Part shown: positions 1 through 64,000 of the stretch, piece after piece | How positions within the stretch are numbered: position 1 is the first letter of the stretch | How the letters are laid out: each line of letters opens with the position of its first letter | NCBI GenBank assembly: GCA_032123335.1 | Contig: JAQBFN010000012.1 | Location: 91-64,090, forward strand | DNA length: 64,000 bases | From: Candidatus Micrarchaeota archaeon | Lineage (GTDB): Archaea; Micrarchaeota; Micrarchaeia; Anstonellales; Bilamarchaeaceae | Reading direction: 5' to 3' | The notes under the pieces: model-generated | Seen by the model: only the letters and a program-made list of their open reading frames with translations | What the model was told of the DNA's origin: nothing | Database searches by the model: none | Program-made: the position numbers and the translations under genes

Positions 1-693
1 CTGTACTTTCTTTCTTCCGGATTCCCTTTCCTTTGTTTTGAATATGCCTGCGAGATAGATGCGGATTACAGGAATTGCGGCCAATCCTAAAATGGAAATG
101 AGGAAAGAGGCGATGGGAACAAGTTCCCTGGGCATTATGCTGGCAAGGGGGGAGGTTGCAATTCCTTCCTTTGCAGGGTTCCCATACCCGCGCAAATCAG
201 AAAATATGTAATATTTGCCTGCACCTGGAGTGATGCCGGAGCGAACTATCATGTTTTCGGAAATCTCCCAGGTGCGCGTGGAAAGCTCATGGGATTCTAA
301 ATAGCGGGCAACGTCGTTCTGGCTGGGCCCACCGAGAAGCACAAGGAATGCGTCTGTGCGGAGGAGCTCCATGGCTTCCTGGTCCCTTATTTTGCGGAAC
401 TTGGAGAGAACCGGGTCCTGGTTTACGAACGCAAGCAGCGCTTCTCTCTCCGCAATGGAAAGGTCTGTCCCGATTACGATGTAGCCTTTTTCCTGGATTA
501 TGTCCCTTAGGGAAATGCCTCCATAGTAATCGCGAACGTCCCGCACAATAAAGTTAAGCTGCTCGTTCGTGTGTGCATCAGCATTGAGGAATTCGGGGAG
601 GCGGACTTCGGAATTAACAGTGGAATCCATAGGTACGGCTGCCCATAACGGAAGTATGAATACTAAGAGTGCGAATAATGCGAAAAAACGCAT
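1..693 (-). CDS. Secreted/type-I membrane protein; 3' end runs off the window start (231 codons visible)
   Basis: My translation of the minus strand from the ATG at 693 gives MRFFALFALLVFILPLWAAVP (signal-peptide-like). The frame stays open to position 1. A hydrophobic helix VPIASFLISILGLAAIPVIRIYLAGIF is followed by a basic tail. It is absent from the ORF track because there is no stop in the window. Confidence 0.55.
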   Translation of the reverse strand, partial: MRFFALFALLVFILPLWAAVPMDSTVNSEVRLPEFLNADAHTNEQLNFIVRDVRDYYGGISLRDIIQEKGYIVIGTDLSIAEREALLAFVNQDPVLSKFRKIRDQEAMELLRTDAFLVLLGGPSQNDVARYLESHELSTRTWEISENMIVRSGITPGAGKYYIFSDLRGYGNPAKEGIATSPLASIMPRELVPIASFLISILGLAAIPVIRIYLAGIFKTKERESGRKKVQ

Positions 694-737
694 GAGAAAA
701 AGATAAAAGAAAGAGTTTAAATTGGTTTATCTAACTT

Positions 738-3041
738 TCAGAGGAAGAGCTCCCTGTACACCCTCCTCATGTAAGGATAGATGTTGGTTGTGGAGAGCTC
801 GCTCCCGATTGTTACCCAATCAACTGCAGGCTTCTCGGCCTGGTGGGCTTTTCTCGTGCGCATGGACTGCACTGTCCTGCTCAGCCGGATTATCTCGGTT
901 GCAAAGTCAACTTCATCTCCGGTCCCCTTTACGATTGCCATGTTCCTGCCTGAGAAAGAAAGCTTTTCGAGCACTTCGATAGTTTCCTGCGGGAAAATAT
1001 TTTCTAGTGCCCCTTTCTTCTTTGCTTCCTTGTTCCTCTCAATGAGCAGGTTCTTGGATACCTTGTGGAGGGTCTTGATTGTTTCAACTACTTCGGGGCC
1101 ATGGTCGGCCTGCACTGTGGAAAGGGACTTTGCAAAAATCCCCCCAATCCTCTGTGCCTTGGAGAACGCGGTTGTGACTCCCTGATCGCTGTCAGGGGGG
1201 TCTGCGAGCTTGAGCAGCCCCACTTCTGCAAGAAGGGAGGGAAGCACTATGCGCTTTGCAATGTATTCCTTGAGTGCCTCTTCCTTAATGTTTCCTTTTG
1301 AATCGAATACTCCGAGCCCAACCATCTTCTCCTGGAGATTCTGGAGATAGTTATCAGGCTGGCTGCCCCAGTTCTTCTGAATTTCATCGAGTACATAAAG
1401 TGCAGTCCCTGTTGCCCTGCAGGCTGTGCTGAATGCAAAGGATGGGGAACCGGTGTGCTGCATCAGGTACATGATGTAGAACTCCGCAAGCGGGTTGAAG
1501 TTGGTCTTTGTGGGGCACCCATAATGGGTTGAAACATCCTCAACGAATTTTTCGAGTTCGGATTTCTGCCCATTCTCTCCCTGGTATTCACCACCCAAGA
1601 AGAGATTCCTGAACTCGCATTCCTTTGGGACGGAGCCAATATCTTCCTTAAAAGTAAGGTAGTTGCGGAGGCACCAGACATTTATTTCGTTCTTGTCCAG
1701 ACCCTTGAGCTTTATGCCGGTTGCCTTTGCGAACTTCTCCTGGTAATATTCCCTTCCAACTGAGTTTTCAATTGCGGAGAAATCTTCAAGCTTGCAAATC
1801 TTTTTCCTAACCGCGTCAACAAGGAGGGTTTTCATTCTCATCTCATGCTTTTCCCTCTCAAGAAGATAATGTGTGTCTGCGTCCTGCAGCTGGTCATCCT
1901 GCAGGTTGCGCCTTTCAAAAACATGGAACAGAATTCCGCAGAGCTTTGCTGCACGTGCGCGAAGCTCATATTCACCCATAAGAATGTCTTTTTTGTCTGG
2001 GCTCTTGCCCCCAAACTCTTTTTCTATCTTCCTTAGTGCCTTATCAATTGAATCCAGTGCTTTTTGTATCTCTTCTGCAGGCTGCGCAGGGACCATGCGG
2101 AAATACGGGTCAAGGTACCTGTGTGCTGCCCCATCCACCACAATCTCATCTTTCTGGGCAATGCCGTTGAACCTTGCTGCCCTGTTCATAGTGTCGCAGA
2201 TTACTGTAGGCCTTATCTGGTTCTTGTTTATGAAAATGTCGCCCATTGCCATTGAGGCGCGGATGTGTATCCTAAGGGATTCTGCATGTCCCCTGGACCC
2301 AAGCTCGTGGTTAACGAGCTCATTGTGCTTTGCGAAAAGCGTATTTACTGAAAGAAGAACTCTTGCCGCTTCTGTTGCGCAGAGGCTCATGTTGCCCCCT
2401 GTGGCCATCACTACCTGGGAAAGTGCATCTCCTATGAGCGTGTCCATCATTGCGCGGAACGGGACTGAAGAGCAGATGAGGTATTTATGCATCCTGCCCA
2501 CTGTTGCATCCACTTCCTGCTGGGAACGGTTCTTTGCATCCCTTGTGGATTCGGCCTGGTCGGTCATGAGCGCGCATCCCATGAAGTCATGCTCCGCATG
2601 CGGAATTGTGCTGTGCTCAACAATTGAGCGGTTGAAATCAGAAACTACTGTATCCAATATGATATTCAGGCGAAGGGTGAAATCATCCAGGGGGTTGTCC
2701 ACTCCCAGGAAGCTTGGCACTTTTTCCCTTTCCCAGGTGTTGGGGTCAATATCAAATGGGCTCTGTGCAAGCCATTCAAAAAAGAGCTCCCTCTGGGAAT
2801 CCGGGCAAAGGAGCATCATCTCCTTGAGCTTTGCATCCATCTTGTCCTGGTCGTGAAAAAGGGCATTAAGCCTGCAGTATTCCGGGAGCCTCTGCTTTGC
2901 AGGGTGCTTGAGCTCCACCTTGGTGGGCCTGAGCTTCCCTTCCTGCTCCAGTTCTGTTCTGCAGCCTGGTTTCCTTTTCTTTTCTTGTGGCCCGTCTGAA
3001 ACAATGGGCTTCTGGATATTCCTTCTGTTAGATTTCTCCAT
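738..3041 (-). CDS. Large orphan protein (about 767 aa) with a degenerate class III nucleotidyl-cyclase-like segment
   Basis: This is the 770-aa ORF. The ATG at 3041 (MEKSN) is preferred over the GTG at 3050. Residues about 185-320 resemble a cyclase homology domain (LRIHIRASMAMGDIF...VICDTMNRAARFNGIAQKDEIVVD). I recognised nothing else in the protein. Confidence 0.7.
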   Translation of the reverse strand: MEKSNRRNIQKPIVSDGPQEKKRKPGCRTELEQEGKLRPTKVELKHPAKQRLPEYCRLNALFHDQDKMDAKLKEMMLLCPDSQRELFFEWLAQSPFDIDPNTWEREKVPSFLGVDNPLDDFTLRLNIILDTVVSDFNRSIVEHSTIPHAEHDFMGCALMTDQAESTRDAKNRSQQEVDATVGRMHKYLICSSVPFRAMMDTLIGDALSQVVMATGGNMSLCATEAARVLLSVNTLFAKHNELVNHELGSRGHAESLRIHIRASMAMGDIFINKNQIRPTVICDTMNRAARFNGIAQKDEIVVDGAAHRYLDPYFRMVPAQPAEEIQKALDSIDKALRKIEKEFGGKSPDKKDILMGEYELRARAAKLCGILFHVFERRNLQDDQLQDADTHYLLEREKHEMRMKTLLVDAVRKKICKLEDFSAIENSVGREYYQEKFAKATGIKLKGLDKNEINVWCLRNYLTFKEDIGSVPKECEFRNLFLGGEYQGENGQKSELEKFVEDVSTHYGCPTKTNFNPLAEFYIMYLMQHTGSPSFAFSTACRATGTALYVLDEIQKNWGSQPDNYLQNLQEKMVGLGVFDSKGNIKEEALKEYIAKRIVLPSLLAEVGLLKLADPPDSDQGVTTAFSKAQRIGGIFAKSLSTVQADHGPEVVETIKTLHKVSKNLLIERNKEAKKKGALENIFPQETIEVLEKLSFSGRNMAIVKGTGDEVDFATEIIRLSRTVQSMRTRKAHQAEKPAVDWVTIGSELSTTNIYPYMRRVYRELFL

Positions 3042-3170
3042 AAATATCACTTTTAGATGTGTTAATTAGTGTTACAAAACGTTTATAAAGATGTGGGAAG
3101 CGAATAGTGCAAAAAACAGACCACCCATATCCACCTTTTTAAACTATTCCCGCGCAAATAATATAATTGT

Positions 3171-4271
3171 ATGAGTGGGTCTGGCGTTTCGGATAGGGCA
3201 CGTATGGCACAGATTATACGGAGTGCCATATCAGATCAAAAAGACGATCAGAAGATTTTTCTCGCTATTTCTGAAAACGATGTGATGCCTATCGCGGAGA
3301 AGGCGATGCACCTGCTTGAGCCTTCTGAGGTGCGCAGACTCATATTCAAATGGTTCAGGGAGGGGAAGGTGGAAAACTGCCTTGCGGTGCTGGATGCTGC
3401 CATTGAGTATGCGGCAAAGATGAAGAGGCACGGGGACGGGGAAAAGAGCGTTGAGCTGCTTGGGGCGGCTGTGGGTGCAATTGAAGTCCTTTCAACCAGT
3501 GACGATTCTGCAAAGGAAAAGATTTTTTCGCTCCTTGAATATGGGGAGCCGAATGTGGTGGCAGCAGTAGTGGAGAACCTGGGGAGGAGCAATGAAATGG
3601 GGAGCTTCAAGAGAGTATGCGATTTGCTGCTGAGGGACGATTTCAATGTGCAGATGAGCGCGGTGAAATATGCTGAGGATTGTGCACGGGATGCTGCATT
3701 CCTTAAACGGCCGGATGCATATGCAATGGCACCTGCTGCTGAGGAGTTCATGAGGAATGCGCTGATTTCGCTTGAAAAAATATATGGGGGGCTCAAGGAA
3801 AAGGATGGGGGGCACGTACAGAAAAGAGTTGCAATCCTTGTAGCCATGACTTATAATGAGATTCTGGACACTACTGACTGGAAGCGCATGAATGAAGAAG
3901 AGGTGAATGAAGTTATTTACTACCATCTTGAGGAGCACCTGCATGAGAAAGTTGGGCCTGAGGCGCTTCCGCTTTTATTTAAAATGCTCAAACGAACCGG
4001 GATTGATGATGGGGTGAGGAAATGCGCCCTGAATACTATTGGGAGGATGAGCAATAAGGATGAGTACAGGGGCAGGGTCCGCTCCTGGGCAAGGAACTTT
4101 GCCGGGTTTGAGCGGTCCGGGGAACTTTTGAATGTTGCACGGATGATACGGGAATCCTGCATACATGGGAAGCGGTTTTCTTCTATTCCTGCACCTTCGC
4201 ATTTGAAAGCGAAATCCAGTATTATACCCAGAGGGGTAGCCCCAAGGGGAATAAAAAAACAGATTACCTGA
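3171..4271 (+). CDS. HEAT/ARM-like repeat protein, function unknown
   Basis: 366-aa ORF. Helical repeats of the type EPNVVAAVVENLGRSNE / DFNVQMSAVKYAEDCA. An AT-rich box at 3135-3144 lies about 30 nt upstream of the ATG. Confidence 0.55.
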   Translation: MSGSGVSDRARMAQIIRSAISDQKDDQKIFLAISENDVMPIAEKAMHLLEPSEVRRLIFKWFREGKVENCLAVLDAAIEYAAKMKRHGDGEKSVELLGAAVGAIEVLSTSDDSAKEKIFSLLEYGEPNVVAAVVENLGRSNEMGSFKRVCDLLLRDDFNVQMSAVKYAEDCARDAAFLKRPDAYAMAPAAEEFMRNALISLEKIYGGLKEKDGGHVQKRVAILVAMTYNEILDTTDWKRMNEEEVNEVIYYHLEEHLHEKVGPEALPLLFKMLKRTGIDDGVRKCALNTIGRMSNKDEYRGRVRSWARNFAGFERSGELLNVARMIRESCIHGKRFSSIPAPSHLKAKSSIIPRGVAPRGIKKQIT

Positions 4272-5286
4272 ATGGGCGAGAATTTCTTCTTAAATCTAAT
4301 AAGTTTGGGCCTGCAAATAAGCTTAGGGATTTCTTGGCTCTTTCCAATTCGTTTGGGTCCATCATTGCGCGCAGGTCTGCATCAATTAAAATTGCAGGGT
4401 AAGCATAGGAGCGGTTTATGCTTGATATTGTGGAAATGAAATCTGCGGTTTCCTGGAAAGGCTTTTGGCCGTTTATGAATTCTATTCGCATTGGGCGGTC
4501 CCCTTGTACTGGTTTTACATAGAAAGCGCAGAGTTTTTCTCCCCATTTTCCTAATTCTCTTAGGACGTGGTGTTTTTGCGGGGATTCGGAATAGCGGAAT
4601 GCAAAAGTTCTTTCTCCTTCTTGTAGGAGGTGGTGAAGGAATACTGTATCGGAAGCTCTTTCTGAAACATAGGGGTGGAGCATTTCCACCATTCTTCTGG
4701 ATCTTGAATCTTTTATTACTCCGAGCAAAATGATGTTGTTTTCTGTGCAGAAGGTGTAGAGTTCTTTGTATGTGTTGAGAAGGGCCATGTATTTGGGGAA
4801 TAATCTGGATTCCTCTGCAGGGCGGTCGGCCATTAATGGGCAGATGGAGCCATCCAGGAGCAGGTGGCCGGGCTTCTCTTTTTGGGCGGTTTCTAATGCA
4901 TTTTGTATTTCCAGCTGAAGGCGGAAAAGGGATTTGTGCCAGTTCACTTCCCTTTCATCCAATCCTGTTTCTACATCGTAAGTGGGATGGGGGAATGCCC
5001 TTGGGTGATAAGTGTGGGAAAGAATTGCACCGTTTTCATAATTGAATGTGGAGGAAACTGCTTTTGCGATTAGTAAATCCGCGCCGTGCATTTCGTATGC
5101 AAGGATTCCTCCATCCACTGCGGAGATTTTTCCTTCTATTTTGATTTTGTTTAGGGGGAGGGCAAAACTGGGCTCGAGCGCATCTTTTGGAATTGGCGCC
5201 TCTGCCCTTACTTTTTGCGCGGACTGTGCCCTGGAGTTTTCTATTTCCTGTATGTGGGCTGCGGCTTTCTTCAGCTGCTCGAGCAT
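4264..5286 (-). CDS. nurA: NurA-family 5'-3' nuclease
   Basis: 340 aa. NurA-type motifs ISAVDGG, HLLLDGSICPL and GVIKDSRSRR are present in the expected order. Confidence 0.7.
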   Translation of the reverse strand: MLEQLKKAAAHIQEIENSRAQSAQKVRAEAPIPKDALEPSFALPLNKIKIEGKISAVDGGILAYEMHGADLLIAKAVSSTFNYENGAILSHTYHPRAFPHPTYDVETGLDEREVNWHKSLFRLQLEIQNALETAQKEKPGHLLLDGSICPLMADRPAEESRLFPKYMALLNTYKELYTFCTENNIILLGVIKDSRSRRMVEMLHPYVSERASDTVFLHHLLQEGERTFAFRYSESPQKHHVLRELGKWGEKLCAFYVKPVQGDRPMRIEFINGQKPFQETADFISTISSINRSYAYPAILIDADLRAMMDPNELERAKKSLSLFAGPNLLDLRRNSRPFR

Positions 5287-5354
5287 AAGAGTAGATTTGC
5301 ATTAGAGAATTAATAAATGAATTGGGGGTGGGGTTCCGGTGAGTTCTTTGGAGT

Positions 5355-6500
5355 TCATGGATTACCTCCCTTGCCATGTGTATGATGAGAACTTCGCATA
5401 TATTGCTCATCTATTGAGGTTACAAAACCTGCTTCAAAGATGGCTGCGTAGGGGCTGTTGTTATAATGTGCATTGAGCAGGCCATTCAAACGGTTTGAAT
5501 AGAAATCTTCCTGGATAAAGTCTCGTGGGGTTTTTTTGAGCTTCCAAACCAGCCATTTGGTTGCTGCGATTCTGTTTTCCTGGGAGTGGTAAATGGCATT
5601 TGGAGCAGACAGCAGTTCCCAGGGATAAATTTTCTCATTTTGGAAGTTGTCTGTCCTGGCATGTTGCAGCAATTCTTGAATTGAGTATGCATATCCTGCT
5701 TCAATAAGTGATTCATATGGGCTGTTGTTGTAACAATTGAGCAGTCCTCCAAGGCGGTTTGAATGGAAATCCCTTTTTAGGATGTCTCGTGGGAATTTTT
5801 TGAGCTTCCAAACCAGCCATTTGGTTGCTGCGATTCTGTTTTCTTTTCTTTTGTAAACGAAAGCGTCTGGGGTCATCTTCATCTCCCATGGGTAGATTTT
5901 ATCAGTTTGGAATTTGCCTGTTTTTGCATGCCGCAGAGATTCCTGAACTGAGTATGCGTAGCCTGTTTCTACAAGGGCTTCGTACTGACTGGATTTGTAA
6001 TAGCTGATGAGCAGTCCTCCAAGGCGGTTTGAATTGAAATTATCCTGAGTAATGTCTCTTGGGGGTTTTTTGAGTATTTTTTCCACCAGGAACCTGACTG
6101 CTTCTTTCTGTGTGCCTTCATCATCTTTCCATTTTGCCAGAGTTAATCTTATTCCACTTCTGTCTTCCGTATACCAACCCTGCATTATCCAGAAATCCTC
6201 CATTGTGGGGTTTTCTTCTGAAACTCTGGGAGTGTATTTGCCAAATATGGCTTCCGTGTCGGGCTTTGCAGACTTAAAAGAAACGGAAGGCAGTTCTTTC
6301 TTCAGTTCTGCTATTCTTGAAGCTAACTCCCCTTCAGGAATCCTTACTGAAATTGAAGTTCCTTTTCTTTTTGCAATTACATCGAAACCAAGTTTTTGCT
6401 GGATAGATTTGGGGATTTTTGCAAGGCCGCCGTGCTCTTTTGCCAACTGCTGGACCTTGCGCATTACTAGGGAGCGGTAGGTCTGGTCTGGGTTAGCCAT
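5355..6500 (-). CDS. Orphan protein with three tandem repeats of about 88 aa
   Basis: 381 aa. The unit (A)ATKWLVWKLKK.PRDI...F.SNRLGGLL..YNNSPYE(A/S)LIEAGYAYS..E.L.HA.T..FQ..KIYPWE occurs three times. It sits co-oriented 68 nt upstream of nurA. Confidence 0.7.
   Translation of the reverse strand: MANPDQTYRSLVMRKVQQLAKEHGGLAKIPKSIQQKLGFDVIAKRKGTSISVRIPEGELASRIAELKKELPSVSFKSAKPDTEAIFGKYTPRVSEENPTMEDFWIMQGWYTEDRSGIRLTLAKWKDDEGTQKEAVRFLVEKILKKPPRDITQDNFNSNRLGGLLISYYKSSQYEALVETGYAYSVQESLRHAKTGKFQTDKIYPWEMKMTPDAFVYKRKENRIAATKWLVWKLKKFPRDILKRDFHSNRLGGLLNCYNNSPYESLIEAGYAYSIQELLQHARTDNFQNEKIYPWELLSAPNAIYHSQENRIAATKWLVWKLKKTPRDFIQEDFYSNRLNGLLNAHYNNSPYAAIFEAGFVTSIDEQYMRSSHHTHGKGGNP
5385..6200 (-). repeat. 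Three tandem coding repeats of about 264 nt inside the CDS at 5355..6500
   Basis: The string gagcttccaaaccagccatttggttgctgcgattctgttttc occurs at 5538 and again at 5802 (period 264 nt). A third, more diverged copy lies near 6066-6072. Confidence 0.8.
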
Positions 6501-6627
6501 GTGTTATACTTAGTGTAGAGAAGTGTTTAAAAGAGTATCTTTTATGTATATGTGTGGGAAACACAGAAAAACCCACTAATCTGAGAAGCGTTAATAAACC
6601 CTTCTACGATAGCGGTTCCGTGTTACC

Positions 6628-7308
6628 ATGGTATTAAACACGTATACAAAAATGTTCCAGGCACTGTTGCCGAAGAACATCGAAGAATTTGCCAAGAAGG
6701 AGAAAGGCACAATTGGCGGAGGAATTAAGGTTTATGTCCTCGCCTGGATTGTTGGGCTCATTATCGGAGTTCTCGGCCTTCTTCTTGCAATAACGACGGC
6801 AGGTCCGGATATGCAGGCACTTTCCCAGATGATTGGGATGGATGTCGTGGGTATCCTCGGAGTAGTGATTCTGGTCATTAGTTCGATAATTGGGCTTGTC
6901 TGGGGGGTGGCTTCCCAGTACATTACACTGTACGTAGGAGGCTGGTGTGCAACCAGCTTCTTCGGCGGAAAGGGCAAGTTTGAACAGCTGTTTTATGTAG
7001 TTATGCTGTTTAGCGGTGCGGTGATGATCATCACTGCAGTGTTCGGAATTCTGGACGTGCTCGTTCCTGCGATTGCAGTGGTTACTGGAATTATCTCGCT
7101 TCTGCTTGGGCTCTGGACCCTGTACCTGCTCTATGTTACAATCAAGAGCATATACAAGGTTGAGCTTGGCGGCGGTGTGGTATCCACTCTTGCAGTGCTG
7201 GTTGCTGGAATTATACTCGCAATTATCGTGGGTGTAGTTCTCGTGATGGTCCTTGGAGTAGGAATGCTCGGAGGGGCCGCAGCAGCTGGCGCACTTGGCG
7301 GGATGTGA
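6628..7308 (+). CDS. Polytopic membrane protein, Yip1-domain-like
   Basis: 226 aa with about 5 hydrophobic helices. The [19 protein letters not shown]...[16 protein letters not shown] pattern is reminiscent of the Yip1 family. Confidence 0.5.
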
Positions 7309-7349
7309 ATCCCACCCTTTTTTCTTCTTTTTGTTTTCTAATTACCATT

Positions 7350-7697
7350 ATGTTGAATTATAAGCAGGCTATTGTGCTTCGCGCTGATTTGGAAATGGGA
7401 AAGGGAAAATTGGTGGCGCAGGGCTCGCATGCATCCCTGGTTGCGTATCTGAAGGCTGGGGCTGTGGAGAAGAAAGCCTGGGAGCTCGGGGGGCAGAAAA
7501 AGATTGTGCTTAAGGTTAAATCTGAGAAGGAGCTGCTGGAACATTTTGAATGGTGCAGGGATATTGGATTGAAGCCTGCACTTATCCGGGATGCGGGGCA
7601 TACGCAGATTCCCTCGGGTACTGTTACAGGATTTGGGGTTGGGCCTGCGGATGAGAAGGAAATAGACAAAATACTGGGGGAGCTGAAGCTTCTCTAG
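7350..7697 (+). CDS. pth2: Peptidyl-tRNA hydrolase, archaeal type (Pth2)
   Basis: [30 protein letters not shown]...[21 protein letters not shown] is a typical Pth2 sequence. The internal ATG at 7350 is chosen over the ORF-track start at 7305. Confidence 0.85.
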
Positions 7698-7705
7698 GCA
7701 ATTTC

Positions 7706-7715
7706 ATTTTTAAAC
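7706..7715 (+). promoter_or_regulatory. TATA-box-like element (atttttaaac) about 30 nt upstream of the ATG at 7741
   Basis: Read directly from the sequence. The spacing fits an archaeal TATA box at about -27, which implies a leaderless mRNA. Confidence 0.4.
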
Positions 7716-7740
7716 ACTCTCTTCCATATATCCTTACATT

Positions 7741-8451
7741 ATGGTTACTACGAACGACTACCACATCCGCGGTGCATTTCAGGCACTTCATAATAAGAAA
7801 TATTCAACCCGGACCTGGGGCTGCTCAGAACTGATGCGGATTGGGGATGATGCGGTCCCTTTTCTTCTGGAGGCGCTTAAGAGCGAGAACATGTACCATA
7901 GGAAGCAGGCAACATGGGTGCTGGGCAAGATGGGCGTGGATGAGGCGGCTCCCAAAATAGTCACTCTTTTGTCTGATGAAATGAGGCGTGTCCGCGCAAA
8001 TGCAGTGCTCGCTTTATGGAGAATAGGACGCGAAAAGTATGTTCCAGAGCTGGTTGGCTCGCTGCGTGATGAACATCCTGGTGTTAGAGGACAGGCAGCA
8101 TGGGTGTTGGGGGAGCTTGGAGATTCACGCGGGCTGATCCCCCTCTGCAATATGGTGATGTATGAGAAAAACCCGAGAGCAATCCGAATGGCAGTCAACG
8201 CCCTTGGCCAAATCCAGATTAAAACGAAGAAAGAGCTGCGCATCCTCTCCAACTGCGCAAGGACCTGCTCCCGCAAATGGAGAAACCTCGTTCAGCACAG
8301 GGAGGATGTGGAATACCTGCATGCTGCCTGCCGCAGAAATTCAGAACTGCTTGAAAAGGCCCTTGAACCGGACAAAAAACGATTTAGGAAAAAAAAGTGC
8401 GGGCGGAGCGCAGAGAAGCAGATGCTCCGCAAATGGTCCATTGAAGCTTAG
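7741..8451 (+). CDS. HEAT-repeat protein (PBS-lyase-type HEAT repeats)
   Basis: It shows repeated A(V/A)P.L...L.D....VR..A..ALG.IG units. Examples are AVPFLLEALKSENMYHRKQATWVLGKMG, VTLLSDEMRRVRANAVLALWRIG and LRDEHPGVRGQAAWVLGELG. Confidence 0.75.
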   Translation: MVTTNDYHIRGAFQALHNKKYSTRTWGCSELMRIGDDAVPFLLEALKSENMYHRKQATWVLGKMGVDEAAPKIVTLLSDEMRRVRANAVLALWRIGREKYVPELVGSLRDEHPGVRGQAAWVLGELGDSRGLIPLCNMVMYEKNPRAIRMAVNALGQIQIKTKKELRILSNCARTCSRKWRNLVQHREDVEYLHAACRRNSELLEKALEPDKKRFRKKKCGRSAEKQMLRKWSIEA

Positions 8452-8535
8452 TAATGCATCCTGGGCGGCTGGGAGAAATCCATTTATAAACATTTATGCC
8501 CATATATTGAATCCAGTTCTTTGTGTGGTGTAAAA

Positions 8536-9213
8536 ATGAAAAATACACTTATTCCAAATAGGGATGTTACGAATGCCCCCCGGCCAAGCCGGGCGCCTAG
8601 GGCTCCCACTGACAGTGAAGAAGGAAGGAAAATCAACCTGATGTTTGCGGAATTGAAAACCTCCAAAAACTTAATAGAAAAGCGGGAAGCCGCAGCCGGA
8701 TTGCTGAACGGGGAACACGGGATCAAAAACGAAATTATTGCGAAGTTCTTTCTCGGGCCCAAAGAGTTCCAGGAGGTCCTGGAGGATGCACGGGACATAG
8801 TACTCCCCCTGATAGAGCTCCTTGATGATGGGGATATTAATGTAAGGGTAAATGCCGCAAAAGCCCTGGGGGAAAAGGGAGATGAAAGGGCTCTTGTGCA
8901 GATGTGCGGGGGACTTGGGGAACCCGAATACTGGGCCAGGCATGAGTTTGGACGGGCGCTTGGGAAAATGTGCAGGAACATAAAGGATACTGAAGTGCTG
9001 GAGATGATGAGGGATGTAATTAAGCGGCACGTTGAAGAAAAGGGGGAATTCTCAGCCACGCTGAGGATGGTTTCCTCACGCCTTGGGGAGCTGGCGAAGC
9101 TTTCCGGGGACGAAAGGAAAACGCCTTTTGCAAATGTTCCTAAGATAGATGCAGGCCCACGCGCTGGTGCCAGGCCGGATACTACCATGAAACTGTTCAG
9201 GAAACAACATTAG
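8536..9213 (+). CDS. HEAT-repeat protein
   Basis: Contains LPLIELLDDGDINVRVNAAKALGEKGDERAL. The ATG at 8536 is preferred over the TTG at 8521. Confidence 0.65.
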   Translation: MKNTLIPNRDVTNAPRPSRAPRAPTDSEEGRKINLMFAELKTSKNLIEKREAAAGLLNGEHGIKNEIIAKFFLGPKEFQEVLEDARDIVLPLIELLDDGDINVRVNAAKALGEKGDERALVQMCGGLGEPEYWARHEFGRALGKMCRNIKDTEVLEMMRDVIKRHVEEKGEFSATLRMVSSRLGELAKLSGDERKTPFANVPKIDAGPRAGARPDTTMKLFRKQH

Positions 9214-9222
9214 GGGAGAAAA

Positions 9223-10044
9223 ATGGATTATAAATTCCGGACTGATTCCATCCATTCTGAAGTTGAGCTTATTGCCCGAGAGATTGATGTGCAGAACTTT
9301 GGAATGCGGGCAAAGAACTCCAGGCTGCTTGTGTGGTTTGTGCGGGAATACCCGAATGCAGAAACCTGGAGGGTGGTGCCTCAGGCTAAAAAGCATCTCC
9401 TGGATGAAGAGAACATCAGGTTTGTGCGGGAGAACTGCGTTGAAGCGCTTGGGGAAATCGGGGTGCATCTCCGGGACGAAAAGAGGGTGCTTGAAGTTGC
9501 TGGCATCCTTTTGAACAGCCTTGGAACCTCCATTGAGCTAAACTCCATCTACGCTATAGGGAATATTGCACGGGAACAGGGAAAGAAGAACCTGGACTCT
9601 GTTGCATCATGCCTGGTGAAAAGGCTCCTGGATTCGGGCGGCTTCGATTCCAAGCTGCCGGAAGAGATACTGGTCGCCCTGGGGGAGATAAAGCCCAACA
9701 ACATAAGTTTCCTTGAGGATTTGCGGGAGCTCCGGGAGTGCGTTGTGCACTGGAAAAAGAGGGACCACGCTGCCCGCTGGGACAATTCCCTTAGGCGGCT
9801 TGGGCAGCTTGAAAAAAAATGGAAGGATGCGCTGGTTATGAAGGGGATTTTGCCTGAAGAGAGGAAAGTCGGGTTCTCCGGGCCGGTTGCCCCGTGGGAT
9901 TGTGCAACCCAAAAAACGCAGGGCTGTTCTTCCGTAAGGGGCGTTCCGGTTTTGCGGAAGTATTACACAAAAATATACTTATCCAAACATTTAAATAATA
10001 TAAATGCCATTAATATGCCCCATGGTCACGGAAGCCAAGATTAA
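9223..10044 (+). CDS. HEAT-like repeat protein
   Basis: 273 aa with VRENCVEALGEIGVHLRDEKRVLEVAGILL and EEILVALGEIK units. The last ~50 codons run across the AT-rich putative promoter of the next gene and look non-protein-like. Confidence 0.5.
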   Translation: MDYKFRTDSIHSEVELIAREIDVQNFGMRAKNSRLLVWFVREYPNAETWRVVPQAKKHLLDEENIRFVRENCVEALGEIGVHLRDEKRVLEVAGILLNSLGTSIELNSIYAIGNIAREQGKKNLDSVASCLVKRLLDSGGFDSKLPEEILVALGEIKPNNISFLEDLRELRECVVHWKKRDHAARWDNSLRRLGQLEKKWKDALVMKGILPEERKVGFSGPVAPWDCATQKTQGCSSVRGVPVLRKYYTKIYLSKHLNNINAINMPHGHGSQD

Positions 10045-11551
10045 GAGGTATGAGCTCAAGAAAAAATACCCGGGAATCAATCCAACTCTGGCAGACCGTG
10101 TCCTGACCAGCATAGGAGGGATGGGGGAAAGCGGAATCGTGCAGGTGGGGAAAAATTTTCAGGATTATGTGGGGTTCAGGCTTCTTCTCAATGCATATTT
10201 GTTAAGGCGGAACAGCAAAGACGAACTTGCAGAATTTGCCCTAGAAACAGCGAAAAGGATGGTGCCTTCGTTATTTGGGAAAGAAAAGAAGCTGGCGGAA
10301 AAAGACCTTCTGGAGGTAGCTCCGGGGAAGCACAGGGAAACGAAGCGCTCAGAAAAGGAAACCACAGCATCCCCTGTAGAGGAGGTTCCGGCAAAAACCC
10401 CTGCATTCTGGAGCATGGTAGAGAATTACGGCAAAATGAGAGGGGCAAATGAAAAGGAAGCCTACAGCATACTCCGGAGAGCAGTCCTTCTGCTGAACAA
10501 GATGGAGAACAACGAAGCGCAAAGAAAGATATCTGAAATCGAGGGCAGGATCCAGCCGGGAAGCGCAGCGCTGGTTTTGCTGGAGATAATTGAAAGGGAT
10601 GAACGCCCTGAAGTAGCCAATAAGGCAAGGGCGCATTTTGTATATTGCATCCAAAACATAGACCCAAAATCGGTTGGGATTATAGCTGATTTAAAGGACG
10701 TATTGGAAGAGGCTCCGGCACTGGAAGCCCTTAAGCTCTTGGTGACCCGGGGAAAAGAAGCAGCACAAATCAGGATAATTGAATGCTATCCTTCCATAGG
10801 GGTGAATTACGCGCTTTCCGCCCTGGATTGCAAACAAGAGCATGCAAGGGCAAGGATTGAAATCATAAAAGACATTGTCAGCGAGGCAGGGGCATACCAG
10901 GCAATCCCCCGGCTCATGGCCCAGCTTAACCTTGAGGGCAGGGAGGCTGCTAACCTGAACCTGGCAACTGCAGTGATTGAAGCGCTCAACGAATGCGACT
11001 ATGCTGTGCTCGAAGGGGTGATTGAAGGACTAGGGTTGATGGCAACTGAACGTGCGGTCGGGCTTCTGGAGTTTATTGCAGAGCAGGGGCAGGCGAAGCC
11101 GCACGTGCAGGAAGCAGCGGTAAGGGCGCTGAGGCTAACCGGGCAGAGTTCCGCGTTGGACGTAGCGGAGAGGTTCCTGGAGAACGAAGAAACCGGAGTG
11201 AGGGCAGCTGCCTACCATGCACTGGGGGAACTGGCTTTCCTGAACGAGCCTCTCGTAGAAGAACTTTTTTGCATGGGGGCGGAAAACAATGAGGAAGAAC
11301 CGAGAATCCGAATGGAGCTCATACGGTGGCTGGAGAAAAATGGGGAAAACATAGGCCTGACAGCGCTGCAAAGGATAATGAGCCGGGAAGGAACCGAAGA
11401 CCGATTAGGGGCGGCGGCTGCAAATGCAGTTGAAACCCTGAGCGAAAAGAGCAGCAGAAGGTCACTCCCTGTGCTTTCTATTTCAGATAGACGCCCTTCA
11501 GTAAGGATTCCTCCCATGAAGAAAATCAGCCACGGCCCGGGAAGAGGCTGA
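10022..11551 (+). CDS. HEAT-repeat protein (about 509 aa)
   Basis: Contains AVGLLEFIAEQGQAKPHVQEAAVRALRLTG and NEETGVRAAAYHALGELAF. The ATG at 10022 is in frame with the ORF-track start at 10004. Confidence 0.65.
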   Translation: MVTEAKIKRYELKKKYPGINPTLADRVLTSIGGMGESGIVQVGKNFQDYVGFRLLLNAYLLRRNSKDELAEFALETAKRMVPSLFGKEKKLAEKDLLEVAPGKHRETKRSEKETTASPVEEVPAKTPAFWSMVENYGKMRGANEKEAYSILRRAVLLLNKMENNEAQRKISEIEGRIQPGSAALVLLEIIERDERPEVANKARAHFVYCIQNIDPKSVGIIADLKDVLEEAPALEALKLLVTRGKEAAQIRIIECYPSIGVNYALSALDCKQEHARARIEIIKDIVSEAGAYQAIPRLMAQLNLEGREAANLNLATAVIEALNECDYAVLEGVIEGLGLMATERAVGLLEFIAEQGQAKPHVQEAAVRALRLTGQSSALDVAERFLENEETGVRAAAYHALGELAFLNEPLVEELFCMGAENNEEEPRIRMELIRWLEKNGENIGLTALQRIMSREGTEDRLGAAAANAVETLSEKSSRRSLPVLSISDRRPSVRIPPMKKISHGPGRG

Positions 11552-11561
11552 ATTTAGAGAA

Positions 11562-11572
11562 CATAAATAAAG
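11562..11572 (+). promoter_or_regulatory. TATA-box-like element (cataaataaag) about 27 nt upstream of the dcd ATG
   Basis: Read directly; spacing argument as for the other boxes. Confidence 0.4.
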
Positions 11573-11593
11573 TTTCTTGTGCTAGTTTTGAAT

Positions 11594-12109
11594 ATGTTCT
11601 TTTCGGATGTTGACATAAAGAAGGCGATAAAGAAGGGGGAAGTAAAGATTAAACCGGTTAAGCCTGACCAGATTGGGCCGGGTAGCGTGGACCTGACTCT
11701 GGGGGATACGTTCTGGTTCTTTAAGGAGAAATACCTGGGGGCAAGGGTGGATTTAAGCAAGGTTGATTTTAATGAGGCTACAAAGAAGCTGAAGGCGGAT
11801 ACTGTGGTGCTTGCGCCCGGGGAGATGTGCCTTGGGATAAGTGAGGAGAAGATTACGCTTGCACCGGATATTGTGGGGAGGCTGGAGGGGAGGAGCAGGT
11901 ATGCAAGGATGGGCCTCGCGGTGCACATTACTTCTGCGGTGGTGCAGCCAGGGAGCTCGAACCACCAGGTTTTTGAGATATTCAATAGTGCTCCGTTTAC
12001 AGTTGTGTTGCATAAGGGAATGAGGATAAGCCAGGTTGTTTTTGCGCGCACGGAGAGCCCCACTTCCAAGCCTTATGCAAAACATGGGAAGATTGCAAGA
12101 AGGCAATAG
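11594..12109 (+). CDS. dcd: dCTP deaminase / dUTPase-family enzyme
   Basis: Contains IGPGSVDLTLGD, LEGRSRYARMGL and SAVVQPGSSNHQVFEIFN. Length about 171 aa from the ATG at 11594. Confidence 0.85.
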   Translation: MFFSDVDIKKAIKKGEVKIKPVKPDQIGPGSVDLTLGDTFWFFKEKYLGARVDLSKVDFNEATKKLKADTVVLAPGEMCLGISEEKITLAPDIVGRLEGRSRYARMGLAVHITSAVVQPGSSNHQVFEIFNSAPFTVVLHKGMRISQVVFARTESPTSKPYAKHGKIARRQ

Positions 12110-12137
12110 TGAATACACGCATAACCACCAATAGAAA

Positions 12138-12149
12138 CATTTAAATATT
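12138..12149 (+). promoter_or_regulatory. TATA-box-like element (catttaaatatt) about 27 nt upstream of the ATG at 12170
   Basis: Read directly. Confidence 0.4.
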
Positions 12150-12169
12150 CTTGGCATCTTAATTATACT

Positions 12170-13150
12170 ATGAGTTGGTTGTTCGGAAAGAAGGGTAAGT
12201 CAGCTGGCACGTATTCCCAGGTCAGTAGCAGCAATGGAAAACCCACCAACGGATTTAGGAAAACAGATGATATTCCCAAGATGATAATTGAGGGCCTGAA
12301 CAGCCAGAATGAAGGAACTGTTCTTATGAGAATCGGAAATCTGGGGGGCAAGAATGATTATCCAAAAACTGATGTCTGCGAGCACCTTATCCGCCTTATT
12401 CAGAGAGATGGGAGGGATGATGTTGTAAAGGCAGCATCAGAAGCGCTTGTGAATGTGCTCAAAAATATGAGGAATACTGATACTGTAATTCTATTAATTA
12501 AGCAGGGGCTTTTTGCAAAGAATGATAAGAATGCAGAATTTTTTGTAAATTTGCTTGATGAGCCCGGGTGCAGCCTACTGCTGAAGAAATGTGCTGTGGA
12601 GATGCTGGCAGGATTCACAGAGAACGATATAAGTTCAGAAACCATGGACAAGATGGAAGCTGGATTATTTGAAGCTTATGAGGATCCTAAGGCACCAGAT
12701 GAGGTGAAGAATCTAATAACCTACAGATTCGGGCCAAACAGGGATGGGAGGCCCAAAGTTATATTAGGGGAAGAGAGGGGGGATGAGACTGTGGCGATGG
12801 AACCGGAGAAGATCCATGAAAGGGAAACTGAGGCGCTTGATGTGTTTAGTGGATGGTTAGGAATGCTGCAGGACCCTGATGAGAGAAAAAGGGAGGTTGC
12901 AGCAAAGAGCCTGGTTTCAATGATAGGACAGAGTAGAGACAGGAAGAAAATTGAAAGAGTTATAGAAGCACTCCGTAAAGGAGGGTCAGAATTCTTTTCA
13001 CAGTTCAGGAAAGCGAGGGACATTCTGCATAATCTGGGACCTGAGTCAGATAAAATATACAAGCTGAGCACGCTGCCTCCGGGGCCGAATGGGCCGAAAA
13101 GGGACAGCCGGGAGCCCACCGGGAAGGTAAATACACCCAGGAAGAGATAG
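12170..13150 (+). CDS. HEAT/ARM-like repeat protein, function unknown
   Basis: 326 aa and helical (DVVKAASEALVNVLKNM; REVAAKSLVSMIG). It has a Pro/Gly/Arg-rich C-terminal tail. Confidence 0.5.
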   Translation: MSWLFGKKGKSAGTYSQVSSSNGKPTNGFRKTDDIPKMIIEGLNSQNEGTVLMRIGNLGGKNDYPKTDVCEHLIRLIQRDGRDDVVKAASEALVNVLKNMRNTDTVILLIKQGLFAKNDKNAEFFVNLLDEPGCSLLLKKCAVEMLAGFTENDISSETMDKMEAGLFEAYEDPKAPDEVKNLITYRFGPNRDGRPKVILGEERGDETVAMEPEKIHERETEALDVFSGWLGMLQDPDERKREVAAKSLVSMIGQSRDRKKIERVIEALRKGGSEFFSQFRKARDILHNLGPESDKIYKLSTLPPGPNGPKRDSREPTGKVNTPRKR

Positions 13151-13242
13151 TTCTTAATTCTGGAATACTTCGATTTTTGCCGAACTTATTCGGACAAGTG
13201 TTTTAATCCTTAGGGCACAAATCCATGCGACAAGGTGTACTG

Positions 13243-13779
13243 ATGCTAGAGATTAGATTGCATGGAAGAGGCGGCCAGGGAGCGGTAACCGGAGGGGAAC
13301 TGCTTGCAAAGGCTGCTGGATTGGAAGGAAAATGGTCACAGTGCTTCCCTAAATTTGGAGTGGAAAGAAGGGGAGCACCGGTGCAGAGCTACTGCAGGAT
13401 TGCGGATGAGAGAATCAAGATCCACCAGGAATTGTATGAGCCGGATGCAGTTATTGTGCTGGATTCGAGCCTGATGGACTCCGTGGATGTGGCTGCGGGA
13501 TTGAAAGAAGGCGGGACGATTGTGCTTAATTCTAAACTTCCCCCGGGAGATGTGTGCCTGAAGGGGAACTGCAATATACACACTGTGGATGCAACAACGA
13601 TTGCAATGGAGAAGCTCGGGAGGCCGATTGTGAACACTGCAATGCTTGGGGCATTTGTAAAGGTTAATGGGGTGGTTAAGCTTGAGAGCCTTATTCACGA
13701 GGTGGAAGAGCACTTCGGGGAGAAGCTTGGGGCGAAGAATGTGGAAGCCGTGAAGGCGTGCTACGAGGCGGTGAAATAG
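13243..13779 (+). CDS. porG: 2-oxoacid (pyruvate-type):ferredoxin oxidoreductase, gamma subunit
   Basis: MLEIRLHGRGGQGAVTGGELLAKAA...FGVERRGAP. It is first in the gamma-delta-alpha-beta order. Confidence 0.85.
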   Translation: MLEIRLHGRGGQGAVTGGELLAKAAGLEGKWSQCFPKFGVERRGAPVQSYCRIADERIKIHQELYEPDAVIVLDSSLMDSVDVAAGLKEGGTIVLNSKLPPGDVCLKGNCNIHTVDATTIAMEKLGRPIVNTAMLGAFVKVNGVVKLESLIHEVEEHFGEKLGAKNVEAVKACYEAVK

Positions 13780-14028
13780 ATGAAGCCTGCAAATGGAAAA
13801 GCTGGAACAAGCATGGAGAACAAAACGGGAAACTGGAGGAGCGAAAGGCCGGTTGTGGACCAGAGCAAGTGCATCAAGTGCGGGCAGTGCACATTGAATT
13901 GCCCGGATGGGTGCATATTCCAGACTCCTGAGGGAGCGGAGCCAAACTACGATTACTGCAAGGGATGCGGAATTTGCGCAAACGTGTGCCCGGTAAAATG
14001 CATCAAGATGGTACTGGAGGAGAAGTGA
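13780..14028 (+). CDS. porD: 2-oxoacid:ferredoxin oxidoreductase, delta (2x[4Fe-4S] ferredoxin) subunit
   Basis: Two CxxCxxCxxxCP motifs: CIKCGQCTLNCP and CKGCGICANVCP. Confidence 0.85.
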   Translation: MKPANGKAGTSMENKTGNWRSERPVVDQSKCIKCGQCTLNCPDGCIFQTPEGAEPNYDYCKGCGICANVCPVKCIKMVLEEK

Positions 14029-14033
14029 TTATT

Positions 14034-15170
14034 ATGAAGAAAACTATTGAAGGGAGCATTGCGGTTGCGGAAGTTGCAAGGGACTGTGAGCCTGATGTTG
14101 TTGCGTGCTTCCCGATTACGCCTTCCACGCATATTGCGGAAAAGCTGGACAAGATGTATACGGATGGGGAACTGAAAAGCTATACTGCAGTGGAAAGCGA
14201 GTTCTCCGCGATTTCTATGCTGGTGGGGGCTAGTGCTGCTGGTGCGCGAGCATTTACCACTACGGATTCGCAGGGGCTTGCGCTCATGCACGAAGTGCTT
14301 TTTGCGGCTGCAGGGATGAGGCTTCCCATGGTTATTGTAAATGCAAACAGGTCGCTTAGTGCGCCCCTGAGCATCTGGAACGACCACCAGGATTCAGTAA
14401 GTGAAAGGGATTCGGGGTGGATTCAGATTTACTGCAAGAACAACCAGGAGGCGGCGGATGCGGTTCCGCAGGCGTTCAAGATTTCAGAGGATACGAACAT
14501 TCCGGTGATGGTTTGCTTTGACGGGTTTTATCTTACCCACCTGGTGGAGCAGATAGATGTTCCGGAGAAGGAAATGATACAGAAATACCTGCCAAAGAGA
14601 ACTGCGGAGTGGAAGCTGGACACTGAGAAGCCGGTTACCATGGGGATGTATGCATTGCCTACGCATTACCAGGGATTCAGGATGGATTTGCATAATGATG
14701 TGCTCAAGGCTGCAGAGAATGTGAAGAAGGAAATGGAAGCCTGGGGCGAGATTTCCGGAAGGAGATATGGGAACGGGCTCTGGGAAGAGTACGAAGCGGA
14801 GGATGCGGAATACCTGTTTGTGGGTTTGGGAAGCATTATGGAAAATGCAGAGCTTGCGGTTGAGAAAATGCGCAAGGAAGGGAAGAAGGTTGGGCTTGTA
14901 AGGATTCGGTGTTATCGCCCATTCCCGAAGGGTGTTGTGGAAGCATTCAGGGGAAAGAAGGGAGTGCTTGTGTTTGAGAAAGCGGTGAGCATGGGGGCGG
15001 ATGCGCCCCTGTACGCTGAGCTTTCCTCAATGATGAAAGAGAAAGGAGTAGATGCTCCTGTTTCTTCATATATTGGAGGGCTTGGAGGAAAAGACGTTAC
15101 GGTTGCGCACATCGAGAAGATGTTCGGGGAGATAGAGAATGGCCCTGTGAAGAAAGTGTGGGGTGACTGA
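14034..15170 (+). CDS. porA: 2-oxoacid:ferredoxin oxidoreductase, alpha subunit
   Basis: MKKTIEGSIAVAEVARDCEPDVVACFPITPSTHI. Start is the ATG at 14034, within ORF 13965..15170. Confidence 0.9.
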   Translation: MKKTIEGSIAVAEVARDCEPDVVACFPITPSTHIAEKLDKMYTDGELKSYTAVESEFSAISMLVGASAAGARAFTTTDSQGLALMHEVLFAAAGMRLPMVIVNANRSLSAPLSIWNDHQDSVSERDSGWIQIYCKNNQEAADAVPQAFKISEDTNIPVMVCFDGFYLTHLVEQIDVPEKEMIQKYLPKRTAEWKLDTEKPVTMGMYALPTHYQGFRMDLHNDVLKAAENVKKEMEAWGEISGRRYGNGLWEEYEAEDAEYLFVGLGSIMENAELAVEKMRKEGKKVGLVRIRCYRPFPKGVVEAFRGKKGVLVFEKAVSMGADAPLYAELSSMMKEKGVDAPVSSYIGGLGGKDVTVAHIEKMFGEIENGPVKKVWGD

Positions 15171-16086
15171 AATGAAGCCAGAACTTGAAAATAAAGAACT
15201 GTTCAAGAGCGGGCACACTGCATGCGCAGGATGCGGGGTAACAATAGCGTTCAGGCACATCATGAAGGCGCTTGGGAAAGATACTATTATTGTGAATGCA
15301 ACCGGATGCAGCGAGATATTTTCAAGCGCATACCCCAAGAGCGCATGGGAGGTTCCGTACATCCACTGTGTATTCGAGAATTCTGCGCCTGTTGCTGCAG
15401 GAGTTTCGGAAGCGCTGCGGGCAATGGGGAACGACCATACAAAGGTAGTGGTGATTGCAGGGGACGGGGCGACCTACGATATTGGATTCGGGCACATGAG
15501 CGGGATGATGGAGAGGGGCCATGATGTGATGTACATCTGCTATGATAACGAAGCGTACATGAATACGGGTGTGCAGAGGAGCGGGGCAACTCCCTGGAAA
15601 GCGAGAACCACTACTTCACAAGTGGGAAGCAAGATACAGGGAAAGATGGAGTTCAAGAAGCCGCTTACAGAAATTGTGGCTGCACATAATATCCCCTATG
15701 TGGCTACTTCAACGAGTGCGCACTATGCGGATTTGCAGCAGAAGGTGCAGAAAGCGAAGGCGATTCGCGGGCCCACTTTCCTGAATGTGCTTACTACGTG
15801 TGTTCCGGGGTGGGGAACAGATCCGTCCCTGAGCATCCAGTACCTGAAGGATGCGGTGGATACACACGTATGGCCTCTGATGGAGATAGAGCATGGGTTC
15901 ATGAAGCTGAATACGAAGCCGGAAAAGAAGCCTGTGGAAACCTACCTGAAAGGCCAGAAGAGGTTCAGGCACCTGAAGGAAGAGGATGTTAAGGAAATCC
16001 AGAAGATGCTTGATGAAAGGTGGGAACACTGGGTCTGGAAGGAGAAAGTTGACCAGGAAAGGAAGGCAGAGTTAGGGAAGAGATAG
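15163..16086 (+). CDS. porB: 2-oxoacid:ferredoxin oxidoreductase, beta (TPP-binding) subunit
   Basis: Contains GHTACAGCG and IAGDGATYDIGFG, which are TPP/Fe-S motifs. Confidence 0.9.
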   Translation: MTEMKPELENKELFKSGHTACAGCGVTIAFRHIMKALGKDTIIVNATGCSEIFSSAYPKSAWEVPYIHCVFENSAPVAAGVSEALRAMGNDHTKVVVIAGDGATYDIGFGHMSGMMERGHDVMYICYDNEAYMNTGVQRSGATPWKARTTTSQVGSKIQGKMEFKKPLTEIVAAHNIPYVATSTSAHYADLQQKVQKAKAIRGPTFLNVLTTCVPGWGTDPSLSIQYLKDAVDTHVWPLMEIEHGFMKLNTKPEKKPVETYLKGQKRFRHLKEEDVKEIQKMLDERWEHWVWKEKVDQERKAELGKR

Positions 16087-16089
16087 TAT

Positions 16090-17832
16090 TCAGAATAATA
16101 CTATTTCCTTTATTTTTTCCAGCAATTTTTGTTCTTTTTCCGAGAGGGAATTTTGTTTTTCCTCCCAGGTAAAGATTTGCTTTTTGTGCATTGAAACATA
16201 GAGGGTATCGTTTTCGTGCACATCCTTGTTGAGGGTGATTTCCGGGGAAGAGATTGCGACCTTGGCCATTTCCCCTGCTTCAGCTATGGCCTTTCCTTCG
16301 GACTGGATGTTTTTTACTTCTCCGAGAACATCCCCGTTTTCGTTCATTATGGAAGAGCCTTTGCGAAGGCGGCCTGCAAGGATTTCAACACCAAATACTG
16401 CGGGCTTGCTCATGTGGAAGAAAAAGCCAGGGAGGACCTTGAGCTTTGCGGGCCAGGGAAGCTCGGTTTCCAGCTCTTTTTTCTCGCGTTCCTTTTCTTC
16501 CTTTTTCCATTCCTGGTAATCCTCAACAAGCTTGTAGATTACGTTGCTCCAGAAAAGAGGGACATTTGACTTGTGGGATTCCTGGCGCGCTTCACCAAAT
16601 ACCTTTACACCGAATCCGAAGATTACTCCTTTGTATCGGTCACGTTCGGAAACCGCATGCGCGGAAAGGATGTCTTTTTTTGTAATGGGGCCGATTCCTG
16701 CGTGCTTTACGGGAATATTGTTTTTCTCGAAAAGGTAGAGTATTGCTTCCACGCTTCCCAAAGAATCCGCCTTGACTATTACGCCGTCTTCATCTGAATC
16801 TATGAGCACGTTCTTGAGGTGCTTTTCCATCTCTTCGCGCTGCTGCTCAAAGTTGGAAACCTCAGTGAAGGGGGAGCCGGGAATTGTTCCTTCGAGGCCG
16901 GGGGCGACTATTTTTACCCCGGCTGCTGCAATAACTTTGTCTAGATTGATGTATTTTTCCTGGGGATTTTTGGGGGAGAGATTTAGCTCGAGAAGGGCGC
17001 GCACCTTGGTTTTCTTTACTCCGTTCTGGGTGATGTATGCGATTTCCTCCCCGCGCTCGAGGGTTCCATCATAGAGAATCACGTCAAGGGTTGTGCCCAT
17101 GCCTTTTTCCTCCTTTACTTCTACTATAGAGCCCTTGGCAATTCCCCCGGAAATATGTAAACGCTTTTCAAGGTATTTTTGGCTCATTCCTGAAATGAGG
17201 AGGAGAAGCTCTGCAAGGCCTTCCCCGCTTTTTGCGCTTATCGGGACTATTGCGATTTGCTTTGTGAAATCCTGCATGCGGTCGAAGCGCTCGCAGTCAA
17301 ACCCGTGCTCGGAAAGCTGGCCCATCATCTTGTACACCTTTTCATCCATGAGGCTCTGCACATGCTCAGGCTGCATCTTGAAGGATTCCAGGAAGGAGTT
17401 GGTGGGCTGCTTTTTCCAGCCGTGGATTATGTCCAGCTTGTTTGCGGCAACTATGAAGGGAGTTTTGCATTGCTTGAGGATTTTGATGCTTTCAAGGGTC
17501 TGGGGCTGGAAGCCCTGGGTGATGTCAACTACGAGAACTGCAATGTCGGCTAGGGCGCCCCCTCGCTCACGCAGGTTTGTAAACGCTTCATGGCCAGGGG
17601 TATCGATGAACAGGAGACCTGGGATTATGAGCTCGGTTTTCATGATGTGCCTTACAGGGGCTGAAATTTTTTCTATTGCAGACGTGGGAAGATAGCTTGC
17701 CCCAATCATCTGGGTAATCTTGCCGGCTTCTCTGGAAGCGACGGCGCTGCCCCTGACGCGGTCGAGAAGAGTAGTCTTTCCGTGGTCGACATGCCCAAGC
17801 ACACATACTATGGGCGAGCGTATGAGGGCCAT
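16090..17832 (-). CDS. infB: Translation initiation factor aIF5B (IF-2 family GTPase)
   Basis: Contains IRSPIVCVLGHVDHGKTTLLD, DTPGHEAF and NKLD. The ATG at 17832 (MALIR) is preferred over the TTG at 17850. A TATA-like gtttaaaaatat at 17855-17866 lies about 28 nt upstream. Confidence 0.9.
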   Translation of the reverse strand: MALIRSPIVCVLGHVDHGKTTLLDRVRGSAVASREAGKITQMIGASYLPTSAIEKISAPVRHIMKTELIIPGLLFIDTPGHEAFTNLRERGGALADIAVLVVDITQGFQPQTLESIKILKQCKTPFIVAANKLDIIHGWKKQPTNSFLESFKMQPEHVQSLMDEKVYKMMGQLSEHGFDCERFDRMQDFTKQIAIVPISAKSGEGLAELLLLISGMSQKYLEKRLHISGGIAKGSIVEVKEEKGMGTTLDVILYDGTLERGEEIAYITQNGVKKTKVRALLELNLSPKNPQEKYINLDKVIAAAGVKIVAPGLEGTIPGSPFTEVSNFEQQREEMEKHLKNVLIDSDEDGVIVKADSLGSVEAILYLFEKNNIPVKHAGIGPITKKDILSAHAVSERDRYKGVIFGFGVKVFGEARQESHKSNVPLFWSNVIYKLVEDYQEWKKEEKEREKKELETELPWPAKLKVLPGFFFHMSKPAVFGVEILAGRLRKGSSIMNENGDVLGEVKNIQSEGKAIAEAGEMAKVAISSPEITLNKDVHENDTLYVSMHKKQIFTWEEKQNSLSEKEQKLLEKIKEIVLF

Positions 17833-17963
17833 GGGGAAAAATATGTTCAAACTGGTTTAAAAATATCTCAGTGTGGAGGAAAATGAGAGAACGATGGATG
17901 AAAGAGGAATATAGGAGGGAGGCCTTTCGGCCTGCCCCTCCGTTTGGCACTGCTTATTTTGGT

Positions 17964-18098
17964 TCACATGAGAGAACGGGGCCTCCTCCACTTCATAAAC
18001 TTGTGGTCAGGGTCCCCATATGTTTTTTCTGAATAATTTTTCTTTTCGTAAGTTCCGAGTTTCTCGGAAACTTTCTTAGCCAGTTTTTCGGCATCCAT
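17964..18098 (-). CDS. Possible 44-aa small protein
   Basis: My own translation gives MDAEKLAKKVSEKLGTYEKKNYSEKTYGDPDHKFMKWRRPRSLM*. It is below the ORF-track cutoff. It starts about 35 nt from the palindromic TATA element at 18129-18142. I recognise no homology. Confidence 0.2.
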   Translation of the reverse strand: MDAEKLAKKVSEKLGTYEKKNYSEKTYGDPDHKFMKWRRPRSLM

Positions 18099-18128
18099 AC
18101 TACCACCCTAACCATGTTCAATTTTTGG

Positions 18129-18142
18129 AGTATTTAAATACT
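18129..18142. promoter_or_regulatory. Perfect 14-nt palindromic TATA-like element (agtatttaaatact)
   Basis: The self-complementarity is read directly from the sequence. It sits between the divergent trmB-like gene and the small minus-strand ORF. Confidence 0.35.
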
Positions 18143-18199
18143 TGCTGTCCTGTGGAGGAGGACACCCCTTTAATAAAATTACTAATCAGAGTGTATATT

Positions 18200-18964
18200 G
18201 TGGAAAGGGAGAAGGTAGCAAAGTCACTGGGAGTACTAGGATTATCGAGGATGGAGGCTGAGGTTTACATATACGTAGCCTCGAACCCAGAGACTACTGC
18301 AGGAGATATAACAAAGAACCTGAGGATAGCCCGCTCGAAGACATATGAGGCGCTCAACAAGCTCACTTCGATGGGGCTTGCTTCCAAAATAAGCAAGGAT
18401 GATGTAAGCAGGTATTACTCTTCCGGGTCGTCCGTGCTAAAAGGAATGTACATGCAGCGGATGGAAGAAGCGGCCAAGGCAATGGACTATATACAAAACA
18501 TGAACATATACATCCCAACAGAAACAAGCGTCAGGACAATCGAGGGGGCAGAAGGGTACAAAATGCTGAAGGAGTCGTTCCTCGCGGACCTGGATAAGGG
18601 GGAAGAGATGCTGATTATCGGTTCCCCTGCAAATGTGGAGGGAATACTCCTGGACTATTTCGAAAAATTCCACCAGAAAAGGATTGAGAAGGGAGTAAAG
18701 CTCAGGATAATGTACAATGCGGATGTTGGGAAAGACAGGATTGATAGAGCGAGACGCTGGAAAAACACGGAAGTGAGGGCGCTCCCGAAAAACAACTCCC
18801 CTGCATGGGTGGAGATATATGGAAACCGGGTTATTATCCCCCTGATCTCGGACAAGATTATCGCAATTGCAATAACGGATAAATCAATGGCGACAAGCTT
18901 CAGGAATTATTTTGAGCTCCTATGGAAGAGCACGAAGGAATTCCCAAAGAAGAAAAAACGCTAG
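18200..18964 (+). CDS. TrmB-family transcriptional regulator
   Basis: N-terminal winged helix-turn-helix LGVLGLSRMEAEVYIYVASNPETTAGDITKNLRIARSKTYEALNKLTSMGLASK. The start is uncertain (GTG at 18191 or 18200). The ORF-track TTG at 18125 lies upstream of the TATA element. Confidence 0.7.
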   Translation: MEREKVAKSLGVLGLSRMEAEVYIYVASNPETTAGDITKNLRIARSKTYEALNKLTSMGLASKISKDDVSRYYSSGSSVLKGMYMQRMEEAAKAMDYIQNMNIYIPTETSVRTIEGAEGYKMLKESFLADLDKGEEMLIIGSPANVEGILLDYFEKFHQKRIEKGVKLRIMYNADVGKDRIDRARRWKNTEVRALPKNNSPAWVEIYGNRVIIPLISDKIIAIAITDKSMATSFRNYFELLWKSTKEFPKKKKR

Positions 18965-19998
18965 TAGATTATGTCCTTGAGCTTCTTTTTATTGAATGCA
19001 TCCTTCAGCTCTTCAGCAATCCTCATTCCTGTGGTGTAATCCTTTCCATGTGTATAAAGGGAGTAGGGGGTTTCCAGGATGTTTGTGCCTGCAACTATAC
19101 GTGCAGAGATTTCGAATGAGTAGATCTCCAGCTCATCGGTTACGATTGTTTCTACGCAGAACGGGCCGTGTATCCCTCCGAATAAATCTTTGGAGGAATT
19201 GCAGACCCCTCTGGCCATTTCCATGTACTGTGGAAGGAGGGATTCCCTCAGGACGAGGGACTGGTTGCCCATTACTGTGAAGGAGATTGGGATATTTGCG
19301 CCCACGGAAAGCTGGCGCGCAATTTCATCCGCATTTGTTTCCATCCTGCGGTCTATTCCCATCATTTCCACTTTTCCGTAGGAAGTTTTGTATCCGGCTT
19401 CCCCATCAAAGGAATGGAAGTAGTGCATGTAGGCACGAACACCAACAATGAATTCCTGTATCATGGTTTTTGCGCCTTCTTTTACTTTGGAGTGGTACTC
19501 TTCAGGGCTGTTTACTACCATGTACCCCCTTCCGCCTTTTGCCCCGGGGAACTTTACAATTGCGGGGCCATCTATTTCGTCGGGCTTGAGCAGCCTTGGC
19601 GCCTTCAGGCCGGATTTTTCCATCCACTCAAACATCTTGTCCCTGCTTTTCTCGTAAATAAGCGAGCTCCGGTTTCCGAAAATCGGGACTGAAAGGTCTT
19701 CAATCCCGTCTCCTGTGTACTCAACAAGGGAGCCATGGGGAATGAGGATTGCTTCTTTTTCCAGGAGCTCATCTACAGGGAGCGTAGAATAATCATCCAC
19801 CATGATGAATTCATCAGGCTTTGCATAAGGAAAGGATTCGTAGAGCTCCCGGGATTTTTCTGTGCAGATTCCTATTGTCTTTACTCCGTACTGCTTTGCG
19901 CCGTTGAAAATTTGGAGGGCAGAATGCGAGCAGATTGTCGCTATCTTAAAATCTTTGTATGAATCTAGAATCTGGTCTATTTTTTCCTTTGCAAACAT
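18961..19998 (-). CDS. purP: PurP-family ATP-grasp enzyme (FAICAR synthetase family), paralogue 1
   Basis: N-terminus KIATICSHSALQIFNGAKQYGVKTIGIC with an ATP-grasp core. It is collinear with the second copy at 53440..54543. Confidence 0.75.
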   Translation of the reverse strand: MFAKEKIDQILDSYKDFKIATICSHSALQIFNGAKQYGVKTIGICTEKSRELYESFPYAKPDEFIMVDDYSTLPVDELLEKEAILIPHGSLVEYTGDGIEDLSVPIFGNRSSLIYEKSRDKMFEWMEKSGLKAPRLLKPDEIDGPAIVKFPGAKGGRGYMVVNSPEEYHSKVKEGAKTMIQEFIVGVRAYMHYFHSFDGEAGYKTSYGKVEMMGIDRRMETNADEIARQLSVGANIPISFTVMGNQSLVLRESLLPQYMEMARGVCNSSKDLFGGIHGPFCVETIVTDELEIYSFEISARIVAGTNILETPYSLYTHGKDYTTGMRIAEELKDAFNKKKLKDIIY

Positions 19999-20042
19999 AG
20001 GAGTATTACTATGAGAAAAGAATAAAAGGAAATGGGATAAGC

Positions 20043-21773
20043 CTAGTGCTTTTCCCTGAATTTCTTGTATTTCCCTGCTTCAAGCTTTCCGTGGCCTGCC
20101 CCCTGCGGCTTCTTCGGGAAAAACAGGATTGCGGCTGCAACTATTGCAAGCACGATGATGAAGCCTGCGCCCGCAAGGAGAATTGTGTTGTAATCCATCT
20201 GCTGCTGGGGCTCCTCCGGAGGAACATAGGGTTCCTTTGCAGGTTCAGGCTCCGGCTCTGGCTCGGGTTCTGCTTCCGGCTCTGGTTCTGGTTCGGGAAT
20301 CTCGCTTATTATCTCGGGCTCCGGCTCTGGCTCGGGGGGAGCAGATACTGCAATTGCACGCTGGGATGTTATTTCATTGTACTTGGCTTGAATTACGAAT
20401 GCGCCTTCCGTTGGGATTGGAAATGTGAGGGTGCCCTGGGAGTTCGTGTATCCTGCGAGCACAGGTGCGGAGGGGTCATCGAAATAGTAGATTGCAGTAT
20501 TTCCAAGAACATCTCCATCCTGGTCCCTTGCTTCCACAGTGATTTCCTCCCCTGTTTCAGCAAAGGAGGGCGCTTCAAGGACTATGATTATTACGTACCT
20601 GTCGGCATCGGATCTGGGGGGTTTTTCCCCAAGTGCATAGGAACCATTGAAATCTGCAACGGTAAATGAGAAAACACCTGGGGAGGATTCCACGGGAACC
20701 GGCTCTGCAAGCGCAACCCCTTCCTGGAGGATTGTGCTGCGCGAGGTTTGGGCTGAATCTGCCTGGAAAACTGCCGTATCATTCTCGGCGTTGGGATCAT
20801 CAAGCCAAACGGTCACATCCTCAAGAACAAGGTGTATGTATTCCTGGGGTTCGATTGCAATCATGTCATTGGAACTGCGAACATTGGAATCATTGAAATA
20901 GTAAAACTTGGTTGTGGTAAAGGGCTTGCGGGAAGCGAATTCCCTGAAATGCATGGAGCCTGGAGTCCCTTCATCACCGAGTAAAAGGCGGATGAAAGTG
21001 AATGCGTTGCTCTGGGTTGCAAAATAATTGGGCTGGTTATAGATGTGGTTGTCTTCAAAAGAGTTCTGGGACTCCCTTATCATGAATGCATAGCCTGCGT
21101 TTGTATGGAACGTGTTTTCCCTCATCATGGCGGATGCGCCGTAAAGGTCGATGGGAGTAACCAGGGAATGGAAAGTGTTTCCGGAAATTACGGTATCGCT
21201 GCAGATTCCTTCTGTGTAAATCCCATACACGGAATCAGTGAATTCGCTGGAATCAACCAGGGAATCCTTGGTGGAAGTGAGGATTACTCCGTAATCCCTG
21301 TTGGAGAAATAGCCATTGGTGAGCTCTCCACGCGTCCAGGTGTTGAACCTTACGCCAACATCGTTGTTGGTTAGCCGGGGGTTTGCGATGTAGGCATCCC
21401 TTCCATTGTGGAGGGAGATTCCTTCTTTGCAGGAATCTATTTCTGCATTTTCTATGTAGATATTCCCGGCATCATCTTCCGCATATATCCCGTGCCCGAA
21501 GAAGCCGATTTTGCAGTCGTTTATGTAAATATTTTTTTCTCCGGTATGTATTCTGATTGCAGTGGAGGGGTAGCTGCCCATTATTCTGTGCTCGCCGCAA
21601 TTTACGGTAACGCTGCTTGCATCTATTTGGATGCAGCTGGAATCCCCAGTGTATTCAATATCCGAGACAAGTGTATACGAGCCGGATTCAGAGATCGTGA
21701 TGCAGTGGTCAAAATACTCAACCACGGCAAAAATGCTTCCCAATAATACCAATAATATCATTATGCTTCGCAT
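20043..21773 (-). CDS. Surface protein: signal peptide, right-handed beta-helix region, Pro-Glu linker and C-terminal TM anchor
   Basis: Starts MRSIMILLVLLGSIFAVV. It has NosD/pectate-lyase-like repeats (ITISESG..., IYIENAEIDSCKEGISLHNG, ANPRLTNNDVGV). A PEPEPEPE linker precedes the C-terminal LLAGAGFIIVLAIVAAAILFF helix and a KK-rich tail. Confidence 0.7.
   Translation of the reverse strand: MRSIMILLVLLGSIFAVVEYFDHCITISESGSYTLVSDIEYTGDSSCIQIDASSVTVNCGEHRIMGSYPSTAIRIHTGEKNIYINDCKIGFFGHGIYAEDDAGNIYIENAEIDSCKEGISLHNGRDAYIANPRLTNNDVGVRFNTWTRGELTNGYFSNRDYGVILTSTKDSLVDSSEFTDSVYGIYTEGICSDTVISGNTFHSLVTPIDLYGASAMMRENTFHTNAGYAFMIRESQNSFEDNHIYNQPNYFATQSNAFTFIRLLLGDEGTPGSMHFREFASRKPFTTTKFYYFNDSNVRSSNDMIAIEPQEYIHLVLEDVTVWLDDPNAENDTAVFQADSAQTSRSTILQEGVALAEPVPVESSPGVFSFTVADFNGSYALGEKPPRSDADRYVIIIVLEAPSFAETGEEITVEARDQDGDVLGNTAIYYFDDPSAPVLAGYTNSQGTLTFPIPTEGAFVIQAKYNEITSQRAIAVSAPPEPEPEPEIISEIPEPEPEPEAEPEPEPEPEPAKEPYVPPEEPQQQMDYNTILLAGAGFIIVLAIVAAAILFFPKKPQGAGHGKLEAGKYKKFREKH
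20241..20338 (-). repeat. Coding (Pro-Glu)n low-complexity repeat
   Basis: ggctccggctctggctcggg-type dinucleotide-codon repeats encoding EPEPEPEP. Confidence 0.8.
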
Positions 21774-21814
21774 AGGTCCCACACCTAGGGGAAATCGGAG
21801 AAAAGAGTTAAATT

Positions 21815-21861
21815 GCTTGTTATCAGGAAAAAGAAGAAAAAGAAGAGGGGTTTGGAACCCC
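21815..21861 (-). terminator. Hairpin plus T-rich tract immediately 3' of the stop codon of the 21862..24141 gene
   Basis: ggggtt-tgg-aacccc forms a 6-bp stem at 21847-21861. On the minus strand it is followed by tcttctttttcttctttttcc. Confidence 0.35.
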
Positions 21862-24141
21862 TTATTCCATAGTCAAATCTTCCCCATCCGTGCCTTCAAG
21901 GCCAGGGCAGTCTGTTTCCCAGGGCTGTACGCACTCCTTAAGGGGTTCACACCAAACATAGCCAGCAGAAGCTTTGCAGCCATGCTCATCTGTGTCTCCT
22001 CCAGTCTCGGGACCGGGGCCCTCAGCAGGGGGGCAGTCAGTCTCCCAGGACTTTATGCACTCCTTGAGGGTTTCGCACCATGTGTAACCGGCTGAAGCTT
22101 TGCAGCCATGCTCATCTGTGTCTCCTCCAGTCTGGGGTCCAGGGTCGAATGGCTCATCTCCAGGGATGACTGCAGTCACGGTATCGGAGTTAGGCCCTTC
22201 ATTTCCTGCGCTGTCAACTGCCGTTACATAGTATGCGTAGGTGTAGCCTTTAGCCAATCCTGAATCCTGCCAGGTTGTGGTCCTTGTGCTTCCGGCTTTT
22301 GCGAAGAGTCCGAAATCCGTGTTGCTGCGGTAGATATCATACTCGGAGATATCTCCTGAGACTCTTGACCAGCTCAAGTGCACTACATCGTTCCTGTCAA
22401 CAGTTGCGCGGAGGTTTGTAACCGGTCCGGGTGGGCTGGTGTCCAGGTAAATGGATGCAGACGCAGATTCCTTTCCATAGTCATTCTTGCACTGGTAGCT
22501 GACCGTTTTCTTTCCGCTTCCGGAAGTAAGGGTCCATGACATGCTGGTTGTGTAATCATCGTACGATGTCCAGCTGCCTCCACTGTTCTGGAATCTGCAT
22601 GCATCAGCATTGGTTGCACGGAGGGTGAGGGTTACATCCGCGCTGCTTGTGTGCGAAGCACCGTTGTTTATCTTGATGCTCATGCTCGATGGCGGCACTG
22701 GCTCCTTCTTGGAGTACGTTATGTCTGCGGAAGCTGTACCAAGGTCACCTCCATTGGCGTTCTTGCAGTTGTAGTAGACAGTTTTGTCTCCTTCACCTGA
22801 AGAAAGGGTCCAGTATTTCTTGGTTGTGTACGAGCTCCATCCGCTCCAGTCACTACCATACTCGTTCCTGTACCTGCACTGGGATGCAGAGTAGGTATAG
22901 AGGCCGAGCTTCACGTCCCTTGTGTTGGTCCAGTCATCCCCATTGTCGATTTCTATGGAGATTTTGTCTCCCTTGTGGGTGTCCAGGATTACTGAGTCTG
23001 AGGTGGTTTCAGAAAGCTGGCCTTCAGAGCTCTTGCACTCCACATAAACGGTTTTTGTGCCGTCTCCGGAGCTGAGCGTCCAGTGGGTTTCCTGGACATA
23101 TGGAACCCAGTTGTTCCATGCCATATTCTCGTTTGAGAACCTGCATTCTACTGCATTGTCAGCCATTACATCCAGGGTTACGTAGGTGCTGCTTACGTAT
23201 CCTGATCCGCTTTCAATGTGGAGTTCCACTCCTGAAGGGGTTGACCCCACAATAAAGCTTACTGATTCTTTTGCAGTGTTTGCGCCATCATTACAATTTA
23301 TTGTAAGTGTGTGGCTCCCTGCCTTTGCATTTATTGTCATGCTGTCTTCTGTTCCAACATCCAGGGTCCCAATTGCGATTGCTGCACCATCCACATCACC
23401 TGTGCAGGTAATTGTGGAGGACATCGGGTCGGTAACCGTGAACTTCAGCTGGAACTGTGTTGCATAGGTCTGTCCGCTCTGGGGCGAAGAGATTGAGATG
23501 CTCGGGCCGGTTGTGTCCAGCTCGATGGTTGCACTTACAGAGTTTGCTTCGTTTCCGTGCGCATCCTTGCATGTGTAGTAGACATCTTTCATTCCATCCC
23601 CGGATGAGAGCTGCCAGTTCATTGAAGTTGTGTAGGCTGCCCAGTCGCTCCAGGTAACCTTGTCATTGGAAACCCTGCACTCGGATGAGGTCTGCGCTGA
23701 AAGCGTAAGCGTAACATCCCTTGAGTTTGTGTGCGTGGCTCCATTGTTAATCTGGACTGAGAGGCCGCTTGGCGGGTTCACATCAGTGGATGCGCTCGCC
23801 TGCTCTGTGTTAGTGCCTTCAGTTCCGCCCGAGGTCATTGAGCGGACTGTGTAGTAATATACTACGCTGCTCTCCACGTTTGAGTCCATGTAAGAAGTGG
23901 AGGTGATCAGCACCGCGTTGATTTTGACCCCGAGATCCCCTGCGGCCGTGCTCCGGTAAACATTATATCCGGTAACATCGGCTTTCTGGGATGGGTTCCA
24001 GTTAACTTCAATTCCTCCTGCGACAGCTTTTGCGGTTACTCCGGTATTTTCTGGGCCTCCATTCTGGGGGCACCCGGCAATAAACACAAAGGAAAGCAGT
24101 ACAATTCCTAAGAATATGAGTAGTATGCTCTTGTTTTGCAT
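21862..24141 (-). CDS. Large modular surface protein (lipobox-like signal, 2 FN3-like, 4 repeated beta-domains, 2 Cys-rich C-terminal modules)
   Basis: The start at 24141 gives MQNKSILLIFLGIVLLSFVFIAGCPQ. Four ~90-aa repeats follow the pattern INNGA.HT.S.DVTLTL.A....CR..N....WS.W..YTTS..W.LSSG.G.K.VYY.CK. FN3-like modules lie at both ends. TGGDTDEHGCKASAGY.WCE.LKEC...WETDCP occurs twice. Confidence 0.75.
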   Translation of the reverse strand: MQNKSILLIFLGIVLLSFVFIAGCPQNGGPENTGVTAKAVAGGIEVNWNPSQKADVTGYNVYRSTAAGDLGVKINAVLITSTSYMDSNVESSVVYYYTVRSMTSGGTEGTNTEQASASTDVNPPSGLSVQINNGATHTNSRDVTLTLSAQTSSECRVSNDKVTWSDWAAYTTSMNWQLSSGDGMKDVYYTCKDAHGNEANSVSATIELDTTGPSISISSPQSGQTYATQFQLKFTVTDPMSSTITCTGDVDGAAIAIGTLDVGTEDSMTINAKAGSHTLTINCNDGANTAKESVSFIVGSTPSGVELHIESGSGYVSSTYVTLDVMADNAVECRFSNENMAWNNWVPYVQETHWTLSSGDGTKTVYVECKSSEGQLSETTSDSVILDTHKGDKISIEIDNGDDWTNTRDVKLGLYTYSASQCRYRNEYGSDWSGWSSYTTKKYWTLSSGEGDKTVYYNCKNANGGDLGTASADITYSKKEPVPPSSMSIKINNGASHTSSADVTLTLRATNADACRFQNSGGSWTSYDDYTTSMSWTLTSGSGKKTVSYQCKNDYGKESASASIYLDTSPPGPVTNLRATVDRNDVVHLSWSRVSGDISEYDIYRSNTDFGLFAKAGSTRTTTWQDSGLAKGYTYAYYVTAVDSAGNEGPNSDTVTAVIPGDEPFDPGPQTGGDTDEHGCKASAGYTWCETLKECIKSWETDCPPAEGPGPETGGDTDEHGCKASAGYVWCEPLKECVQPWETDCPGLEGTDGEDLTME
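21868..22133 (-). repeat. Tandem duplication of 126 nt (42 codons) encoding a 4-Cys module
   Basis: aagctttgcagccatgctcatctgtgtctcctccagtct occurs at 21969-22007 and 22095-22133. Confidence 0.85.
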
Positions 24142-24230
24142 TCCCACACCAAACCCTAATACTGGAAGAAGGTATAAATAGGTTTCTGGAATTTGGAGGG
24201 GAACCGAACCTCTGTCCACGATGGAAACCT

Positions 24231-24254
24231 ATTTAAAGAGTTCTATAAATAAAC
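24231..24254 (+). promoter_or_regulatory. Two TATA-like boxes (atttaaag; tataaataaa) upstream of the L3 operon
   Basis: Read directly. They are 65-85 nt upstream of the rpl3 ATG, implying a leader. Confidence 0.4.
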
Positions 24255-24275
24255 AGTCTACTTCTTACATTGACA

Positions 24276-24302
24276 GCGTCCCTTCGTCGGGAAGGGCTAC
24301 GC
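24276..24302 (+). promoter_or_regulatory. Leader hairpin upstream of rpl3
   Basis: GCGT-CCCTTC / loop gtcgg / GAAGGG-(ct)-ACGC, about 10 bp, ending 16 nt before the ATG at 24318. Confidence 0.3.
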
Positions 24303-24317
24303 ACAAGAGGGAGATTT

Positions 24318-25268
24318 ATGACGGATATTTGGAAACCCAGAAAGGGTTCTTTAGCGTTCAGGCCGAGAGGCAGGGCAAAAAGCCAAGTGCCCCGGGTCAG
24401 CCACTGGGCTGAGTCAAGCGAGGCAAGGCTTCTTGGTTTTGCAGGATATAAAGCGGGGATGACACACCTTAGTTTCATCGATGATTCTGAAGGCCCCACA
24501 AGCGGGCAGGAGATTTCCTCCGCAGTAACCGTGATTGAGGTTCCGCCACTTTATGTGTATGGAGTAAGAGGGTACAAAGGCGGGAAAGCTGTGGGCGACA
24601 TGCTTGTGGATGACGCAAGCGTGCTCAAGAAACTCGGAATCAAGAACAAGAAAACAAAGATGGAGTTCACCGAAGAGAATACGGATAATCTTACTGCGCT
24701 TGTGTACACACAGCCGGGCAAGACAGGAATCGGCAAGAAGCATCCGGAAAGGATGGAGCTTGCAGTTGGAGGGTCTGATTTGAAGGAGAAGCTTGAGTAT
24801 GTGAAGGGGATTATGGGCAAGGAGCTCAAGCCCGAGGACATGTTCAAGAGTGGCGAATACGTTGATGTGATTTCCGTTTCCATTGGAAAGGGATGGCAGG
24901 GAACCCACAAGAGGTTCGGAACTGCGCTGCACAGGCCAAAGGCGACGGGGCAGAGAAGGTCTTCCGGTACGCTTGGTGCTTGGCATCCCGCATACATATT
25001 ATATACGGCAAGGAGGGCCGGGCAGCTCGGTTACCATAACCGAACTGAAGTGAATAAGCGCATTATGAAGATAGGGGGGAACATTGACGAAATAAATCCG
25101 AAAGGCGGATTTCCCCAGTATGGTTTTGTGAAGAACAATTATGTTTTATTGAAAGGTTCAGTGCCAGGGCCGGTTAAGAGGCTCATTCGGATAAGGCTGG
25201 GAACCCGTGCACCAGACAAAGTGCAGGAGCCCAAGCTTACTTACGTATCCCTGGAATCAAAGGTGTGA
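24318..25268 (+). CDS. rpl3: Ribosomal protein uL3
   Basis: MTDIWKPRKGSLAFRPRGRA..., then cluster order. Confidence 0.95.
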   Translation: MTDIWKPRKGSLAFRPRGRAKSQVPRVSHWAESSEARLLGFAGYKAGMTHLSFIDDSEGPTSGQEISSAVTVIEVPPLYVYGVRGYKGGKAVGDMLVDDASVLKKLGIKNKKTKMEFTEENTDNLTALVYTQPGKTGIGKKHPERMELAVGGSDLKEKLEYVKGIMGKELKPEDMFKSGEYVDVISVSIGKGWQGTHKRFGTALHRPKATGQRRSSGTLGAWHPAYILYTARRAGQLGYHNRTEVNKRIMKIGGNIDEINPKGGFPQYGFVKNNYVLLKGSVPGPVKRLIRIRLGTRAPDKVQEPKLTYVSLESKV

Positions 25269-25271
25269 TGA

Positions 25272-26051
25272 ATGAAAGCAGACGTTTATACACTCAAGGG
25301 AGCTGCCGGGAAGCAGATAGAGCTTCCAAAGCAGTTTGAAGAAGATATAAGGGCTGAAATAATCAAGAGGGCAGTCCTTTCTGATGAGAGCAGGGACTAC
25401 CAGCCACAAGGTCCGTATAGGTGGGCCGGGACCGAAACTTCTGGAAAATACCGCGGAAGGAAAGGCGATTATGGTTCTTTGAAGAATAAGGGGCAGGCTA
25501 TGCTTCCCAGGGAAGTGAGGCCTAACGGGCTTGCAGGGAAAGTTGTAAGGATTCCTTCCGCAACAAAGGGAAGGAGAGCACACCCCCCTAAGCCGGAGAA
25601 GAAGATTGTTGAGAATATTAACAAGAAAGAGTATAGGAAGGCACTGGTGAGCGCAATTGCGGCAACTGCACACCCTGAGCTTGTAAAAGCAAGGGGGCAT
25701 ATGTATGAGGGTGCTGCACCTCTTGTGTTTGAGGATGCTCTTGAGAAACTAACGAAAACAAAAGAAGTTATTGCTGCACTGAACGGGGTTATCGGAAAGG
25801 ACCTGGACAGGGCAAAGAACGGAAGGAAAGCAAGAAGCGGAGTAAGGTGCAGGAAAGCAGGGACAAAGACCCCAAAGAGCGCACTCATTGTGGTGAGCGG
25901 AGGGGAGATACTCAAATCTGCGAGGAACCTGGCCGGAGTGGACGTGGTTGCTGTGGAGAACCTGAAGGTGAAGCACCTTGCGCCCGGAACACACCCGGGG
26001 AGGCTTACCGTGTACACGGAAGCTGCACTCAAGAAAATTGGGGAGCTGTGA
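25272..26051 (+). CDS. rpl4: Ribosomal protein uL4
   Basis: Sequence and position after L3. Confidence 0.9.
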   Translation: MKADVYTLKGAAGKQIELPKQFEEDIRAEIIKRAVLSDESRDYQPQGPYRWAGTETSGKYRGRKGDYGSLKNKGQAMLPREVRPNGLAGKVVRIPSATKGRRAHPPKPEKKIVENINKKEYRKALVSAIAATAHPELVKARGHMYEGAAPLVFEDALEKLTKTKEVIAALNGVIGKDLDRAKNGRKARSGVRCRKAGTKTPKSALIVVSGGEILKSARNLAGVDVVAVENLKVKHLAPGTHPGRLTVYTEAALKKIGEL

Positions 26052-26056
26052 TTAAG

Positions 26057-26305
26057 ATGATATTGAAGGAACCGGTGAAGACCGAAAAAGCGATTGGGAA
26101 AATCGAATTCGACAATACGATTACTTTCAAGGTAGAGGAGAAGGCCACTAAGAAACAGGTAAAGGACGAAGTGGAAAGGATCTTCAAGGTGAAAGTGAAA
26201 TCAGTGAGGACCTACCTTGCCCCAACAGGTGGAAAGAGGGCAGTGGTTAGAATTGCGGACAGCCATAAGGCGGAGGACATTTCCTCAAAGCTGAAGATGG
26301 CATAG
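26057..26305 (+). CDS. rpl23: Ribosomal protein uL23
   Basis: 82 aa, MILKEPVKTEKAIGKIEFDNTITFKV. Internal ATG of ORF 25847..26305. Confidence 0.9.
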   Translation: MILKEPVKTEKAIGKIEFDNTITFKVEEKATKKQVKDEVERIFKVKVKSVRTYLAPTGGKRAVVRIADSHKAEDISSKLKMA

Positions 26306-26314
26306 GTGATTTGA

Positions 26315-27046
26315 ATGGGAAAGAGACTAAAACCACAGAGAAGGGGAAGCGGAACGTCAAAGTACCGCGCTCCAAAGAAGAGATTTAAGGTAGACCTCAA
26401 ATTCAGGACTTATGATGATGTGGAAAAGACCGGAGTAATCAGGGGGCAGGTTGTGGACTTCGTGGATGACCCGGCAAGGAACGCGCTCCTCATGAAAGTA
26501 AAATATGATAATAATGAAGAAGGGCACCTGATTGCACCTGAAGGAATCTGCGTAGGAGACTATGTGGAACTTGGGGTACAGGCAAAGGTTGCGTTCGGCA
26601 ATGTGCTTCCATTGTATAGGATTCCTGAAGGGACCGCAGTGTACAATGTGGAGAAGACTCCGGGGGATGGGGGCAAATTCATCAGGTCTCCGGGCACATC
26701 CGGAACCATTATTGCAAGGGAAGGCTCGGTTGTTTCAATCAAGCTTCCAAGCAAGAAAACAATTAACATTTCTTCCGAATCAAGGGCACAGGTAGGCATA
26801 GTTAACGGAGGCGGGCTCAAGGAGAAACCGCTTATGAAGGCAGGTACTGCACACTACAAGCACAGGGCAAGGAGCACCCACATCTGGCCAAAGGTCAGGG
26901 GTGTGGCAATGAGTGCATACAACCACCCTCACGGAGGAAAGCAGCATCATGCTGGTAAGCCTACAACTGTGGCGCGCGGAACGCCGCCCGGAGGTAAGGT
27001 TGGGCACATCGCCGCCAAGAGGACCGGGCGGAAGGCCAAAGGGTGA
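26315..27046 (+). CDS. rpl2: Ribosomal protein uL2
   Basis: C-terminal GVAMSAYNHPHGGKQHHAGKPTTV. Confidence 0.95.
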   Translation: MGKRLKPQRRGSGTSKYRAPKKRFKVDLKFRTYDDVEKTGVIRGQVVDFVDDPARNALLMKVKYDNNEEGHLIAPEGICVGDYVELGVQAKVAFGNVLPLYRIPEGTAVYNVEKTPGDGGKFIRSPGTSGTIIAREGSVVSIKLPSKKTINISSESRAQVGIVNGGGLKEKPLMKAGTAHYKHRARSTHIWPKVRGVAMSAYNHPHGGKQHHAGKPTTVARGTPPGGKVGHIAAKRTGRKAKG

Positions 27047-27050
27047 ATGA

Positions 27051-27449
27051 ATGGTTAAGAAAGAACTTTTCAGAGGCATGGAAGAAAACCAGGCCAAGGA
27101 TATGAGCGTTGAGGAATTCCTTCCTCTGCTTACCTCAAGGGAGAGGAGGACCATGAAGAGGGTCAACCAGAACCCAAGGCTGAAGAAGCTCATTGAAACG
27201 GTGAGGCAAATAAAGAAGGAAAACCCGAAGAAGGTAATCAAGACCCACATAAGGGAAGCGGTTGTGCTCCCCGAATGGATTGGGCTTACCTTTGGAGTGT
27301 ACAATGGAAAAGAGTTCAAGAATGTTGAGATTACTGTGAAACACCTTGGGAAGAGGCTTGGTGAGTTTGCGCACAGCACCGGAAGGGTTATGCACTCCGG
27401 TCCTGGTGTGGGAGCTACCAGGGGTTCAAAGTTCGTGCCCCTCAAGTAG
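27051..27449 (+). CDS. rps19: Ribosomal protein uS19
   Basis: GLTFGVYNGKEFKNVEITVKHLGKRLGEFAHS. Confidence 0.95.
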   Translation: MVKKELFRGMEENQAKDMSVEEFLPLLTSRERRTMKRVNQNPRLKKLIETVRQIKKENPKKVIKTHIREAVVLPEWIGLTFGVYNGKEFKNVEITVKHLGKRLGEFAHSTGRVMHSGPGVGATRGSKFVPLK

Positions 27450-27457
27450 GTGATATC

Positions 27458-28252
27458 ATGTCATATACATATAATATTGGGAATGAAGCTGACTTTGCAA
27501 AGGCAAGGATTGAGGATGTCAACGCTTCATACAAGGACCTTACTGAGGTCTGCCATAATATTAGGAGGAGGCCGGCAGAGATGGCGGTGCAGATCCTTGA
27601 GGATGCAAAGGCAAAGAAGAGGCCGATAAAGTACCGCTCTCACAATACGAGGATGGCGCACAGGAAGGAACTCCAGGGACAGAAGGGCAGGTGGCCCGTG
27701 AAGTGCGTGGGGATTGTGCTCAAGTGCCTTGAGTCTGCGATTGCGAATGCAAAGGAGAAGGGATTGAGTGAAGAGTTGATTGTGGTACATGCATCTGCGA
27801 ACAAAAAGTTCTCACACATGAGGTATTCTTCCAAGGGAAGGAGAAACACTTCCAAGCTTGAAACTGCTCGTGTTGAAATTGTATTAAAGGAGAAGGTTGA
27901 AGGCAAGAAAAAGCGGGTTGAAGAAGAGGCGAAAGCTGCTGAAGATAAAAAGAAGCTGGATGCTGCAAAGAAGGCAGAGGAAGCGAAGAAGGCGGCTGAA
28001 GCAAAGGAGATTAAGCCTGCGCCTGAAAAGGCTGCGGCTGCAAAACCTGTTGCTGAACCTAAGAAGGAAGAGGCAACGCCTGCAGAGAAGCCGGTGGAAA
28101 AGCCAAAGGAAGTTCCGAAGGCAACACCTAAGGTTGAAGCAAAACCTGCTCCGAAAAAAGAGGAGAAGCCTCCTGAAAAGAAGGCTGAACCTCCGAAAGA
28201 GGAACCTAAAAAAGAGGCTCCGAAGACCTCTGAAAAGAACGAGGTGGCATGA
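27458..28252 (+). CDS. rpl22: Ribosomal protein uL22 with a ~110-aa K/E/A/P-rich C-terminal extension
   Basis: The L22 core occupies the first ~150 aa. The tail reads KKRVEEEAKAAEDKKKLDAAKKAEEAKKAAEAKEIKPAPEKAAAAKP... Confidence 0.9.
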   Translation: MSYTYNIGNEADFAKARIEDVNASYKDLTEVCHNIRRRPAEMAVQILEDAKAKKRPIKYRSHNTRMAHRKELQGQKGRWPVKCVGIVLKCLESAIANAKEKGLSEELIVVHASANKKFSHMRYSSKGRRNTSKLETARVEIVLKEKVEGKKKRVEEEAKAAEDKKKLDAAKKAEEAKKAAEAKEIKPAPEKAAAAKPVAEPKKEEATPAEKPVEKPKEVPKATPKVEAKPAPKKEEKPPEKKAEPPKEEPKKEAPKTSEKNEVA

Positions 28253-29067
28253 TGACAATTGAAGGAAAATTCATAGATGACCCGATTGAAAAGTACAAGG
28301 TCATGAAGTTCCTGGAAGAGGAGCTTGACCGCGCAGGAGTTGCGAGCATTGAAATCCAGAGGACTCCAGTAGTCACAAGGATTGCAATTGAGGTTCTCAA
28401 CCCGGGAAGAGTAATTGGAAAGAAGGGAAAGACCATTAACATGCTTACTGAAACCCTCAAGAAAAAGTTCAAGCTGGACAACCCGCAAATCAGCGTGGTT
28501 GAAGTGAAGAACCCTACCCTTGAGCCCATGCTTGTAGCGAAAAAGGCAGCAAAATACATCGAGATGGGAAAGAAAGTGAGGGCAGTTCTGCACTTCCTGC
28601 TCAAGGACATCATGAGGAATGGTGCGCTTGGGGCAGAGATTGTAGCTGCAGGAAAAATCGGCGCAAAGGGCGCAAGAAGCAAGAGCCTCAGGGTTGCTGA
28701 TGGATACCTTCCAAAGGCAGGAGAGCCTGCGAGGCTTGTAGATGAAGCTCATGTTTCCGCAAACACAAAATCCGGAGTTATCGGGGTTCTGGTGAGGATT
28801 GCTCCTCCTGGCACCGTGTTCCCGGATAAACCTGAAAACGCTGTCTTTGAGTCCCGCCTGATGCAGGATGAGAGGTATGTGAAAACCGAAAGGAGGGAAT
28901 ATAGGGGAAGGAGAGAAGGCGGCGGAGGGGGATACGGCAACAGAAGGTATCCTCCGCGCGGCGGAGACAGGGGAAGGCCTGGACAGCCTGCGGAAAAGCC
29001 AAAGGAGGCTCCAAAGACTGAAGCAAAGCCTGCCCCAAAAGAGGAAAAACCCAAGGAGGCGAAATAG
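28249..29067 (+). CDS. rps3: Ribosomal protein uS3 with an RGG/Pro-Lys-rich C-terminal extension
   Basis: KH-domain core followed by the tail RREGGGGGYGNRRYPPRGGDRGRPGQPAEKPKEAPKTEAKPAPKEEKPKEAK. Confidence 0.9.
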   Translation: MMTIEGKFIDDPIEKYKVMKFLEEELDRAGVASIEIQRTPVVTRIAIEVLNPGRVIGKKGKTINMLTETLKKKFKLDNPQISVVEVKNPTLEPMLVAKKAAKYIEMGKKVRAVLHFLLKDIMRNGALGAEIVAAGKIGAKGARSKSLRVADGYLPKAGEPARLVDEAHVSANTKSGVIGVLVRIAPPGTVFPDKPENAVFESRLMQDERYVKTERREYRGRREGGGGGYGNRRYPPRGGDRGRPGQPAEKPKEAPKTEAKPAPKEEKPKEAK

Positions 29068-29247
29068 ATGGCAGTGTATAAAATGTCTGAGCTCAGGGGA
29101 TTGACCGAGGCGGAAATTGAAAAGAAGCTCGAGGAGCTTAACCTTGCGTTGCTTGAAGAAGGGAATGAGAACCCGAAAAAGAACAGGCAGATACGGAAGG
29201 CAATTGCGAGAATACTCACGCTTAAGAATGAAAAGAAAAAAGCATAA
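29068..29247 (+). CDS. rpl29: Ribosomal protein uL29
   Basis: My translation gives MAVYKMSELRGLTEAEIEKKLEELNLALLEEG...RILTLKNEKKKA (59 aa), below the ORF-track cutoff. Confidence 0.85.
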   Translation: MAVYKMSELRGLTEAEIEKKLEELNLALLEEGNENPKKNRQIRKAIARILTLKNEKKKA

Positions 29248-29261
29248 AAGAGGTAAATAAA

Positions 29262-29567
29262 TTGGCAGAAATATGTCAGAAATGTGGTATGATAAAGGAT
29301 CTCTGCGCTTGCGAGATTCTGGATAAGGAAGAAGTAACCAAGATCCGGGTGCACGTCACCAAGGCGAAGTTCAAGAAGCTGGTGACAGTGGTTGAAGGCA
29401 TCGACAAGAACCGGTTGTCCGAAGCGGCAAAATCCCTGAAGAACGCCCTTGCATGCGGCGGGAGCGCAAAAGAAGGCGCGATCGTGCTGCAGGGGAATCA
29501 CAAGAGGAAAATGAAGGCCATTCTTGTGAAGATGGGATACCCCGGGGAAAACATCGAAGTTGAGTAG
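29262..29567 (+). CDS. Translation initiation factor aIF1 (SUI1)
   Basis: KIRVHVTKAKFKKLVTVVEGID...LACGGSAKEGAIVLQGNHKRKM. Apparent TTG start. Confidence 0.85.
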   Translation: MAEICQKCGMIKDLCACEILDKEEVTKIRVHVTKAKFKKLVTVVEGIDKNRLSEAAKSLKNALACGGSAKEGAIVLQGNHKRKMKAILVKMGYPGENIEVE

Positions 29568-29876
29568 ATGGAGCACCGAACCGGGGAACGGAATGAGCCG
29601 GTGAGGGCTGTGGCTGCGAGGTCACTCAACTTAATCGGGGAATTCATTGGGAAGGACCTGGTGGTGCTGGAAAGCGCTGCTGAAAGCTTTCTGGGTGCTA
29701 ACGGAAAAATAGTGGATGAAACCAAGAACACCTTCGTGATTGAAGCGCACGGAACCGAGAAAAGGGTTCCGAAAAAAGGATGCGTTTTCGAGATTGAGGG
29801 GAAGAAGGTTCGTGGTGATGAAATAATGTTCAGGGCCGAAGACCGGCCGAGAAAACTCAGGAAAAAAATAAGGTGA
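29568..29876 (+). CDS. rnp1: RNase P protein component 1 (Rpp29/Pop4)
   Basis: LIGEFIGKDLVVLESAAESFLGANGKIVDETKNTFVIE. It sits in the canonical position between L29/SUI1 and S17. Confidence 0.8.
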   Translation: MEHRTGERNEPVRAVAARSLNLIGEFIGKDLVVLESAAESFLGANGKIVDETKNTFVIEAHGTEKRVPKKGCVFEIEGKKVRGDEIMFRAEDRPRKLRKKIR

Positions 29877-29880
29877 TGAT

Positions 29881-30183
29881 ATGGCTGAAGAAAAAGGCAA
29901 CAAGCAGAAAAGACCTATCTCCGTACGGGGAGCAAGGCTGGTGGGCAGAGTTGTCAGCGACAAGAATAAGAAGACCGTCGTGGTCGAAAGGGATGTTACA
30001 AAGAAAATTAGCAAGTACAAGAGGATGGCAAGGGGAAGGTCTAGGATCCAGGCCCACAACCCTGATGAGATTGGAGCCAAGGTTGGCGACACCGTCAGGA
30101 TTGGGGAAACCAGGAAAATCAGCAAAACCAAGTCATGGACTGTGCTTGAGATCATCTCAAAGGCTGAAAAGGTGGAAGCATGA
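29881..30183 (+). CDS. rps17: Ribosomal protein uS17
   Basis: GRVVSDKNKKTVVVERD...VGDTVRIGETRKISKTKSW. Confidence 0.9.
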   Translation: MAEEKGNKQKRPISVRGARLVGRVVSDKNKKTVVVERDVTKKISKYKRMARGRSRIQAHNPDEIGAKVGDTVRIGETRKISKTKSWTVLEIISKAEKVEA

Positions 30184-30578
30184 AAGGATTGGGCTCACAT
30201 ATTCCAAAGACGCTTACGCTGGGAAGCCGGCTGCTGTGCAGTGACAACTCGGGCGCAAAGCTCGTAGGAATCATCGGTGTTGTCGGATACAAGGGTGTGC
30301 GCGGAAGGAACCCGAAGGCGGGAGTGGGAGATGTTATCATTGCCTCGGTGAAGAAAGGAAAGCCGGATATGGTGAAGAAGAAAGTGAAGGCGGTAATCAT
30401 CAGGCAGAAGAAAGAGCTGAGGAGGCCCAACGGTATGAGGGTGAGCTTTGAAGATAACGCATGCGTGCTCGTGAATGATGACATGCTCCCGATTGGAACC
30501 GAGATCAAGGGAGTTGTTGCAAAGGAGATTTCAGAAAGGCACCCCAAGGTGGCTGCAATAGCGCCTGGAGTGGTTTGA
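30180..30578 (+). CDS. rpl14: Ribosomal protein uL14
   Basis: LCSDNSGAKLVGIIGV...IIRQKKELRRPNG. Confidence 0.95.
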   Translation: MKGLGSHIPKTLTLGSRLLCSDNSGAKLVGIIGVVGYKGVRGRNPKAGVGDVIIASVKKGKPDMVKKKVKAVIIRQKKELRRPNGMRVSFEDNACVLVNDDMLPIGTEIKGVVAKEISERHPKVAAIAPGVV

Positions 30579-30588
30579 GGGGATATTC

Positions 30589-30936
30589 ATGAAAAGAAGG
30601 AGAGAAAGAAGGAAGAAGTATTCCGGAAAGCTGCACAAAACGAGGGCATTCCTCAGGGTGCATGTTGCAAAAGAGCTCAAGGACAGTGCAAAGATTGCGA
30701 AGAGGGCTGTGCTTGTGAACAAGGGAGACACCGTAACCGTGATGCGCGGAGCGCATAAGGGAAAGAATGTAAAGGTGCAGAAGGTGAGCCACATAAAGGG
30801 CCTCGTCTACCTTGAAGGGGTTACTGCAAGGAATGCAAGGGGAGTTGAAAACATGGCTCCGTTCCAGCCTTCAAATCTCAAGCTTACTGCTCTCAAGGAG
30901 AGCGCATACAGGAAGAAGTTCATGAAGGGTGAATAA
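30589..30936 (+). CDS. rpl24: Ribosomal protein uL24
   Basis: KOW motif GDTVTVMRGAHKGKNVKV. Confidence 0.9.
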   Translation: MKRRRERRKKYSGKLHKTRAFLRVHVAKELKDSAKIAKRAVLVNKGDTVTVMRGAHKGKNVKVQKVSHIKGLVYLEGVTARNARGVENMAPFQPSNLKLTALKESAYRKKFMKGE

Positions 30937-30937
30937 G

Positions 30938-31630
30938 ATGGCGAAAAGAGGAAGGAAATGTCACACTAAAAGAATCGCAGTGCCAAAAGCAGTGCCAATC
31001 CACAACAAGAAAGCAGAGGTTTGGATTGCGAACACAAGCCCTGGCCCACATGGGAAAAAGAAGAGCATGTCCCTGGTTGTATTGCTTAGGGAAGTGCTTG
31101 GGGTTGCTGAGAATTCCAAGGAAGTAAAAGTGATCCTGAACGATAGGAAAGTGCTCGTGGACGGTGTTGCAAGAACGGACCACAAGTTCCCGGTAGGGTT
31201 CATGGACATTGTTTCCATGCCTGTGGCCGATGCATATTATAGGATAGGCGTGAACCGGGGAAAGCTTGTACCTGAGAAGCTTGAGAAAGAAAAGAGTGAA
31301 GTGAAATTGCTCAAGGTTACCGGGAAAAGCGTGCTTAAGGGAAACAAGATCAGCATAGCGCTCCATGATGGAAGGAACCTGCTTGCAGACAATAATGTGA
31401 AAGTAGGGGACACCATTGAATTTGATTTGAAGGGGAAGAAACTGGCAAAGCTCCATAAATTCGGGAAGGGTGCAAAATGCATAATCACGGATGGGAAGCA
31501 CTCCGGTGCAAACGTGGTTGTGGAGGAAATCTACCCGAATAATGAGGGGAGGCCGGCGGAGGCGCTCGTAAGCGCTGGGGAAGAGAGCTTCAGAACGCTT
31601 GCAAGCTACCTCTTTGTAATGGGTGGGTGA
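30938..31630 (+). CDS. rps4e: Ribosomal protein eS4
   Basis: MAKRGRKCHTKRIAVPK... The ATG at 30938 is preferred over the GTG at 30929. Confidence 0.9.
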   Translation: MAKRGRKCHTKRIAVPKAVPIHNKKAEVWIANTSPGPHGKKKSMSLVVLLREVLGVAENSKEVKVILNDRKVLVDGVARTDHKFPVGFMDIVSMPVADAYYRIGVNRGKLVPEKLEKEKSEVKLLKVTGKSVLKGNKISIALHDGRNLLADNNVKVGDTIEFDLKGKKLAKLHKFGKGAKCIITDGKHSGANVVVEEIYPNNEGRPAEALVSAGEESFRTLASYLFVMGG

Positions 31631-31631
31631 A

Positions 31632-32150
31632 ATGGCAGAAAAAGAAAACCCAATGAGGGAGATTGTAATTGACAAGGTTACCGTGAACATGGGAATCGGA
31701 GAGCCGGGTGAGCCTTTGGAAAAGGCGAAGAATTTGCTTGAGGCGCTTACTGAGAATACTGTTGTGGAAACGAAGGCAAGGGACAGGAACCCTACATTCA
31801 AGCTCAGGAAGGGCATGCCCATTGGGGTAAAGACTACCCTGAGGGGGAAGAAAGCTGTGGAGTTCATTACAAAAGCGCTCGCAGCAAAAAAGAAGGTGCT
31901 TAAGGAATCAAACTTTGATGAACGGGGCAATTTCTCATTCGGGATTAAGGAGTACATTGATTTCCCGGGAGCGAAATATGACCCCACAATCGGGATGCTT
32001 GGGTTTGATGTTTGCGTAACTCTTATCAGGAGAGGAGAGAGAGTAAAAAGGAGGACCCTCAAGACCGCAAAGGTAGGGAAGAAGCACATCCTTACCAAAG
32101 AGGAAGGGGTTGAGTTTGCAAAGAGCAGGTTTGATGCTATTATGGAGTGA
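31632..32150 (+). CDS. rpl5: Ribosomal protein uL5
   Basis: NPMREIVIDKVTVNMGIGE... ATG at 31632. Confidence 0.9.
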   Translation: MAEKENPMREIVIDKVTVNMGIGEPGEPLEKAKNLLEALTENTVVETKARDRNPTFKLRKGMPIGVKTTLRGKKAVEFITKALAAKKKVLKESNFDERGNFSFGIKEYIDFPGAKYDPTIGMLGFDVCVTLIRRGERVKRRTLKTAKVGKKHILTKEEGVEFAKSRFDAIME

Positions 32151-32154
32151 TCAT

Positions 32155-32313
32155 ATGGCTAAAGTTCCAATAGATGAAAAATTTAAGGGAAAAGGAAAGC
32201 GAAAATGCAGGATCTGCGGAACCGCAAAAGCGGTAATCAGGAAGTACAAGCTGTGCATATGCAGAAGGTGCTTCAGGGAAGTCGGTGAATCCATCGGCTT
32301 CAGGCAGTACTAG
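32155..32313 (+). CDS. rps14: Ribosomal protein uS14 (zinc-ribbon type)
   Basis: MAKVPIDEKFKGKGKRKCRICGTAKAVIRKYKLCICRRCFRE. Confidence 0.9.
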   Translation: MAKVPIDEKFKGKGKRKCRICGTAKAVIRKYKLCICRRCFREVGESIGFRQY

Positions 32314-32322
32314 GTGATGATT

Positions 32323-32709
32323 ATGTCAATAGACCTTTTGGGAGACGCGATGAACACAATCAAGACCCACGAGATTGCGGGTGTGGAAGAGTGTACTGTG
32401 CGCGCATCAAAGATGGTGGGCGAGATACTCAAGCTTTTCAAGGAGCACGGGTATGTGAAAAAATTCGAGTTCGTGGACAACGGGAAGGGCGGCTACTACA
32501 AAGTAGTACTCGGCGGTTTCATAAACAACTGCGGAGTAATCAAGCCCAGGGTCCCTGTAAAGAGGGACGAATGGGCAAAAGTAGAGCAGATGCACATCCC
32601 CGGAGTAGGGGTGGGGCTGATTGTGGTTTCCACATCCCAGGGAGTGGTCACGAACCAGGAAGCCCAGGAAAAGCAGATTGGCGGAAGACTGCTTGCATTT
32701 GTATATTAG
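32323..32709 (+). CDS. rps8: Ribosomal protein uS8
   Basis: MSIDLLGDAMNTIKTHE...GGRLLAFVY. The start could also be 32314 or 32317. Confidence 0.9.
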   Translation: MSIDLLGDAMNTIKTHEIAGVEECTVRASKMVGEILKLFKEHGYVKKFEFVDNGKGGYYKVVLGGFINNCGVIKPRVPVKRDEWAKVEQMHIPGVGVGLIVVSTSQGVVTNQEAQEKQIGGRLLAFVY

Positions 32710-32731
32710 TGATATTAACGATGTGATTTAG

Positions 32732-33229
32732 ATGATAGAGGTAAAAATACCTGCAGGTGTGACCGTTGCTGTTGAAGGAGTCAAAGTAACGGCCAGCGGA
32801 CCCAACGGGTCCGTTGTGAGAGAGTTCAAAGGAACAATCCTTGACCTCAAGCTCGAAGGCGACACCCTTATAGTAAATGGAAAGGGAAAGGCAATCGAGA
32901 ACACCGTAAGGGCCCACCTCACCAACATATTCAAAGGTGTGACGGAGGGCTTTACGAGCAAGATGAGGATAAGGTTCGCGCACTTCCCGATTAGCCTGGA
33001 AGTGAAGGGAAAGGACATTTTCATCAAGAACTTCCTGGGAGAAAGGAAAGCGAGAAAGACCAAGGTGCACGGGAATGCAAAGGTCGAAGTGAAGGGGCAG
33101 GAGATATTTATTTCCAGCCCGAACAAGGAAGCAGTGGGCCAGACCGTGGCGAACATCAGGAAAACCACGACGGTCAAGGGCTACGACTGCAGGATATTCC
33201 AGGATGGAATCTACCCGGTGAAGGAGTGA
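32732..33229 (+). CDS. rpl6: Ribosomal protein uL6
   Basis: Sequence and cluster order. Confidence 0.9.
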   Translation: MIEVKIPAGVTVAVEGVKVTASGPNGSVVREFKGTILDLKLEGDTLIVNGKGKAIENTVRAHLTNIFKGVTEGFTSKMRIRFAHFPISLEVKGKDIFIKNFLGERKARKTKVHGNAKVEVKGQEIFISSPNKEAVGQTVANIRKTTTVKGYDCRIFQDGIYPVKE

Positions 33230-33239
33230 GGTGAAGTTC

Positions 33240-33659
33240 ATGGCTGAAAAAACTGAAACTAAAAAGGCACCTGCGAAGGCAGCGCCCAAGCAGAAAAAGA
33301 TTTCCGTGAAAAAGAAATCCAAGAAGAAATTCACTGTGCCGAATACTACCGGGCACAAGAGAATGAAGAGCGTCAAGCCAAGGTGGAGAAAGCAGACCGG
33401 GATTGACAACAAGAAAAGAATCAGGAAAGCATTCATGGGAAAGTGCCCGCGCGTAGGGAACAAGAACTCAGAAGATGTGCGCGGATTGCACCCACTTGGG
33501 CTCCAGGAGATCCTTGTGAACAACGTGAAGGAACTTGAAGGGGCTGAGAGAGTGCTCGTGAGAATTGCTTCAACGGTGGGCAAGAGGAAGAAGGCCGACA
33601 TTGTTGCAAAGGCAAAGGAGCTGAATCTCAGGATTCTTAACGAAGGGGTGAAAAAATGA
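33240..33659 (+). CDS. rpl32e: Ribosomal protein eL32 with a Lys/Ala-rich N-terminal extension
   Basis: KPRWRKQTGIDNKKRIRKAFMGKCPRVG. Confidence 0.85.
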   Translation: MAEKTETKKAPAKAAPKQKKISVKKKSKKKFTVPNTTGHKRMKSVKPRWRKQTGIDNKKRIRKAFMGKCPRVGNKNSEDVRGLHPLGLQEILVNNVKELEGAERVLVRIASTVGKRKKADIVAKAKELNLRILNEGVKK

Positions 33660-34243
33660 CTGCTATTACTGTGAAGAGGCTGGCTGCAGATATTCTGAAA
33701 GTGGGGCAGAACAGGATCAGGATAAAGAAGGGAGAAAAAGTACGCGCAATGGAATCACTTACACGGGAGGACGTTCGCGGGCTCATAGAGGATGGTGCAG
33801 TTTACGGCATCAGGAAGGTTGGGCCGAGAACCAAGCCCCCAAGGAAGAAGAAAGGAACCGGAAAGAGGAGAGGAAAGAAATACTCCAGAAAGGGCAAGAA
33901 AGAGGGCTGGATGGAGAGAGTCCGCTCCCAGAGGAAATACCTTGAGGAGATGCTCAAGAGTGGTGAAGTTCCTGCGGAATACAAGAGGAAAGTTTACCTT
34001 AAGATTAAGGGTGGCTCGTTCAAGGGGAAGAAAGCACTTCGTACATACCTTATAGAGAACGAGATGTATGTGGAAAAGGCGAAAGCGGAAGTGAAGAAGG
34101 TGGAGGAAAAAACACCTGCGATCAAGAAAGCTGCGCTCAAAAAGGAGACACCTGCAAAAAAGGCACCGGCTAAGAAACCGGTAAACACGTCCCGAGACTC
34201 GGCAAAGGAAAGCGAATCTCGGAATGTGAAAAAGGAAGAGTGA
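33656..34243 (+). CDS. rpl19e: Ribosomal protein eL19 with a Lys/Ala/Pro-rich C-terminal extension
   Basis: VKRLAADILKVGQNRIRI...GTGKRRGKKYSR. The tail reads EKTPAIKKAALKKETPAKKAPAKKP. Confidence 0.9.
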   Translation: MTAITVKRLAADILKVGQNRIRIKKGEKVRAMESLTREDVRGLIEDGAVYGIRKVGPRTKPPRKKKGTGKRRGKKYSRKGKKEGWMERVRSQRKYLEEMLKSGEVPAEYKRKVYLKIKGGSFKGKKALRTYLIENEMYVEKAKAEVKKVEEKTPAIKKAALKKETPAKKAPAKKPVNTSRDSAKESESRNVKKEE

Positions 34244-34247
34244 TCAT

Positions 34248-34823
34248 ATGGCTAAAGCAAAAGGACCTACATATGTTGTCCCGTTCAGGAGAAGGAAATC
34301 CAAATCTACTAACTATGCAAAGAGGCTTGCGCTGGTTAAATCCGGAAAGCCGAGGCTGGTTGTTAGGAGGAGCAATAAGCATGTGATTGTGCAGCTTGTG
34401 GAATTCGATCCCTCCGGGGATAAAATACTCGTGTCTGTTAACTCCAAGAACCTCAATAAGTTCAAGTGGGCTTCAAGAAGGAACCTGCCAACCGCATACC
34501 TTGCGGGATTCTACGCGGGCATGCTCGGGAAAAAGGCGGGTGTGAAGGAGTTTATTCTGGATGTCGGGCTCGTGCCCCCTGTTGTGGGTGGACTGCCATT
34601 CGCTGCGCAGAAAGGCGCGATGGATGCAGGGCTTACAAGCCCACACGGAGAGAATATTGTGGATGAAGGAAGGGTGAAAGGAGCACACATTGAGGCGCTC
34701 GCAAACTCGCTTTCCGAAGCAGATTACAAGAAGAGGTTTTCTTCATACTTGAAAGAGGGCTTTGACCCGAAAAAGTTCACTTCGCTGTTTGAGAGTGCGA
34801 AGGAAGCAATGGGCAAGGAGTGA
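34248..34823 (+). CDS. rpl18: Ribosomal protein uL18
   Basis: RLVVRRSNKHVIVQLV...AYLAGFYAG. Confidence 0.9.
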   Translation: MAKAKGPTYVVPFRRRKSKSTNYAKRLALVKSGKPRLVVRRSNKHVIVQLVEFDPSGDKILVSVNSKNLNKFKWASRRNLPTAYLAGFYAGMLGKKAGVKEFILDVGLVPPVVGGLPFAAQKGAMDAGLTSPHGENIVDEGRVKGAHIEALANSLSEADYKKRFSSYLKEGFDPKKFTSLFESAKEAMGKE

Positions 34824-34827
34824 TCAT

Positions 34828-35484
34828 ATGGCAAAAAGGAGAAGAAGGGAAGAAAAAGTAAGGATGCTTAATATCGAAGCCTGGACCCCAAAAACAGAGA
34901 TGGGAAGGCAGGTGAAGAATAAGGAGATTACCACACTTGAGGAGATATTCAACAGGGGAAAACCCATTCTTGAGCCGGAGATAATTGATGCGCTTCTTCC
35001 GGAGCTGGAAGCTGATACGATCATGGTGAGCCCAACCCAAAGGGCTACGGACTCTGGAAGGAAGATGAGCTTCAGGGTAATTGTAGTGCTCGGGGACAAG
35101 AAAGGCCACGTGGGAATCGGAGTGGGCAAGAACGAGGAAGTTAAGCCTGCCATTGATTACGCGATGCTTGATGCGAGGAAGCACATGATTTCCGTGAAGA
35201 GCGGATGCGGCTCCTGGGAATGCAGGTGCGGAAGCCCGCACTCCATGCCCAGGGAAGTGAGGGGGAAGTATGGGAGCACGCAGGTGGTCCTTAAGCCCGC
35301 TCCAAAGGGCCTTGGGCTTGCAGCGAACGGAGTGGTCAAGAAAGTGCTTACGATTGCAGGGGTGAATGACGTGTGGAGCTTTTCAAGGGGCTCAACCGCA
35401 AACATTTACAACATGGCAATGGCAACCATTGATGCGCTGGACTCGCTTAATCAGATGAAGCCACAGCCGGGTGATAAGCTATGA
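34828..35484 (+). CDS. rps5: Ribosomal protein uS5
   Basis: FRVIVVLGDKKGHVGIGVGK. ATG at 34828 within ORF 34762..35484. Confidence 0.9.
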   Translation: MAKRRRREEKVRMLNIEAWTPKTEMGRQVKNKEITTLEEIFNRGKPILEPEIIDALLPELEADTIMVSPTQRATDSGRKMSFRVIVVLGDKKGHVGIGVGKNEEVKPAIDYAMLDARKHMISVKSGCGSWECRCGSPHSMPREVRGKYGSTQVVLKPAPKGLGLAANGVVKKVLTIAGVNDVWSFSRGSTANIYNMAMATIDALDSLNQMKPQPGDKL

Positions 35485-35912
35485 AGATCGCAATAGTTAG
35501 GATTAGGGGGATAAGGAACATTAACCCGAAGATAAAGCAGACCCTGGACCTCCTGAACATTGAGAGGCCGAACAACTGTGTCATCATTGATGACACTCCT
35601 CAGAATATGGGGATGGTAAAGGTTTGCAAGGATTACATTACGTATGGGCCAATATCTGAAAAGGTGCTTTTTGAACTCCTCAGGAAGAGGGGGGAAAAGG
35701 GCAGGAGGATGCTCAGGGACGTGATGGAGGAAGAGGAGATAAAGCAGGCTGCACAGAAAATCATGCACAATGAAAAGGTGAAGAATTTCGTGGATCCTGT
35801 ATTCAGGCTCCACCCTCCCAGGAAGGGCTACAAAACGATTAAAAAGCCGGCACCCGAAGGGGACCTGGGAAAACGGGAGGACATGGATTCACTCTTAAAG
35901 AGAATGATGTAG
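35481..35912 (+). CDS. rpl30: Ribosomal protein uL30
   Basis: MKIAIVRIRGIRNINPKIKQTLDLLNI. Confidence 0.9.
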   Translation: MKIAIVRIRGIRNINPKIKQTLDLLNIERPNNCVIIDDTPQNMGMVKVCKDYITYGPISEKVLFELLRKRGEKGRRMLRDVMEEEEIKQAAQKIMHNEKVKNFVDPVFRLHPPRKGYKTIKKPAPEGDLGKREDMDSLLKRMM

Positions 35913-35923
35913 CGGTGATACTC

Positions 35924-36313
35924 ATGCCAGAAAGAAGGAAGAGAAAGATTGGAAAGATGCGTGGCTCAAGGAGCTGCGGAACAGGGAATGCAAAGAACAA
36001 GAGGGGCTCAGGAAACAGGGGAGGAGTAGGAAACGCAGGCCTGCACAAGCACAAATGGAGCTGGATTACTACAAACGATCCGGACAGGTATGGAAGGGAA
36101 GGCCTAAAGAGGAAAAAACCCCCTGGAAAAGTAATGAACCTGTATGAGATTAATTCCCTCGCAGAAGGGGGAAAGAATGAGATGTCCTTCAAAGGGAAGG
36201 TACTTGCAACTGGGAGGATTATGCACCCGGTTGCAGTGAAAGCGATTTCCTGGAGCGCCAGGGCCGAAGAAAAGATAAAGGCTGCAGGCGGAAGCATTTC
36301 CAAGATAGACTGA
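35924..36313 (+). CDS. rpl15: Ribosomal protein uL15
   Basis: RKRKIGKMRGSRSCGTGNAKNKRGSGNRGGVGNAG. Confidence 0.9.
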   Translation: MPERRKRKIGKMRGSRSCGTGNAKNKRGSGNRGGVGNAGLHKHKWSWITTNDPDRYGREGLKRKKPPGKVMNLYEINSLAEGGKNEMSFKGKVLATGRIMHPVAVKAISWSARAEEKIKAAGGSISKID

Positions 36314-36322
36314 AGTGAACGT

Positions 36323-37747
36323 ATGGGAGCAATTCTTGATGTCGGCCACAGGATAGCGCAGTTTCTTCCTGAGATCAAGCCGCCGGTGAGGCCACCGGAT
36401 ACAAAGGAGAGATTTATATGGACAGGGGTAGCCCTGTTTCTATTCTTCTTGATGTATAACGTTATTGCGTTCGGAGCACAGGATACGGGAAACCAGTTTG
36501 ACTTCCTGCAGATGATTACGGCGTCAAAATTAGGGAGTTTGCTCACCACAAGTATTGGGCCGATTGTATTGGCCAGTATTTTTCTCCAGTTGTTTTCAGG
36601 CGCGGGAATTATTGATTTGAATCCGCGTGACCCTAAGGAGAAGGTTAAATTCCAGGAGCTGCAGAAGGTTCTTGCCATTATTATTGCGCTTGTGGAAGCC
36701 ACGATTTTCGTAATGACAGGAAGGGTGTTGCTTGCGGAGGGCCTTGCCCCCGAGATTGCAATGCCATTAGTTATACTGCAGATTGCACTGGGTTCAGTCA
36801 TTGTGCTGTACCTGGATGAAGTGGTAACCAAATATGGAATTGGAAGCGGGATCAGCCTGTTCATTGCAGCCGGTGTTTCATTCTCGATTATTGGAGGGGC
36901 CATAGGGCTCATATTCGGGGAAACCGGAGTGCTGGGGGCAATTGCAGGAGGAGGCGCGGAAGCGATTCCAAGTGCACTCATTATCATGGCACCGATACTG
37001 GTGACTGCTGTTGTATGGTATGCGGTATCCTATGGGGAAGGGATGAAAGTGGAGATACCTCTTGCGTACCAACGGGCGAGAGGGATGAGCCCAAAGCTTC
37101 CCCTGAACCTGTTCTACCTTTCAAATATCCCGGTTATTTTTGCGAGCGCTTTGCTCATGAACGTGCAGCTTTTTGCGGTTGGGCTTGGGGGCCTGGACGT
37201 GGATATAGGCGGGTTCAACATAATTGAAGCGCTTGGGTATGTGGATGCGAACAACCAGCTTACGGATGGGTTCCTTTACCTGATTACCCCTGTGTATGGA
37301 GGTGGGCAGAATACAATTGCGCACCTTAATTTCATACTCAACGGAGTGACACCCATATTTGGGATACCCCAATGGGTGCATGCCATAATCTATGTGCTGT
37401 TCCTCTCATTTGTGTCAGTGCTGTTCGGTAAATTCTGGGCAGAGACCTCAAACATGGACACAAAGGGAATGACTGACCAGCTTATCGAGTCCGGGATGCA
37501 GATTCCGGGGTGGAGAACGGATAGGAGGATGCTGGAAAAAATATTGGATAAGTACATACCTCCACTCATATTCCTGGGTTCATTCCTGGTTGGTTTGCTT
37601 GCAGGGCTTGCGGACCTTACTGGTGCCCTGGGAACAGGAACAGGTATCCTGCTTACTGTAAGTATATTCTACAGGACTTATCAGCAGATGGAGAGGCAGA
37701 AAATGCTGGAAAATGCCCCGTTCCTTAACGGGATATTGGGTAGGTGA
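36323..37747 (+). CDS. secY: Preprotein translocase subunit SecY
   Basis: 474 aa, 10-TM pattern, canonical position after L15. Confidence 0.95.
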   Translation: MGAILDVGHRIAQFLPEIKPPVRPPDTKERFIWTGVALFLFFLMYNVIAFGAQDTGNQFDFLQMITASKLGSLLTTSIGPIVLASIFLQLFSGAGIIDLNPRDPKEKVKFQELQKVLAIIIALVEATIFVMTGRVLLAEGLAPEIAMPLVILQIALGSVIVLYLDEVVTKYGIGSGISLFIAAGVSFSIIGGAIGLIFGETGVLGAIAGGGAEAIPSALIIMAPILVTAVVWYAVSYGEGMKVEIPLAYQRARGMSPKLPLNLFYLSNIPVIFASALLMNVQLFAVGLGGLDVDIGGFNIIEALGYVDANNQLTDGFLYLITPVYGGGQNTIAHLNFILNGVTPIFGIPQWVHAIIYVLFLSFVSVLFGKFWAETSNMDTKGMTDQLIESGMQIPGWRTDRRMLEKILDKYIPPLIFLGSFLVGLLAGLADLTGALGTGTGILLTVSIFYRTYQQMERQKMLENAPFLNGILGR

Positions 37748-37753
37748 CGAAAG

Positions 37754-38296
37754 ATGATAATAGTGATGGGGCTTCCCGGAGCAGGGAAGAGCACCGTAAT
37801 GAAAGGCGTTTCGGCTGATGTGAAGATGCTGAATTACGGTACCCTCATGTTTGAGATTGCGAAAGAGAAGTTCGGGATTTCGAACAGGGATGAAATACGG
37901 AAGCTTCCGGTGGGGCAGCAGAAGGAAGTGCAGGCCGCGGTTGCGGAAAAGCTTGCTTCTGAGAGCGGGAAGGTGGTGCTGGATACGCACTGCTCGATCA
38001 AAACTCCGAAAGGGTACCTGCCTGGGCTTCCATTTGAGTTGCTTTCCAAATTGAATGTGGAGGCGCTTGTGCTCATCACTGCAAAGCCTGAAGAGGTGTT
38101 TGCGAGGAGGGGAAATGATTCCAGCAGGGAAAGGAGTGATGATGTTACGCTTGAGGATGTGCAGGAGCATGATAATATGAATAGGGCACTCCTGGCTGCG
38201 TATGCGGCCCATAGGGGATGCCCTGCAAAGATTATCTACAATGCACAGGGAAAGGTTGAAGAAGCATCTGCGCAGCTGCAGAGCATTTTGGAGTGA
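37754..38296 (+). CDS. adkA: Adenylate kinase, archaeal type
   Basis: P-loop MGLPGAGKST, about 180 aa, positioned after secY. Confidence 0.85.
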   Translation: MIIVMGLPGAGKSTVMKGVSADVKMLNYGTLMFEIAKEKFGISNRDEIRKLPVGQQKEVQAAVAEKLASESGKVVLDTHCSIKTPKGYLPGLPFELLSKLNVEALVLITAKPEEVFARRGNDSSRERSDDVTLEDVQEHDNMNRALLAAYAAHRGCPAKIIYNAQGKVEEASAQLQSILE

Positions 38297-39078
38297 TTAT
38301 GATGATTCCGGTAGAACTTTATTTTTGGTTTGTTACCATTTGCGCGCTTATCTATTCAGGCATAGGCCAGGTTGTGCGCGGCAAGTTAGTGAACATGGAC
38401 AGGATGAAGGAGCTCCAGAAAGAGCTGAACAAGCTGAATAAGGAGTACATCGAGGCGATGAAGAAGCAGAATACTCCCAGGATGGATGAGATAAAGGCAA
38501 AGCAGGACAAGATTATGCCCGAGTTCAACGGAATGATGGGCGGGCAGCTCAAGGTTATGCTTGTAATCATTGTAGTTTTCATGAGTTTCATGTGGATGCT
38601 CGGGACGATTGATCCGTTCTTGGGGGATGACATGGTTGTTGAGCTTTCAAACCAGGGGGATGAATGGTGCGGGGAGGTTCCGCTATCCGGAGGGGAAGTT
38701 GGGCCATGGTATGTGGACGTGAAGGCGTTTGAGGGAGATTCCCAGACTGCTGAGAACGGAACAATACTTTTCCATGGGACTGAGGGTTCGAACTATCTGC
38801 CTTCGGGCGTAACTAATGGTGCGCAGATGAATGTTTTTGCAGACAAGGGCTCCTATGAACAGGGTGATGATGCGGTTGTGTGCGCGGTGCCTCCTGAGTA
38901 CAGCACAAGCGTAGTTGCCACCGCAAACAGTGGAACCTGGTTCCACATAAAGCTCCCATTCGAAATACCTATCTTCAACACAAGAACGCTTAATGGTGCG
39001 AACATCTGGTTCATACTTGTAGCGATTGTGGGGGGAATAGGGCTGACCAGGGTAAAAAAAGTGATTATGAAAAATTAG
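38293..39078 (+). CDS. DUF106/EMC3-YidC-like membrane insertase homologue with a ~110-aa inserted extracytoplasmic domain
   Basis: TM1 is followed by the coiled coil MKELQKELNKLNKEYIEAMKK and then TM2. A beta-rich insert precedes the last TM. It occupies the canonical position after adk. Confidence 0.7.
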   Translation: MIMMIPVELYFWFVTICALIYSGIGQVVRGKLVNMDRMKELQKELNKLNKEYIEAMKKQNTPRMDEIKAKQDKIMPEFNGMMGGQLKVMLVIIVVFMSFMWMLGTIDPFLGDDMVVELSNQGDEWCGEVPLSGGEVGPWYVDVKAFEGDSQTAENGTILFHGTEGSNYLPSGVTNGAQMNVFADKGSYEQGDDAVVCAVPPEYSTSVVATANSGTWFHIKLPFEIPIFNTRTLNGANIWFILVAIVGGIGLTRVKKVIMKN

Positions 39079-39086
39079 GTGATGTT

Positions 39087-39404
39087 ATGCCAAACACAAA
39101 GAACAGGTCAACTTCAATGAAGAAGATTAAGAGAAGGGTTCCTTCAGGCAAAAGCAGGGAATATTATGAGAGAAGGCTGGGCGGGAAAAAGGCTTCCTGT
39201 GCAATCTGCAAAGGGAAATTGCTTGGTGTGCAGAGAAGCGGTGCAAAAAGCGAAAAGACTCCGGAAAGGAAGTTCGGCGGGCACCTGTGCTCAAAGTGCC
39301 AGTCCAAGGTGGTTGTGGAAGCTTCCCGTGTAAAGGAGAAGGCAAAGAGCATTGAAGATGTGGATATCATTTACAGAAAGTACGTTGAGGGGATCCTGAA
39401 ATGA
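39087..39404 (+). CDS. rpl34e: Ribosomal protein eL34
   Basis: RVPSGKSREYYERR...CAICKGKLLGV...CSKC. Confidence 0.85.
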   Translation: MPNTKNRSTSMKKIKRRVPSGKSREYYERRLGGKKASCAICKGKLLGVQRSGAKSEKTPERKFGGHLCSKCQSKVVVEASRVKEKAKSIEDVDIIYRKYVEGILK

Positions 39405-39940
39405 TTATAGCCGTTGCCGGGCTTGCGGGAAGCGGAAAGAATACCTTCGGAAAAGTAATGGCTGAGAAGCTGGGCTACCATGTGGTGTGCCCTACCTTCA
39501 AGGACCTTGCAAAAAAAGAGGGTGTTCCGCTCATGGAGTTCCAGAAAAAGGCAATGGAAGACCCCAACATAGACAAGAAGTTTGATGAGATGCTACGGGA
39601 TGAGGCATCCAAAGGTGAGTGTGTGGTCACTACGTGGCTTGGGCCATGGATGGTGGAGGCGGACTTCAGGATTTGGATTGATGCCCCTGAAGAAGTGCGT
39701 GTGAAGAGGCTTGCGAAAAGGGATGAGATTTCTCTTGAGGAAGCTGGGAAGCACGTAAAGGAAAGGGATGCGAACAACAGGGAAAGGTACATGAAGGTTT
39801 ACAATATTGATATATTGAACCATGAGAAATTTGACCTTGTGCTTAGTTCCGCAGAGAATATGCCCGAAGAGCTTGTTGAGATTGCAATTCGGGCTTTGAA
39901 AGATAAAGGATTATTGGGTGAGATTTATGGCAGCAATTGA
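39401..39940 (+). CDS. cmk: Cytidylate kinase, archaeal type
   Basis: MIIAVAGLAGSGKNT P-loop and cluster position. Confidence 0.85.
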   Translation: MIIAVAGLAGSGKNTFGKVMAEKLGYHVVCPTFKDLAKKEGVPLMEFQKKAMEDPNIDKKFDEMLRDEASKGECVVTTWLGPWMVEADFRIWIDAPEEVRVKRLAKRDEISLEEAGKHVKERDANNRERYMKVYNIDILNHEKFDLVLSSAENMPEELVEIAIRALKDKGLLGEIYGSN

Positions 39941-40100
39941 AGAAGGAAGAATTTGCGTTAAGACGATGGGCAAGGATTCAGGAGACGAAGTTACAATCAC
40001 TAAAGTGGTTGACAGGAATTTTGTAATGGTCAAAGATGCTAAAGGGAAAGAGAGCAGAGTGAGCATAAGGCACCTTGAGCCCACTTCCCGCAAGGAGTAG
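39927..40100 (+). CDS. rpl14e: Ribosomal protein eL14
   Basis: MAAIEEGRICVKTMGKDSGDEVTITKVVDRNFVMV (KOW). Confidence 0.8.
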   Translation: MAAIEEGRICVKTMGKDSGDEVTITKVVDRNFVMVKDAKGKESRVSIRHLEPTSRKE

Positions 40101-40105
40101 CTCCG

Positions 40106-40972
40106 ATGGATGTGCCGGAACTCCTGGACTCAGGGGTTGTGGTGCTGGACAAGCCCTGCGGCCCCGTGAGCCATGAGGTTACTTCCTGGGTTAAGAAATT
40201 TCTTGAAGTTCCCAGAGCTGGGCATGCGGGGACTTTGGATCCTGATGTATCTGGAGTTCTGCCTGTGGCTGTTGGGAGGGCGACTAAATTATTGAAGTAT
40301 ATTGCTAGTAAGAGGAAAACGTATGTGGGGATATGCAAATTCAGGAAGGAGCTTAAGCCGGATAGGATTGAGGATGTTTTTGCTAAATTCCGTGGGGAGA
40401 TTGAACAGACTCCCCCTCTTGTTTCTGCAGTTAAGAAAGTGAAAAGGAAGCGGTTTGTGCATTCGCTTGAAATTCTGGAAATTAAAGGGAAACGCGTACT
40501 GTTTAGTGCTACTGTGGAAGCGGGAACCTATATCCGGACTCTTTGTGAAGATATTGGGAAGGCTGCGGATACTGAGGCATTTATGGAGGAGTTGAGGCGC
40601 ACTGCTGTTGGGCGGATCCGGGAGGATTCTGCGCACACTGTGCAGGTGCTTGTGGATGCATATTGGCTCTGGAAGGAGAAGGGGGATGATTCTTTGCTTA
40701 GGAAATGTGTTGTGCCTGTGGATACTCTTATGGAGTTCAGGAGGGTGTATGTACGGGACAATGCTGCCGGGAGTTTAGCAAAGGGGGCGCAGCTGATGGC
40801 TCCTGGGCTTACTGCCGCTGAGCCCTTGATTAAGAAGGGGGATACTGTTTCGATTTATACTGAGGGTGGAACGTTTGTGGGGGTGGGAGTTGCGCTTTTT
40901 GATGGGCCGGGAATGAATGAGCAGAAAAAGGGGAAGGTTGTGAAAACCGAGAGAATTCACTTTAAAGCGTAG
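40106..40972 (+). CDS. cbf5: tRNA/rRNA pseudouridine synthase Cbf5 (TruB family) with PUA domain
   Basis: VVLDKPCGPVSHEV...AGHAGTLDPDVSGVLPVAVGRATK, with a C-terminal PUA-like GDTVSIYTEGGTFVGVG. Confidence 0.9.
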   Translation: MDVPELLDSGVVVLDKPCGPVSHEVTSWVKKFLEVPRAGHAGTLDPDVSGVLPVAVGRATKLLKYIASKRKTYVGICKFRKELKPDRIEDVFAKFRGEIEQTPPLVSAVKKVKRKRFVHSLEILEIKGKRVLFSATVEAGTYIRTLCEDIGKAADTEAFMEELRRTAVGRIREDSAHTVQVLVDAYWLWKEKGDDSLLRKCVVPVDTLMEFRRVYVRDNAAGSLAKGAQLMAPGLTAAEPLIKKGDTVSIYTEGGTFVGVGVALFDGPGMNEQKKGKVVKTERIHFKA

Positions 40973-40997
40973 TTCACAAATAACCATAAAAAGATAC

Positions 40998-41007
40998 ATT
41001 TTTAAAG
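40998..41007 (+). promoter_or_regulatory. TATA-box-like element (atttttaaag) about 30 nt upstream of the ATG at 41033
   Basis: Read directly. Confidence 0.4.
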
Positions 41008-41032
41008 ACTCTCTAAGATAAATATATAGTAT

Positions 41033-44000
41033 ATGCCTCGCCAGAAGAACGCTGAAAAAGAAGTAAAGGGGAGCCCTAGCAAAGCAAAAGAGCGCATAGG
41101 GCGCCTTGCTCCTTATGTGGAATCAGTGTTGAAAGAGAGGTATGGTTGTTATCCTGAGTCGCATCCGCTTTCACAATATGTAAAATCCATAGTGGAGAGG
41201 ATGGAAACTGGTGCGGACAAGGGAAGAATTTCAGTTTCTGTTACAAGGGGCTGGGAGGAAGCAAATGCATGTGCATTGCCGAATGGCGCAATCCTGATAA
41301 GCGACAGGATGTTCAAGTTTTGCGAAACAGAAGATGAGATTGCATTCGTAATAAACCATGAGCGCTCGCACATTAAGGGAGGGCATGCTGAAAGAATGTG
41401 TGATAACCAGAGCACCAAGGACATAATTTTGACAATCGGCAGCCTGAGGAGCCAGGAATACGAAGCAGATGTGCAGGCGGCCATAGAAAGCGGGGAAGGG
41501 CCCTTCAACCCGCATGGAGGAGCAGTCTTTCTGAACAGGATTAATGAAATGGAGAAAGAATGCGGGGTTGTGGAAGATATCGGACATGGCAGCAGCCTGT
41601 TGAGAATCCTGGCCTTGGATTACACTGCCAGGATAGTGGATATGCCTTCACTTTCCCATGCATTGACTCCTCTGCCCCAGGATATGTTGAGGAGTATAGA
41701 GAGTGATGTTGATCCTTGGAAAACAATCCTCAGGGATTCTTTAGATGAAACAGATCCACAGAAGTTGCATCTTGCACGTGAAGCTTTGGCTAAAAAGTGC
41801 GGAGTGCGTTCAGCACTAAGCCTAATGGGCCCAATATACAAGAGATATAACCGAATAAAGCAACATTCAGGGAAGAAGTATAATGGGGCCTCCCTAAGTG
41901 CAAAGATGAGGATGGAATTCGAAAGAAAAATACTCAAAATTCTTCTTGGAAAAATTGACTCTTTAATCAATAAGGAATATGGGGATCTGGATAAAGAAGG
42001 AAAGGAGGTAGTGAGGGCCTTGGTCCTGGAGTTGTGTGCGGGGGTCCCTCTCTCAGAAATGCATTTGAAAGGCGAGGACCACTTTGGGCTTTTTGATAGT
42101 TTCTCTAAGTTACTTCTGGGGAGAAAAAGCTATCAGGTAATGAAGATAATGGGGGAATTTTCAAGTAATTTCCCTGAAGAGCTGGTATTGGAAAGGTCCC
42201 CGAAAAAATTCATTGGGTCGATAATCAATATGCTTAGTGAAGGTGGTTGGTTCAGTGATAGGAAATACTCATTGGTGGTCAATATCCTGATGAAGGACCT
42301 TGAGAAAGCATACAGGAAGAAAGGGGCTATAGATATTGACTGGGGAGAAATAGAAACTGAATGCTCAATAGATATGATACTGGACACTAGTGTTGATGAA
42401 AATGCGGAAGCCATAGCGATTATTGATATTTCCGCCAAAAATTTGTCTGAAGAAAACAAGGCAAAGATAGTCAGGAATCTATTCAGCAGGGTTGAGTTCG
42501 ACCCAAAAGACCTTCCTGAGGGCTGGTCAGTGATGTTGGACAAATGGAAAAAGGAGAACCTGCCTGAGAAGTACCTGGAAGCAAAAGAGGCCATGGTGAG
42601 GATAGCGAAAAGGAAGTGGGAGGGGAGTATGACCACTTCTCTTTCGGAAGGAAAGGAGGTTCCTGAAGAGGATAAATACCCATTTAGTGAAGCCCTAAGA
42701 ATCCTGGGCACTGGTGACCTAAAAGAAATTGAATACTTCTTAGACAGCATCTGGGAAGACATGAGTATTGGGAAGAAGATTAAGGAAATTGTAGTGGGTG
42801 ATATCTCTGACTCATTTCTAAGAGGATGGGATAACGAACAACACAGGGAATTTGTAGATGCCCTACGGAGCAAAGAAGGTATTCTTGGGGTCTTGCACAT
42901 CATTTCAAAGTTCCCCTCTTGTACGGCGCAGTTAGAGTGCATTTGGTTTATGGAAACGGCCTGCGGAACAATGCAAACCCCGGAGGAATTGGCAGAGATA
43001 AAAGAAGATTTGAAAAAATATGGGTTTTACTCTGAACCTGAAGGGAAAGCGCTGATGGGCAAGTTATTTGAGAGCAGTGCTTCACGTTGGGCAGATGTTT
43101 TGCCCAGGGGGGAATTATTCAGGCAACTCAAAAGATCTGTGGAAATACTAAAACCGCACGAGTTTATGAGGGCGTATATACTGGGAGCTGAGATAGATAG
43201 GGGTTCAGCTGTGCTGGGATATGATGAATTGCTTGCAAAAATTCTGGATAAGTATTCCTTTGATACTGATAATGCCAGTGAAGCAGAAGAGTTGCTAACA
43301 GTATGCGCATTTCTTGGGGACTATGACCTTAAATCCCAGGTGTTGAGAAGCGTCCTTAGCAAGCAAATCCCTAAACTTGGGGCAGGAAACGCCAAGAAAT
43401 TGCTTTTTGGAGACCCCAGATTAGATGGAGTTAGCCTTAATGAAATGAGGGAAAGGATAATAAATGAAGAAATCCTTTCTCCGGAAAGCCTGGGGGAAGC
43501 AATAGATGAAGCAGTAGTATTCATGACGAAAAAGGAAAGCAGGAAAACCCTGGGCAAAGCAATAGTTGGGAATACTGTAATGGGTGAGCTCCTAAAAGAC
43601 AAGGATGGGGCCCTGAAGCTCTTCCTGAAATGTGCAGAGGATGACTTTGAGTTGAGAAAAGCCACATATCATGTCTGGGAAGCAGTAGGCGATAGATTAG
43701 AATATGTGATGCCCCTGTCTACATTGTATGAAAGAATGTATAATATAGATTTTTTGACCAAACAGCTTATTGTGCAGAATCTTCTCATGGGAAAGAATGG
43801 GGTGCTTATTAAACAGTCAAGCAGAAAAAAAACTGTAGATTGGGTTTTGGATTACTTTGTACAATCTTCAGAGGATGAAAGTGAAAAAAGGCTGATGGAA
43901 TTTCTGCGGGAGATACTTGGAAAACTGGCAGAAAAATCAGATGTTTCAACAATGTACTTCCTGCTTTCACCACTAATATTGGACAGGATATTGGTTAGGC

Positions 44001-45454
44001 CCAAGAATAAGATGACTTGGGGGGAATTCCTGGACAGAATGGCAGGAGAGCACTATGGAAAAATAAGAGCTGAAGCTACGGAAGATGTGGAGGAGCAGCA
44101 TTATGCGTTCCTGGAGGAAGGTGAAAAAGAAAAGAAGATCCTGGAGACAATTGATTATTTGTCTGATTATTATGAAATACGCGATCTCCGATACGTATCA
44201 GGACGTGATGCCGTATTGGAGAAGATAGAGGGGTTTGGGCCGGATAGCACCATACCAATCGACACAGAAGAAAGTGAAAGGCATCTTCTACAAAGTGTGA
44301 GAGTTATAGAAAAATTATCCAAATACATAGAATCTGAAGCAGTAAAGGATAATGGAAAAAGGATCTTGAAACCCATGGAATTCGTAAGGCTTGTTGCAAG
44401 CCACTTGGGTTCGCCGGGAGTAAGGTTCCTACAGACGCTGGGGCTTTATGTTGATTTGCCTGATGAATACAGGGAAGAATTCGACAAAGTATATGATTCA
44501 ATGAGAGGGCAGCCAAAGCTCTCTGCTTTCCATACTCTAAAGAGGGAGTGGGAAGGGCTTAGTGGAGAAGTGGCAGAGATGAGGGCTCCGGTTGGGGCAG
44601 GTTCCCTCCTTACTGTTTATGAAGTGAAAACGGCAGAGGGGGAGAAAGAGGTTGTGAAGGTGCTAAACCCGAATGCATCTTTCCACACAGAATCAATGTG
44701 TGAATTAATAGAAAGCGCATTCAAGGCTATGAAGAAACACGAGGGACTTGCTGTTCCTGTGCTAAGGGACATCAAAACCTGGATAAACGAGGATATTTCA
44801 TTTGAAGATTCATTTGAGAAAGACCGGAGGTTCCGGGATATTCATAGTGGATGGAATGCTGAGGACTCTGCGTACTCGATTTATGTTCCTGAGACGCGCG
44901 GGAAGGAGAATAAGTATTACATACGAGAGGAGTTTGTTGAGGGGAAAAACCTTACCCAATGGGACAGCCTTGTTGAAGAAGGGCATAATATGAAAGATAT
45001 CATGAGCACTGTGGTGAAAAACTCTGTTATTCAGTTGGTGGATGGGCAGGTGCATTCTGACCTGCATCCTGGAAACATAAGGATTACCAGTGATAAGAGG
45101 GTGTGCTACCTGGACAGGAATTACTATATAGAAATAGATGATGCGGACAGGCAGTTTATACTGGGGCTGGAATCTTCCCTGGAGGATAGGGAAGAATTGG
45201 CTGGAAAGATTGCTAGGTATTTTGCTGGAGAAGATGACCCTGTGCTCCAGAAGAAGATTGCTGAGAAAATAGGTGATGATGAAGGGGACCCTGCACACCT
45301 AGTTGCAGGGGCTTTGGTAGAAGTAAGAAACAGGGGATATGATGTTCCTCTGAAAGTGACCCTTATTCTGAAGAATATCCTTTCTTTGGACAGGCTTGCC
45401 AAGAGGGCTGGGTTCTCAGGCATTACAGAAGCATATCTTTACGAGAATAAGTGA
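41033..45454 (+). CDS. Giant (1,473-aa) protein: N-terminal M48-type Zn-metalloprotease motifs, long helical middle, C-terminal ABC1/UbiB-type kinase-like domain
   Basis: HERSH at aa 109-113 and QEYEAD at aa 141-146. The C-terminus has VGAGSLLTVYEV..KEVVKVLNP, EEFVEGKNL, VHSDLHPGNIRI and YLDRN. I see no obvious TM segments. Confidence 0.75.
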   Translation: MPRQKNAEKEVKGSPSKAKERIGRLAPYVESVLKERYGCYPESHPLSQYVKSIVERMETGADKGRISVSVTRGWEEANACALPNGAILISDRMFKFCETEDEIAFVINHERSHIKGGHAERMCDNQSTKDIILTIGSLRSQEYEADVQAAIESGEGPFNPHGGAVFLNRINEMEKECGVVEDIGHGSSLLRILALDYTARIVDMPSLSHALTPLPQDMLRSIESDVDPWKTILRDSLDETDPQKLHLAREALAKKCGVRSALSLMGPIYKRYNRIKQHSGKKYNGASLSAKMRMEFERKILKILLGKIDSLINKEYGDLDKEGKEVVRALVLELCAGVPLSEMHLKGEDHFGLFDSFSKLLLGRKSYQVMKIMGEFSSNFPEELVLERSPKKFIGSIINMLSEGGWFSDRKYSLVVNILMKDLEKAYRKKGAIDIDWGEIETECSIDMILDTSVDENAEAIAIIDISAKNLSEENKAKIVRNLFSRVEFDPKDLPEGWSVMLDKWKKENLPEKYLEAKEAMVRIAKRKWEGSMTTSLSEGKEVPEEDKYPFSEALRILGTGDLKEIEYFLDSIWEDMSIGKKIKEIVVGDISDSFLRGWDNEQHREFVDALRSKEGILGVLHIISKFPSCTAQLECIWFMETACGTMQTPEELAEIKEDLKKYGFYSEPEGKALMGKLFESSASRWADVLPRGELFRQLKRSVEILKPHEFMRAYILGAEIDRGSAVLGYDELLAKILDKYSFDTDNASEAEELLTVCAFLGDYDLKSQVLRSVLSKQIPKLGAGNAKKLLFGDPRLDGVSLNEMRERIINEEILSPESLGEAIDEAVVFMTKKESRKTLGKAIVGNTVMGELLKDKDGALKLFLKCAEDDFELRKATYHVWEAVGDRLEYVMPLSTLYERMYNIDFLTKQLIVQNLLMGKNGVLIKQSSRKKTVDWVLDYFVQSSEDESEKRLMEFLREILGKLAEKSDVSTMYFLLSPLILDRILVRPKNKMTWGEFLDRMAGEHYGKIRAEATEDVEEQHYAFLEEGEKEKKILETIDYLSDYYEIRDLRYVSGRDAVLEKIEGFGPDSTIPIDTEESERHLLQSVRVIEKLSKYIESEAVKDNGKRILKPMEFVRLVASHLGSPGVRFLQTLGLYVDLPDEYREEFDKVYDSMRGQPKLSAFHTLKREWEGLSGEVAEMRAPVGAGSLLTVYEVKTAEGEKEVVKVLNPNASFHTESMCELIESAFKAMKKHEGLAVPVLRDIKTWINEDISFEDSFEKDRRFRDIHSGWNAEDSAYSIYVPETRGKENKYYIREEFVEGKNLTQWDSLVEEGHNMKDIMSTVVKNSVIQLVDGQVHSDLHPGNIRITSDKRVCYLDRNYYIEIDDADRQFILGLESSLEDREELAGKIARYFAGEDDPVLQKKIAEKIGDDEGDPAHLVAGALVEVRNRGYDVPLKVTLILKNILSLDRLAKRAGFSGITEAYLYENK

Positions 45455-45518
45455 AGGTAGGTCTGGGTTAAGGCTAAAGAATAAAAAGAAATGGTATAAG
45501 TATAACTACACACTTTTT

Positions 45519-45603
45519 GCGGAGATGGCAGAACCTGGTTATCGCGCACGCCTGGAAAGCGTGTGCCCTCACGGGCTTGGGAGTTCAAATCTCCCTCTCC
45601 GCG
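45519..45603 (+). tRNA. tRNA-Ser (anticodon GGA), class II, no encoded CCA
   Basis: Hand-folded. The acceptor is GCGGAGA/TCTCCGC and the anticodon stem is CACGC/GCGTG with loop CTGGAAA. The long variable arm is GCCC-tcac-GGGC, the T arm is GGGAG-TTCAAAT-CTCCC, and the discriminator is G. The D stem is weak, with one A-C mismatch. Confidence 0.9.
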
Positions 45604-45610
45604 TAGCGCA

Positions 45611-45700
45611 GCGAAGCGGGAGGGGCTGTGGCCGAATGTTGAGCTCTGCTCAACAGATGTAACCGAAGGTTACAAAGAGGTCACTCAACCCTCTCCGCGT
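45611..45700 (+). ncRNA. Unclassified structured element (three-way junction) ending in a 12-nt copy of the tRNA-Ser 3' end
   Basis: Helix P1 pairs 45619-45625 with 45690-45696, and P2 pairs 45628-45633 with 45679-45684. There are 7-bp hairpins at 45637-45655 and 45658-45674. ccctctccgcgt occurs at 45593-45604 and 45689-45700. It is followed by a T5 run. Confidence 0.3.
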
Positions 45701-45710
45701 CAATTTTTAT
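45701..45710 (+). terminator. Oligo-T tract (caatttttat)
   Basis: It is the first T5 run downstream of the tRNA and the structured element. Archaeal RNA polymerase terminates at oligo-T. Confidence 0.35.
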
Positions 45711-45769
45711 GACCGTCTTAAGCTAGTACAAAACTTGACAAAAACACCGTATTACACTGCTTCTTTGTT

Positions 45770-46666
45770 TTATTCTGGATTAACTTCTACTGGGTTCTCA
45801 TCTGTTGAGGGCTCCCAGTTTTTAGAGAGGGTCTCCAGAACAGAGGAATGGGGATTCAAAACCATAAATTCTAGTTCTTCAGGAGTTGATGCTTTGAGTT
45901 TAATGTTGCGTTCTTTGAGCCGGTTTGCAATTCCTTCAATTGGGGAATCCGTTGCAAGTGTGTAGCTCTCTATAACCATGAAACTGGGCACGAAGTTTGC
46001 ATAGGAAACAACATTCTTGAAAACCTGGGAAAGTGCGGCGTTGACTCGACCGAGAACGTGGGGCTCAAAATACGAAGATGTTTGTGTAGCAAGCACTCCG
46101 CCTTCGTTCATTCTGGATTTGAGAATTTCGTGGAATTCCTTTGTAAAGAGCATTTTGCTGGGGCCTTCGGGGTCGGTAAGGTCTAAAATCACTACATCGA
46201 ATTTCTCCTGGGTTTCTTCTAGGAATTTGCGTCCGTCCCCGAGCCGGATTTCAACGCGGGGGTCGGAGAAGGCGCCATTGGAAACGGAGGGAAAGTACTC
46301 TTTTGAAAGGTTGATTACTTCAGAATCAAGCTCCGCAACTACTGCTTTTTCTACAGGGTGCTTTAGAACTTCACGCAATACGCCCCCATCTCCACCTCCG
46401 ATAATCAGAACCCTGGAGGGGTGTGGGTGCAGGGAGAGGGGAGGATGCGTAACGGTTTCGTGGTAGTGCTTTTCATCTTTGAGTGAAAACTGCACAATAA
46501 AATAATCATCTTCGCCTATGAGCATCATCCGCTCAAAAACCGGGGATTCGAAAACTATTATTTCCTGAAAGGGAGTTTTCTTTTTTGCAATAATTTTCCC
46601 GTTTAATTCAGCTTTAAGTGAGGGGTTGATTGTATAATAAACGATATCTTCACTCATGAAAATCAC
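45770..46666 (-). CDS. speE: Spermidine synthase (aminopropyltransferase)
   Basis: VLIIGGGDGGVLREVLKHP.VEKAVVAELD and DVVILDLTDPEGP. Confidence 0.9.
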   Translation of the reverse strand: MIFMSEDIVYYTINPSLKAELNGKIIAKKKTPFQEIIVFESPVFERMMLIGEDDYFIVQFSLKDEKHYHETVTHPPLSLHPHPSRVLIIGGGDGGVLREVLKHPVEKAVVAELDSEVINLSKEYFPSVSNGAFSDPRVEIRLGDGRKFLEETQEKFDVVILDLTDPEGPSKMLFTKEFHEILKSRMNEGGVLATQTSSYFEPHVLGRVNAALSQVFKNVVSYANFVPSFMVIESYTLATDSPIEGIANRLKERNIKLKASTPEELEFMVLNPHSSVLETLSKNWEPSTDENPVEVNPE

Positions 46667-47010
46667 CGCATAATTCTCTGGGTGGAAACCTTGGTGGGCC
46701 TGAACTTTCTTTTGATTGCTTCAAAAGCCCTGTCTGCATTCTTCGGGTCTCCACAGGTGAAGATATCTACGGCTGCAGAGCCATCCTGCTCAGGCCAGGT
46801 GTGAATGCTGATGTGGGATTCGGCAAGAAGGATTACGGAGGTAACTCCATATGGGTCAAACTGGTGGTGGTTTTCACCGAGTTTGGTAAGATCAGTTTCA
46901 GAAACTACTTCATTTAGAAGCTTCGCAACTACGTCAGCACGCTCTAGAAGATCCGGAGGGCATCCATGCATGTTTACAAGTAGGTGTGTTCCCATGCTCA
47001 CCCTCATCAC
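46663..47010 (-). CDS. speH: S-adenosylmethionine decarboxylase proenzyme (SpeH type)
   Basis: LLAESHISIHTWPE self-cleavage motif. The start could instead be 46995 (MGTHL). Confidence 0.85.
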   Translation of the reverse strand: MMRVSMGTHLLVNMHGCPPDLLERADVVAKLLNEVVSETDLTKLGENHHQFDPYGVTSVILLAESHISIHTWPEQDGSAAVDIFTCGDPKNADRAFEAIKRKFRPTKVSTQRIMR

Positions 47011-47076
47011 CTTCCTCAGAATCTGAATCCATGGAGAAAGGAAATGAAGGAAAAAGGATTTAAAGGAAACGGAAAT

Positions 47077-48102
47077 TCAACCAAAAAGCTTGGACCAGTT
47101 CCTTTTTTTGCGGTCTTTCCAGTATCCTTTATGGTATGCGTAGTTTGCAATTAGGGGAACTACTGTGGTGGCCTCTGCATAAACCATCTGCTCGTGCACA
47201 GTGTCCACCTTGCCCCAGGAAGATGCTTCCTTGAGCGTGGAGCTGGAGCATGCGCCATCGCGTACATCTGCAACAGTAATCTGCACTGCATATTCGTGCA
47301 TCGGGACTTCTTTTCCGAGGCACTCTGCGCAAACAACTGTGTCCTGGGCAAAATTCTTGGGAACTCCGCCTCCAACCATGAACAGGCCGGAAGTGGGGGA
47401 CTCGATTTTTATTTTCGTAACTTCGTAGAAATCCTTCACCGAATCTAGGGAAACGTGCTCCTTGGGGTGCTCTGCCTGGTGCATTACAAGGCCGAAGCCT
47501 GCGCTGGAGTCTGAAAATGCGGGACAGAAAATGGGGACGTTGTTTTCGTAGGCGACCTGGACAAGGGAATCCTTTTTCTTTGCGTGATTCTGGAGGTACT
47601 TGCCCATCTCCGCAATGAATTCACGGGAAGAATAGGGCCTTGGTTCAAGGGAATCTGCGATTTTCTTTATTGTGGAATCGCATGCCTGGAGTTCTTCTTC
47701 ATCAATGTAAGTATCGTAGATACGGTCGATGTAGCGCTCCCGGAGCTCGGTATCGTTTACAAATTGGGAACCCTTGTAGTGCTTGAAGCCCAAGGCTTCG
47801 AAAAAGTCCATGTCTACAATCGATGCGCCGGTAGCGACTATTGCATCAATCATGTTGTACTTTACCATATCAGAGTAGACCTGCATGCATCCGCCTGCAC
47901 TGGTGCTTCCTGCAAGGGTGAGGAAATTAGTGCATCCTTCCTTTTTGAGCATCATGTTCAGGATGTCTGCGGCACGTGCGGTGTCCCTGGAAGTAAAAGA
48001 CATGTCGCGCATTGAATCCAGCAATTTGGTTCCATCAAATGAGGTTATGTCTATGTGTTTGACTGTTTCCTTGAGGTAGTCTTTCTTCTCCATTTTGCCC
48101 AC
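47077..48102 (-). CDS. dys: Deoxyhypusine synthase
   Basis: FLTLAGSTSAGGCMQVY...IDAIVATGASIVDMDFFEALGFKHYKG. Confidence 0.9.
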   Translation of the reverse strand: MGKMEKKDYLKETVKHIDITSFDGTKLLDSMRDMSFTSRDTARAADILNMMLKKEGCTNFLTLAGSTSAGGCMQVYSDMVKYNMIDAIVATGASIVDMDFFEALGFKHYKGSQFVNDTELRERYIDRIYDTYIDEEELQACDSTIKKIADSLEPRPYSSREFIAEMGKYLQNHAKKKDSLVQVAYENNVPIFCPAFSDSSAGFGLVMHQAEHPKEHVSLDSVKDFYEVTKIKIESPTSGLFMVGGGVPKNFAQDTVVCAECLGKEVPMHEYAVQITVADVRDGACSSSTLKEASSWGKVDTVHEQMVYAEATTVVPLIANYAYHKGYWKDRKKRNWSKLFG

Positions 48103-48141
48103 CAGGAAGGATTTGGAAGATAATTGCTTAAAAATTGATTG

Positions 48142-48600
48142 CTAGAGGAGTTCCGGGAGCAAAAAGAACTTTACCCGCCAGTTTCCCTCGGTATTTTCTA
48201 AACAAAGGGGTGAGGAATAGCGGGAAATGTGGATTGGGGGTTCTTGGGCTCCGGTGAGGAGAAAGACTGCAAGCTTTTCTATGTGAGGGAGGTGGCCTAC
48301 GAACAAATACGTGCCGGTTTCTTCCAGGGTTTGAAGCTTTTCTTTTATTATGGTGGGATCGTCCATGGGCTTGAGGCCTTCGATTTCTTCTGCGGGGGCA
48401 TTAAGGGCAGAGGAGAATATGTCAGCGGTTTGGCGGGCGCGGAGCTTGGGGGAGTGGAATATGTGGGTGGGATTTGTGCCCAGGTGCTGGAGTTTTGAGG
48501 CGATAGCTTCAGTTTCCTGGATTCCGGTTTCGGAAAGTGGCCTTTCTGGGTCTTCTTCCTCGGGCTTTGCGTCCCCGTGCTGTATTAAATAGAGTTGCAT
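48142..48600 (-). CDS. sixA: SixA-type histidine phosphatase
   Basis: MQLYLIQHGDAKPEEEDPERPLSETG...FVGHLP (RHG-family catalytic pattern), 152 aa. Confidence 0.75.
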   Translation of the reverse strand: MQLYLIQHGDAKPEEEDPERPLSETGIQETEAIASKLQHLGTNPTHIFHSPKLRARQTADIFSSALNAPAEEIEGLKPMDDPTIIKEKLQTLEETGTYLFVGHLPHIEKLAVFLLTGAQEPPIHISRYSSPLCLENTEGNWRVKFFLLPELL

Positions 48601-48871
48601 AAAGGAGATACTGCGGGAAGATTAATAGGGGTTATGGGCACTTCGGGGATTGTCAGAATATTTAAAAAGGTTACTATAAACTAATAGAAGCTACGCATAT
48701 CCTGTGTGTCATGTCACTTATTCATTCAGGGGATAACTTCTCTGAAAGAACGCACTGGATTTTGTGTAAGAGCTCTAGGGCGGAAAACCCATATTTGGGT
48801 TTAAAAAAGAAAAGTAGAAGGGTTGCTCTATCCGAAAGGACCTCCGCGCACCCTGAACAATTGGTGAGCTA

Positions 48872-49510
48872 ATGGGAAAGGCCAAGAAGAAAGATAAGAA
48901 AGACAGCAAGAAGAAGGAATCTGCTAAAGCTAAAGATAAGGCTAAAGATAAAGAAGTGTCAGCTGATGCTGCAAAAAAACCTGCAAGGAAGAAGGCGCCA
49001 CAAGAGGAAGAAGGCGTTAGGGGTATCATCAGGCTTGCAGGAAAGGATGTGAGCGGGCACCTTACCCTCAAGAGGGCACTCCTCAGGGTAAAGGGAATCG
49101 GGCAGACCACCAAGGGGCTTGTTGCAGATATTATATCAAAGGAGCTCAAGCTTTCACCTACTTTAAAGGTCGGTACGTTTGATGATGCTCAAATTGAGAA
49201 GATCGATGTTATTCTTGCAAATATCCAGAAGTATGATGTGCCTCCGTACCTTTTGAACAGGAGAAGGTCCCAGGTGACCGGGGAGGATGAGCACAACATA
49301 ATGAACGACCTAGTGTTTGCGGAGAGGCAGGATGTTGAAAGTGAGAAGACGCTCTACACCTGGAAAGGCTACAGGCACCACTATGGGCAGAAGGTGCGCG
49401 GGCAGAGAACCAGGAACACCGGAAGAAAGGGAATGTCTCTTGGTGTTATCAGGAAGGCTATGCAGCCGGGGCAGGCACCGGGAAAGAAGGATGACAGGAA
49501 GAAGAAATAG
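48872..49510 (+). CDS. rps13: Ribosomal protein uS13 with a ~45-aa Lys-rich N-terminal extension
   Basis: MGKAKKKDKKDSKKKESAKAKDKAKDKE..., then the S13 core IIRLAGKDVSGHLTLKRALLRVKGIG. Confidence 0.9.
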   Translation: MGKAKKKDKKDSKKKESAKAKDKAKDKEVSADAAKKPARKKAPQEEEGVRGIIRLAGKDVSGHLTLKRALLRVKGIGQTTKGLVADIISKELKLSPTLKVGTFDDAQIEKIDVILANIQKYDVPPYLLNRRRSQVTGEDEHNIMNDLVFAERQDVESEKTLYTWKGYRHHYGQKVRGQRTRNTGRKGMSLGVIRKAMQPGQAPGKKDDRKKK

Positions 49511-49520
49511 GTGAATGATT

Positions 49521-50126
49521 ATGGGAGACCCACGAAAGTTCAGCAACAAATACGAGCACCCTAAAAGGCTCTGGGAAGTTGGCAGGATTAAGGAAGAGAA
49601 AGGGCTTAAGCGCGAATACGGGCTCAAGACCATGAGGGAGCTCTGGGTAATGAACCAGGAACTCAAGAAAATGAGGCGTGAAGCGAGAAGGCTGTTGTCA
49701 GTTTCCCAAGACGAAATGGAGAGGGACCTACCTAAACTAATGAACAAGCTGGCGAGGCTTGGGATTCTTAGTGCGAACTCAAAGCTGGAACAGGTGCTTT
49801 CGCTTAACGTGCGTGATGTGCTCGAGAGGAGGCTCCAGACCAGGGTAGTTAAGCGTGGGCTTGCAAAAACCGTGAAACAGGCAAGGCAGCTTATTACCCA
49901 CGGGTTCATTTCAGTAAAGGGAAGGAAGGTTAATTCACCGAGTTACCTTGTTCCTGTTTCTGAGGATGATTCCATTAACTATTACAAGAAGATAGACCTT
50001 GAGGTGCCTGAGCCCGAAGAAGAGCCTGCACCAACAAAGGAGGCGCCTAAGGCTGAAGCGGCAGGCGAGGAAGAGGCTCCAGCAGAGCTTGACCTTCCGC
50101 CCGCAGCGGAGAAGGTAGTTGATTAG
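49521..50126 (+). CDS. rps4: Ribosomal protein uS4 with an acidic/Pro-rich C-terminal extension
   Basis: [19 protein letters not shown]... The tail reads [29 protein letters not shown]. Confidence 0.9.
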
Positions 50127-50137
50127 GGGTGACGATT

Positions 50138-50713
50138 ATGGCTGAAGAAGAAACGAAAATTGAAGAAGTGCCTAAGGCTGAGGAAAAGAAAGAAGAAAAA
50201 CCTGTTGAGGCACCTAAAGAAGTAAAGGCTGAGGCTCCAAAGGAGGAAAAGAAAGCTGGAGTCAAGGAAGTGCCGGCTGAAGCCCCTGTGGAAGAAGGGG
50301 GAGAGAAGGAAGAGGTCAAGAAAAAGAAGCCGGGGAAGCTTGCAATTGTGCATGTTTACTCATCCAAGAATGATACGATTATTACCGCAACTGACATCAG
50401 CGGGGCGGAAACCCTTTCCTGGGCAAGCGGAGGAATGATGGTTAAGTCCTCGAGGGAAGAGGGAAAGCCCTATGCAGCAATGCAGGCTGCGCAGAAAGTC
50501 GTGAATGAATTGAAGGAAAAGGGAGTGGATACTGTCCACATAAAGATTCGCGCACCTGGAGGAAACGGTTCAAAGACTCCGGGAGGAGGGGCACAGGCAG
50601 TAGTGAGGACTATTGCAAGGATGAAAGTTCGTGTAGGAAGAATAGAAGATGTTACACCCATACCTACGGACTCCATGAAAAGAAAGGGTGGAAGAAGGGG
50701 CAGGAGGGTGTAG
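50138..50713 (+). CDS. rps11: Ribosomal protein uS11 with a ~60-aa K/E/A/P-rich N-terminal extension
   Basis: [39 protein letters not shown]..., then [21 protein letters not shown]. Confidence 0.9.
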
Positions 50714-50717
50714 TGGT

Positions 50718-51293
50718 ATGAAAGCAGAACTTCTCGAATCAAAAGGAAACAAGATTTCCATGAAAGTGAGCGGAACGGACCTTGCGTTCCTGAACGCTGT
50801 GCGCAGGTACAGCATGGGAAGGGTTTCCATACTGGCTGTGGATTCCATTACCATGTATGAGAATACCTCATCCATGTTTGATGAATATGTAACTCACAGG
50901 ATTGGGCTCATTCCAATTATCACTCCCAAGGGAGTGAAAGAGGGAATGGAAGTAGCCTTTTCTCTGGATGAGACCGGGCCAAAGGTTGTGTATTCCGGTG
51001 ACATGAAAACAACAGACAAGGACGTGGAGGTTGCGAAAGACATGATTCCAATTATTACGCTGTTTGAAGGTCAGAGCCTAAGGCTTGAAGGGAGAGCAGT
51101 TATTGGGACCAGTCTCAAGCACGCAAAGTTCCAGGCCGGGATTGCAGCATACGATGATGATGGGAAGGGAAATGTTGTGTTTAAGGCCGAGAGCTTTTTC
51201 CAGATGACTCCTAAAGAGATGCTTGTGCGCGGATGCAAGCAGCTTGAGGAGGACCTTGCGGATTTGGGAAAGACTGTGAAGAAGGCGAAGTAG
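50718..51293 (+). CDS. rpoD: DNA-directed RNA polymerase subunit D (Rpo3), short form without Cys-cluster domain
   Basis: LAFLNAVRRYSMGRVSILAVDSITMYENTSSMFDEYVTHRIGLIPI. It is about 192 aa with a single Cys. Confidence 0.85.
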   Translation: MKAELLESKGNKISMKVSGTDLAFLNAVRRYSMGRVSILAVDSITMYENTSSMFDEYVTHRIGLIPIITPKGVKEGMEVAFSLDETGPKVVYSGDMKTTDKDVEVAKDMIPIITLFEGQSLRLEGRAVIGTSLKHAKFQAGIAAYDDDGKGNVVFKAESFFQMTPKEMLVRGCKQLEEDLADLGKTVKKAK

Positions 51294-51298
51294 GGTGC

Positions 51299-52360
51299 TT
51301 GGGCGGGGGGTCAAAATTGACAGATTTTGACCGCTGTGAAGATTCGAAGAAATCTTCACTCAAGGACAGGTTTTCTTTTTCTCCAGGGGTTATTGAAGAG
51401 TTTTTGAAAAAGCAGTATGGAATTGTTGGGAATCATTCTGCTGTGCAAATTTGTGGGTGGACTAAAAGGCTTCTTCGTGGGAAGGGGGCTTGCTATAAGC
51501 AGAAATTTTATGGTGCTGATACTGCTTCTTGTGCGCAGATGAGCCCTGCTGCTGCGTGGTGTTCGCAGAATTGCGTATTTTGCTGGAGGCCCATGGAATG
51601 GATGGAGTTTAAGCCGATGGGTGTGGATTCTGTTGATTCTCCTGAGGAGATTATTGAAGGGACTGTTGCGGCTAAGCGGAAACTTATTTCCGGGCTTGGA
51701 GGGGCTGATGATGTTAATGAAGAATTATTCCGCAGGGTATTGGATTCGTTTCCTGCGCACTGGGCAATTAGTTTATCCGGGGAGCCTACGCTTTACCCTA
51801 AACTTCCGGAATTAATTAGAAATTTGAAAGAGAGGAAGGAAGTTAAGACTGTATTTCTGGTTACTAATGGGCAGGAGCCGGAGATGCTGCTTGGATTAAA
51901 GGAAGAGAAGGCTTTGCCTACGCAATTGTATATTTCTGTTGATGCTGCTGAGAAGAAAACTTTTGATAAAGTGAATGTGCCTGTTTACCCGGATGGGTGG
52001 GAGAGAATAAACCGGACGCTTGAATTAATTGCGGATTTTCCGTGCAGGCGCGTTTTGAGGTTTACTGTGATTAAGGGGGTTAATGATCTGGAGGAGATGC
52101 TTCCTGAATATGGGGAGATGTTTGAGAAAAGCGGTGCTGATTTTATTGAGATTAAGGCGTATATGCACCTTGGGTATTCAAGAAAAAGGTTGGGTGCGGA
52201 GAATATGCCTGCGCATGAGTATGTGAAGGAGCTTTGTGGGAAACTGCTTGAGAATCTTCCGGATTATAGGTATGAAGATGAGGTTGAGGTTTCCAGGATT
52301 GTGCTTCTTAAGAATAAGAATTCTAAATATAAGAATATTATAGAAACTGTGGGAGGCTAG
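51299..52360 (+). CDS. taw1: tRNA 4-demethylwyosine synthase (Taw1/TYW1, radical SAM)
   Basis: Contains WCSQNCVFCWRP (CX3CX2C) and an upstream CYKQKFYG...SCAQ cluster. Non-ATG (TTG) start. Confidence 0.8.
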   Translation: MGGGSKLTDFDRCEDSKKSSLKDRFSFSPGVIEEFLKKQYGIVGNHSAVQICGWTKRLLRGKGACYKQKFYGADTASCAQMSPAAAWCSQNCVFCWRPMEWMEFKPMGVDSVDSPEEIIEGTVAAKRKLISGLGGADDVNEELFRRVLDSFPAHWAISLSGEPTLYPKLPELIRNLKERKEVKTVFLVTNGQEPEMLLGLKEEKALPTQLYISVDAAEKKTFDKVNVPVYPDGWERINRTLELIADFPCRRVLRFTVIKGVNDLEEMLPEYGEMFEKSGADFIEIKAYMHLGYSRKRLGAENMPAHEYVKELCGKLLENLPDYRYEDEVEVSRIVLLKNKNSKYKNIIETVGG

Positions 52361-52399
52361 GGATAATGTTTATAAGCACTTTACCACATAAGTAAACAC

Positions 52400-53125
52400 A
52401 TGGTCAAAACGGTGCGCAGTTCTAAGATTGAATATCCTGATCGCAGGGAAACACCCAAACCCAAAAAAGGATGGGTTAGGCGGCACCCGATTGTGGGTGG
52501 GTTGATTGTGGCTGCCGGAATCGGAGGCGCAGCCCTTTTTCTCTCTGGAAATGAAAAGGCTGAGAATGAAAACTTGCCCCGCGAAAAAAAGAGCATGCAG
52601 GAAGATTCCAAAAACAGAAGAGATGCGCGCATCCGGAAGCAGATAGGCAAGCTAAGGCGCATTGTTGAATTCCAAAAACAGTTAATTGAAAGCGGCTGGT
52701 ATGGACAGCGTGAAATTGAAGAGCAGGAAGCAAGAGAAGAGATGCGCGAGCGTGAAAAGGAATTCGCCTTGGATTTGGAAGAAAAGAGCAAAGATGAGCT
52801 TGTGGAATTATTGATTGCACAAAATAGGATTATCGAACAGTTAAGGGGGGATTCTTACCAGGAGAGGGACCCTGGATGCGTACATGAAGAAAACAAAGGG
52901 CAGCTAATTCAGCAGAAGCTGGATGAAATTGAAATTGCAGAACGTGGGCTTATGGAAAATACAGTTGAAGAATTAGAAGCACTCTTGCTGGAATTAGACG
53001 ATATTGTTACGCAAGAGAACTACTATCCGATTGAACGGTACATTGAAGCAATGGAAGACAGGGCTTTAATTACAAAGGCGATTGAGGAAAAGCAGTTTTG
53101 GAAGGGAATGTTTCCTAAGGCCTAA
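52400..53125 (+). CDS. Single-pass membrane protein with an acidic coiled-coil domain, function unknown
   Basis: Basic N-terminus, TM segment IVGGLIVAAGIGGAALFL, then E/R/K/Q-rich heptad-like sequence. The TATA-like gtttataagc at 52368-52377 lies about 28 nt upstream. Confidence 0.6.
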   Translation: MVKTVRSSKIEYPDRRETPKPKKGWVRRHPIVGGLIVAAGIGGAALFLSGNEKAENENLPREKKSMQEDSKNRRDARIRKQIGKLRRIVEFQKQLIESGWYGQREIEEQEAREEMREREKEFALDLEEKSKDELVELLIAQNRIIEQLRGDSYQERDPGCVHEENKGQLIQQKLDEIEIAERGLMENTVEELEALLLELDDIVTQENYYPIERYIEAMEDRALITKAIEEKQFWKGMFPKA

Positions 53126-53168
53126 AAACATTAATATTTATAACCATTTTTATCCATAATGTATCAAT

Positions 53169-53450
53169 ATGGAAAAAATGCGCCCTGTTGGAAGTGCATT
53201 AGAGCAAACGAAGAAACAAGTGCGGATTCCGAGGAAAAAACCGCTTACCGCAGGCATTATAAAAACAACACTTGCTGCTTCTGCGATTGTGAGCATTTTT
53301 GTAGGCGCATACTTGCTGTTTAATGAACCCAAAACTGAAGAGAGCACATGCGAAAAAAAGGAAAGAATCGGAGTTCTTGAGGAGATAAAGTACAAAATAT
53401 TTGACTTTTTTAGAGACATAGAAAGATGGGGAATGCCTCCTAAGAGGTAA
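53169..53450 (+). CDS. Small single-pass membrane protein, function unknown
   Basis: 93 aa with the same layout as the previous gene (basic N-terminus, TM, NEPKTEE). The TATA-like atttataa at 53136-53143 lies about 29 nt upstream. Confidence 0.5.
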   Translation: MEKMRPVGSALEQTKKQVRIPRKKPLTAGIIKTTLAASAIVSIFVGAYLLFNEPKTEESTCEKKERIGVLEEIKYKIFDFFRDIERWGMPPKR

Positions 53451-54543
53451 TCTCCTCCAATCTGTTTGTTTTTTCTGCTTCCTTGATTTCCTGGGCAACC
53501 CTTCTTCCGAAGCTTACTGGTTCTCGGTATAAATACGAAGAGTACGGGGTAAATCTTGTGCCGGGTGAACCGGGCATGCGGAATGAAACATCGAAAACTA
53601 CGAAGCGTTCCTTGCCGTCTTTTTCTTCAATTGCGCCCTGCAATGCAAAGGGGCCGATTAAACCTTTTGGATAGAATTTCTTTACTGTTTCTACAAAGCG
53701 CTCGCCTGCTTCGATTCCTGTTTGGAGAAGGGATTCACGCATTGTTGATGCGATGTGGCCGGCTTCAATTGTAGTGAAGCGCTTGTATTTGAGGGCTTCA
53801 ATCTGCTGGGGTGCTGGGAGGCGGAGCAAACCATCCAGGTTGGTCTGGCGGCGGCAATCTATTCCCAGGAGCTCGAGCTCGTTGTGGAGCGGGGAATAGA
53901 AAAAGTTGAAGTTGAATTGTGCGCCCAGGATGAATTCTTCGATTCTTGCGACCCTGAGGTCTTCCTCTTTTATTATGCCCTGGGCAATGAGGGACCTGCT
54001 TCTTTCTTCGTATTCTTTTGGGGATGCTGCAAAGAAGAATGCACGCTCGTAGGAGCGCCTTGCATCCTGCACCTTAACTAGTGAAAGGGAATCAATGGAA
54101 TCCGGGGTAAATGTTTTAGCGATGTTCACGTCTGCGGCTTCGAGCAAATCATACTGGTTGTTTTTTGCGGTGCGCTCCTCTGCGCGGAGGAGGTATTTGT
54201 TTCCAAAAATAGGGACGTTGAATTTGTTTTCAATATTATCATATCCAACGTAAACGGAAAAGGAGCGGTTGGGGATGAATACTGAATCCTTGAGCAGCCC
54301 AAGGACTTCGGGCTTCACCATGTCTGTGAATTCATCCACAAGGATTACTTCGTCTACAATTCCGATTTCTTTTGATCCGCGCTTGCGGGTTTTGTAGTGC
54401 TTGGAGTAGGTACTGTCACGGCCTTTCTTGCATACAACTACTGATTTGTATCCTTCTGCTTTTGCTCCTTCTGAAACATCCAGTGCTGAGTGGCTTCCTA
54501 GTGTTGAAATAAACATATTGCTCACCTTGGGAATATTCTGCAT
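53440..54543 (-). CDS. purP: PurP-family ATP-grasp enzyme, paralogue 2
   Basis: FISTLGSHSALDVSEGAKAEGYKSVVVC, collinear with 18961..19998. Confidence 0.75.
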   Translation of the reverse strand: MQNIPKVSNMFISTLGSHSALDVSEGAKAEGYKSVVVCKKGRDSTYSKHYKTRKRGSKEIGIVDEVILVDEFTDMVKPEVLGLLKDSVFIPNRSFSVYVGYDNIENKFNVPIFGNKYLLRAEERTAKNNQYDLLEAADVNIAKTFTPDSIDSLSLVKVQDARRSYERAFFFAASPKEYEERSRSLIAQGIIKEEDLRVARIEEFILGAQFNFNFFYSPLHNELELLGIDCRRQTNLDGLLRLPAPQQIEALKYKRFTTIEAGHIASTMRESLLQTGIEAGERFVETVKKFYPKGLIGPFALQGAIEEKDGKERFVVFDVSFRMPGSPGTRFTPYSSYLYREPVSFGRRVAQEIKEAEKTNRLEEITS

Positions 54544-54617
54544 GATTAGGAATAAAAGAGTTGGGGGTTCAGAAAGTGGATGTAACCATGGTTACAAAAA
54601 GAGAACTGAATAAAAAA

Positions 54618-54773
54618 TCAATCGTGGAGAAGCTCAGTGATTTCAGCCTTCTTTCCACTGAAGCATGAATCGCAAAACACGTACGTGAAACCGCACATGC
54701 TTATGCCGAAATTCTTTTCCGAATCATCCATTTCCTTGTCGCACAGGGTACATCTTGTATTTCCTTCGAACAT
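54618..54773 (-). CDS. Small zinc-ribbon protein (51 aa)
   Basis: MFEGNTRCTLCDKEMDDSEKNFGISMCGFTYVFCDSCFSGKK has CxxC...CxxC. The upstream extension of ORF 54618..54899 reads through AT-rich promoter-like DNA. Confidence 0.45.
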   Translation of the reverse strand: MFEGNTRCTLCDKEMDDSEKNFGISMCGFTYVFCDSCFSGKKAEITELLHD

Positions 54774-55142
54774 ACTGATCGCCTCCAATAAAAAATAAAA
54801 TGAAAAAATATAAATGCAACTACTTCGGGTTCTTTGGTTTCGGTTTGCTTTTGGCCATTCTTTCGTCCTCCGATCCTCCGCTTCTGGGGCTTTTGGCACC
54901 AGGGAGTTTAGCAGCTTTGGGCTGCCGCAGCGTGACCGTTCCCTATTTGCTGTGGATGAGGTTAAAAACAGGAATTTTGTATTCTGAGGGTTTTTTACGG
55001 CGTGGATATGAAGATGAAAAATTCCGAGGAAAAGCTTAAATACTAATGAAGAAATGGAAGAAGTGACAGAATATCCGTATGAACGCGTACATCATTCGGT
55101 GTGCTTGTGATTACGGCGGAGAAGCATTTTTGCATAGTTCGT

Positions 55143-55151
55143 ATTTATAAA
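55143..55151 (+). promoter_or_regulatory. TATA-box-like element (tatttataa) about 29 nt upstream of the ATG at 55176
   Basis: Read directly. Confidence 0.4.
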
Positions 55152-55175
55152 CATTTTGCCACTAATTATAACACT

Positions 55176-55913
55176 ATGGCCAGATATAAATCACAATCAC
55201 ACAGGGTAACTGAGACGAGAAGGATAACCCAGGTAAAGGCACTCGTGGCGAAGAATGCCTCCCCTGAAAGGTGCGGAACACAGGCTTCAATGGAAGGAAT
55301 TTGCCTGAATGCGCACAGGAATGGAGTTGGAATGGGGGCTGCGGCATTAGCTGCAGTGGGAGTAGGTTTCCTGGCAGCCAAAACAGCTTCAGCAGAAACT
55401 GCCACGGATATTATGGTTATGCGGGAGGAGGATGCACCTAAGGAATCCAATTTGCTTTATTCTCATGAGGTTTCTGTTGCGCTGGCAGTAGCAGCAATAG
55501 CATCAGCAGCCTCCACAGTAATCTTTGGAGTTAAGGCATACAAAACCAGGAGAAATGTGCCGGGAATAATCGGGCCTTCCGGGCTTGTGCCCCTTAATCA
55601 TAGAAAGGATGAGGGGAATCCATTCCGCAACGATGGAGTAAGCGATGATGAGTACGTGAGAATAAGGAAAGAGACACATGTTTGGGGCAAAAAAAACAGG
55701 AAAGAGAGGTATATGATCCACATGGACGTGAATACTCTGGATGTGAGCCTCAACCCTACGGACTTCCAATTTACGTTTAACAAAAATACCCTGCCATTGG
55801 TGGCATCAATAGTTGCAACCATGGCATTTGCAAGCCTTTATCTGTATGTAAATACACCTACAGACATCGCAGAGCCTGCAAAGATTGAGCAACGGGTAGG
55901 GGAAAAGAAATAA
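55176..55913 (+). CDS. Membrane protein, function unknown
   Basis: MARYKSQSHR... with about 3 hydrophobic segments (GMGAAALAAVGVGFLAA, ALAVAAIASAASTVIFGV, LPLVASIVATMAFASLYLYV). Confidence 0.55.
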   Translation: MARYKSQSHRVTETRRITQVKALVAKNASPERCGTQASMEGICLNAHRNGVGMGAAALAAVGVGFLAAKTASAETATDIMVMREEDAPKESNLLYSHEVSVALAVAAIASAASTVIFGVKAYKTRRNVPGIIGPSGLVPLNHRKDEGNPFRNDGVSDDEYVRIRKETHVWGKKNRKERYMIHMDVNTLDVSLNPTDFQFTFNKNTLPLVASIVATMAFASLYLYVNTPTDIAEPAKIEQRVGEKK

Positions 55914-55914
55914 T

Positions 55915-57228
55915 CTATTTCGGGAACCAGTTTATCCGGAAATATTCTTCTAATGCTTCAGGGTAATCTTCAAGTATTGATTCTTTTCCAAGGAATTTTG
56001 CCTTTGAGATTCCAGTTACATGGGAAGGCAAATCCTTGCGCTTCTTGAATTCTTTAATTGCAAGCGAAATGTTCCAGAGTTTCCTTTCCCCCATTGAATG
56101 AATCCTTCCATGGTCAAAGAAAAACGGGCGTTTGCGTTTGCGCATGAAAACTGAAACGTGCTCGGTCTGGTCCAGGTACGGGCCGCGGAAGGTCTGGGTT
56201 TTGGGCAATACCGGGGAGCGCAGCTCGAATAGGATTATGCATTCTGAATCTGTTGCGTGCGGATGCACCCCGAGCACCTGGAACTCTGCTTTCTTCAGGT
56301 AGGATTCCAGCTGGCCTGAAACCCTCCAAACCTGGCCCCAAAGTACGTCATCAACTATTTCCTCCTTTGCAAAGGAAAGCGCGAATATGTTCCTTTCTTC
56401 TAATCTCCCCTCCAGTTCCTCCCTGCCCAGTTCCTTGGGGAAGAAGAATGATTCTGAGGGCTCTGCAAGGTATGCTGCAGAAAGGAAAATGAGGCGCTGG
56501 AGGTTCTCATGGGTGATTACTGCCGCAACATTCCTTGTGAGGTCTACGGGGTCGATTACTGTAAGGGGAGTATTGAAATCCGGTACTGCGCGGAGGCTCT
56601 TGTAGTTCTTCTCCTGGTCTATTACGACCGGGAGTTTCCACATTGAAGCGGCTTTAAGGAATTTCTCGAATGAACCGTAGTGGAGCACCATAAGCTCGCA
56701 GAGATAGCCTGAGAAGCCCTTGGTCTTGATTTCCGCCCCATAGAGGAAATTTGCCTTGAGGAACTGCTTCAGCAGGAGAACCTCCTTGTTTTGGGCAGCT
56801 TTCATCTTGGAGAGAACATACTCTGTGTGGAGCTGGGAGCGGTCCACCGCAGACCTTACGCGCTCCCCTGCCTTCATTTCGTACGACGGAACAAGGTCGA
56901 GCCTCTTCCCTTCCAGGTAGATGCGGAGGTAAGGGTGCTCAGCGTACCCAGTTTCGCGCTGGGCGCGAGGAAAGGCTTTTTTAGCGGCTTTTTCCAGCTT
57001 TTTGAACATTTCCTCCTTTGAGTGGGAAACCGGGAAAATAGCGAACAGGTCGATGTCTCCGGCTCCTTTCAGGAAAGTGCCTTTGGCTACGGAGCCTGCA
57101 AGGAGGGTTTTCACTTCCTTGGGAAGGTGCTTCTTGAGGGCTTTCTGGGTGCTCTCTGCAAGCCTTTTTGCCTCTGAGGCTTCCGTCTTGGAGGGTGTAA
57201 TTTCCTTCAGCACCGCAGCGAGCTTCAT
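55915..57228 (-). CDS. cca: CCA-adding enzyme (archaeal class I tRNA nucleotidyltransferase)
   Basis: LLAGSVAKGTFLKGAGDIDLFAIFP...ETGYAEHPYLRIYLEGKRLDLVP. Confidence 0.9.
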   Translation of the reverse strand: MKLAAVLKEITPSKTEASEAKRLAESTQKALKKHLPKEVKTLLAGSVAKGTFLKGAGDIDLFAIFPVSHSKEEMFKKLEKAAKKAFPRAQRETGYAEHPYLRIYLEGKRLDLVPSYEMKAGERVRSAVDRSQLHTEYVLSKMKAAQNKEVLLLKQFLKANFLYGAEIKTKGFSGYLCELMVLHYGSFEKFLKAASMWKLPVVIDQEKNYKSLRAVPDFNTPLTVIDPVDLTRNVAAVITHENLQRLIFLSAAYLAEPSESFFFPKELGREELEGRLEERNIFALSFAKEEIVDDVLWGQVWRVSGQLESYLKKAEFQVLGVHPHATDSECIILFELRSPVLPKTQTFRGPYLDQTEHVSVFMRKRKRPFFFDHGRIHSMGERKLWNISLAIKEFKKRKDLPSHVTGISKAKFLGKESILEDYPEALEEYFRINWFPK

Positions 57229-57362
57229 GGGTTTAAAGTAGGCAAGAAAGGTTATTAATGAAAGGGGTCAGAAAAGGCATCCGTCGGTGCCCATTTTTAC
57301 GACGGCAATATATTGTTAAAATTAAACAAAGGTTTATAAGTTAAATCTTCTAAATTCTGGGC

Positions 57363-59651
57363 ATGAGATGGCTACCGATAATCCTCATTATGGCCCTTCT
57401 GTTTTATGGTTGTGTGGAAGAGCGCCAGGTAAGCATTACAGGCTACGAACAGGTTGAATCCATAACCGGTATGGACATCACCGGGGACGGGGTAAACGAC
57501 ATAAAGATTTACACGTATAATGCGAAGGAAATAAACGACCAGATTGGCCTGTATATGCGGAAAACGGTAACCACATATCCTGTTTCATATTCAGCGCAAC
57601 TTACTACATATCCTCCCATAACCGGGATGGAGCTTCAGGGCATAAAGGATAGTATCGGGGAATTCAGGGATGCGAAAGCCTCGGGGGAAAGCACCTGCTT
57701 TTCAAAACTCGGCATAACCCAGGATTCCTGCGGGGATGAAGATTCCTGCATTGAGAGGTGCACAACCTCCACATGCGAAAAGGTAATGGAGTATAATGAG
57801 GAGAGCTTTGGCCATGAATTGTATTTGTTCAGCTACAACACAGGTGAGCTGGACCAGCTTATAACCGAGGTTGAGGCAACGGGCTCAATCACCACGCAGG
57901 AAGACAAGGATGCGATGGCGGGCAAGCTTGCGAATATGCTTGCGATAACTGCAAAGCTCCGGGCGAGCCTTCTGTTCAGGGCAGATGTGTTTGGAGCGTG
58001 CACCGCACCCAATTATGATACAAGCAAGATAAGGGCGGCAATCTCAGAGCTCGGGGCATATGAGCTGGAAGCAGGAAACTATGAGTACAAGGTTGTGGTG
58101 CTCCTGGATGGGGGAGATGAGGATGAGTTCCTTGAGCTTTACCTCAGGGACAGCCCGCCAATACTTGTAAGCGTGGAGCAATTCTCGCTGGATGTGCTGG
58201 GCAACGGGAAGATTTACGAGAAGGAGCCGCTCACGGTTGGGTGGGACAGCGTGGAGGTGAATTCCCCGCACAGGCTTGTATACTATGATTTTGTTTCCAC
58301 TACTGAGCCAAGCGAAGAGGTGATGGCGAAGTGGAGATACCCGAGCGTAAGGGAGAGGAACCTCACTGCGCTCAAATACATAAACCAGATTTATGAGAAC
58401 CCGATAGGGCAGTTCATATTTGGGGTTTCTGCAGCAGTGTTCAGCATTTTCCTATTCCTGGGTTACTATGCGGCGATTGGGGCTGCAGTTGCGCTCTGGG
58501 TAATAATGCTGTTTATCCTGCTGCTTCTGCTGGAAACCCTCTACCATGTGATAAGGGCGGCGATGGACAAGAAAAGCATAAAGGAAGTGCTTATGGATTC
58601 GTTCGGAGCACCCATGCCGGACTGGAAAACATATGTGGTTGTGGGGGGAGTGCTTGTGCTTGCTGCAGTGCTCGTAAACATGTTTTATACAACTCCTGTG
58701 GAGGCCAGGCTATTTGAGATGGGAGCGCTTATCACGAACCTGGGCTCGGACTTTGCTGGAGCTGCAGTAGTGGTTCTTTTCGTTATTGGAGTATATACCC
58801 TGTTCCTTGTGCTTGAGGACCTCATCAAGGGGCTGATGATAGGGAAGGATTATTACGAGCTCAAGGGCGCAACAAAGGAAGACAACCTGGCGGAGCTTGC
58901 AAATCTCAGGGAAACCTGGCAGGCATTGCGCATGCGCGTGGAAGACCTTTCCAAAACCGGGATGGTGGTTACGGAAGAGTATGCAATTATTGTTTCCGTT
59001 CCTGTGGAAAGGCTTGAGCAGATGATTGAATCCGGCAAGCAGGGAATGGCGAAGCAGCTCATAAGGTTTAACCAGGAAAGGCTGGAAACCCTGGATGGAA
59101 GGCTGGACGAGAAAGTAAACGTGATGAACGAGAAATGGCCGGAATGGAAAGAAGAGCTTGCAAAGGCCCTTGCGGGGAACGACAGCGTTCCGCTCAACAC
59201 ACTGCTCTTTATCCCGATGCAGTGGAGGGAATGGGCAGTTGAAAAATACATAAGCGAAAACAGGACAAAGGGATACGTGCTTGAAAACGAGGTAATTGTA
59301 AAGAGGGAAGTAAAGGTTGATGAGCTCCTTACAAAGAAGCTCAGGGACCTGCTGAAGAAGAAAACGGTGAAGGATGCTGTTCTGCTTTCGCAGGACCTGG
59401 AAGTTTTCAATTCATTCCACAAAGGAAAGAAAACCGTAGTGGATGTTCTTTTCCTGAAGCTCAGGTCATATGTGGAAGCGCTCTCAAAGAAGATGGGTGC
59501 ATCCGAAGTGAAGAGGTTTGTGGTTTCAGGAAAGAATAATGCTGCTGTGTATGTTATGCATGGCAAATACCAGGCGTTGATTGTTGCTGACAAGGCAAGG
59601 ATAAGGGAAGTCGTTGAAGACTGGAACGCAATGGTCGAAAAGCTATCTTAA
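57363..59651 (+). CDS. Large membrane protein, function unknown (lipobox-like signal, Cys-rich ectodomain, about 4 TM, cytoplasmic coiled coil)
   Basis: MRWLPIILIMALLFYGC and the Cys-rich patch CFSKLGITQDSCGDEDSCIERCTTSTCEK. The TM block spans about aa 350-480 and the C-terminal 280 aa are helical. Confidence 0.65.
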   Translation: MRWLPIILIMALLFYGCVEERQVSITGYEQVESITGMDITGDGVNDIKIYTYNAKEINDQIGLYMRKTVTTYPVSYSAQLTTYPPITGMELQGIKDSIGEFRDAKASGESTCFSKLGITQDSCGDEDSCIERCTTSTCEKVMEYNEESFGHELYLFSYNTGELDQLITEVEATGSITTQEDKDAMAGKLANMLAITAKLRASLLFRADVFGACTAPNYDTSKIRAAISELGAYELEAGNYEYKVVVLLDGGDEDEFLELYLRDSPPILVSVEQFSLDVLGNGKIYEKEPLTVGWDSVEVNSPHRLVYYDFVSTTEPSEEVMAKWRYPSVRERNLTALKYINQIYENPIGQFIFGVSAAVFSIFLFLGYYAAIGAAVALWVIMLFILLLLLETLYHVIRAAMDKKSIKEVLMDSFGAPMPDWKTYVVVGGVLVLAAVLVNMFYTTPVEARLFEMGALITNLGSDFAGAAVVVLFVIGVYTLFLVLEDLIKGLMIGKDYYELKGATKEDNLAELANLRETWQALRMRVEDLSKTGMVVTEEYAIIVSVPVERLEQMIESGKQGMAKQLIRFNQERLETLDGRLDEKVNVMNEKWPEWKEELAKALAGNDSVPLNTLLFIPMQWREWAVEKYISENRTKGYVLENEVIVKREVKVDELLTKKLRDLLKKKTVKDAVLLSQDLEVFNSFHKGKKTVVDVLFLKLRSYVEALSKKMGASEVKRFVVSGKNNAAVYVMHGKYQALIVADKARIREVVEDWNAMVEKLS

Positions 59652-59691
59652 GCTAAATGAAAGACAGGAAATTACGGGAGTGTGAGTAAAA

Positions 59692-62600
59692 ATGGTCGAA
59701 GAATATGGAGCTGAATCCATCAAAGTGCTTGAAGGCCTTGAAGGAGTTAGGAGAAGGCCGGCGATGTACATTGGGGACACTGCAAAGCGTGGGCTGCACC
59801 ACCTCATTTTCGAAGTGGTGGACAACAGCATAGATGAGGCCCTTGCGGGATACTGCAAGAACATAGAAGTGCTTCTGAAGAAGGATGGCTCAGTAATGGT
59901 CAGGGATGACGGGAGAGGAATTCCCGTAGACATACATTCAAAAACCGGGAAATCCGCGCTTGAGCTGGTCACTACTGTGCTGCATGCGGGTGGAAAGTTT
60001 GAGAAGAAAGCCTACCAGGTTAGCGGAGGGCTGCACGGAGTCGGGCTTTCGGTTGTGAACGCGCTGAGCGAGTGGATGGAAGCGGAAATACACCGGGCAG
60101 GAAAAATCCACAGGCAGAAATACGCGTTTGGAAAAGCGATTTCTCCAGTGGAAGTAATTGGTGAGACTGATACAACGTGCACCATAATCAGGTTCAAGCC
60201 GGACACGGGCATCTTTGCGGGGGAGCTGGAGTTCAACTACCTGAAGGACAGGATGCGGGAGCTTGCGTTCCTTAATGCAGGGCTGCGCATAGTGATGAGG
60301 GATGAGGAATCCGGGCAGGAAGAGGTATTCCAGTTTGAGGGCGGGCTGAAAACCTTCGTGGAATACATGAACAGGTCCAGGAAGCCAATCCAGCAGCCTT
60401 TCAGCTACGGGAAAAAAGTAAATGATGTTGATGTGGAGTATGCAATACAGTACACCCAGAATTTCACTTATGTGGTGCACTCATTTGTAAACAACATAAA
60501 CACGATTGAGGGCGGAACGCACCTTGTGGGGTTCAAGATGGCGCTTACCCGCGCAATAAACGAATACATGAAAGACAATAAAACGCTCAAGGGAAGGAAA
60601 CTCAGCGGGGACGATGTGCTTGAGGGGCTTACTGCAATCATAAGTGTAAAGGTTATGGAGCCCCAGTTTGAAGGGCAGACAAAAACCAAGCTCGGGAATA
60701 CAGAAGTGAAGGGGATTACCTCAAGCATAGTATATGAAAGCCTGATGCAGTTCCTGAATGAGAACCCAGCTGAAGCGCGGATGATTGGGGAAAAGGTTCT
60801 TGGTGCGCTGAATGCGCGTGAGGCTGCGCAAAAAGCAAAGGAGCTTATCCGCAGGAAGAGCGTATTCGAGAGTTCCGTGCTTCCGGGGAAGCTTGCGGAC
60901 TGCATCGAGCGCGACCCGCAGAAAGCTGAAATCTTTATTGTAGAGGGAGACTCTGCCGGGGGCTGCTTTTCGGGAGATACTACGGTTGCATTGGCTGATG
61001 GGAGGAATGTGCCCTTCAAGCAGCTCGTAAACGAGCATGCCGAAGGAAAGAAGAATTATTGTTATACCCTTGATGATGATGGGGGCATTCGGATCGCAGG
61101 GGTAAAAAATCCGAGGCTCACAAGAAAAAACGCAGATGTGATGAAGGTTGTGCTGGACAACGGGGAGGAGATAACCTGCACTCCAGACCACTTGTTCAGG
61201 CTCCCGGATGGAACATATCTTCCTGCAAAAGAACTTTCATCAGGAACAGGTGTGGCGCCTCTCTACAGAAAATTGTCCAAGAAAGAAGGGCGGATAACGA
61301 TAGAAGGCTACGAGATGGTTTATGATTCATCCAAAAGAAAATGGATTTTCACCCATCTCTTGGCAGACCGGTTGAATCTAAGGCGCAACTCATACTGCAG
61401 GGAAGCTGGCAGTCATAAGCACCACAAAGATTTCAACAAGCTAAACAATAATCCAGACAACATCACAAGAATGAGCGGAGAAGAGCACATGGACCTTCAC
61501 GCCAAGCACGCAGAGAGAACAATCGGGCGAGAGGACGTAAAAGAAAAATGCAGGAAAATCAAGAAAACACCTGAGTACAGAAAAAAAATAAGGAAAACTA
61601 TGCTTAAGCAATCCGGAGCATTGAGTGCAAGGGCAAAGCAGCAGTGGGGGAATAGTGAATACAAACAGTACATGGCTGAAAAATACCTGCAATTCTACAA
61701 TGAAAATGAGGAATACAGGAAAAACTTGGCAGTGCGGCTGCAAAAAGAGCAGGAAAAATACTGGGGCGAGCCTGAGAACAGAAAAAAGCAATCCAAGCGG
61801 GTAAAGGAATTCTTTGAAAAACACCCTGGACACCGGGCTCGGTTTTCAGAAGTGGCCAATATGCAATGGAAAGACCCCGAACTCAGGGCATGGAGGTCTA
61901 AAAAGACCTCGAAGCAGTGGACTCCGGAATTCAGGATAAAAAGAAAGGCTGCTTATGACAAAACATATTTCAACAACACGATTGCATTCATGAAGAAAAT
62001 CGATGAGCGGGATGGGTCGCTGGAGAAGTATGATGCTGAACGGATAAAATCACGGAACAAAAACCTCCTGAGGCTTGACACCTTTGCGGAAAGGTTCTTC
62101 AGTTCAGATACTGATGCACTGCAGGAAGCAGTTAGAAACCACAACCATAAAGTGACAAGGATTGAGAAAATCCGCAAAAGAACGGATGTGTATGACTTGG
62201 AAGTAGAAGGCACCCATAATTTTGCTCTTTCTGCAGGAGTATTTGTCCATAATAGCGCGAAGCAGGGAAGGGACAGGCGAATCCAGGCAATCCTTCCGCT
62301 CAAGGGAAAGATTTTGAATGTGGAAAAGGCGCAGATTCACAAAATCCTGAAGAATGAGGAAATCAAAACGCTCATACTAAGTTTGGGAACAGGGTTTGGG
62401 GAGGATTTTGACCCCGGGAAATTGAGATATCATAAGGTTGTGATTATGACGGATGCGGATGTGGACGGAAGCCATATCCGGACGCTGCTGCTTACGCTTT
62501 TCTACAGGTACTTCAAGGTGCTTATTGAGCGCGGGTACCTGTATATTGCGCAGCCGCCTTTGTACAGAGTGAAGAAGGGGAAGGTGAGCGAGTATGCATT

Positions 62601-62862
62601 TAATGATGCGGAGCTGGGGATTGCGCTGGAAAAGTTCGGGGAGAACTCACATGTGAGCAGGTACAAGGGGCTCGGTGAGATGAACCCTGTGCAGCTTTGG
62701 GAAACTACGCTCAACCCTGAAAACAGGAACCTGAAGAGGGTAACAATCCAGGATGCGGTGCTTGCGGATGAGCTTTTCACTACGCTGATGGGGGAGGATG
62801 TTGAGCCCAGGCGGAAGTTCATAGAGGACCATGCAAAGGAGGTTGCGAACCTGGACGTATAG
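59692..62862 (+). CDS. gyrB: DNA gyrase subunit B, interrupted by an in-frame intein
   Basis: Contains RRRPAMYIGDT, HLIFEVVDNSIDEA, GGLHGVG, EGDSAGG|...|SAKQGRDR, PLKGKILNVEK and IMTDADVDGSHIRTLLLT. Confidence 0.95.
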   Translation: MVEEYGAESIKVLEGLEGVRRRPAMYIGDTAKRGLHHLIFEVVDNSIDEALAGYCKNIEVLLKKDGSVMVRDDGRGIPVDIHSKTGKSALELVTTVLHAGGKFEKKAYQVSGGLHGVGLSVVNALSEWMEAEIHRAGKIHRQKYAFGKAISPVEVIGETDTTCTIIRFKPDTGIFAGELEFNYLKDRMRELAFLNAGLRIVMRDEESGQEEVFQFEGGLKTFVEYMNRSRKPIQQPFSYGKKVNDVDVEYAIQYTQNFTYVVHSFVNNINTIEGGTHLVGFKMALTRAINEYMKDNKTLKGRKLSGDDVLEGLTAIISVKVMEPQFEGQTKTKLGNTEVKGITSSIVYESLMQFLNENPAEARMIGEKVLGALNAREAAQKAKELIRRKSVFESSVLPGKLADCIERDPQKAEIFIVEGDSAGGCFSGDTTVALADGRNVPFKQLVNEHAEGKKNYCYTLDDDGGIRIAGVKNPRLTRKNADVMKVVLDNGEEITCTPDHLFRLPDGTYLPAKELSSGTGVAPLYRKLSKKEGRITIEGYEMVYDSSKRKWIFTHLLADRLNLRRNSYCREAGSHKHHKDFNKLNNNPDNITRMSGEEHMDLHAKHAERTIGREDVKEKCRKIKKTPEYRKKIRKTMLKQSGALSARAKQQWGNSEYKQYMAEKYLQFYNENEEYRKNLAVRLQKEQEKYWGEPENRKKQSKRVKEFFEKHPGHRARFSEVANMQWKDPELRAWRSKKTSKQWTPEFRIKRKAAYDKTYFNNTIAFMKKIDERDGSLEKYDAERIKSRNKNLLRLDTFAERFFSSDTDALQEAVRNHNHKVTRIEKIRKRTDVYDLEVEGTHNFALSAGVFVHNSAKQGRDRRIQAILPLKGKILNVEKAQIHKILKNEEIKTLILSLGTGFGEDFDPGKLRYHKVVIMTDADVDGSHIRTLLLTLFYRYFKVLIERGYLYIAQPPLYRVKKGKVSEYAFNDAELGIALEKFGENSHVSRYKGLGEMNPVQLWETTLNPENRNLKRVTIQDAVLADELFTTLMGEDVEPRRKFIEDHAKEVANLDV
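60964..62253 (+). mobile_element. GyrB intein (430 aa) with an HNH-type homing-endonuclease-like insert
   Basis: It begins CFSGDTTVAL directly after GDSAGG and ends GVFVHN before SAKQGRD. The insert has HKHHKDFNKLNNNPDNITRMSGEEHMDLH and repeated W-containing basic motifs. Boundaries were read in frame from the DNA. Confidence 0.9.
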
Positions 62863-62871
62863 GTGATTCTC

Positions 62872-64000
62872 ATGGCGATTACAGATATACCGATTGAAGA
62901 GGACATGAAGACCTCATACATGGATTATGCAATGAGCGTTATTGTGAGCAGGGCGCTCCCGGATGCAAGGGACGGGCTGAAGCCCGTGCACAGGAGAATC
63001 CTGTACTCGATGCATGAGCTTAGCAACACCCATTCAAAACCGCACAAGAAAAGTGCAAGGATTGTTGGGGAAGTGCTTGGTAAGTACCACCCGCACGGTG
63101 ATGCTGCAATTTATGATTCGCTTGTCAGGATGGCACAGCCGTTTAGCTTGAGGAGCATTCTCGTGGATGGGCAGGGAAACTTTGGGAGCGTGGATGGGGA
63201 TTCCGCGGCTGCCATGCGTTACACTGAGGTGCGCATGATGGCAATTGCGGAAGAATTGCTCAGGGACATTGAAAAGGGCACTGTGGATTTTACGCCCAAC
63301 TTTGACGGGACGCTTAAGGAGCCTACGGTGCTTCCATCGAGGATTCCGAACCTTCTGGCCAATGGGTCTGCGGGAATTGCCGTGGGAATGGCTACGAATA
63401 TTCCGCCGCATAACCTGGGTGAGATTTCAGATGCGATTATCGCTGCAATTGATGGGGCGGATGAGGAGAGGATCCTGAGCATTGTTCCCGGGCCGGACTT
63501 CCCTACGGGGGGGTACATTGTGGGGCGGATGGGAATACACAGCGCCTACACAACAGGGAGGGGAATCATCAGGATAAGGGGAAGAACAGAAGTAAAGGAA
63601 AAGGAAATCATAATTACGGAAATCCCATACCAGGTGAACAAGACCTCGCTTATCCAGCAGATTGTTGAGCGTGTAAAAGAGAAAAAAATAGATGGGATAA
63701 GCGGGCTGCACGACTATTCGGACAAGGATGGAATGACCATCAAGGTTGATTTGAAGCGGGGGGAAGATCCGGAAATCGTGCTCAGGCAGCTTTATGCGCA
63801 TACTGATTTGGAGAAGAGCTTCGGGATAATCAACCTGGCGCTTGTGGATGGGAAGCCAAAGCTGCTTACCCTGAACGAGATGCTCTGGGAATTCATAAAC
63901 TTCCGGAAGGAGATCATTACAAAGAGGAGCCAGTTCGAGCTGCAGAAAGCAAAGGACAGGCTGCACCTACTCGAGGGTCTTGCCATTGCGCTCCAGAACA
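62872..64000 (+). CDS. gyrA: DNA gyrase subunit A, 5' part (runs off the window end)
   Basis: [45 protein letters not shown]...YHPHGD...AAMRYTE. The frame stays open to 64000. Confidence 0.95.

Follow-up and report, generated by a model that had tools for sequence, protein, structure and literature searches.

Characterized M48 proteases are mostly involved in the quality control of membrane proteins. E. coli BepA (YfgC) and Geobacter 3C37 belong to the soluble M48 branch, which also holds Oma1, YcaL, and LoiP, and share the protease fold, an HExxH motif, a Glu ligand in an (R/N)xxExxAD motif, and an H-x5-R motif. BepA, 487 aa long and periplasmic, has a TPR domain directly after the protease and no nucleotide-binding module. 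The UbiB/ABC1 atypical kinases (COQ8A/ADCK3, E. coli UbiB, Rv3197/MSMEG_1954, and plant ABC1K) have a fold that includes an N-terminal lid domain. The M48 protein PGM48 and ABC1K proteins of plastoglobules and cyanoglobules occupy the same compartment and are apparently functionally linked (PMC8956952, PMC12223511). These proteins, from photosynthetic organisms, are not fused to each other; they are bound to lipid droplets and have no solenoid. In the archaeal Kae1-Bud32 fusion (KEOPS), FtsH, and Lon, a metal-dependent catalytic domain likewise shares one chain with a nucleotide-hydrolyzing module that regulates it.

A 64,000-nt stretch from a Candidatus Micrarchaeota archaeon (the window) was found to encode a protein in which an M48 protease and a UbiB-like domain lie on one chain. 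The features of the gene and its surroundings are as follows.

40962..40968, + strand: left direct-repeat copy TTAAAGC, 7 nt, within the last cbf5 codons (L040 alignment)
40969..45467, + strand: single-gene 4.5-kb cassette of promoter region, gene, and 13-nt trailer (synteny and blastn)
41000..41007, + strand: TATA-like box TTTTAAAG, 26–33 nt upstream of the ATG (read directly from the sequence)
41033..45454, + strand: CDS, M48/alpha-solenoid/UbiB-like protein (ATG start, 1,473 aa)
41108..41707, + strand: M48 zinc-metalloprotease domain, BepA/3C37-like, residues 26–225 (Pfam, profile, hhalign, Foldseek)
41357..41371, + strand: HExxH zinc-binding/catalytic motif, HERSH, residues 109–113 (conservation; aligns to BepA HEISH)
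41447..41470, + strand: RxxExxAD motif, RSQEYEAD, residues 139–146 (conservation; alignment to BepA and 3c37)
41585..41605, + strand: H-x5-R motif, HGSSLLR, residues 185–191 (conservation; motif and spacing versus BepA)
41708..43207, + strand: alpha-solenoid, first part, residues 226–725 (conservation profile, AF2, weak Foldseek matches)
43208..44032, + strand: conserved helical module before the kinase, residues 726–1000 (conservation, AF2)
44033..44332, + strand: variable helical linker, residues 1001–1100 (low conservation and occupancy, low pLDDT)
44333..45451, + strand: UbiB/ABC1-type protein-kinase-like domain with N-terminal KxGQ-type helical extension, residues 1101–1473 (Pfam, TIGR01982, BLASTP, Foldseek)
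44423..44434, + strand: RFLQ, residues 1131–1134, equivalent of UbiB KxGQ (aligns to VKLGQ of Sphingomonas AarF/UbiB)
44594..44605, + strand: Gly-rich nucleotide loop GAGS (family GGGS), replacing the Ala-rich AAAS loop of UbiB (alignment, conservation)
44657..44659, + strand: beta-3 lysine K1209 in VVKVLNPN (aligns to the invariant UbiB Lys)
44792..44794, + strand: D1254, aligned with the Glu of UbiB ELDF/ELDY, helix alpha-C acid (alignment, conservation)
45053..45076, + strand: catalytic loop HSDLHPGN, residues 1341–1348 (aligns to HADPHPGN)
45113..45115, + strand: D1361 in LDRN, metal-binding Asp, DFG Asp equivalent (aligns to LDLG)
45468..45474, + strand: right direct-repeat copy TTAAGGC, 7 nt (L040 alignment)

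The ORF is uninterrupted over 4.4 kb, and the pairing of domains proposed in a preliminary description of this DNA is real, with both Pfam matches above curated cut-offs: Peptidase_M48 at residues 48–127 (E 1.2e-10, 42 bits, cut-off 20.3) and ABC1/UbiB at residues 1185–1377 (E 2.4e-19, 69.9 bits, cut-off 22.9). No transmembrane segment (maximum Kyte-Doolittle 19-residue mean of 1.28), signal peptide, or membrane anchor was found in the protein. A second, independent assembly contains the gene and its context; the gene differs at 1 nt, and over 15.9 kb there are 11 mismatches in all. AlphaFold (AF2) models of residues 1–1200 (pTM 0.82) and 700–1473 (pTM 0.84) contain a protease resembling BepA, an alpha-solenoid of ~900 residues, and a kinase fold like that of COQ8A. 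The ORF is a real gene; its product is one soluble chain with two enzymes and belongs to a family that is conserved but previously undescribed.

The protease domain was matched to 3c37 (E 1.4e-18) and BepA (3e-12) using a family profile against the PDB, to BepA using hhalign (probability 97.9%), and to both using Foldseek (BepA, E 4e-5; 3c37, TM 0.57). Its pLDDT is mostly 87–98, with a dip to 77 at residues 121–130. HERSH lies within IAFVINHERSHIKGGH, and the QEYEAD reported about 30 residues beyond it is part of RSQEYEAD. E142 is the third zinc ligand, aligning with BepA E201 (hhalign) and REYE..AD of 3c37. HGSSLLR probably corresponds to BepA H246-PLPES-R252, where H185 is equated with H246 by motif and spacing only, the continuous hhalign alignment ending 14 residues earlier. 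Across 119 family representatives, the residues of HExxH (H 118/119, E 116/119, H 118/119), RxxExxAD (R 117, E 118, D 119), and H-x5-R (H 117, G 119, R 118) are nearly invariant, so that HExxH, R139, E142, D146, H185, G186, and R191 are each kept in 116–119 of 119. The domain belongs to the soluble BepA/3C37-like kind of M48 and not to the membrane-embedded HtpX/Ste24 kind first suggested; for the protease, then, the lack of hydrophobic helices, correctly noted at the outset, is no anomaly. As in BepA, a helical-repeat domain directly follows the protease, but here it comprises ~900 helical residues that lead into a kinase-like domain. The protein also differs from BepA in having no export signal and a Gly instead of Pro after the switch His, and scores against the NCBIfam BepA and LoiP models are far under cut-off (26.5 against 570 and 12.6 against 365).

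All kinase strings quoted in the preliminary description occur within residues 1186–1365: PVGAGSLLTVY (1186–1196), KEVVKVLNPNA (1205–1215), WINEDISFEDS (1249–1260), IREEFVEGKNLT (1297–1308), HSDLHPGN (1341–1348), and CYLDRNYY (1358–1365), with a spacer of 6 residues, not 8, between ...TVYEV and KEVV. The domain is collinear residue by residue with a canonical AarF/UbiB protein (BLASTP, E 1e-16) and also with Rv3197, its motifs keeping their order from KxGQ to the C-lobe helices. Foldseek ranks COQ8A first (7udp, 5i35, 4ped; TM 0.67–0.71), followed by MSMEG_1954 and Rv3197. TIGR01982 gives a partial match (residues 1111–1376) of 60 bits against a cut-off of 487.55, and the protein is therefore not a UbiB orthologue. 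The beta-3 Lys, alpha-C acid, HxDxHPGN loop, and metal-binding Asp of UbiB/ABC1 proteins are retained, whereas the signature as first described is not: AAAS (ASAS in Rv3197) aligns with G(G/A)GS, KxGQ is replaced by RxxQ, K(V/I)Q(R/Y)PG by KVLNPN, and DFG/DLG by DRN. Unlike UbiB/ABC1 proteins, the fusion has no TM helix and carries ~1,100 extra N-terminal residues.

In the same 119 representatives, RFLQ is conserved at R (114/119) and Q (117/119), and the Gly-rich loop at G 117, G 112, G 118, and S 113. The beta-3 position is K in 97 and R in 16, and the alpha-C acid is D in 103 and E in 12. D1343 of HSDLHPGN is the catalytic Asp (D in 105, N in 9), followed by a conserved G (115) and N1348 (113), and D1361 is kept in 114/119, with R next to it in 113/119. 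Phosphotransfer may not be essential in every homologue, because Arg replaces the beta-3 Lys in 16/119 and Asn the catalytic Asp in 9/119. Residue conservation shows that neither domain lacks any part of its catalytic center and that purifying selection on both centers is strong.

The middle region, initially described as some 900 helical residues, is indeed helical by DSSP in both AlphaFold models, which predict a rigid all-alpha solenoid built from two modules. The first part is all-helical (pLDDT lower at 450–650), moderately conserved at residues 226–475 and variable at 476–725, and gave weak Foldseek matches, to HEAT/ARM-type solenoids only. The second (residues 726–1000) by itself matched nothing in Pfam or the PDB. 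Its G923, F976, P980, and W996 are near-invariant, its pLDDT is about 85–96 over most of its length, and it is modeled with the kinase as one rigid unit (pTM 0.84). In the linker, pLDDT is low at residues 1015–1041. Two hypervariable stretches, 476–725 and 1001–1100, lie between invariant catalytic modules.

Homologue searches recovered at least 119 diverged full-length proteins (1,200–1,800 aa) with the same domain order. The family has at least ~130 clusters at 50% identity; a representative search with residues 1–1150 returned 188 clusters at E ≤ 1e-10, and lengths among the best 150 of these are mostly 1,400–1,650 aa. Both Pfam domains are present in 30 of 30 tested homologues, with no other Pfam domain in these except one weak APH (kinase-fold) match in one member. 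The distance from HExxH to HPGN has a median of 1,221 residues (interquartile range 1,172–1,252), and the module is preserved inside proteins of 2,216–4,078 aa, showing that protease, solenoid, and kinase-like parts always travel together at constant spacing. In one lineage the gene is cut in the variable solenoid part, at about residue 670, into two translationally coupled ORFs with an ATGA overlap, an arrangement recurring in four assemblies. Most named carrier genomes belong to Patescibacteria and Micrarchaeota, and the rest to Omnitrophota, Elusimicrobia, and a few others. The distribution is sporadic across distant phyla of archaea and bacteria, most carriers being ultra-small organisms. 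We found no paper describing an M48–UbiB-type fusion. The architecture is nevertheless no one-off, as it had appeared, and defines an undescribed family, members of which NCBI already annotates automatically as "M48 family metalloprotease."

The gene occupies a cassette that the window shares with L037. The closest two relatives, L040 and L041, have syntenic flanks that are 89.5% and 92.5% identical (blastn) but lack the cassette. The L040 alignment runs to 40968 and picks up at 45468, and a single TTAAGGC in L040 (10854–10860) matches both repeat copies. We detected neither an integrase or transposase nor terminal inverted repeats for the cassette. We infer that it is a horizontally acquired accessory gene, inserted between cbf5 and tRNA-Ser after the split from the nearest sampled relatives; on simple distances among three genomes, the window and L041 are nearest to each other and L040 is more distant from both, which makes a single gain a more parsimonious account than two losses. 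The TATA-like box had been noted correctly about 30 nt upstream; we take it to be a promoter element from the archaeal consensus, and its position implies a putatively leaderless or near-leaderless transcript. The tRNA-Ser(GGA) reported directly downstream (45518–45604) begins 64 nt past the stop codon, and a tRNA adjoins the gene in 3 of 33 other loci, so this adjacency is no family trait. The gene is 43.9% GC compared to 48.1% for the window and about 48–51% for the r-protein cluster, a difference in the direction first reported and smaller in size. At third codon positions its GC (GC3) is 0.458, compared with a mean of 0.547 (z = −1.8); values as low or lower occur in three other genes, and its synonymous codon usage is unremarkable. 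The suspected foreign origin is thus borne out by synteny and not by GC.

Our best reading, held tentatively, is a horizontally acquired nucleotide-gated protease. The UbiB-like module would bind and hydrolyze ATP, or autophosphorylate; its natural Gly-rich loop resembles the A-to-G mutant of COQ8A, which gains phosphotransfer. A nucleotide-driven conformational change would be transmitted through the solenoid and govern substrate capture and access to the M48 site, which the conserved His in H-x5-R could close, as in BepA. Earlier work on UbiB proteins offers precedents both for gating driven by ATP and for what A-to-G changes in the loop do (PMC13418538, PMC8956952). We infer coupling between the protease and kinase-like domains from their obligate co-occurrence only. 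To our knowledge, the targets of UbiB proteins studied so far are lipids or quinone intermediates and not proteases, which counts against such gating. Kae1-Bud32, with a Bud32-type atypical kinase working as an ATPase, and FtsH and Lon, in which an ATPase drives a protease, share the logic, but FtsH and Lon use AAA+ rings and all of these folds and families are unrelated to the fusion. Kae1 is no protease at all, which advises caution over functions read from domain names.

A credible but unlikely alternative is a "Rosetta-stone" fusion of tethered, independent activities in one pathway, with the solenoid a mere scaffold and proteolysis free of nucleotide gating. Working at a membrane or lipid surface, the UbiB-like domain would handle a lipid or another small hydrophobic ligand, like COQ8, and the M48 domain would trim or remove membrane-associated proteins there, in keeping with the quality-control role of characterized M48 enzymes. 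The co-residence of M48 (PGM48, sll1280) and ABC1K proteins on plastoglobules/cyanoglobules and the tracking of ABC1K6 dosage by PGM48 abundance (PMC8956952, PMC12223511) fit this, as does the ATPase COQ8, which extracts and chaperones lipid intermediates (PMC13418538). There is no evidence for orthology of the fusion family to PGM48 or ABC1K. The gene can also be split into two ORFs, and an N-terminal hydrophobic segment, a possible membrane anchor, occurs in 12 of 133 homologues; such an anchor is missing from about 90% of homologues, as it is from the window protein. Also against this reading, many of the carrier lineages (Patescibacteria, DPANN) reportedly lack electron-transport chains (PMC7507113), a departure from UbiB/ABC1 settings, and the strictly constant spacing and rigid, high-pTM models hint at something tighter than a loose tether.

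It is doubtful that the protein is a single-gene antiviral or abortive-infection system. In such a system an invader protein would be sensed by the variable solenoid, nucleotide switching would fall to the kinase-like module, and the M48 protease would be the effector that cuts proteins of the host or the virus. Sporadic spread over both domains of life, recent insertion here as a stand-alone cassette, absence of conserved partner genes, the hypervariable stretches, and a GC3 somewhat below the host value are all compatible with conflict, and one Deltaproteobacteria MAG has its homologue 5–10 kb from WYL/WCX, GmrSD, and AAA_14-DUF4143 (PDC-S01) genes. However, PADLOC models gave only weak, kinase-fold matches (E 1e-3 to 4e-5), 120 genes flanking homologues are mostly housekeeping with no enrichment of defense families, the family was not found in IMG/VR, phage, or plasmid collections, and gene GC tracks host GC at most loci, arguing for long residence.

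Many of the carrier lineages (mostly Patescibacteria and Micrarchaeota, also Omnitrophota, Elusimicrobia, and others) are regarded as host-dependent, some homologues form part of 3,000–6,300-aa proteins, and some have the N-terminal hydrophobic segment. An effector secreted or contact-delivered by episymbiotic or predatory cells, its protease and kinase acting on host proteins, is still very improbable: about 90% of the family, including the window protein, has no signal peptide or anchor, no secretion genes are linked at homologue loci, and, given the biosynthetic genes in the window (PurP-like DUF1246/DUF1297, PFOR, polyamine synthesis), this archaeon is not obviously a reduced symbiont. The contig derives from a metagenome and gene GC is slightly below that of its neighbors, but a chimera of separate genes or a decaying pseudogene is already effectively refuted by the intact ORF, the independent assembly with the same context, over 100 homologues that are collinear and keep the catalytic residues invariant, and compact, confident structure predictions.

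An M48–UbiB fusion is the kind of event expected if the M48 and ABC1 families cooperate. No conserved neighbor genes were found in 35 loci of the family, which we count as a sign of autonomy. As a horizontally acquired accessory cassette with its own promoter, the gene would therefore have a self-sufficient function, portable between archaea and bacteria.

The window protein joins an M48 protease, an α-solenoid of ~900 residues and a UbiB-like kinase-like domain in an unexpected, conserved and mobile architecture whose component parts belong to known superfamilies; neither the fold nor the chemistry is new. The ORF occupies 41033–45454 on the plus strand and has 1,473 codons and an ATG start. 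Its location, its TATA-like box (TTTTAAAG, 26–33 nt 5' of the ATG) and the tRNA gene downstream (tRNA-Ser(GGA), 45518–45604) agree with the preliminary description, and the motif strings quoted there were each found in place, although the spacer from ...TVYEV to KEVV is 6 residues rather than 8. Pfam recognized exactly two domains, Peptidase_M48 and ABC1, both well over curated cut-offs, so both families proposed from the sequence were recovered above gathering score. The 19-residue Kyte-Doolittle mean peaks at 1.28, and the protein therefore has no transmembrane helix, as had been suspected. A hydrophobic N-terminal segment is present in 12 of 133 homologues and absent here.

The gene is not an assembly chimera, a possibility raised earlier, since a second assembly and collinear homologues carry it whole. 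The second public assembly, GCA_964460335.1, has the same gene in the same context, with one nucleotide difference within the gene and 11 mismatches across 15.9 kb. The family was recovered through a HMMER search of 1.84 billion cluster representatives using residues 1–1150, a query that omits most of the kinase domain. This search matched 342 representatives with an E-value of 1e-3 or better, of which 188 reached 1e-10 and 45 reached 1e-30, and the best 150 matches are mostly 1,400–1,650 residues long. Other homologue searches, including full-length and kinase-core alignment queries, gave nothing beyond the protein itself, a single MAG homologue, and four fragments of kinases. Both Pfam domains were present in all 30 homologues tested, and the only further Pfam domain was a weak APH (kinase-fold) match in one member. 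The nearest of the known homologues is only ~35% identical. NCBI annotates this architecture solely as 'M48 family metalloprotease'. Among the papers searched, none names PF03109 together with PF01435 and none describes an M48-solenoid-UbiB fusion. An alignment of 30 sequences was used to divide the protein into blocks:

Residues 26–225, conserved protease
Residues 226–475, moderately conserved
Residues 476–725, variable
Residues 726–1000, conserved helical module
Residues 1001–1100, variable linker
Residues 1101–1473, highly conserved kinase-like domain

Peptidase_M48 (PF01435) matches residues 48–127 (42 bits against 20.3, E 1.2e-10), covering only profile positions 5–89 of 186. Residue conservation was counted in 119 full-length representatives, each from a separate 50%-identity cluster. 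The HExxH motif is H109-E110-R-S-H113 (conserved in 118, 116, and 118 of 119 for H, E, and H) and aligns with HEISH of Escherichia coli BepA (hhalign, probability 97.9%). In the same alignment, E142 of the RxxExxAD motif (R139-S-Q-E142-Y-E-A-D146; R139 117/119, E142 118/119, D146 119/119) falls on the BepA zinc ligand E201, making it the third zinc ligand. A further motif, H185-GSSLL-R191 (H185 117/119, G186 119/119, R191 118/119), has H-x5-R spacing identical to that of BepA H246-PLPES-R252. It begins 14 residues past the end of the hhalign alignment (16 in BepA), outside the continuous alignment, and from sequence the two motifs are likely equivalent. In BepA, H246 of the H(P)xxxxR motif can ligate zinc, and the M48 site can be self-inhibited through this His.

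The family profile matched the Geobacter M48 peptidase 3C37 (E 1.4e-18), BepA (3e-12), and MJ1213 (6e-5), a minimal archaeal gluzincin. A Foldseek search with the AlphaFold model of residues 1–1200 (pLDDT 78.6, pTM 0.82) retrieved BepA (6ait, E 4.4e-5) and 3c37 (E 3.4e-4, TM 0.57 over 238 columns). NCBIfam models score far under their equivalog cut-offs and indicate only a remote relative of BepA/LoiP. The best sequence and structure relatives are thus soluble proteins (BepA, 3c37, and MJ1213), and the profile, hhalign, and Foldseek matches to BepA and 3C37 place the domain in the soluble BepA/Oma1-like branch of M48, not the HtpX/Ste24 branch. The M48 assignment of the preliminary description holds by profile, HExxH motif, third zinc ligand, and fold; its HtpX/Ste24 subtype does not hold, the protein having no transmembrane segment (maximum hydropathy 1.28).

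ABC1 (PF03109) matches residues 1185–1377 (69.9 bits against 22.9, E 2.4e-19; profile positions 36–226 of 244). BLASTP matched the domain to a canonical AarF/UbiB protein encoded on a Sphingomonas plasmid (E 1e-16), and the two sequences are collinear between the lid motif and the C-lobe. The core residues K1209, D1254, H1341-S-D1343-L-H-P-G-N1348, and D1361 aligned residue by residue, so the β3 Lys, αC acid, HxDxHPGN loop, and metal-binding Asp of the UbiB/ABC1 core set are all present, as first read. The corresponding stretches, in the window protein and in canonical AarF/UbiB, are as follows:

Lid motif: VRFLQ here, VKLGQ in AarF/UbiB
Nucleotide loop: GAGS here, AAAS in AarF/UbiB
β3 Lys stretch: VVKVLNP here, VLKIRRP in AarF/UbiB
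αC acid stretch: NEDISF here, EELDF in AarF/UbiB
Catalytic loop: HSDLHPGN here, HADPHPGN in AarF/UbiB
Metal-binding Asp stretch: LDRN here, LDLG in AarF/UbiB

Among the 119 representatives, the K1209 position is Lys in 97 and Arg in 16, D1254 is Asp in 103 and Glu in 12, and D1343 is Asp in 105 and Asn in 9; N1348 and D1361 are conserved in 113 and 114. These counts, with those of the protease, indicate strong purifying selection on both active sites. The KxGQ counterpart is R1131-F-L-Q1134, aligned to K-L-G-Q, in which Lys and Gly are replaced while Arg (114/119) and Gln (117/119) are near-invariant. The A-rich loop of the preliminary description is in fact Gly-rich, GAGS in the window protein and G-G-G-S across the family (117, 112, 118, and 113 of 119), at the position where canonical members have AAAS or ASAS in the alignments. 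UbiB/ABC1 proteins have an Ala-rich loop and KxGQ, whereas this family has a Gly-rich loop and RxxQ. The Ala-rich (AAAS) nucleotide loop in place of a Gly-rich one is a UbiB/ABC1 hallmark, the KxGQ domain covers the active site, and COQ8A gains protein-kinase activity when one Ala of the triad becomes Gly (PMC8956952). COQ8 has been described as an ATPase in which hydrolysis gates the ligand pocket via long-range conformational change (PMC13418538).

In Foldseek, the five best PDB matches to the AlphaFold model of residues 700–1473 (pLDDT 85, pTM 0.84) are all COQ8A entries (E about 1e-10, TM 0.67–0.71), followed by MSMEG_1954 and Rv3197, with canonical Ser/Thr kinases far lower. A helical N-terminal extension is present and falls within the COQ8A match. 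The family profile also aligned to Rv3197 (E 3e-10). Orthology to UbiB, the ubiquinone-biosynthesis protein, was not found with the equivalogs TIGR01982 (60.1 bits against 487.55) and PRK04750 (26.9 against 667). Because of the BLASTP collinearity, the Rv3197 profile match, and the COQ8A match of the predicted fold, the domain is identified as a divergent UbiB-fold member with a full catalytic residue set.

Both AlphaFold models are all-helical between the two enzymes, as the preliminary description had suggested for this part. Foldseek gave a weak, generic likeness of the middle region to HEAT/ARM-type solenoids (MMS19, CAND1, importins, SF3B1), and no match was found in Pfam or PDB sequences. 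Spacing between HExxH and the HPGN loop is near constant, with a median of 1,221 residues and an interquartile range of 1,172–1,252, and the high pTM values of the models suggest that the overall body is rigid. A marine lineage, 'archaeon SI039', has two ORFs of 639 aa and 799 aa, overlapping by ATGA, in place of the single gene. The split lies at about residue 670 of the window protein, inside a variable stretch, and four independent assemblies share one and the same junction sequence:

7977–12292, split gene in locus L006
Same coordinates, split gene in loci L023 and L025
3328–7028, split gene in locus L032

The position of the split points to two separable modules, the protease with the first solenoid half and the second half with the kinase. 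With very few differences among near-identical split-gene loci, and a probable indel in one pair, no pN/pS value was relied on. Relatives of 2,216–4,078 aa (P0044, P0047, P0062, and P0065) contain the entire module unchanged, and giants with the complete M48-solenoid-UbiB module reach ~3,000–6,300 aa:

Proteins P0044 (3,013 aa), P0062, P0065, P0070, and P0080 (6,307 aa)
2523–19919, giant of 5,798 aa in locus L011
7683–16796, giant of 3,037 aa in locus L019

P0044 is extended by a GHKL ATPase (HATPase_c) at its N-terminus and by HEAT repeats at its C-terminus. The extra domains of the giants were considered as a functional clue and set aside; apart from P0044, and with P0080 left out, the extensions have no Pfam match.

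Two relatives with Cbf5 at least 90% identical, L040 (GCA_024231195.1) and L041 (an ENA metagenome contig), were used to examine the insertion site. Gene order is common to the window and both relatives (r-proteins, SecY, Adk, EMC3-like, L34e, Cmk, L14e, Cbf5, tRNA-Ser, and speE), and both relatives lack the M48-UbiB gene. Alignments to the window by blastn end at 40968 (L040, 89.5% identity) and 40971 (L041, 92.5%) and resume at 45468 and 45480, respectively. The 4.5 kb missing from the relatives comprises the promoter region, the gene, and a 13-nt trailer, and nothing else. It is flanked by short repeats:

40962–40968, TTAAAGC, left of the cassette
45468–45474, TTAAGGC, right of the cassette
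L040, a single TTAAGGC at the corresponding site

No integrase, transposase, or terminal inverted repeat was found in the cassette surroundings. Of the three sequences, the window and L041 form the closest pair, with L040 more distant from both, so a single gain on the window lineage is a simpler account than two separate losses; in this sequence comparison, recent horizontal acquisition is the more parsimonious origin of the gene. A foreign origin had been suspected from base composition. The GC contrast is real (43.9% in the gene, 48.1% in the window) and smaller than first thought; GC3 of the gene, 0.458, lies below the mean of 0.547 (z = −1.8), a level matched or undercut by three other genes, and its synonymous codon choice is ordinary. 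Composition alone is thus not decisive, and it is the syntenic relatives lacking the gene that uphold the suspicion.

Exactly at the cassette site, L041 has an unrelated insert of ~55 nt with a hairpin (GACAAAACTGGCTTTTGTC, 10868–10925), which marks the cbf5/tRNA-Ser junction as a variable spot or hot spot for sequence gain. The cassette insertion altered the C-terminus of Cbf5, which ends ...HFKA in the window (TAG at 40970; region 40958–40972), ...HFKAKE in L040 (10850–10870), and ...HFKA with a different stop codon in L041. In the stretch 45613–45701, directly after tRNA-Ser, the 11-nt tRNA 3' end (CCCTCTCCGCG) is repeated ~96 nt downstream. The stretch between the copies has a stable multi-hairpin fold closed by GCGGGAGGG/CCCUCUCCGC (−44.7 kcal/mol, z = −4.5), and the outer stem is kept in L040 (10991–11046) and L041 (11049–11115), with a loop of ~45 to 85 nt. 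Rfam gave no family at gathering score over this stretch; the remnant of an att site, a small RNA linked to the tRNA, and a terminator are possible readings of it. A deoxyhypusine synthase gene is a second presence/absence difference in the cassette neighbourhood, being present in L041 and absent from L040 (12350–12455). Because archaea are generally regarded as unable to do without this enzyme, L040 would be expected to carry a copy elsewhere. It is listed here with other features of the window:

47077–48102, deoxyhypusine synthase, between speH and a His_Phos gene
59692–62862 (+), GyrB of 1,056 aa with an intein (Intein_splicing, residues 433–854) between the DNA_gyraseB and Toprim domains
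738–3050 (−), 770 aa, no Pfam match at E ≤ 1e-6
3171–4271 (+), 366 aa, no Pfam match at E ≤ 1e-6
57363–59651 (+), 762 aa, no Pfam match at E ≤ 1e-6
20043–21782 (−) and 21862–24219 (−), adjacent ORFs with NosD/β-helix and fibronectin-III domains, probably surface proteins

A scan of GTDB species representatives identified 19 loci. They occur in Micrarchaeota (3, plus one unclassified archaeon), Patescibacteria (9; Daviesbacteria, Saccharibacteria, Levyibacteriota, three Peribacteria, Berkelbacteria, and one unclassified), Omnitrophota (2), Elusimicrobia (1), Planctomycetia (1), and MAGs labelled Gamma- or Deltaproteobacteria (3). Metagenomes added 16 further loci. Taxa are interleaved in a neighbour-joining tree of the kinase region, a pattern compatible with horizontal transfer in a tree too shallow to carry weight, and gene GC tracks host GC at most loci. 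Searches of IMG/VR, phage records, and plasmids did not find the family, only generic UbiB domains; with these searches, and with the lack of terminal inverted repeats and integrase at the cassette, a reading as mobile-element cargo was rejected. Integration next to tRNA genes is not a family trait, as a tRNA lies within ~450 nt in 2 of 33 other loci (L007 and L014) in addition to the window. Neighbouring genes are mostly housekeeping, and no neighbour family is conserved across the loci compared. In a Deltaproteobacteria MAG (JADGCS010000003.1, loci L001/L002), the homologue P0002 adjoins ppk/ppx and a 900-aa cNMP-binding protein and lies within 5–10 kb of AAA_14-DUF4143 (PADLOC PDC-S01), WYL/WCX, and GmrSD, the sole locus with a defence-like neighbourhood.

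The family has two complete catalytic centres that co-occur obligately at a fixed spacing and independently of neighbouring genes, and the helical body of the protein is modelled with confidence. We infer, tentatively and at somewhat less than an even chance, that the protein is a nucleotide-gated protease. ATP binding and hydrolysis by the UbiB-like module, or autophosphorylation favoured by the Gly-rich loop, would cause a conformational change that the solenoid would relay, and the relayed change would control substrate capture and opening of the M48 site. That site may be self-inhibited through the conserved His, as in BepA.

A serious alternative is that the protease and the kinase-like domain act independently in one membrane- or lipid-linked pathway, as suggested by the plastoglobule pairing PGM48/ABC1K. 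The link between M48 and ABC1 has so far consisted only of co-localization on plastoglobules and cyanoglobules (PMC8956952, PMC12223511). The fusion provides independent genomic support for a functional M48-ABC1 link. A second serious alternative is a conflict or immune module made of one gene, in which the variable solenoid would be the sensor. A defence-island setting was rejected, since neither PADLOC nor Pfam showed defence families to be enriched among 120 neighbours and no PADLOC defence model was matched by more than one of these proteins. Run on the family itself, PADLOC-DB 2.0 gave only marginal kinase-fold matches to PD-T4-6 (E 1.2e-3 here, 4e-5 for P0002). A delivered effector is a further, less probable alternative to the nucleotide-gated protease.

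The most far-reaching version of the nucleotide-gated protease is an unlikely one. The family would form a class of its own, a 'kinase-gated protease' that is self-contained and horizontally mobile, in which a UbiB fold with a naturally Gly-rich loop is a true phosphotransferase or an ATP switch that licenses M48 via the solenoid sensor. Ultra-small symbiotic bacteria and archaea would use it as an immune/conflict module or as an ATP-dependent protease of a novel type. If true, no earlier UbiB-family protein would have combined solubility and tractability with a defined output acting in cis. Few kinase-like proteins are as widespread as those of the UbiB/ABC1 family, and whether their activity is that of a protein kinase, an ATPase, or a lipid chaperone is still debated. 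The family bears on this debate because it is soluble, has by nature the kind of Gly-rich loop that activates phosphotransfer when introduced into COQ8A by mutation, and includes an intact zinc protease in its own chain as a candidate output, so that the use of ATP by a UbiB-like domain becomes directly testable in one polypeptide. The scatter over Patescibacteria, Micrarchaeota, Omnitrophota, and others, together with the cassette-like insertion, implies that a 4.4-kb single gene crosses domains of life and works without partners. This distribution, and insertion as a cassette at a conserved ribosomal-protein/cbf5/tRNA locus, hint at an unrecognized accessory system.

What the first reader, a model, noticed from the sequence alone, without database searches (positions are those of the whole stretch)
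45519..45710. tRNA-Ser is followed by a compact three-way-junction element that ends with an exact 12-nt copy of the tRNA 3' end
**Repeat (seen).** The 12-mer ccctctccgcgt, which is the end of the T stem plus the 3' acceptor strand, the discriminator and one trailing nt, occurs at 45593-45604 and again at 45689-45700. A specific 12-mer recurring within about 100 nt is very unlikely by chance.

**Fold (seen, by hand).** The intervening and overlapping sequence folds tightly:
- A 7-bp terminal helix (45619-25 with 45690-96, one G-U pair) is the same length as a tRNA acceptor stem and is followed by the same G.
- A stacked 6-bp helix pairs 45628-33 with 45679-84.
- Two perfect 7-bp hairpins lie at 45637-55 (loop ctctg) and 45658-74 (loop gaa).
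- The first oligo-T run (45704-08) comes only after this element, so it is probably co-transcribed with the tRNA.

**Interpretation (inference).** It lacks a T-loop consensus and a canonical 7-nt anticodon loop with U33, so it is not a normal tRNA. Three options remain: a tRNA-derived or tRNA-mimicking small RNA, a processing or regulatory trailer, or a decayed remnant of site-specific recombination at the tRNA.
Basis: partly seen in the sequence, partly recalled or inferred. Interest (0 to 1): 0.6.

Follow-up and report, generated by a model that had tools for sequence, protein, structure and literature searches.

The report
Hairpin cassette copying tRNA-Ser's end
Behind the serine tRNA gene of a tiny uncultured archaeon (Micrarchaeota) sits a 96-base non-coding hairpin insert whose two arms are a forward and a backward copy of the tRNA's last bases; it belongs to a family of such inserts, not found in the literature searched here, that come and go at gene ends, and it is not a tRNA.

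Summary
The 12-mer CCCTCTCCGCGT occurs exactly at 45593-45604 and 45689-45700.

It is not a tRNA or a known RNA family: ARAGORN (default and relaxed) and Rfam find nothing there.

Window 45605-45700 is a 96-nt insert at the tRNA-Ser(GGA) 3' boundary. Two congeners have the empty site. Others carry inserts with the same arms but different inner hairpins or cargo.

Layout:
- linker;
- imperfect inverted copy of the tRNA end;
- conserved core, GCU / 6-bp hairpin / UCAA;
- direct copy of the tRNA end.

The same core occurs 46 times in 21 of 176 genomes of the order (11 genera), and the flanking arms copy the local target in nearly all copies whose flanks were read. Targets include other tRNA 3' ends, one tRNA 5' end in mirror orientation, and Shine-Dalgarno or start regions of genes on the other strand.

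The two inner hairpins are a separate 42-nt module with about 20 copies in this genome.

Best reading (about 0.5): a DNA-level, non-autonomous hairpin cassette whose arms are templated by its target. Here it is carried passively in the tRNA trailer. No enzyme or transcript evidence was obtained. I found no description of it in the papers searched, though this scan has noted similar cases.

The parts
45519..45603 (+). tRNA-Ser(GGA) gene, no encoded CCA; the only tRNA-Ser(GGA) gene ARAGORN finds in this 87%-complete genome
   Evidence: ARAGORN; Rfam RF00005 49.5 bits
45593..45604 (+). DR1: CCCTCTCCGCGT. It comprises the last 3 nt of the T stem, the 3' acceptor strand, discriminator G and the first trailer base.
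   Evidence: Exact 12-mer. In the empty sites of G005:C85 and G001:C8 this 12-mer is followed directly by CAACTTTTATG.
45605..45615 (+). Linker AGCGCAGCGAA. Together with 45616-45617 it contains the GCGAAGC mini-hairpin word. A related linker, TAGCGAAGCG, precedes the cassette behind tRNA-Asn in G004:C39.
   Evidence: Sequence; comparison with G002, G006 and G004
45616..45625 (+). 5' arm GCGGGAGGGG, an imperfect inverted copy of DR (the perfect form GCGGAGAGGG is seen in G001:C8). It pairs with 45689-45698.
   Evidence: RNAfold; orthologues
45625..45688 (+). Conserved 'Y' core: head GCT (45625-27), 6-bp helix GTGGCC (45628-33) with GGTCAC (45679-84), tail TCAA (45685-88). The apical loop GAA (45634-36) carries the nested module.
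   Evidence: Covariance model R1 hits window 45617-45697 (29.7 bits, E 6e-5). Across 44 cores the inner helix is 98.8% paired, with changes on both sides in 5 of 6 pairs.
45637..45678 (+). Nested 42-nt double-hairpin module. Unit A is TGTTGAG-CTCTG-CTCAACA-GA (45637-57). Unit B is TGTAACC-GAA-GGTTACA-AAGA (45658-78).
   Evidence: About 20 loci in the genome. Absent from the otherwise same core in G001:C8. Strain X6 changes only the loop, at 45665 and 45667.
45689..45700 (+). DR2: the second exact copy of CCCTCTCCGCGT. It forms the 3' arm of the outer helix.
45704..45708 (+). First oligo-T (TTTTT) after the tRNA, a likely archaeal termination signal
   Evidence: Sequence. That oligo-T acts as the terminator is established knowledge for archaeal RNA polymerase, not tested here.
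45700..45760 (+). Conserved tRNA-flanking module of about 60 nt (TCAATTTTTATGACCGT...GTACAAAACTTGACAAAAACACCGT...). It is the native flank of the insertion site and is not part of the cassette here.
   Evidence: Directly follows the tRNA in G005 and G001. Similar copies lie behind at least 9 tRNA genes of G000, and reverse-complement copies lie in front of three.

Best explanation
Window 45605-45700 is a 96-nt non-coding hairpin cassette inserted at the 3' boundary of the tRNA-Ser(GGA) gene of a Micrarchaeota (DPANN) archaeon.

**Build.** Linker, then an inverted copy of the tRNA's last ~10 nt, then a conserved core (GCU / 6-bp hairpin / UYAA), then a direct copy of the tRNA's last 12 nt. A second, independent 42-nt double-hairpin module is nested in the core's loop.

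**Nature (inferred).** It is a DNA-level, non-autonomous element.
- The core is copied from other cassettes.
- The two arms are made from whatever sequence it lands beside.
- The folded single strand therefore carries a stem that reproduces the target duplex. This has the same topology as an integron cassette with its attC, or as the folded attP of phage CTX.

**How it spreads (inferred, two routes not separated).**
- Strand exchange at that hairpin; or
- replication template switching that copies the flank in both orientations.

**Why tRNA ends (inferred).**
- The acceptor-stem DNA gives the same word at both ends of the gene.
- Anything outside the mature tRNA is trimmed off by RNase P and RNase Z, so insertions there are harmless.

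**Consequence in this genome.** The cassette is transcribed as the tRNA-Ser trailer, because no oligo-T occurs before 45704. Its own fold keeps the anti-tRNA arm paired with the decoy copy, so the tRNA can fold.

**Shown.** The anatomy, the fold, the insertion polymorphism, the family, the target-matched arms and strand-specific pairing.

**Inferred.** Mobility, its mechanism and the RNA fate.
For: 1. **Insertion polymorphism at the exact repeat boundary.**
   - G005:C85 reads tRNA...CCCTCTCCGCGT|CAACTTTTATG with nothing between. G001:C8 reads the same, but carries a cassette 66 nt further on. G002:C23 has the second flank type, with no cassette in the 640 nt read.
   - G000 has 96 nt and G002:C44 has 66 nt bounded by the same 12-mer; G006:C23 has 65 nt, its first copy one base shorter (11 nt).
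2. **Same arms, exchangeable content.**
   - The inner part is the Y hairpin plus 42-nt module in G000, and the Y hairpin alone in G001:C8.
   - It is an ACTAATC hairpin in G002 and an AGTAATC hairpin in G006.
   - It is an AGAAATC hairpin with a nested 42-nt module in G007, and the same hairpin without it in the X21 contig.
   - In G001 and G007 the repeat-bounded insert also holds 66 and 95 nt of other repeated DNA, that is, cargo.
3. **Same core, other targets, arms re-made.**
   - The core is 97% identical behind tRNA-Ser(UGA) in G001:C52, with arms GCCGATAGGG / CCCTCTCGGC.
   - It is 80% identical behind tRNA-Asn in G004:C39, with arms GCCCAGGGGA / TCCCCGGGGC.
   - Model R1 finds 46 cores in 21 of 176 genomes and 11 of 48 genera.
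   - About 30 lie directly behind tRNA genes (Leu, Ser, Asn, Phe, Met) and end in that tRNA's own 3' end.
4. **Signs of DNA-level targeting.**
   - G058:C28 sits at a tRNA-Leu 5' end in mirror orientation. Its repeat is the reverse complement of the 5' acceptor strand.
   - G093:C83 lies antisense between two minus-strand genes, and in G093:C70/C83 and G107:C116 the repeat TCACCT is the complement of the AGGTGA Shine-Dalgarno box read on the opposite strand.
   - In G000:C20 a 22-nt duplication of the L30e start flanks a compound Y cassette on the opposite strand.
   - For tRNA-Leu cassettes the inverted arm includes the complement of the discriminator and of the T-rich trailer. It therefore copies the gene, not the mature tRNA or its 5' strand.
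5. **Structure is maintained.** Across 44 cores 93.8% of cells are paired, against 72% in shuffles. Ten of 12 pairs show changes on both sides. Sliding the partner drops pairing to 31-45%.
6. **One strand folds.** G.T plus T.G pairs number 23, against 5 A.C plus C.A.
7. **Not another known thing.** No tRNA, no Rfam family, no phage similarity.
Against: - No enzyme is identified.
  - G000 has no Y1/HUH transposase.
  - It has only one tyrosine recombinase, on another contig next to tRNA-Glu.
  - G004, which has 8 cores, and G006, which carries a cassette at this locus, show no tyrosine recombinase at all, though these genomes are 81-91% complete.
- No excised circle, no cassette with a protein gene as cargo, and no copy on viral contigs was found.
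- Repeat length varies from 6 to 28 nt, which fits no fixed-stagger transposase.
- The outer helix is kept in at least six lineages, and the whole element is stable in several strains. That is equally compatible with a selected RNA.
- The G.T excess fits RNA folding as well as single-strand DNA folding.
- The genome-wide excess of tRNA-end copies downstream of tRNA genes is modest. It is 10 of 41, against a mean of 4.2 and a maximum of 10 in 200 random-window controls.
Confidence: 0.5

Rival explanations
1. A functional structured RNA attached to the tRNA transcript. The trailer would fold into a stable three-way junction with a tRNA-like end. It would serve in 3' processing or termination (an RNase Z or RNase P landmark, an exonuclease block, an insulator against read-through), or it would be released as a small tRNA-end-mimicking RNA.
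For: - It must be co-transcribed, since there is no oligo-T before 45704.
- The fold is much more stable than shuffles and is independent of the tRNA fold.
- The outer helix is conserved in G000, G001, G002, G006, G007 and X21.
- G.U pairs greatly outnumber A.C pairs on the tRNA-sense strand.
- In G001:C8 the element stands 22 nt behind a TATA-like GATAAAAA and ends in T5, like a mini-gene.
- A contig of a run labelled RNA-Seq spans tRNA, element and flank.
Against: - It is absent from the same locus in G005 and G002:C23.
- The inner hairpins are freely exchanged.
- Sister cassettes have arms of only 5-6 bp, and none has a T-loop.
- The same core occurs in mirror orientation at a tRNA 5' end and antisense between genes, so its conserved GCU/UYAA loop would not exist in those transcripts.
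- Needing to copy the neighbour's end has no obvious RNA rationale.
- The X21 library may contain DNA.
Confidence: 0.24
2. No element at all. These would be by-products of replication errors at palindromes: quasi-palindrome template switching, snap-back synthesis and slippage next to highly transcribed tRNA genes. They would be kept because they are harmless.
For: - Arms are always templated by the local flank.
- In several tRNA-Leu cassettes the inverted copy extends through the native T-rich trailer, giving near-perfect 12-bp palindromes such as CCGGCATTTTGC-TT-GCAAAATGCTGG.
- Repeat lengths vary from 6 to 28 nt.
- No dedicated enzyme co-occurs.
- Tandem arrays contain identical neighbouring units (G001:C31).
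Against: - A specific asymmetric core (GG-GCW-stem...stem-TYAA-CC) is conserved over 11 genera and is never 'corrected' to a perfect palindrome.
- A near-identical core (97%) sits at different tRNA genes in different species, so sequence moves between loci.
- The 42-nt module inserts as a precise unit in either orientation.
Confidence: 0.15
3. A decayed scar of a classical integrase-mediated integration into tRNA-Ser. The repeats would be attL/attR cores left after deletion of the element's body.
For: - There is a direct repeat of the tRNA 3' end, the usual signature of tRNA-targeting integrative elements (PMC9897764 describes 44-bp examples in Thermococcales).
- Integrases exist in the genus.
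- G001:C52 shows a 1.2-kb duplication with a hybrid tRNA-Ser.
Against: - Only 84 nt lie between the repeats.
- There is no gene fragment.
- The repeat is 12 nt, not tens of nt.
- There is an inverted copy of the target, which integration does not create.
- The same ordered layout recurs at many tRNAs and at non-tRNA sites with conserved core structure.
Confidence: 0.06
4. A degenerate tandem duplicate of tRNA-Ser, that is, a pseudogene that lost its D, anticodon and variable arms.
For: - The element (84 nt, 45616-45699) is as long as the tRNA (85 nt).
- It starts GCGG and ends CTCCGCG, like the tRNA.
- G001:C8 shows ctttttGCGGAGA, as at the true tRNA 5' end.
Against: - Nothing between the arms aligns with the tRNA body.
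- The interior is the Y core shared with tRNA-Leu, tRNA-Asn and tRNA-Phe cassettes, plus a 42-nt module found about 20 times.
- ARAGORN and Rfam give no hit.
Confidence: 0.03

Closest known systems
Integron gene cassettes with attC sites, and the folded single-stranded attP of phage CTX
   Same: - Topology is the same: target-site word, cargo, inverted arm, variable hairpin, target-site word again.
- Arrays of such units stack next to one fixed site.
- The recombination site is a structure with variable sequence and a conserved asymmetric unpaired part.
- One strand is the folding strand (G.T excess).
   Different: - Arms copy each individual target (6-28 nt) instead of a fixed 7-nt core.
- The RYYYAAC...GTTRRRY pair is not present.
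- Cargo is 11-95 nt of non-coding DNA, and no genes were seen.
- No IntI-like or Xer-like enzyme was linked to the cassettes.
- The lineage is an archaeon.
- Mobility itself was not shown.
Partial tRNA gene copies (att repeats) left by integrative elements in archaeal tRNA genes, for example the 44-bp repeats around PYG1 (PMC9897764)
   Same: A direct repeat of the tRNA 3' end lies downstream of an intact tRNA gene, and the locus is a hotspot with several arrangements among relatives.
   Different: - The repeat is only 6-13 nt at tRNA genes.
- The insert is 45-111 nt and has no genes.
- An inverted copy of the target is present.
- A conserved hairpin core is shared between different tRNAs.
- The layout is also found at non-tRNA sites.
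E. coli tRNA-linked repeats (tyrT/tyrV 178-bp repeats carrying the last 19 nt of tRNA-Tyr). This rests on my own knowledge and on leads from earlier notes.
   Same: Copies of the tRNA 3' end are repeated downstream of the tRNA gene and are co-transcribed with it.
   Different: Those are tandem duplications of trailer DNA. They have no hairpin whose arms mimic the acceptor helix, and no core shared among unrelated tRNAs.
Small palindromic repeats: REP/BIME with RAYT transposases, MITEs, and Rickettsia palindromic elements (own knowledge; reviewed in PMC3184786)
   Same: - They are short, multi-copy and structure-conserving hairpin DNA in intergenic regions.
- They sometimes lie in frame inside genes (compare the Y-like hairpin in the Rpp29-like gene, window 29600-29637).
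- They show nested insertions.
   Different: - There are no terminal inverted repeats.
- There is no fixed target-site duplication.
- There is no RAYT/Y1 transposase in this genome.
- Stems differ between copies while loops and 4-nt tails are kept.
- Arms are templated by the target.
tRNA acceptor/T-stem minihelices and tRNA-like structures (viral TLS, mascRNA)
   Same: A terminal helix has the sequence of the tRNA-Ser acceptor stem plus 3 bp of T stem, followed by the same discriminator G.
   Different: - There is no T-loop.
- The helix is interrupted after 9-10 bp by a 3x4 internal loop.
- Sister cassettes have 5-6-bp arms.
- No evidence of processing or CCA addition was obtained.

Membership tests
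tRNA / tRNA pseudogene | Cloverleaf recognisable by tRNA search programs | tested here: not met
   ARAGORN at default and with lowered thresholds (-ps, -ps90, -ps80 -i) finds no tRNA in 45605-45712. Only the metazoan-mitochondrial mode forces a call. Rfam RF00005 matches only 45519-45603, even at E up to 10.
tRNA / tRNA pseudogene | T-loop consensus and a 7-nt anticodon loop with U33 | tested here: not met
   The loops are CUCUG and GAA. The interior is the Y core plus the 42-nt module shared with unrelated loci.
tRNA-like minihelix substrate (RNase P, RNase Z, CCA enzyme) | Continuous stack of about 12 bp (acceptor plus T stem) capped by a T-loop, with a discriminator after the helix | tested here: not met
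   The helix is 9-10 bp with a bulge, followed by a 3x4 internal loop and a 6-bp helix with no T-loop. The discriminator G is present. Leu, Phe and Met family members have 5-6-bp arms.
tRNA-like minihelix substrate (RNase P, RNase Z, CCA enzyme) | Actual cleavage or CCA addition | not testable with these tools
   No usable RNA data.
att remnant of an integrase-borne element | Direct repeat identical to the tRNA 3' part | tested here: met
   A 12 of 12 identical repeat.
att remnant of an integrase-borne element | Integrase or element genes (or their fragments) between or beside the repeats, here or in relatives | tested here: not met
   84 nt lie between the repeats with no genuine gene (one search lists only a mechanical 88-codon TTG frame, 45396-45662, that runs through the tRNA gene itself). 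The only PF00589 hit of G000 is on contig C9. Other CCCTCTCCGCG sites in the genus show no cassette hairpin beside them and look like chance words.
MITE | Terminal inverted repeats and a target-site duplication of fixed length | tested here: not met
   The ends AGCGCAGCG... and ...GGTCACTCAA are not inverted repeats. Repeat length ranges from 6 to 28 nt over the family.
REP/BIME with RAYT | Y1 (HUH) transposase in the genome, and uniform palindromic units | tested here: not met
   PF01797 is absent from G000, G001 and G004, and present only in G003 and G007. Stems differ between copies.
Integron cassette / attC | Order target word, cargo, inverted arm, variable hairpin, target word; arrays at one site; strand-specific fold | tested here: met
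   Layout shown. Arrays of 3 to 6 or more units lie behind tRNA-Leu genes. G.T plus T.G number 23, against 5 A.C plus C.A.
Integron cassette / attC | R''/R' core sites RYYYAAC...GTTRRRY and an IntI-type integrase next to the array | tested here: not met
   ACTCAAC (45683-45689) fits RYYYAAC, but it lies on the 3' side and has no GTTRRRY partner (read). No integrase gene was seen in the sequence read around the arrays (for this window), and G004 and G006 have no PF00589 hit at all.
Any described RNA family (Rfam 15) | Match to a covariance model | tested here: not met
   Only weak chance-level hits, for example sX4 at 18.5 bits against a gathering score of 70.

The most novel reading that the evidence does not exclude
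These are a previously undescribed class of miniature mobile cassettes of DPANN and other archaea.

- Each is a conserved asymmetric hairpin core that, on insertion, acquires a forward and a backward copy of its target.
- The folded single strand therefore presents a replica of the target duplex as its own recombination site.
- That would be an archaeal, target-adaptive analogue of integron attC or CTX attP.
- tRNA gene ends serve as the main safe harbour.
- Smaller 42-nt hairpin modules hop into the loops of larger ones.
Probability: 0.3. Interest if true: 0.85.

Novelty: new variant of a known kind. Interest (0 to 1): 0.6.

Why it matters
If the DNA-level reading is right, several things follow.

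- **A new way of choosing and remembering a target.** Tiny archaeal genomes would harbour a kind of mobile or self-propagating DNA without a gene of its own. Its arms would be copied from the insertion site and then form the element's own hairpin site.
- **An explanation for tRNA flanks.** It would account for why tRNA gene flanks in DPANN and some other archaea are littered with tRNA-end copies.
- **A warning for annotation.** These copies should not be read as tRNA fragments, split tRNAs or integration scars.
- **A tool lead.** It would point to an enzyme, still to be found, that acts on folded single strands.

If instead the RNA reading is right, these would be a new class of tRNA-linked structured RNAs. 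Either way the family is defined well enough here, with a core motif and a covariance model, to be searched for and tested.

Tried and rejected
- **tRNA or tRNA-like gene.** ARAGORN relaxed and Rfam at E up to 10 give nothing.
- **Known RNA family for the core arrays.** None found.
- **K-turn, C/D box, H/ACA, BHB splice motif.** Inspected by eye only. The required GA pairs, boxes or staggered 3-nt bulges are absent.
- **Retroelement primer-binding site.** The inverted arm lacks the complement of CCA. In tRNA-Leu cassettes it copies the T-rich gene trailer, so it derives from DNA or the primary transcript, not the mature tRNA.
- **IS200/IS605, REP or RAYT.** The TCAA tail recalls the IS608 right end, but there is no Y1 transposase in G000, G001 or G004.
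- **Casposon-like or other fixed-length target duplication.** The repeat length is variable.
- **Phage or virus origin.** No similarity in the phage collection. The two viral-contig pattern hits lie in coding sequence and are chance.
- **Cassettes with gene cargo at distant CCCTCTCCGCG sites in the genus.** All ten sites show no cassette hairpin beside the word and look like chance occurrences.
- **Wider distribution by exact pattern in 185,579 species genomes.** Only the Micrarchaeota relative plus 8 bacterial records, none from this lineage and judged chance hits (sequences not inspected).
- **Transcript evidence.**
  - Three RNA-Seq runs of the source study hold nothing on this stretch.
  - One RNA-Seq-labelled contig from a relative spans tRNA plus element but may be DNA.
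- **The 40-nt direct repeat at window ~21968-22134.** It looked like another cassette but is a coding tandem repeat.
- **Literature.** Three full-text searches found no description of such cassettes.
Full report
**1. The observation**

The window is contig C12 of a 1.04-Mb, 48% G+C genome that is 87% complete.
- It is archaeal. Deoxyhypusine synthase, speE and speH lie next door, and the tRNA genes read here encode no CCA.
- A congener's contigs are titled 'Candidatus Micrarchaeota archaeon', so this is a DPANN archaeon.
- The runs that hold the sequence come from aquatic and marine-sediment metagenomes.

- tRNA-Ser(GGA) is at 45519-45603.
- The 12-mer CCCTCTCCGCGT is exact at 45593 and 45689 and occurs nowhere else in the window.
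- Window 45605-45703 folds to -44.7 kcal/mol, against -29.5 ± 3.5 for shuffles (z = -4.3).
- In the 192-nt context the tRNA and the element fold as two independent domains.
The terminal helix is longer than stated: GCGGGAGGG (45616-24) pairs with CCCUC-U-CCGC (45689-98). The 5' strand is thus an imperfect inverted copy of the repeated tRNA end.
- There is no run of four or more T before 45704.
- The sequence is present in independent metagenome assemblies, so it is not an assembly artefact.

**2. It is an insertion**

At the orthologous locus, tRNA-Ser(GGA) convergent with speE, the congeners differ.

| Genome | Arrangement behind the tRNA |
|---|---|
| G005:C85 | tRNA...CCCTCTCCGCGT, then directly CAACTTTTATG... 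(empty site) |
| G002:C23 | tRNA...CCCTCTCCGCGT, then directly CGCTTTTT... (empty site, a second flank type) |
| G000 (this window) | 96 extra nt ending in a second copy of the 12-mer |
| G002:C44 | 66 extra nt; second copy reads CCCTCTCCGCAT |
| G006:C23 | 65 extra nt |
| G001:C8 | tRNA, then the 66-nt conserved flank module, then GCGGAGAGGG-GCT-GTGGCC-GGAA-GGTCAC-TCAA-CCCTCTCCGCGT, then the CGCTTTTT flank |
| G007:C24 | 95 nt of another repeat, then arms around an AGAAATC hairpin, then the same CGCTTTTT flank |

- In G001 the repeat-bounded insert is 111 nt and carries the module as cargo.
- A contig from run X21 has the AGAAATC hairpin between the same arms.
- The arms are therefore constant for this tRNA. 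What lies between them, and what precedes them, is exchangeable.
- Strains at 90-99% identity keep the G000 version intact. One of them changes only the loop of the second hairpin.

**3. The core belongs to a family**

The core of the G000 element is GCT, then GTGGCC...GGTCAC, then TCAA.
- It recurs 97% identical behind tRNA-Ser(UGA) in G001:C52, with arms GCCGATAGGG / CCCTCTCGGC that match that tRNA.
- It recurs 80% identical behind tRNA-Asn in G004:C39, with arms GCCCAGGGGA / TCCCCGGGGC.

I aligned eleven short-loop copies (A1) and built covariance model R1.
- In 176 genomes of the order, R1 finds 46 cores in 21 genomes and 11 of 48 genera.
- About 30 of them lie directly behind tRNA genes: four tRNA-Leu isoacceptors, Ser, Asn, Phe and Met.
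- They often form arrays of 2 to 6 or more units. Nearly every unit ends in that tRNA's own last 5-13 nt.
- In 44 aligned cores the inner helix is 98.8% paired and the arm helix 88.6% paired.
- Ten of 12 pairs change on both sides. Shuffled partners give 72% pairing and slid partners 31-45%.
- The unpaired GCW head, the TYAA tail and the closing GG/CC pairs are conserved.

**4. Signs that the DNA, not a tRNA-like RNA, is the level of action**

- In G058:C28 the cassette sits at the 5' end of a tRNA-Leu gene in mirror orientation. Its repeat, ACCCCTGCG, is the reverse complement of positions -1 to +8 of the tRNA. The acceptor stem makes both gene ends read the same word outward.
- In G093:C70, G093:C83 and G107:C116 the repeat is TCACCT, the complement of the AGGTGA Shine-Dalgarno box read on the opposite strand. 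G062:C67 and G050:C149 have the same first copy, but their second copy is only TCAC. In G093:C83 the cassette lies antisense between two co-directional genes.
- In this genome, a 22-nt duplication of the L30e start codon region flanks a compound Y cassette on the opposite strand. A 28-nt repeat on C1 flanks a simple hairpin with its own inverted arm.
- For tRNA-Leu cassettes the inverted arm includes the complement of the discriminator and of the T-rich trailer, for example CCGGCATTTTGC-TT-GCAAAATGCTGG. It therefore copies the gene flank, not the tRNA 5' strand or the CCA-tailed tRNA.
- Many arms are only 5-6 bp, and no copy has a T-loop.
- On the other hand, G.T plus T.G pairs (23) far outnumber A.C plus C.A pairs (5) on the GCW...TYAA strand. 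One particular strand folds. That fits RNA, and equally a folded single DNA strand as in attC sites.

**5. Other hairpin modules**

- **The 42-nt module.** The two inner hairpins of the finding (45637-45678) are a separate module of two 21-nt units, each stem-loop-stem plus an ..GA tail.
  - BLAST with 17 variants marks 21 loci in G000, 8 of them within 300 nt of an annotated tRNA.
  - It sits at the 3' side of the GAA or GGA loop of host hairpins, or in the A/T-rich centre of the tRNA-flank module, in either orientation.
  - It is absent from the otherwise identical host hairpin in G001:C8 and X21.
- **A second cassette type.** GGGGCG-TATTTGCC...GGCAAATC-TGA plus the tRNA end follows tRNA-Arg(CCU) (with a 24-nt repeat), Lys(CUU), Gly(GCC), Val(GAC) and Lys(UUU).
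- **Genome-wide count.** Ten of 41 tRNA genes have a copy of at least 6 nt of their end within 170 nt downstream. Upstream the count is 3, and random windows give a mean of 4.2 and a maximum of 10. That excess is modest, but the hairpin layout beside the copies is far more specific.

**6. Mechanism**

*Shown:* the anatomy, the insertion polymorphism, target-matched arms, a conserved asymmetric core, strand-specific pairing and nesting.

*Inferred:*
- The cassette is a non-autonomous DNA element.
- Its order (target word, cargo, inverted arm, hairpin, target word) is what results when a circle carrying a hairpin site recombines within the shared word. That is the topology of integron cassettes and of folded CTX attP.
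- Because the arms always match the local site, including sites of 22-28 nt, they must be templated by the target at or after insertion.
- That points either to copying by replication template switching, or to correction of mismatches within the hairpin.
- I cannot separate hairpin-site strand exchange from template switching.

*No enzyme is linked.*
- A Y1 transposase is absent from G000, G001 and G004.
- G000 has one tyrosine recombinase, elsewhere in the genome. G004 and G006 have none detected.

*In this genome* the cassette must be part of the pre-tRNA-Ser trailer.
- Its own fold pairs the anti-tRNA arm with the decoy copy.
- A misfold that pairs that arm with the tRNA's own 3' end is nearly as stable, at -81.3 against -82.1 kcal/mol.
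- The decoy copy plausibly keeps the insert harmless.

**7. Comparison and novelty**

- Rfam, the phage collection and viral contigs hold nothing like it.
- Full-text searches found only classical 44-bp att fragments in archaeal tRNA genes (PMC9897764) and general reviews of small repeats.
- Earlier notes of this scan describe the same layout behind tRNA genes of other DPANN and Thermoplasmata genomes, and in this genome behind tRNA-Leu and before L30e. I re-derived the latter two independently.

New here:
- a defined core motif with a model;
- its spread over 11 genera;
- the mirror-orientation and Shine-Dalgarno or start-site targets;
- the cargo variants at one locus;
- the strand bias;
- the nested 42-nt module.

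**8. Limits**

- All the genomes are incomplete metagenome bins.
- Mobility is inferred from comparative patterns only.

Noticed in passing
window 45700-45760; also G000 C1, C7, C9, C27, C33, C40, C43, C54 behind tRNA genes, and C15, C41, C50 in front of tRNA-Leu genes: A conserved module of about 60-66 nt in two variants. One reads TCAAYTTTTAT..GTACAAAAATTGTCAAAAAACACCGT..GCT. The other reads AAATTTTTTTCTGCTGTTTTACGCT..TAAAAATTTTATAAAAACATGRCCCGC. It follows at least 9 tRNA genes and precedes three others as its reverse complement, so it lies in mirror orientation around tRNA genes. It carries T-runs on both strands and a TATA-like centre, which suggests a bidirectional terminator or insulator, or another tRNA-linked repeat. 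In G001:C8 it lies inside the repeat-bounded insert.
   Followed up: partly
window 45637-45678 and about 20 other loci of G000 (e.g. C9:18580-18621, C13:34545-34586, C22:763-835, C44:9688-9762): A 42-nt double-hairpin module made of two 21-nt units. Stems differ between copies but stay paired, while the loops (CTYTG, GAA) and the ..AGA tails are kept. It inserts at the 3' side of loops of larger hairpins, up to two levels deep, and in either orientation.
   Followed up: partly
G000 C3:16562-16637, C7:4196-4300, C15:10584-10650, C54:6710-6860, C54:15462-15530: A second cassette type, GGGGCG-TATTTGCC..GGCAAATC-TGA plus a copy of the tRNA end, lies behind tRNA-Arg(CCU), Lys(CUU), Gly(GCC), Val(GAC) and Lys(UUU). 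The Arg case has a 24-nt direct repeat.
   Followed up: partly
window 29600-29637: A Y-type hairpin (GG-GCT-GTGGCT-GCGA-GGTCAC-TCAA) lies in frame in the 5' coding part of what I read as the RNase P protein Rpp29 gene (from its translation and its place in the ribosomal gene cluster; no family search was run). The G003:C9 homologue keeps it with compensated stems (GCGGCC/GGCCGC). This may be an in-frame insertion of the same core.
   Followed up: partly
G000:C20:8121-8281 (other contig): A 22-nt duplication of the L30e start region flanks a three-hairpin Y cassette on the opposite strand, creating a second start site upstream of L30e. C1:51298-51397 shows a 28-nt repeat around a single hairpin with an inverted arm.
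   Followed up: partly
L034 = G001:C52:400-1800: A direct duplication of about 1.2 kb carries two tRNA-Ser(UGA) genes with identical upstream DNA. The second gene ends in the Ser(GGA)-type CTCCGCG, which gives a C.C mismatch at 3:70. This could be a recombination product between the two tRNA-Ser ends, or an assembly chimera.
   Followed up: no
G000:C43 about 6800-6900 and C22 about 840-900; L012 (G007:C24) directly behind tRNA-Ser: Another repeated element, GGGGGAGGGTCAGGAGGACCCTCAAACTGGGGAGGGGGTG..CCCCCTCCGCGGTTCG. It contains a hairpin and a T-arm-like GGTTCG word, and it abuts tRNA gene ends in reverse orientation.
   Followed up: no
G000:C9:1400-1457(-), C54:6710-6770, C1:44864-44900: Long GC-rich imperfect palindromes (..GTACGCGC..GCGCGTAC..) are inserted directly behind tRNA-Leu(UAA), tRNA-Val(GAC) and tRNA-Thr(UGU). 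They form a further hairpin family at tRNA ends.
   Followed up: no
G000:C9:20956-21456: The only tyrosine recombinase of the genome (412-aa frame) lies about 570 nt downstream of tRNA-Glu(UUC). This is probably a conventional integrated element.
   Followed up: no
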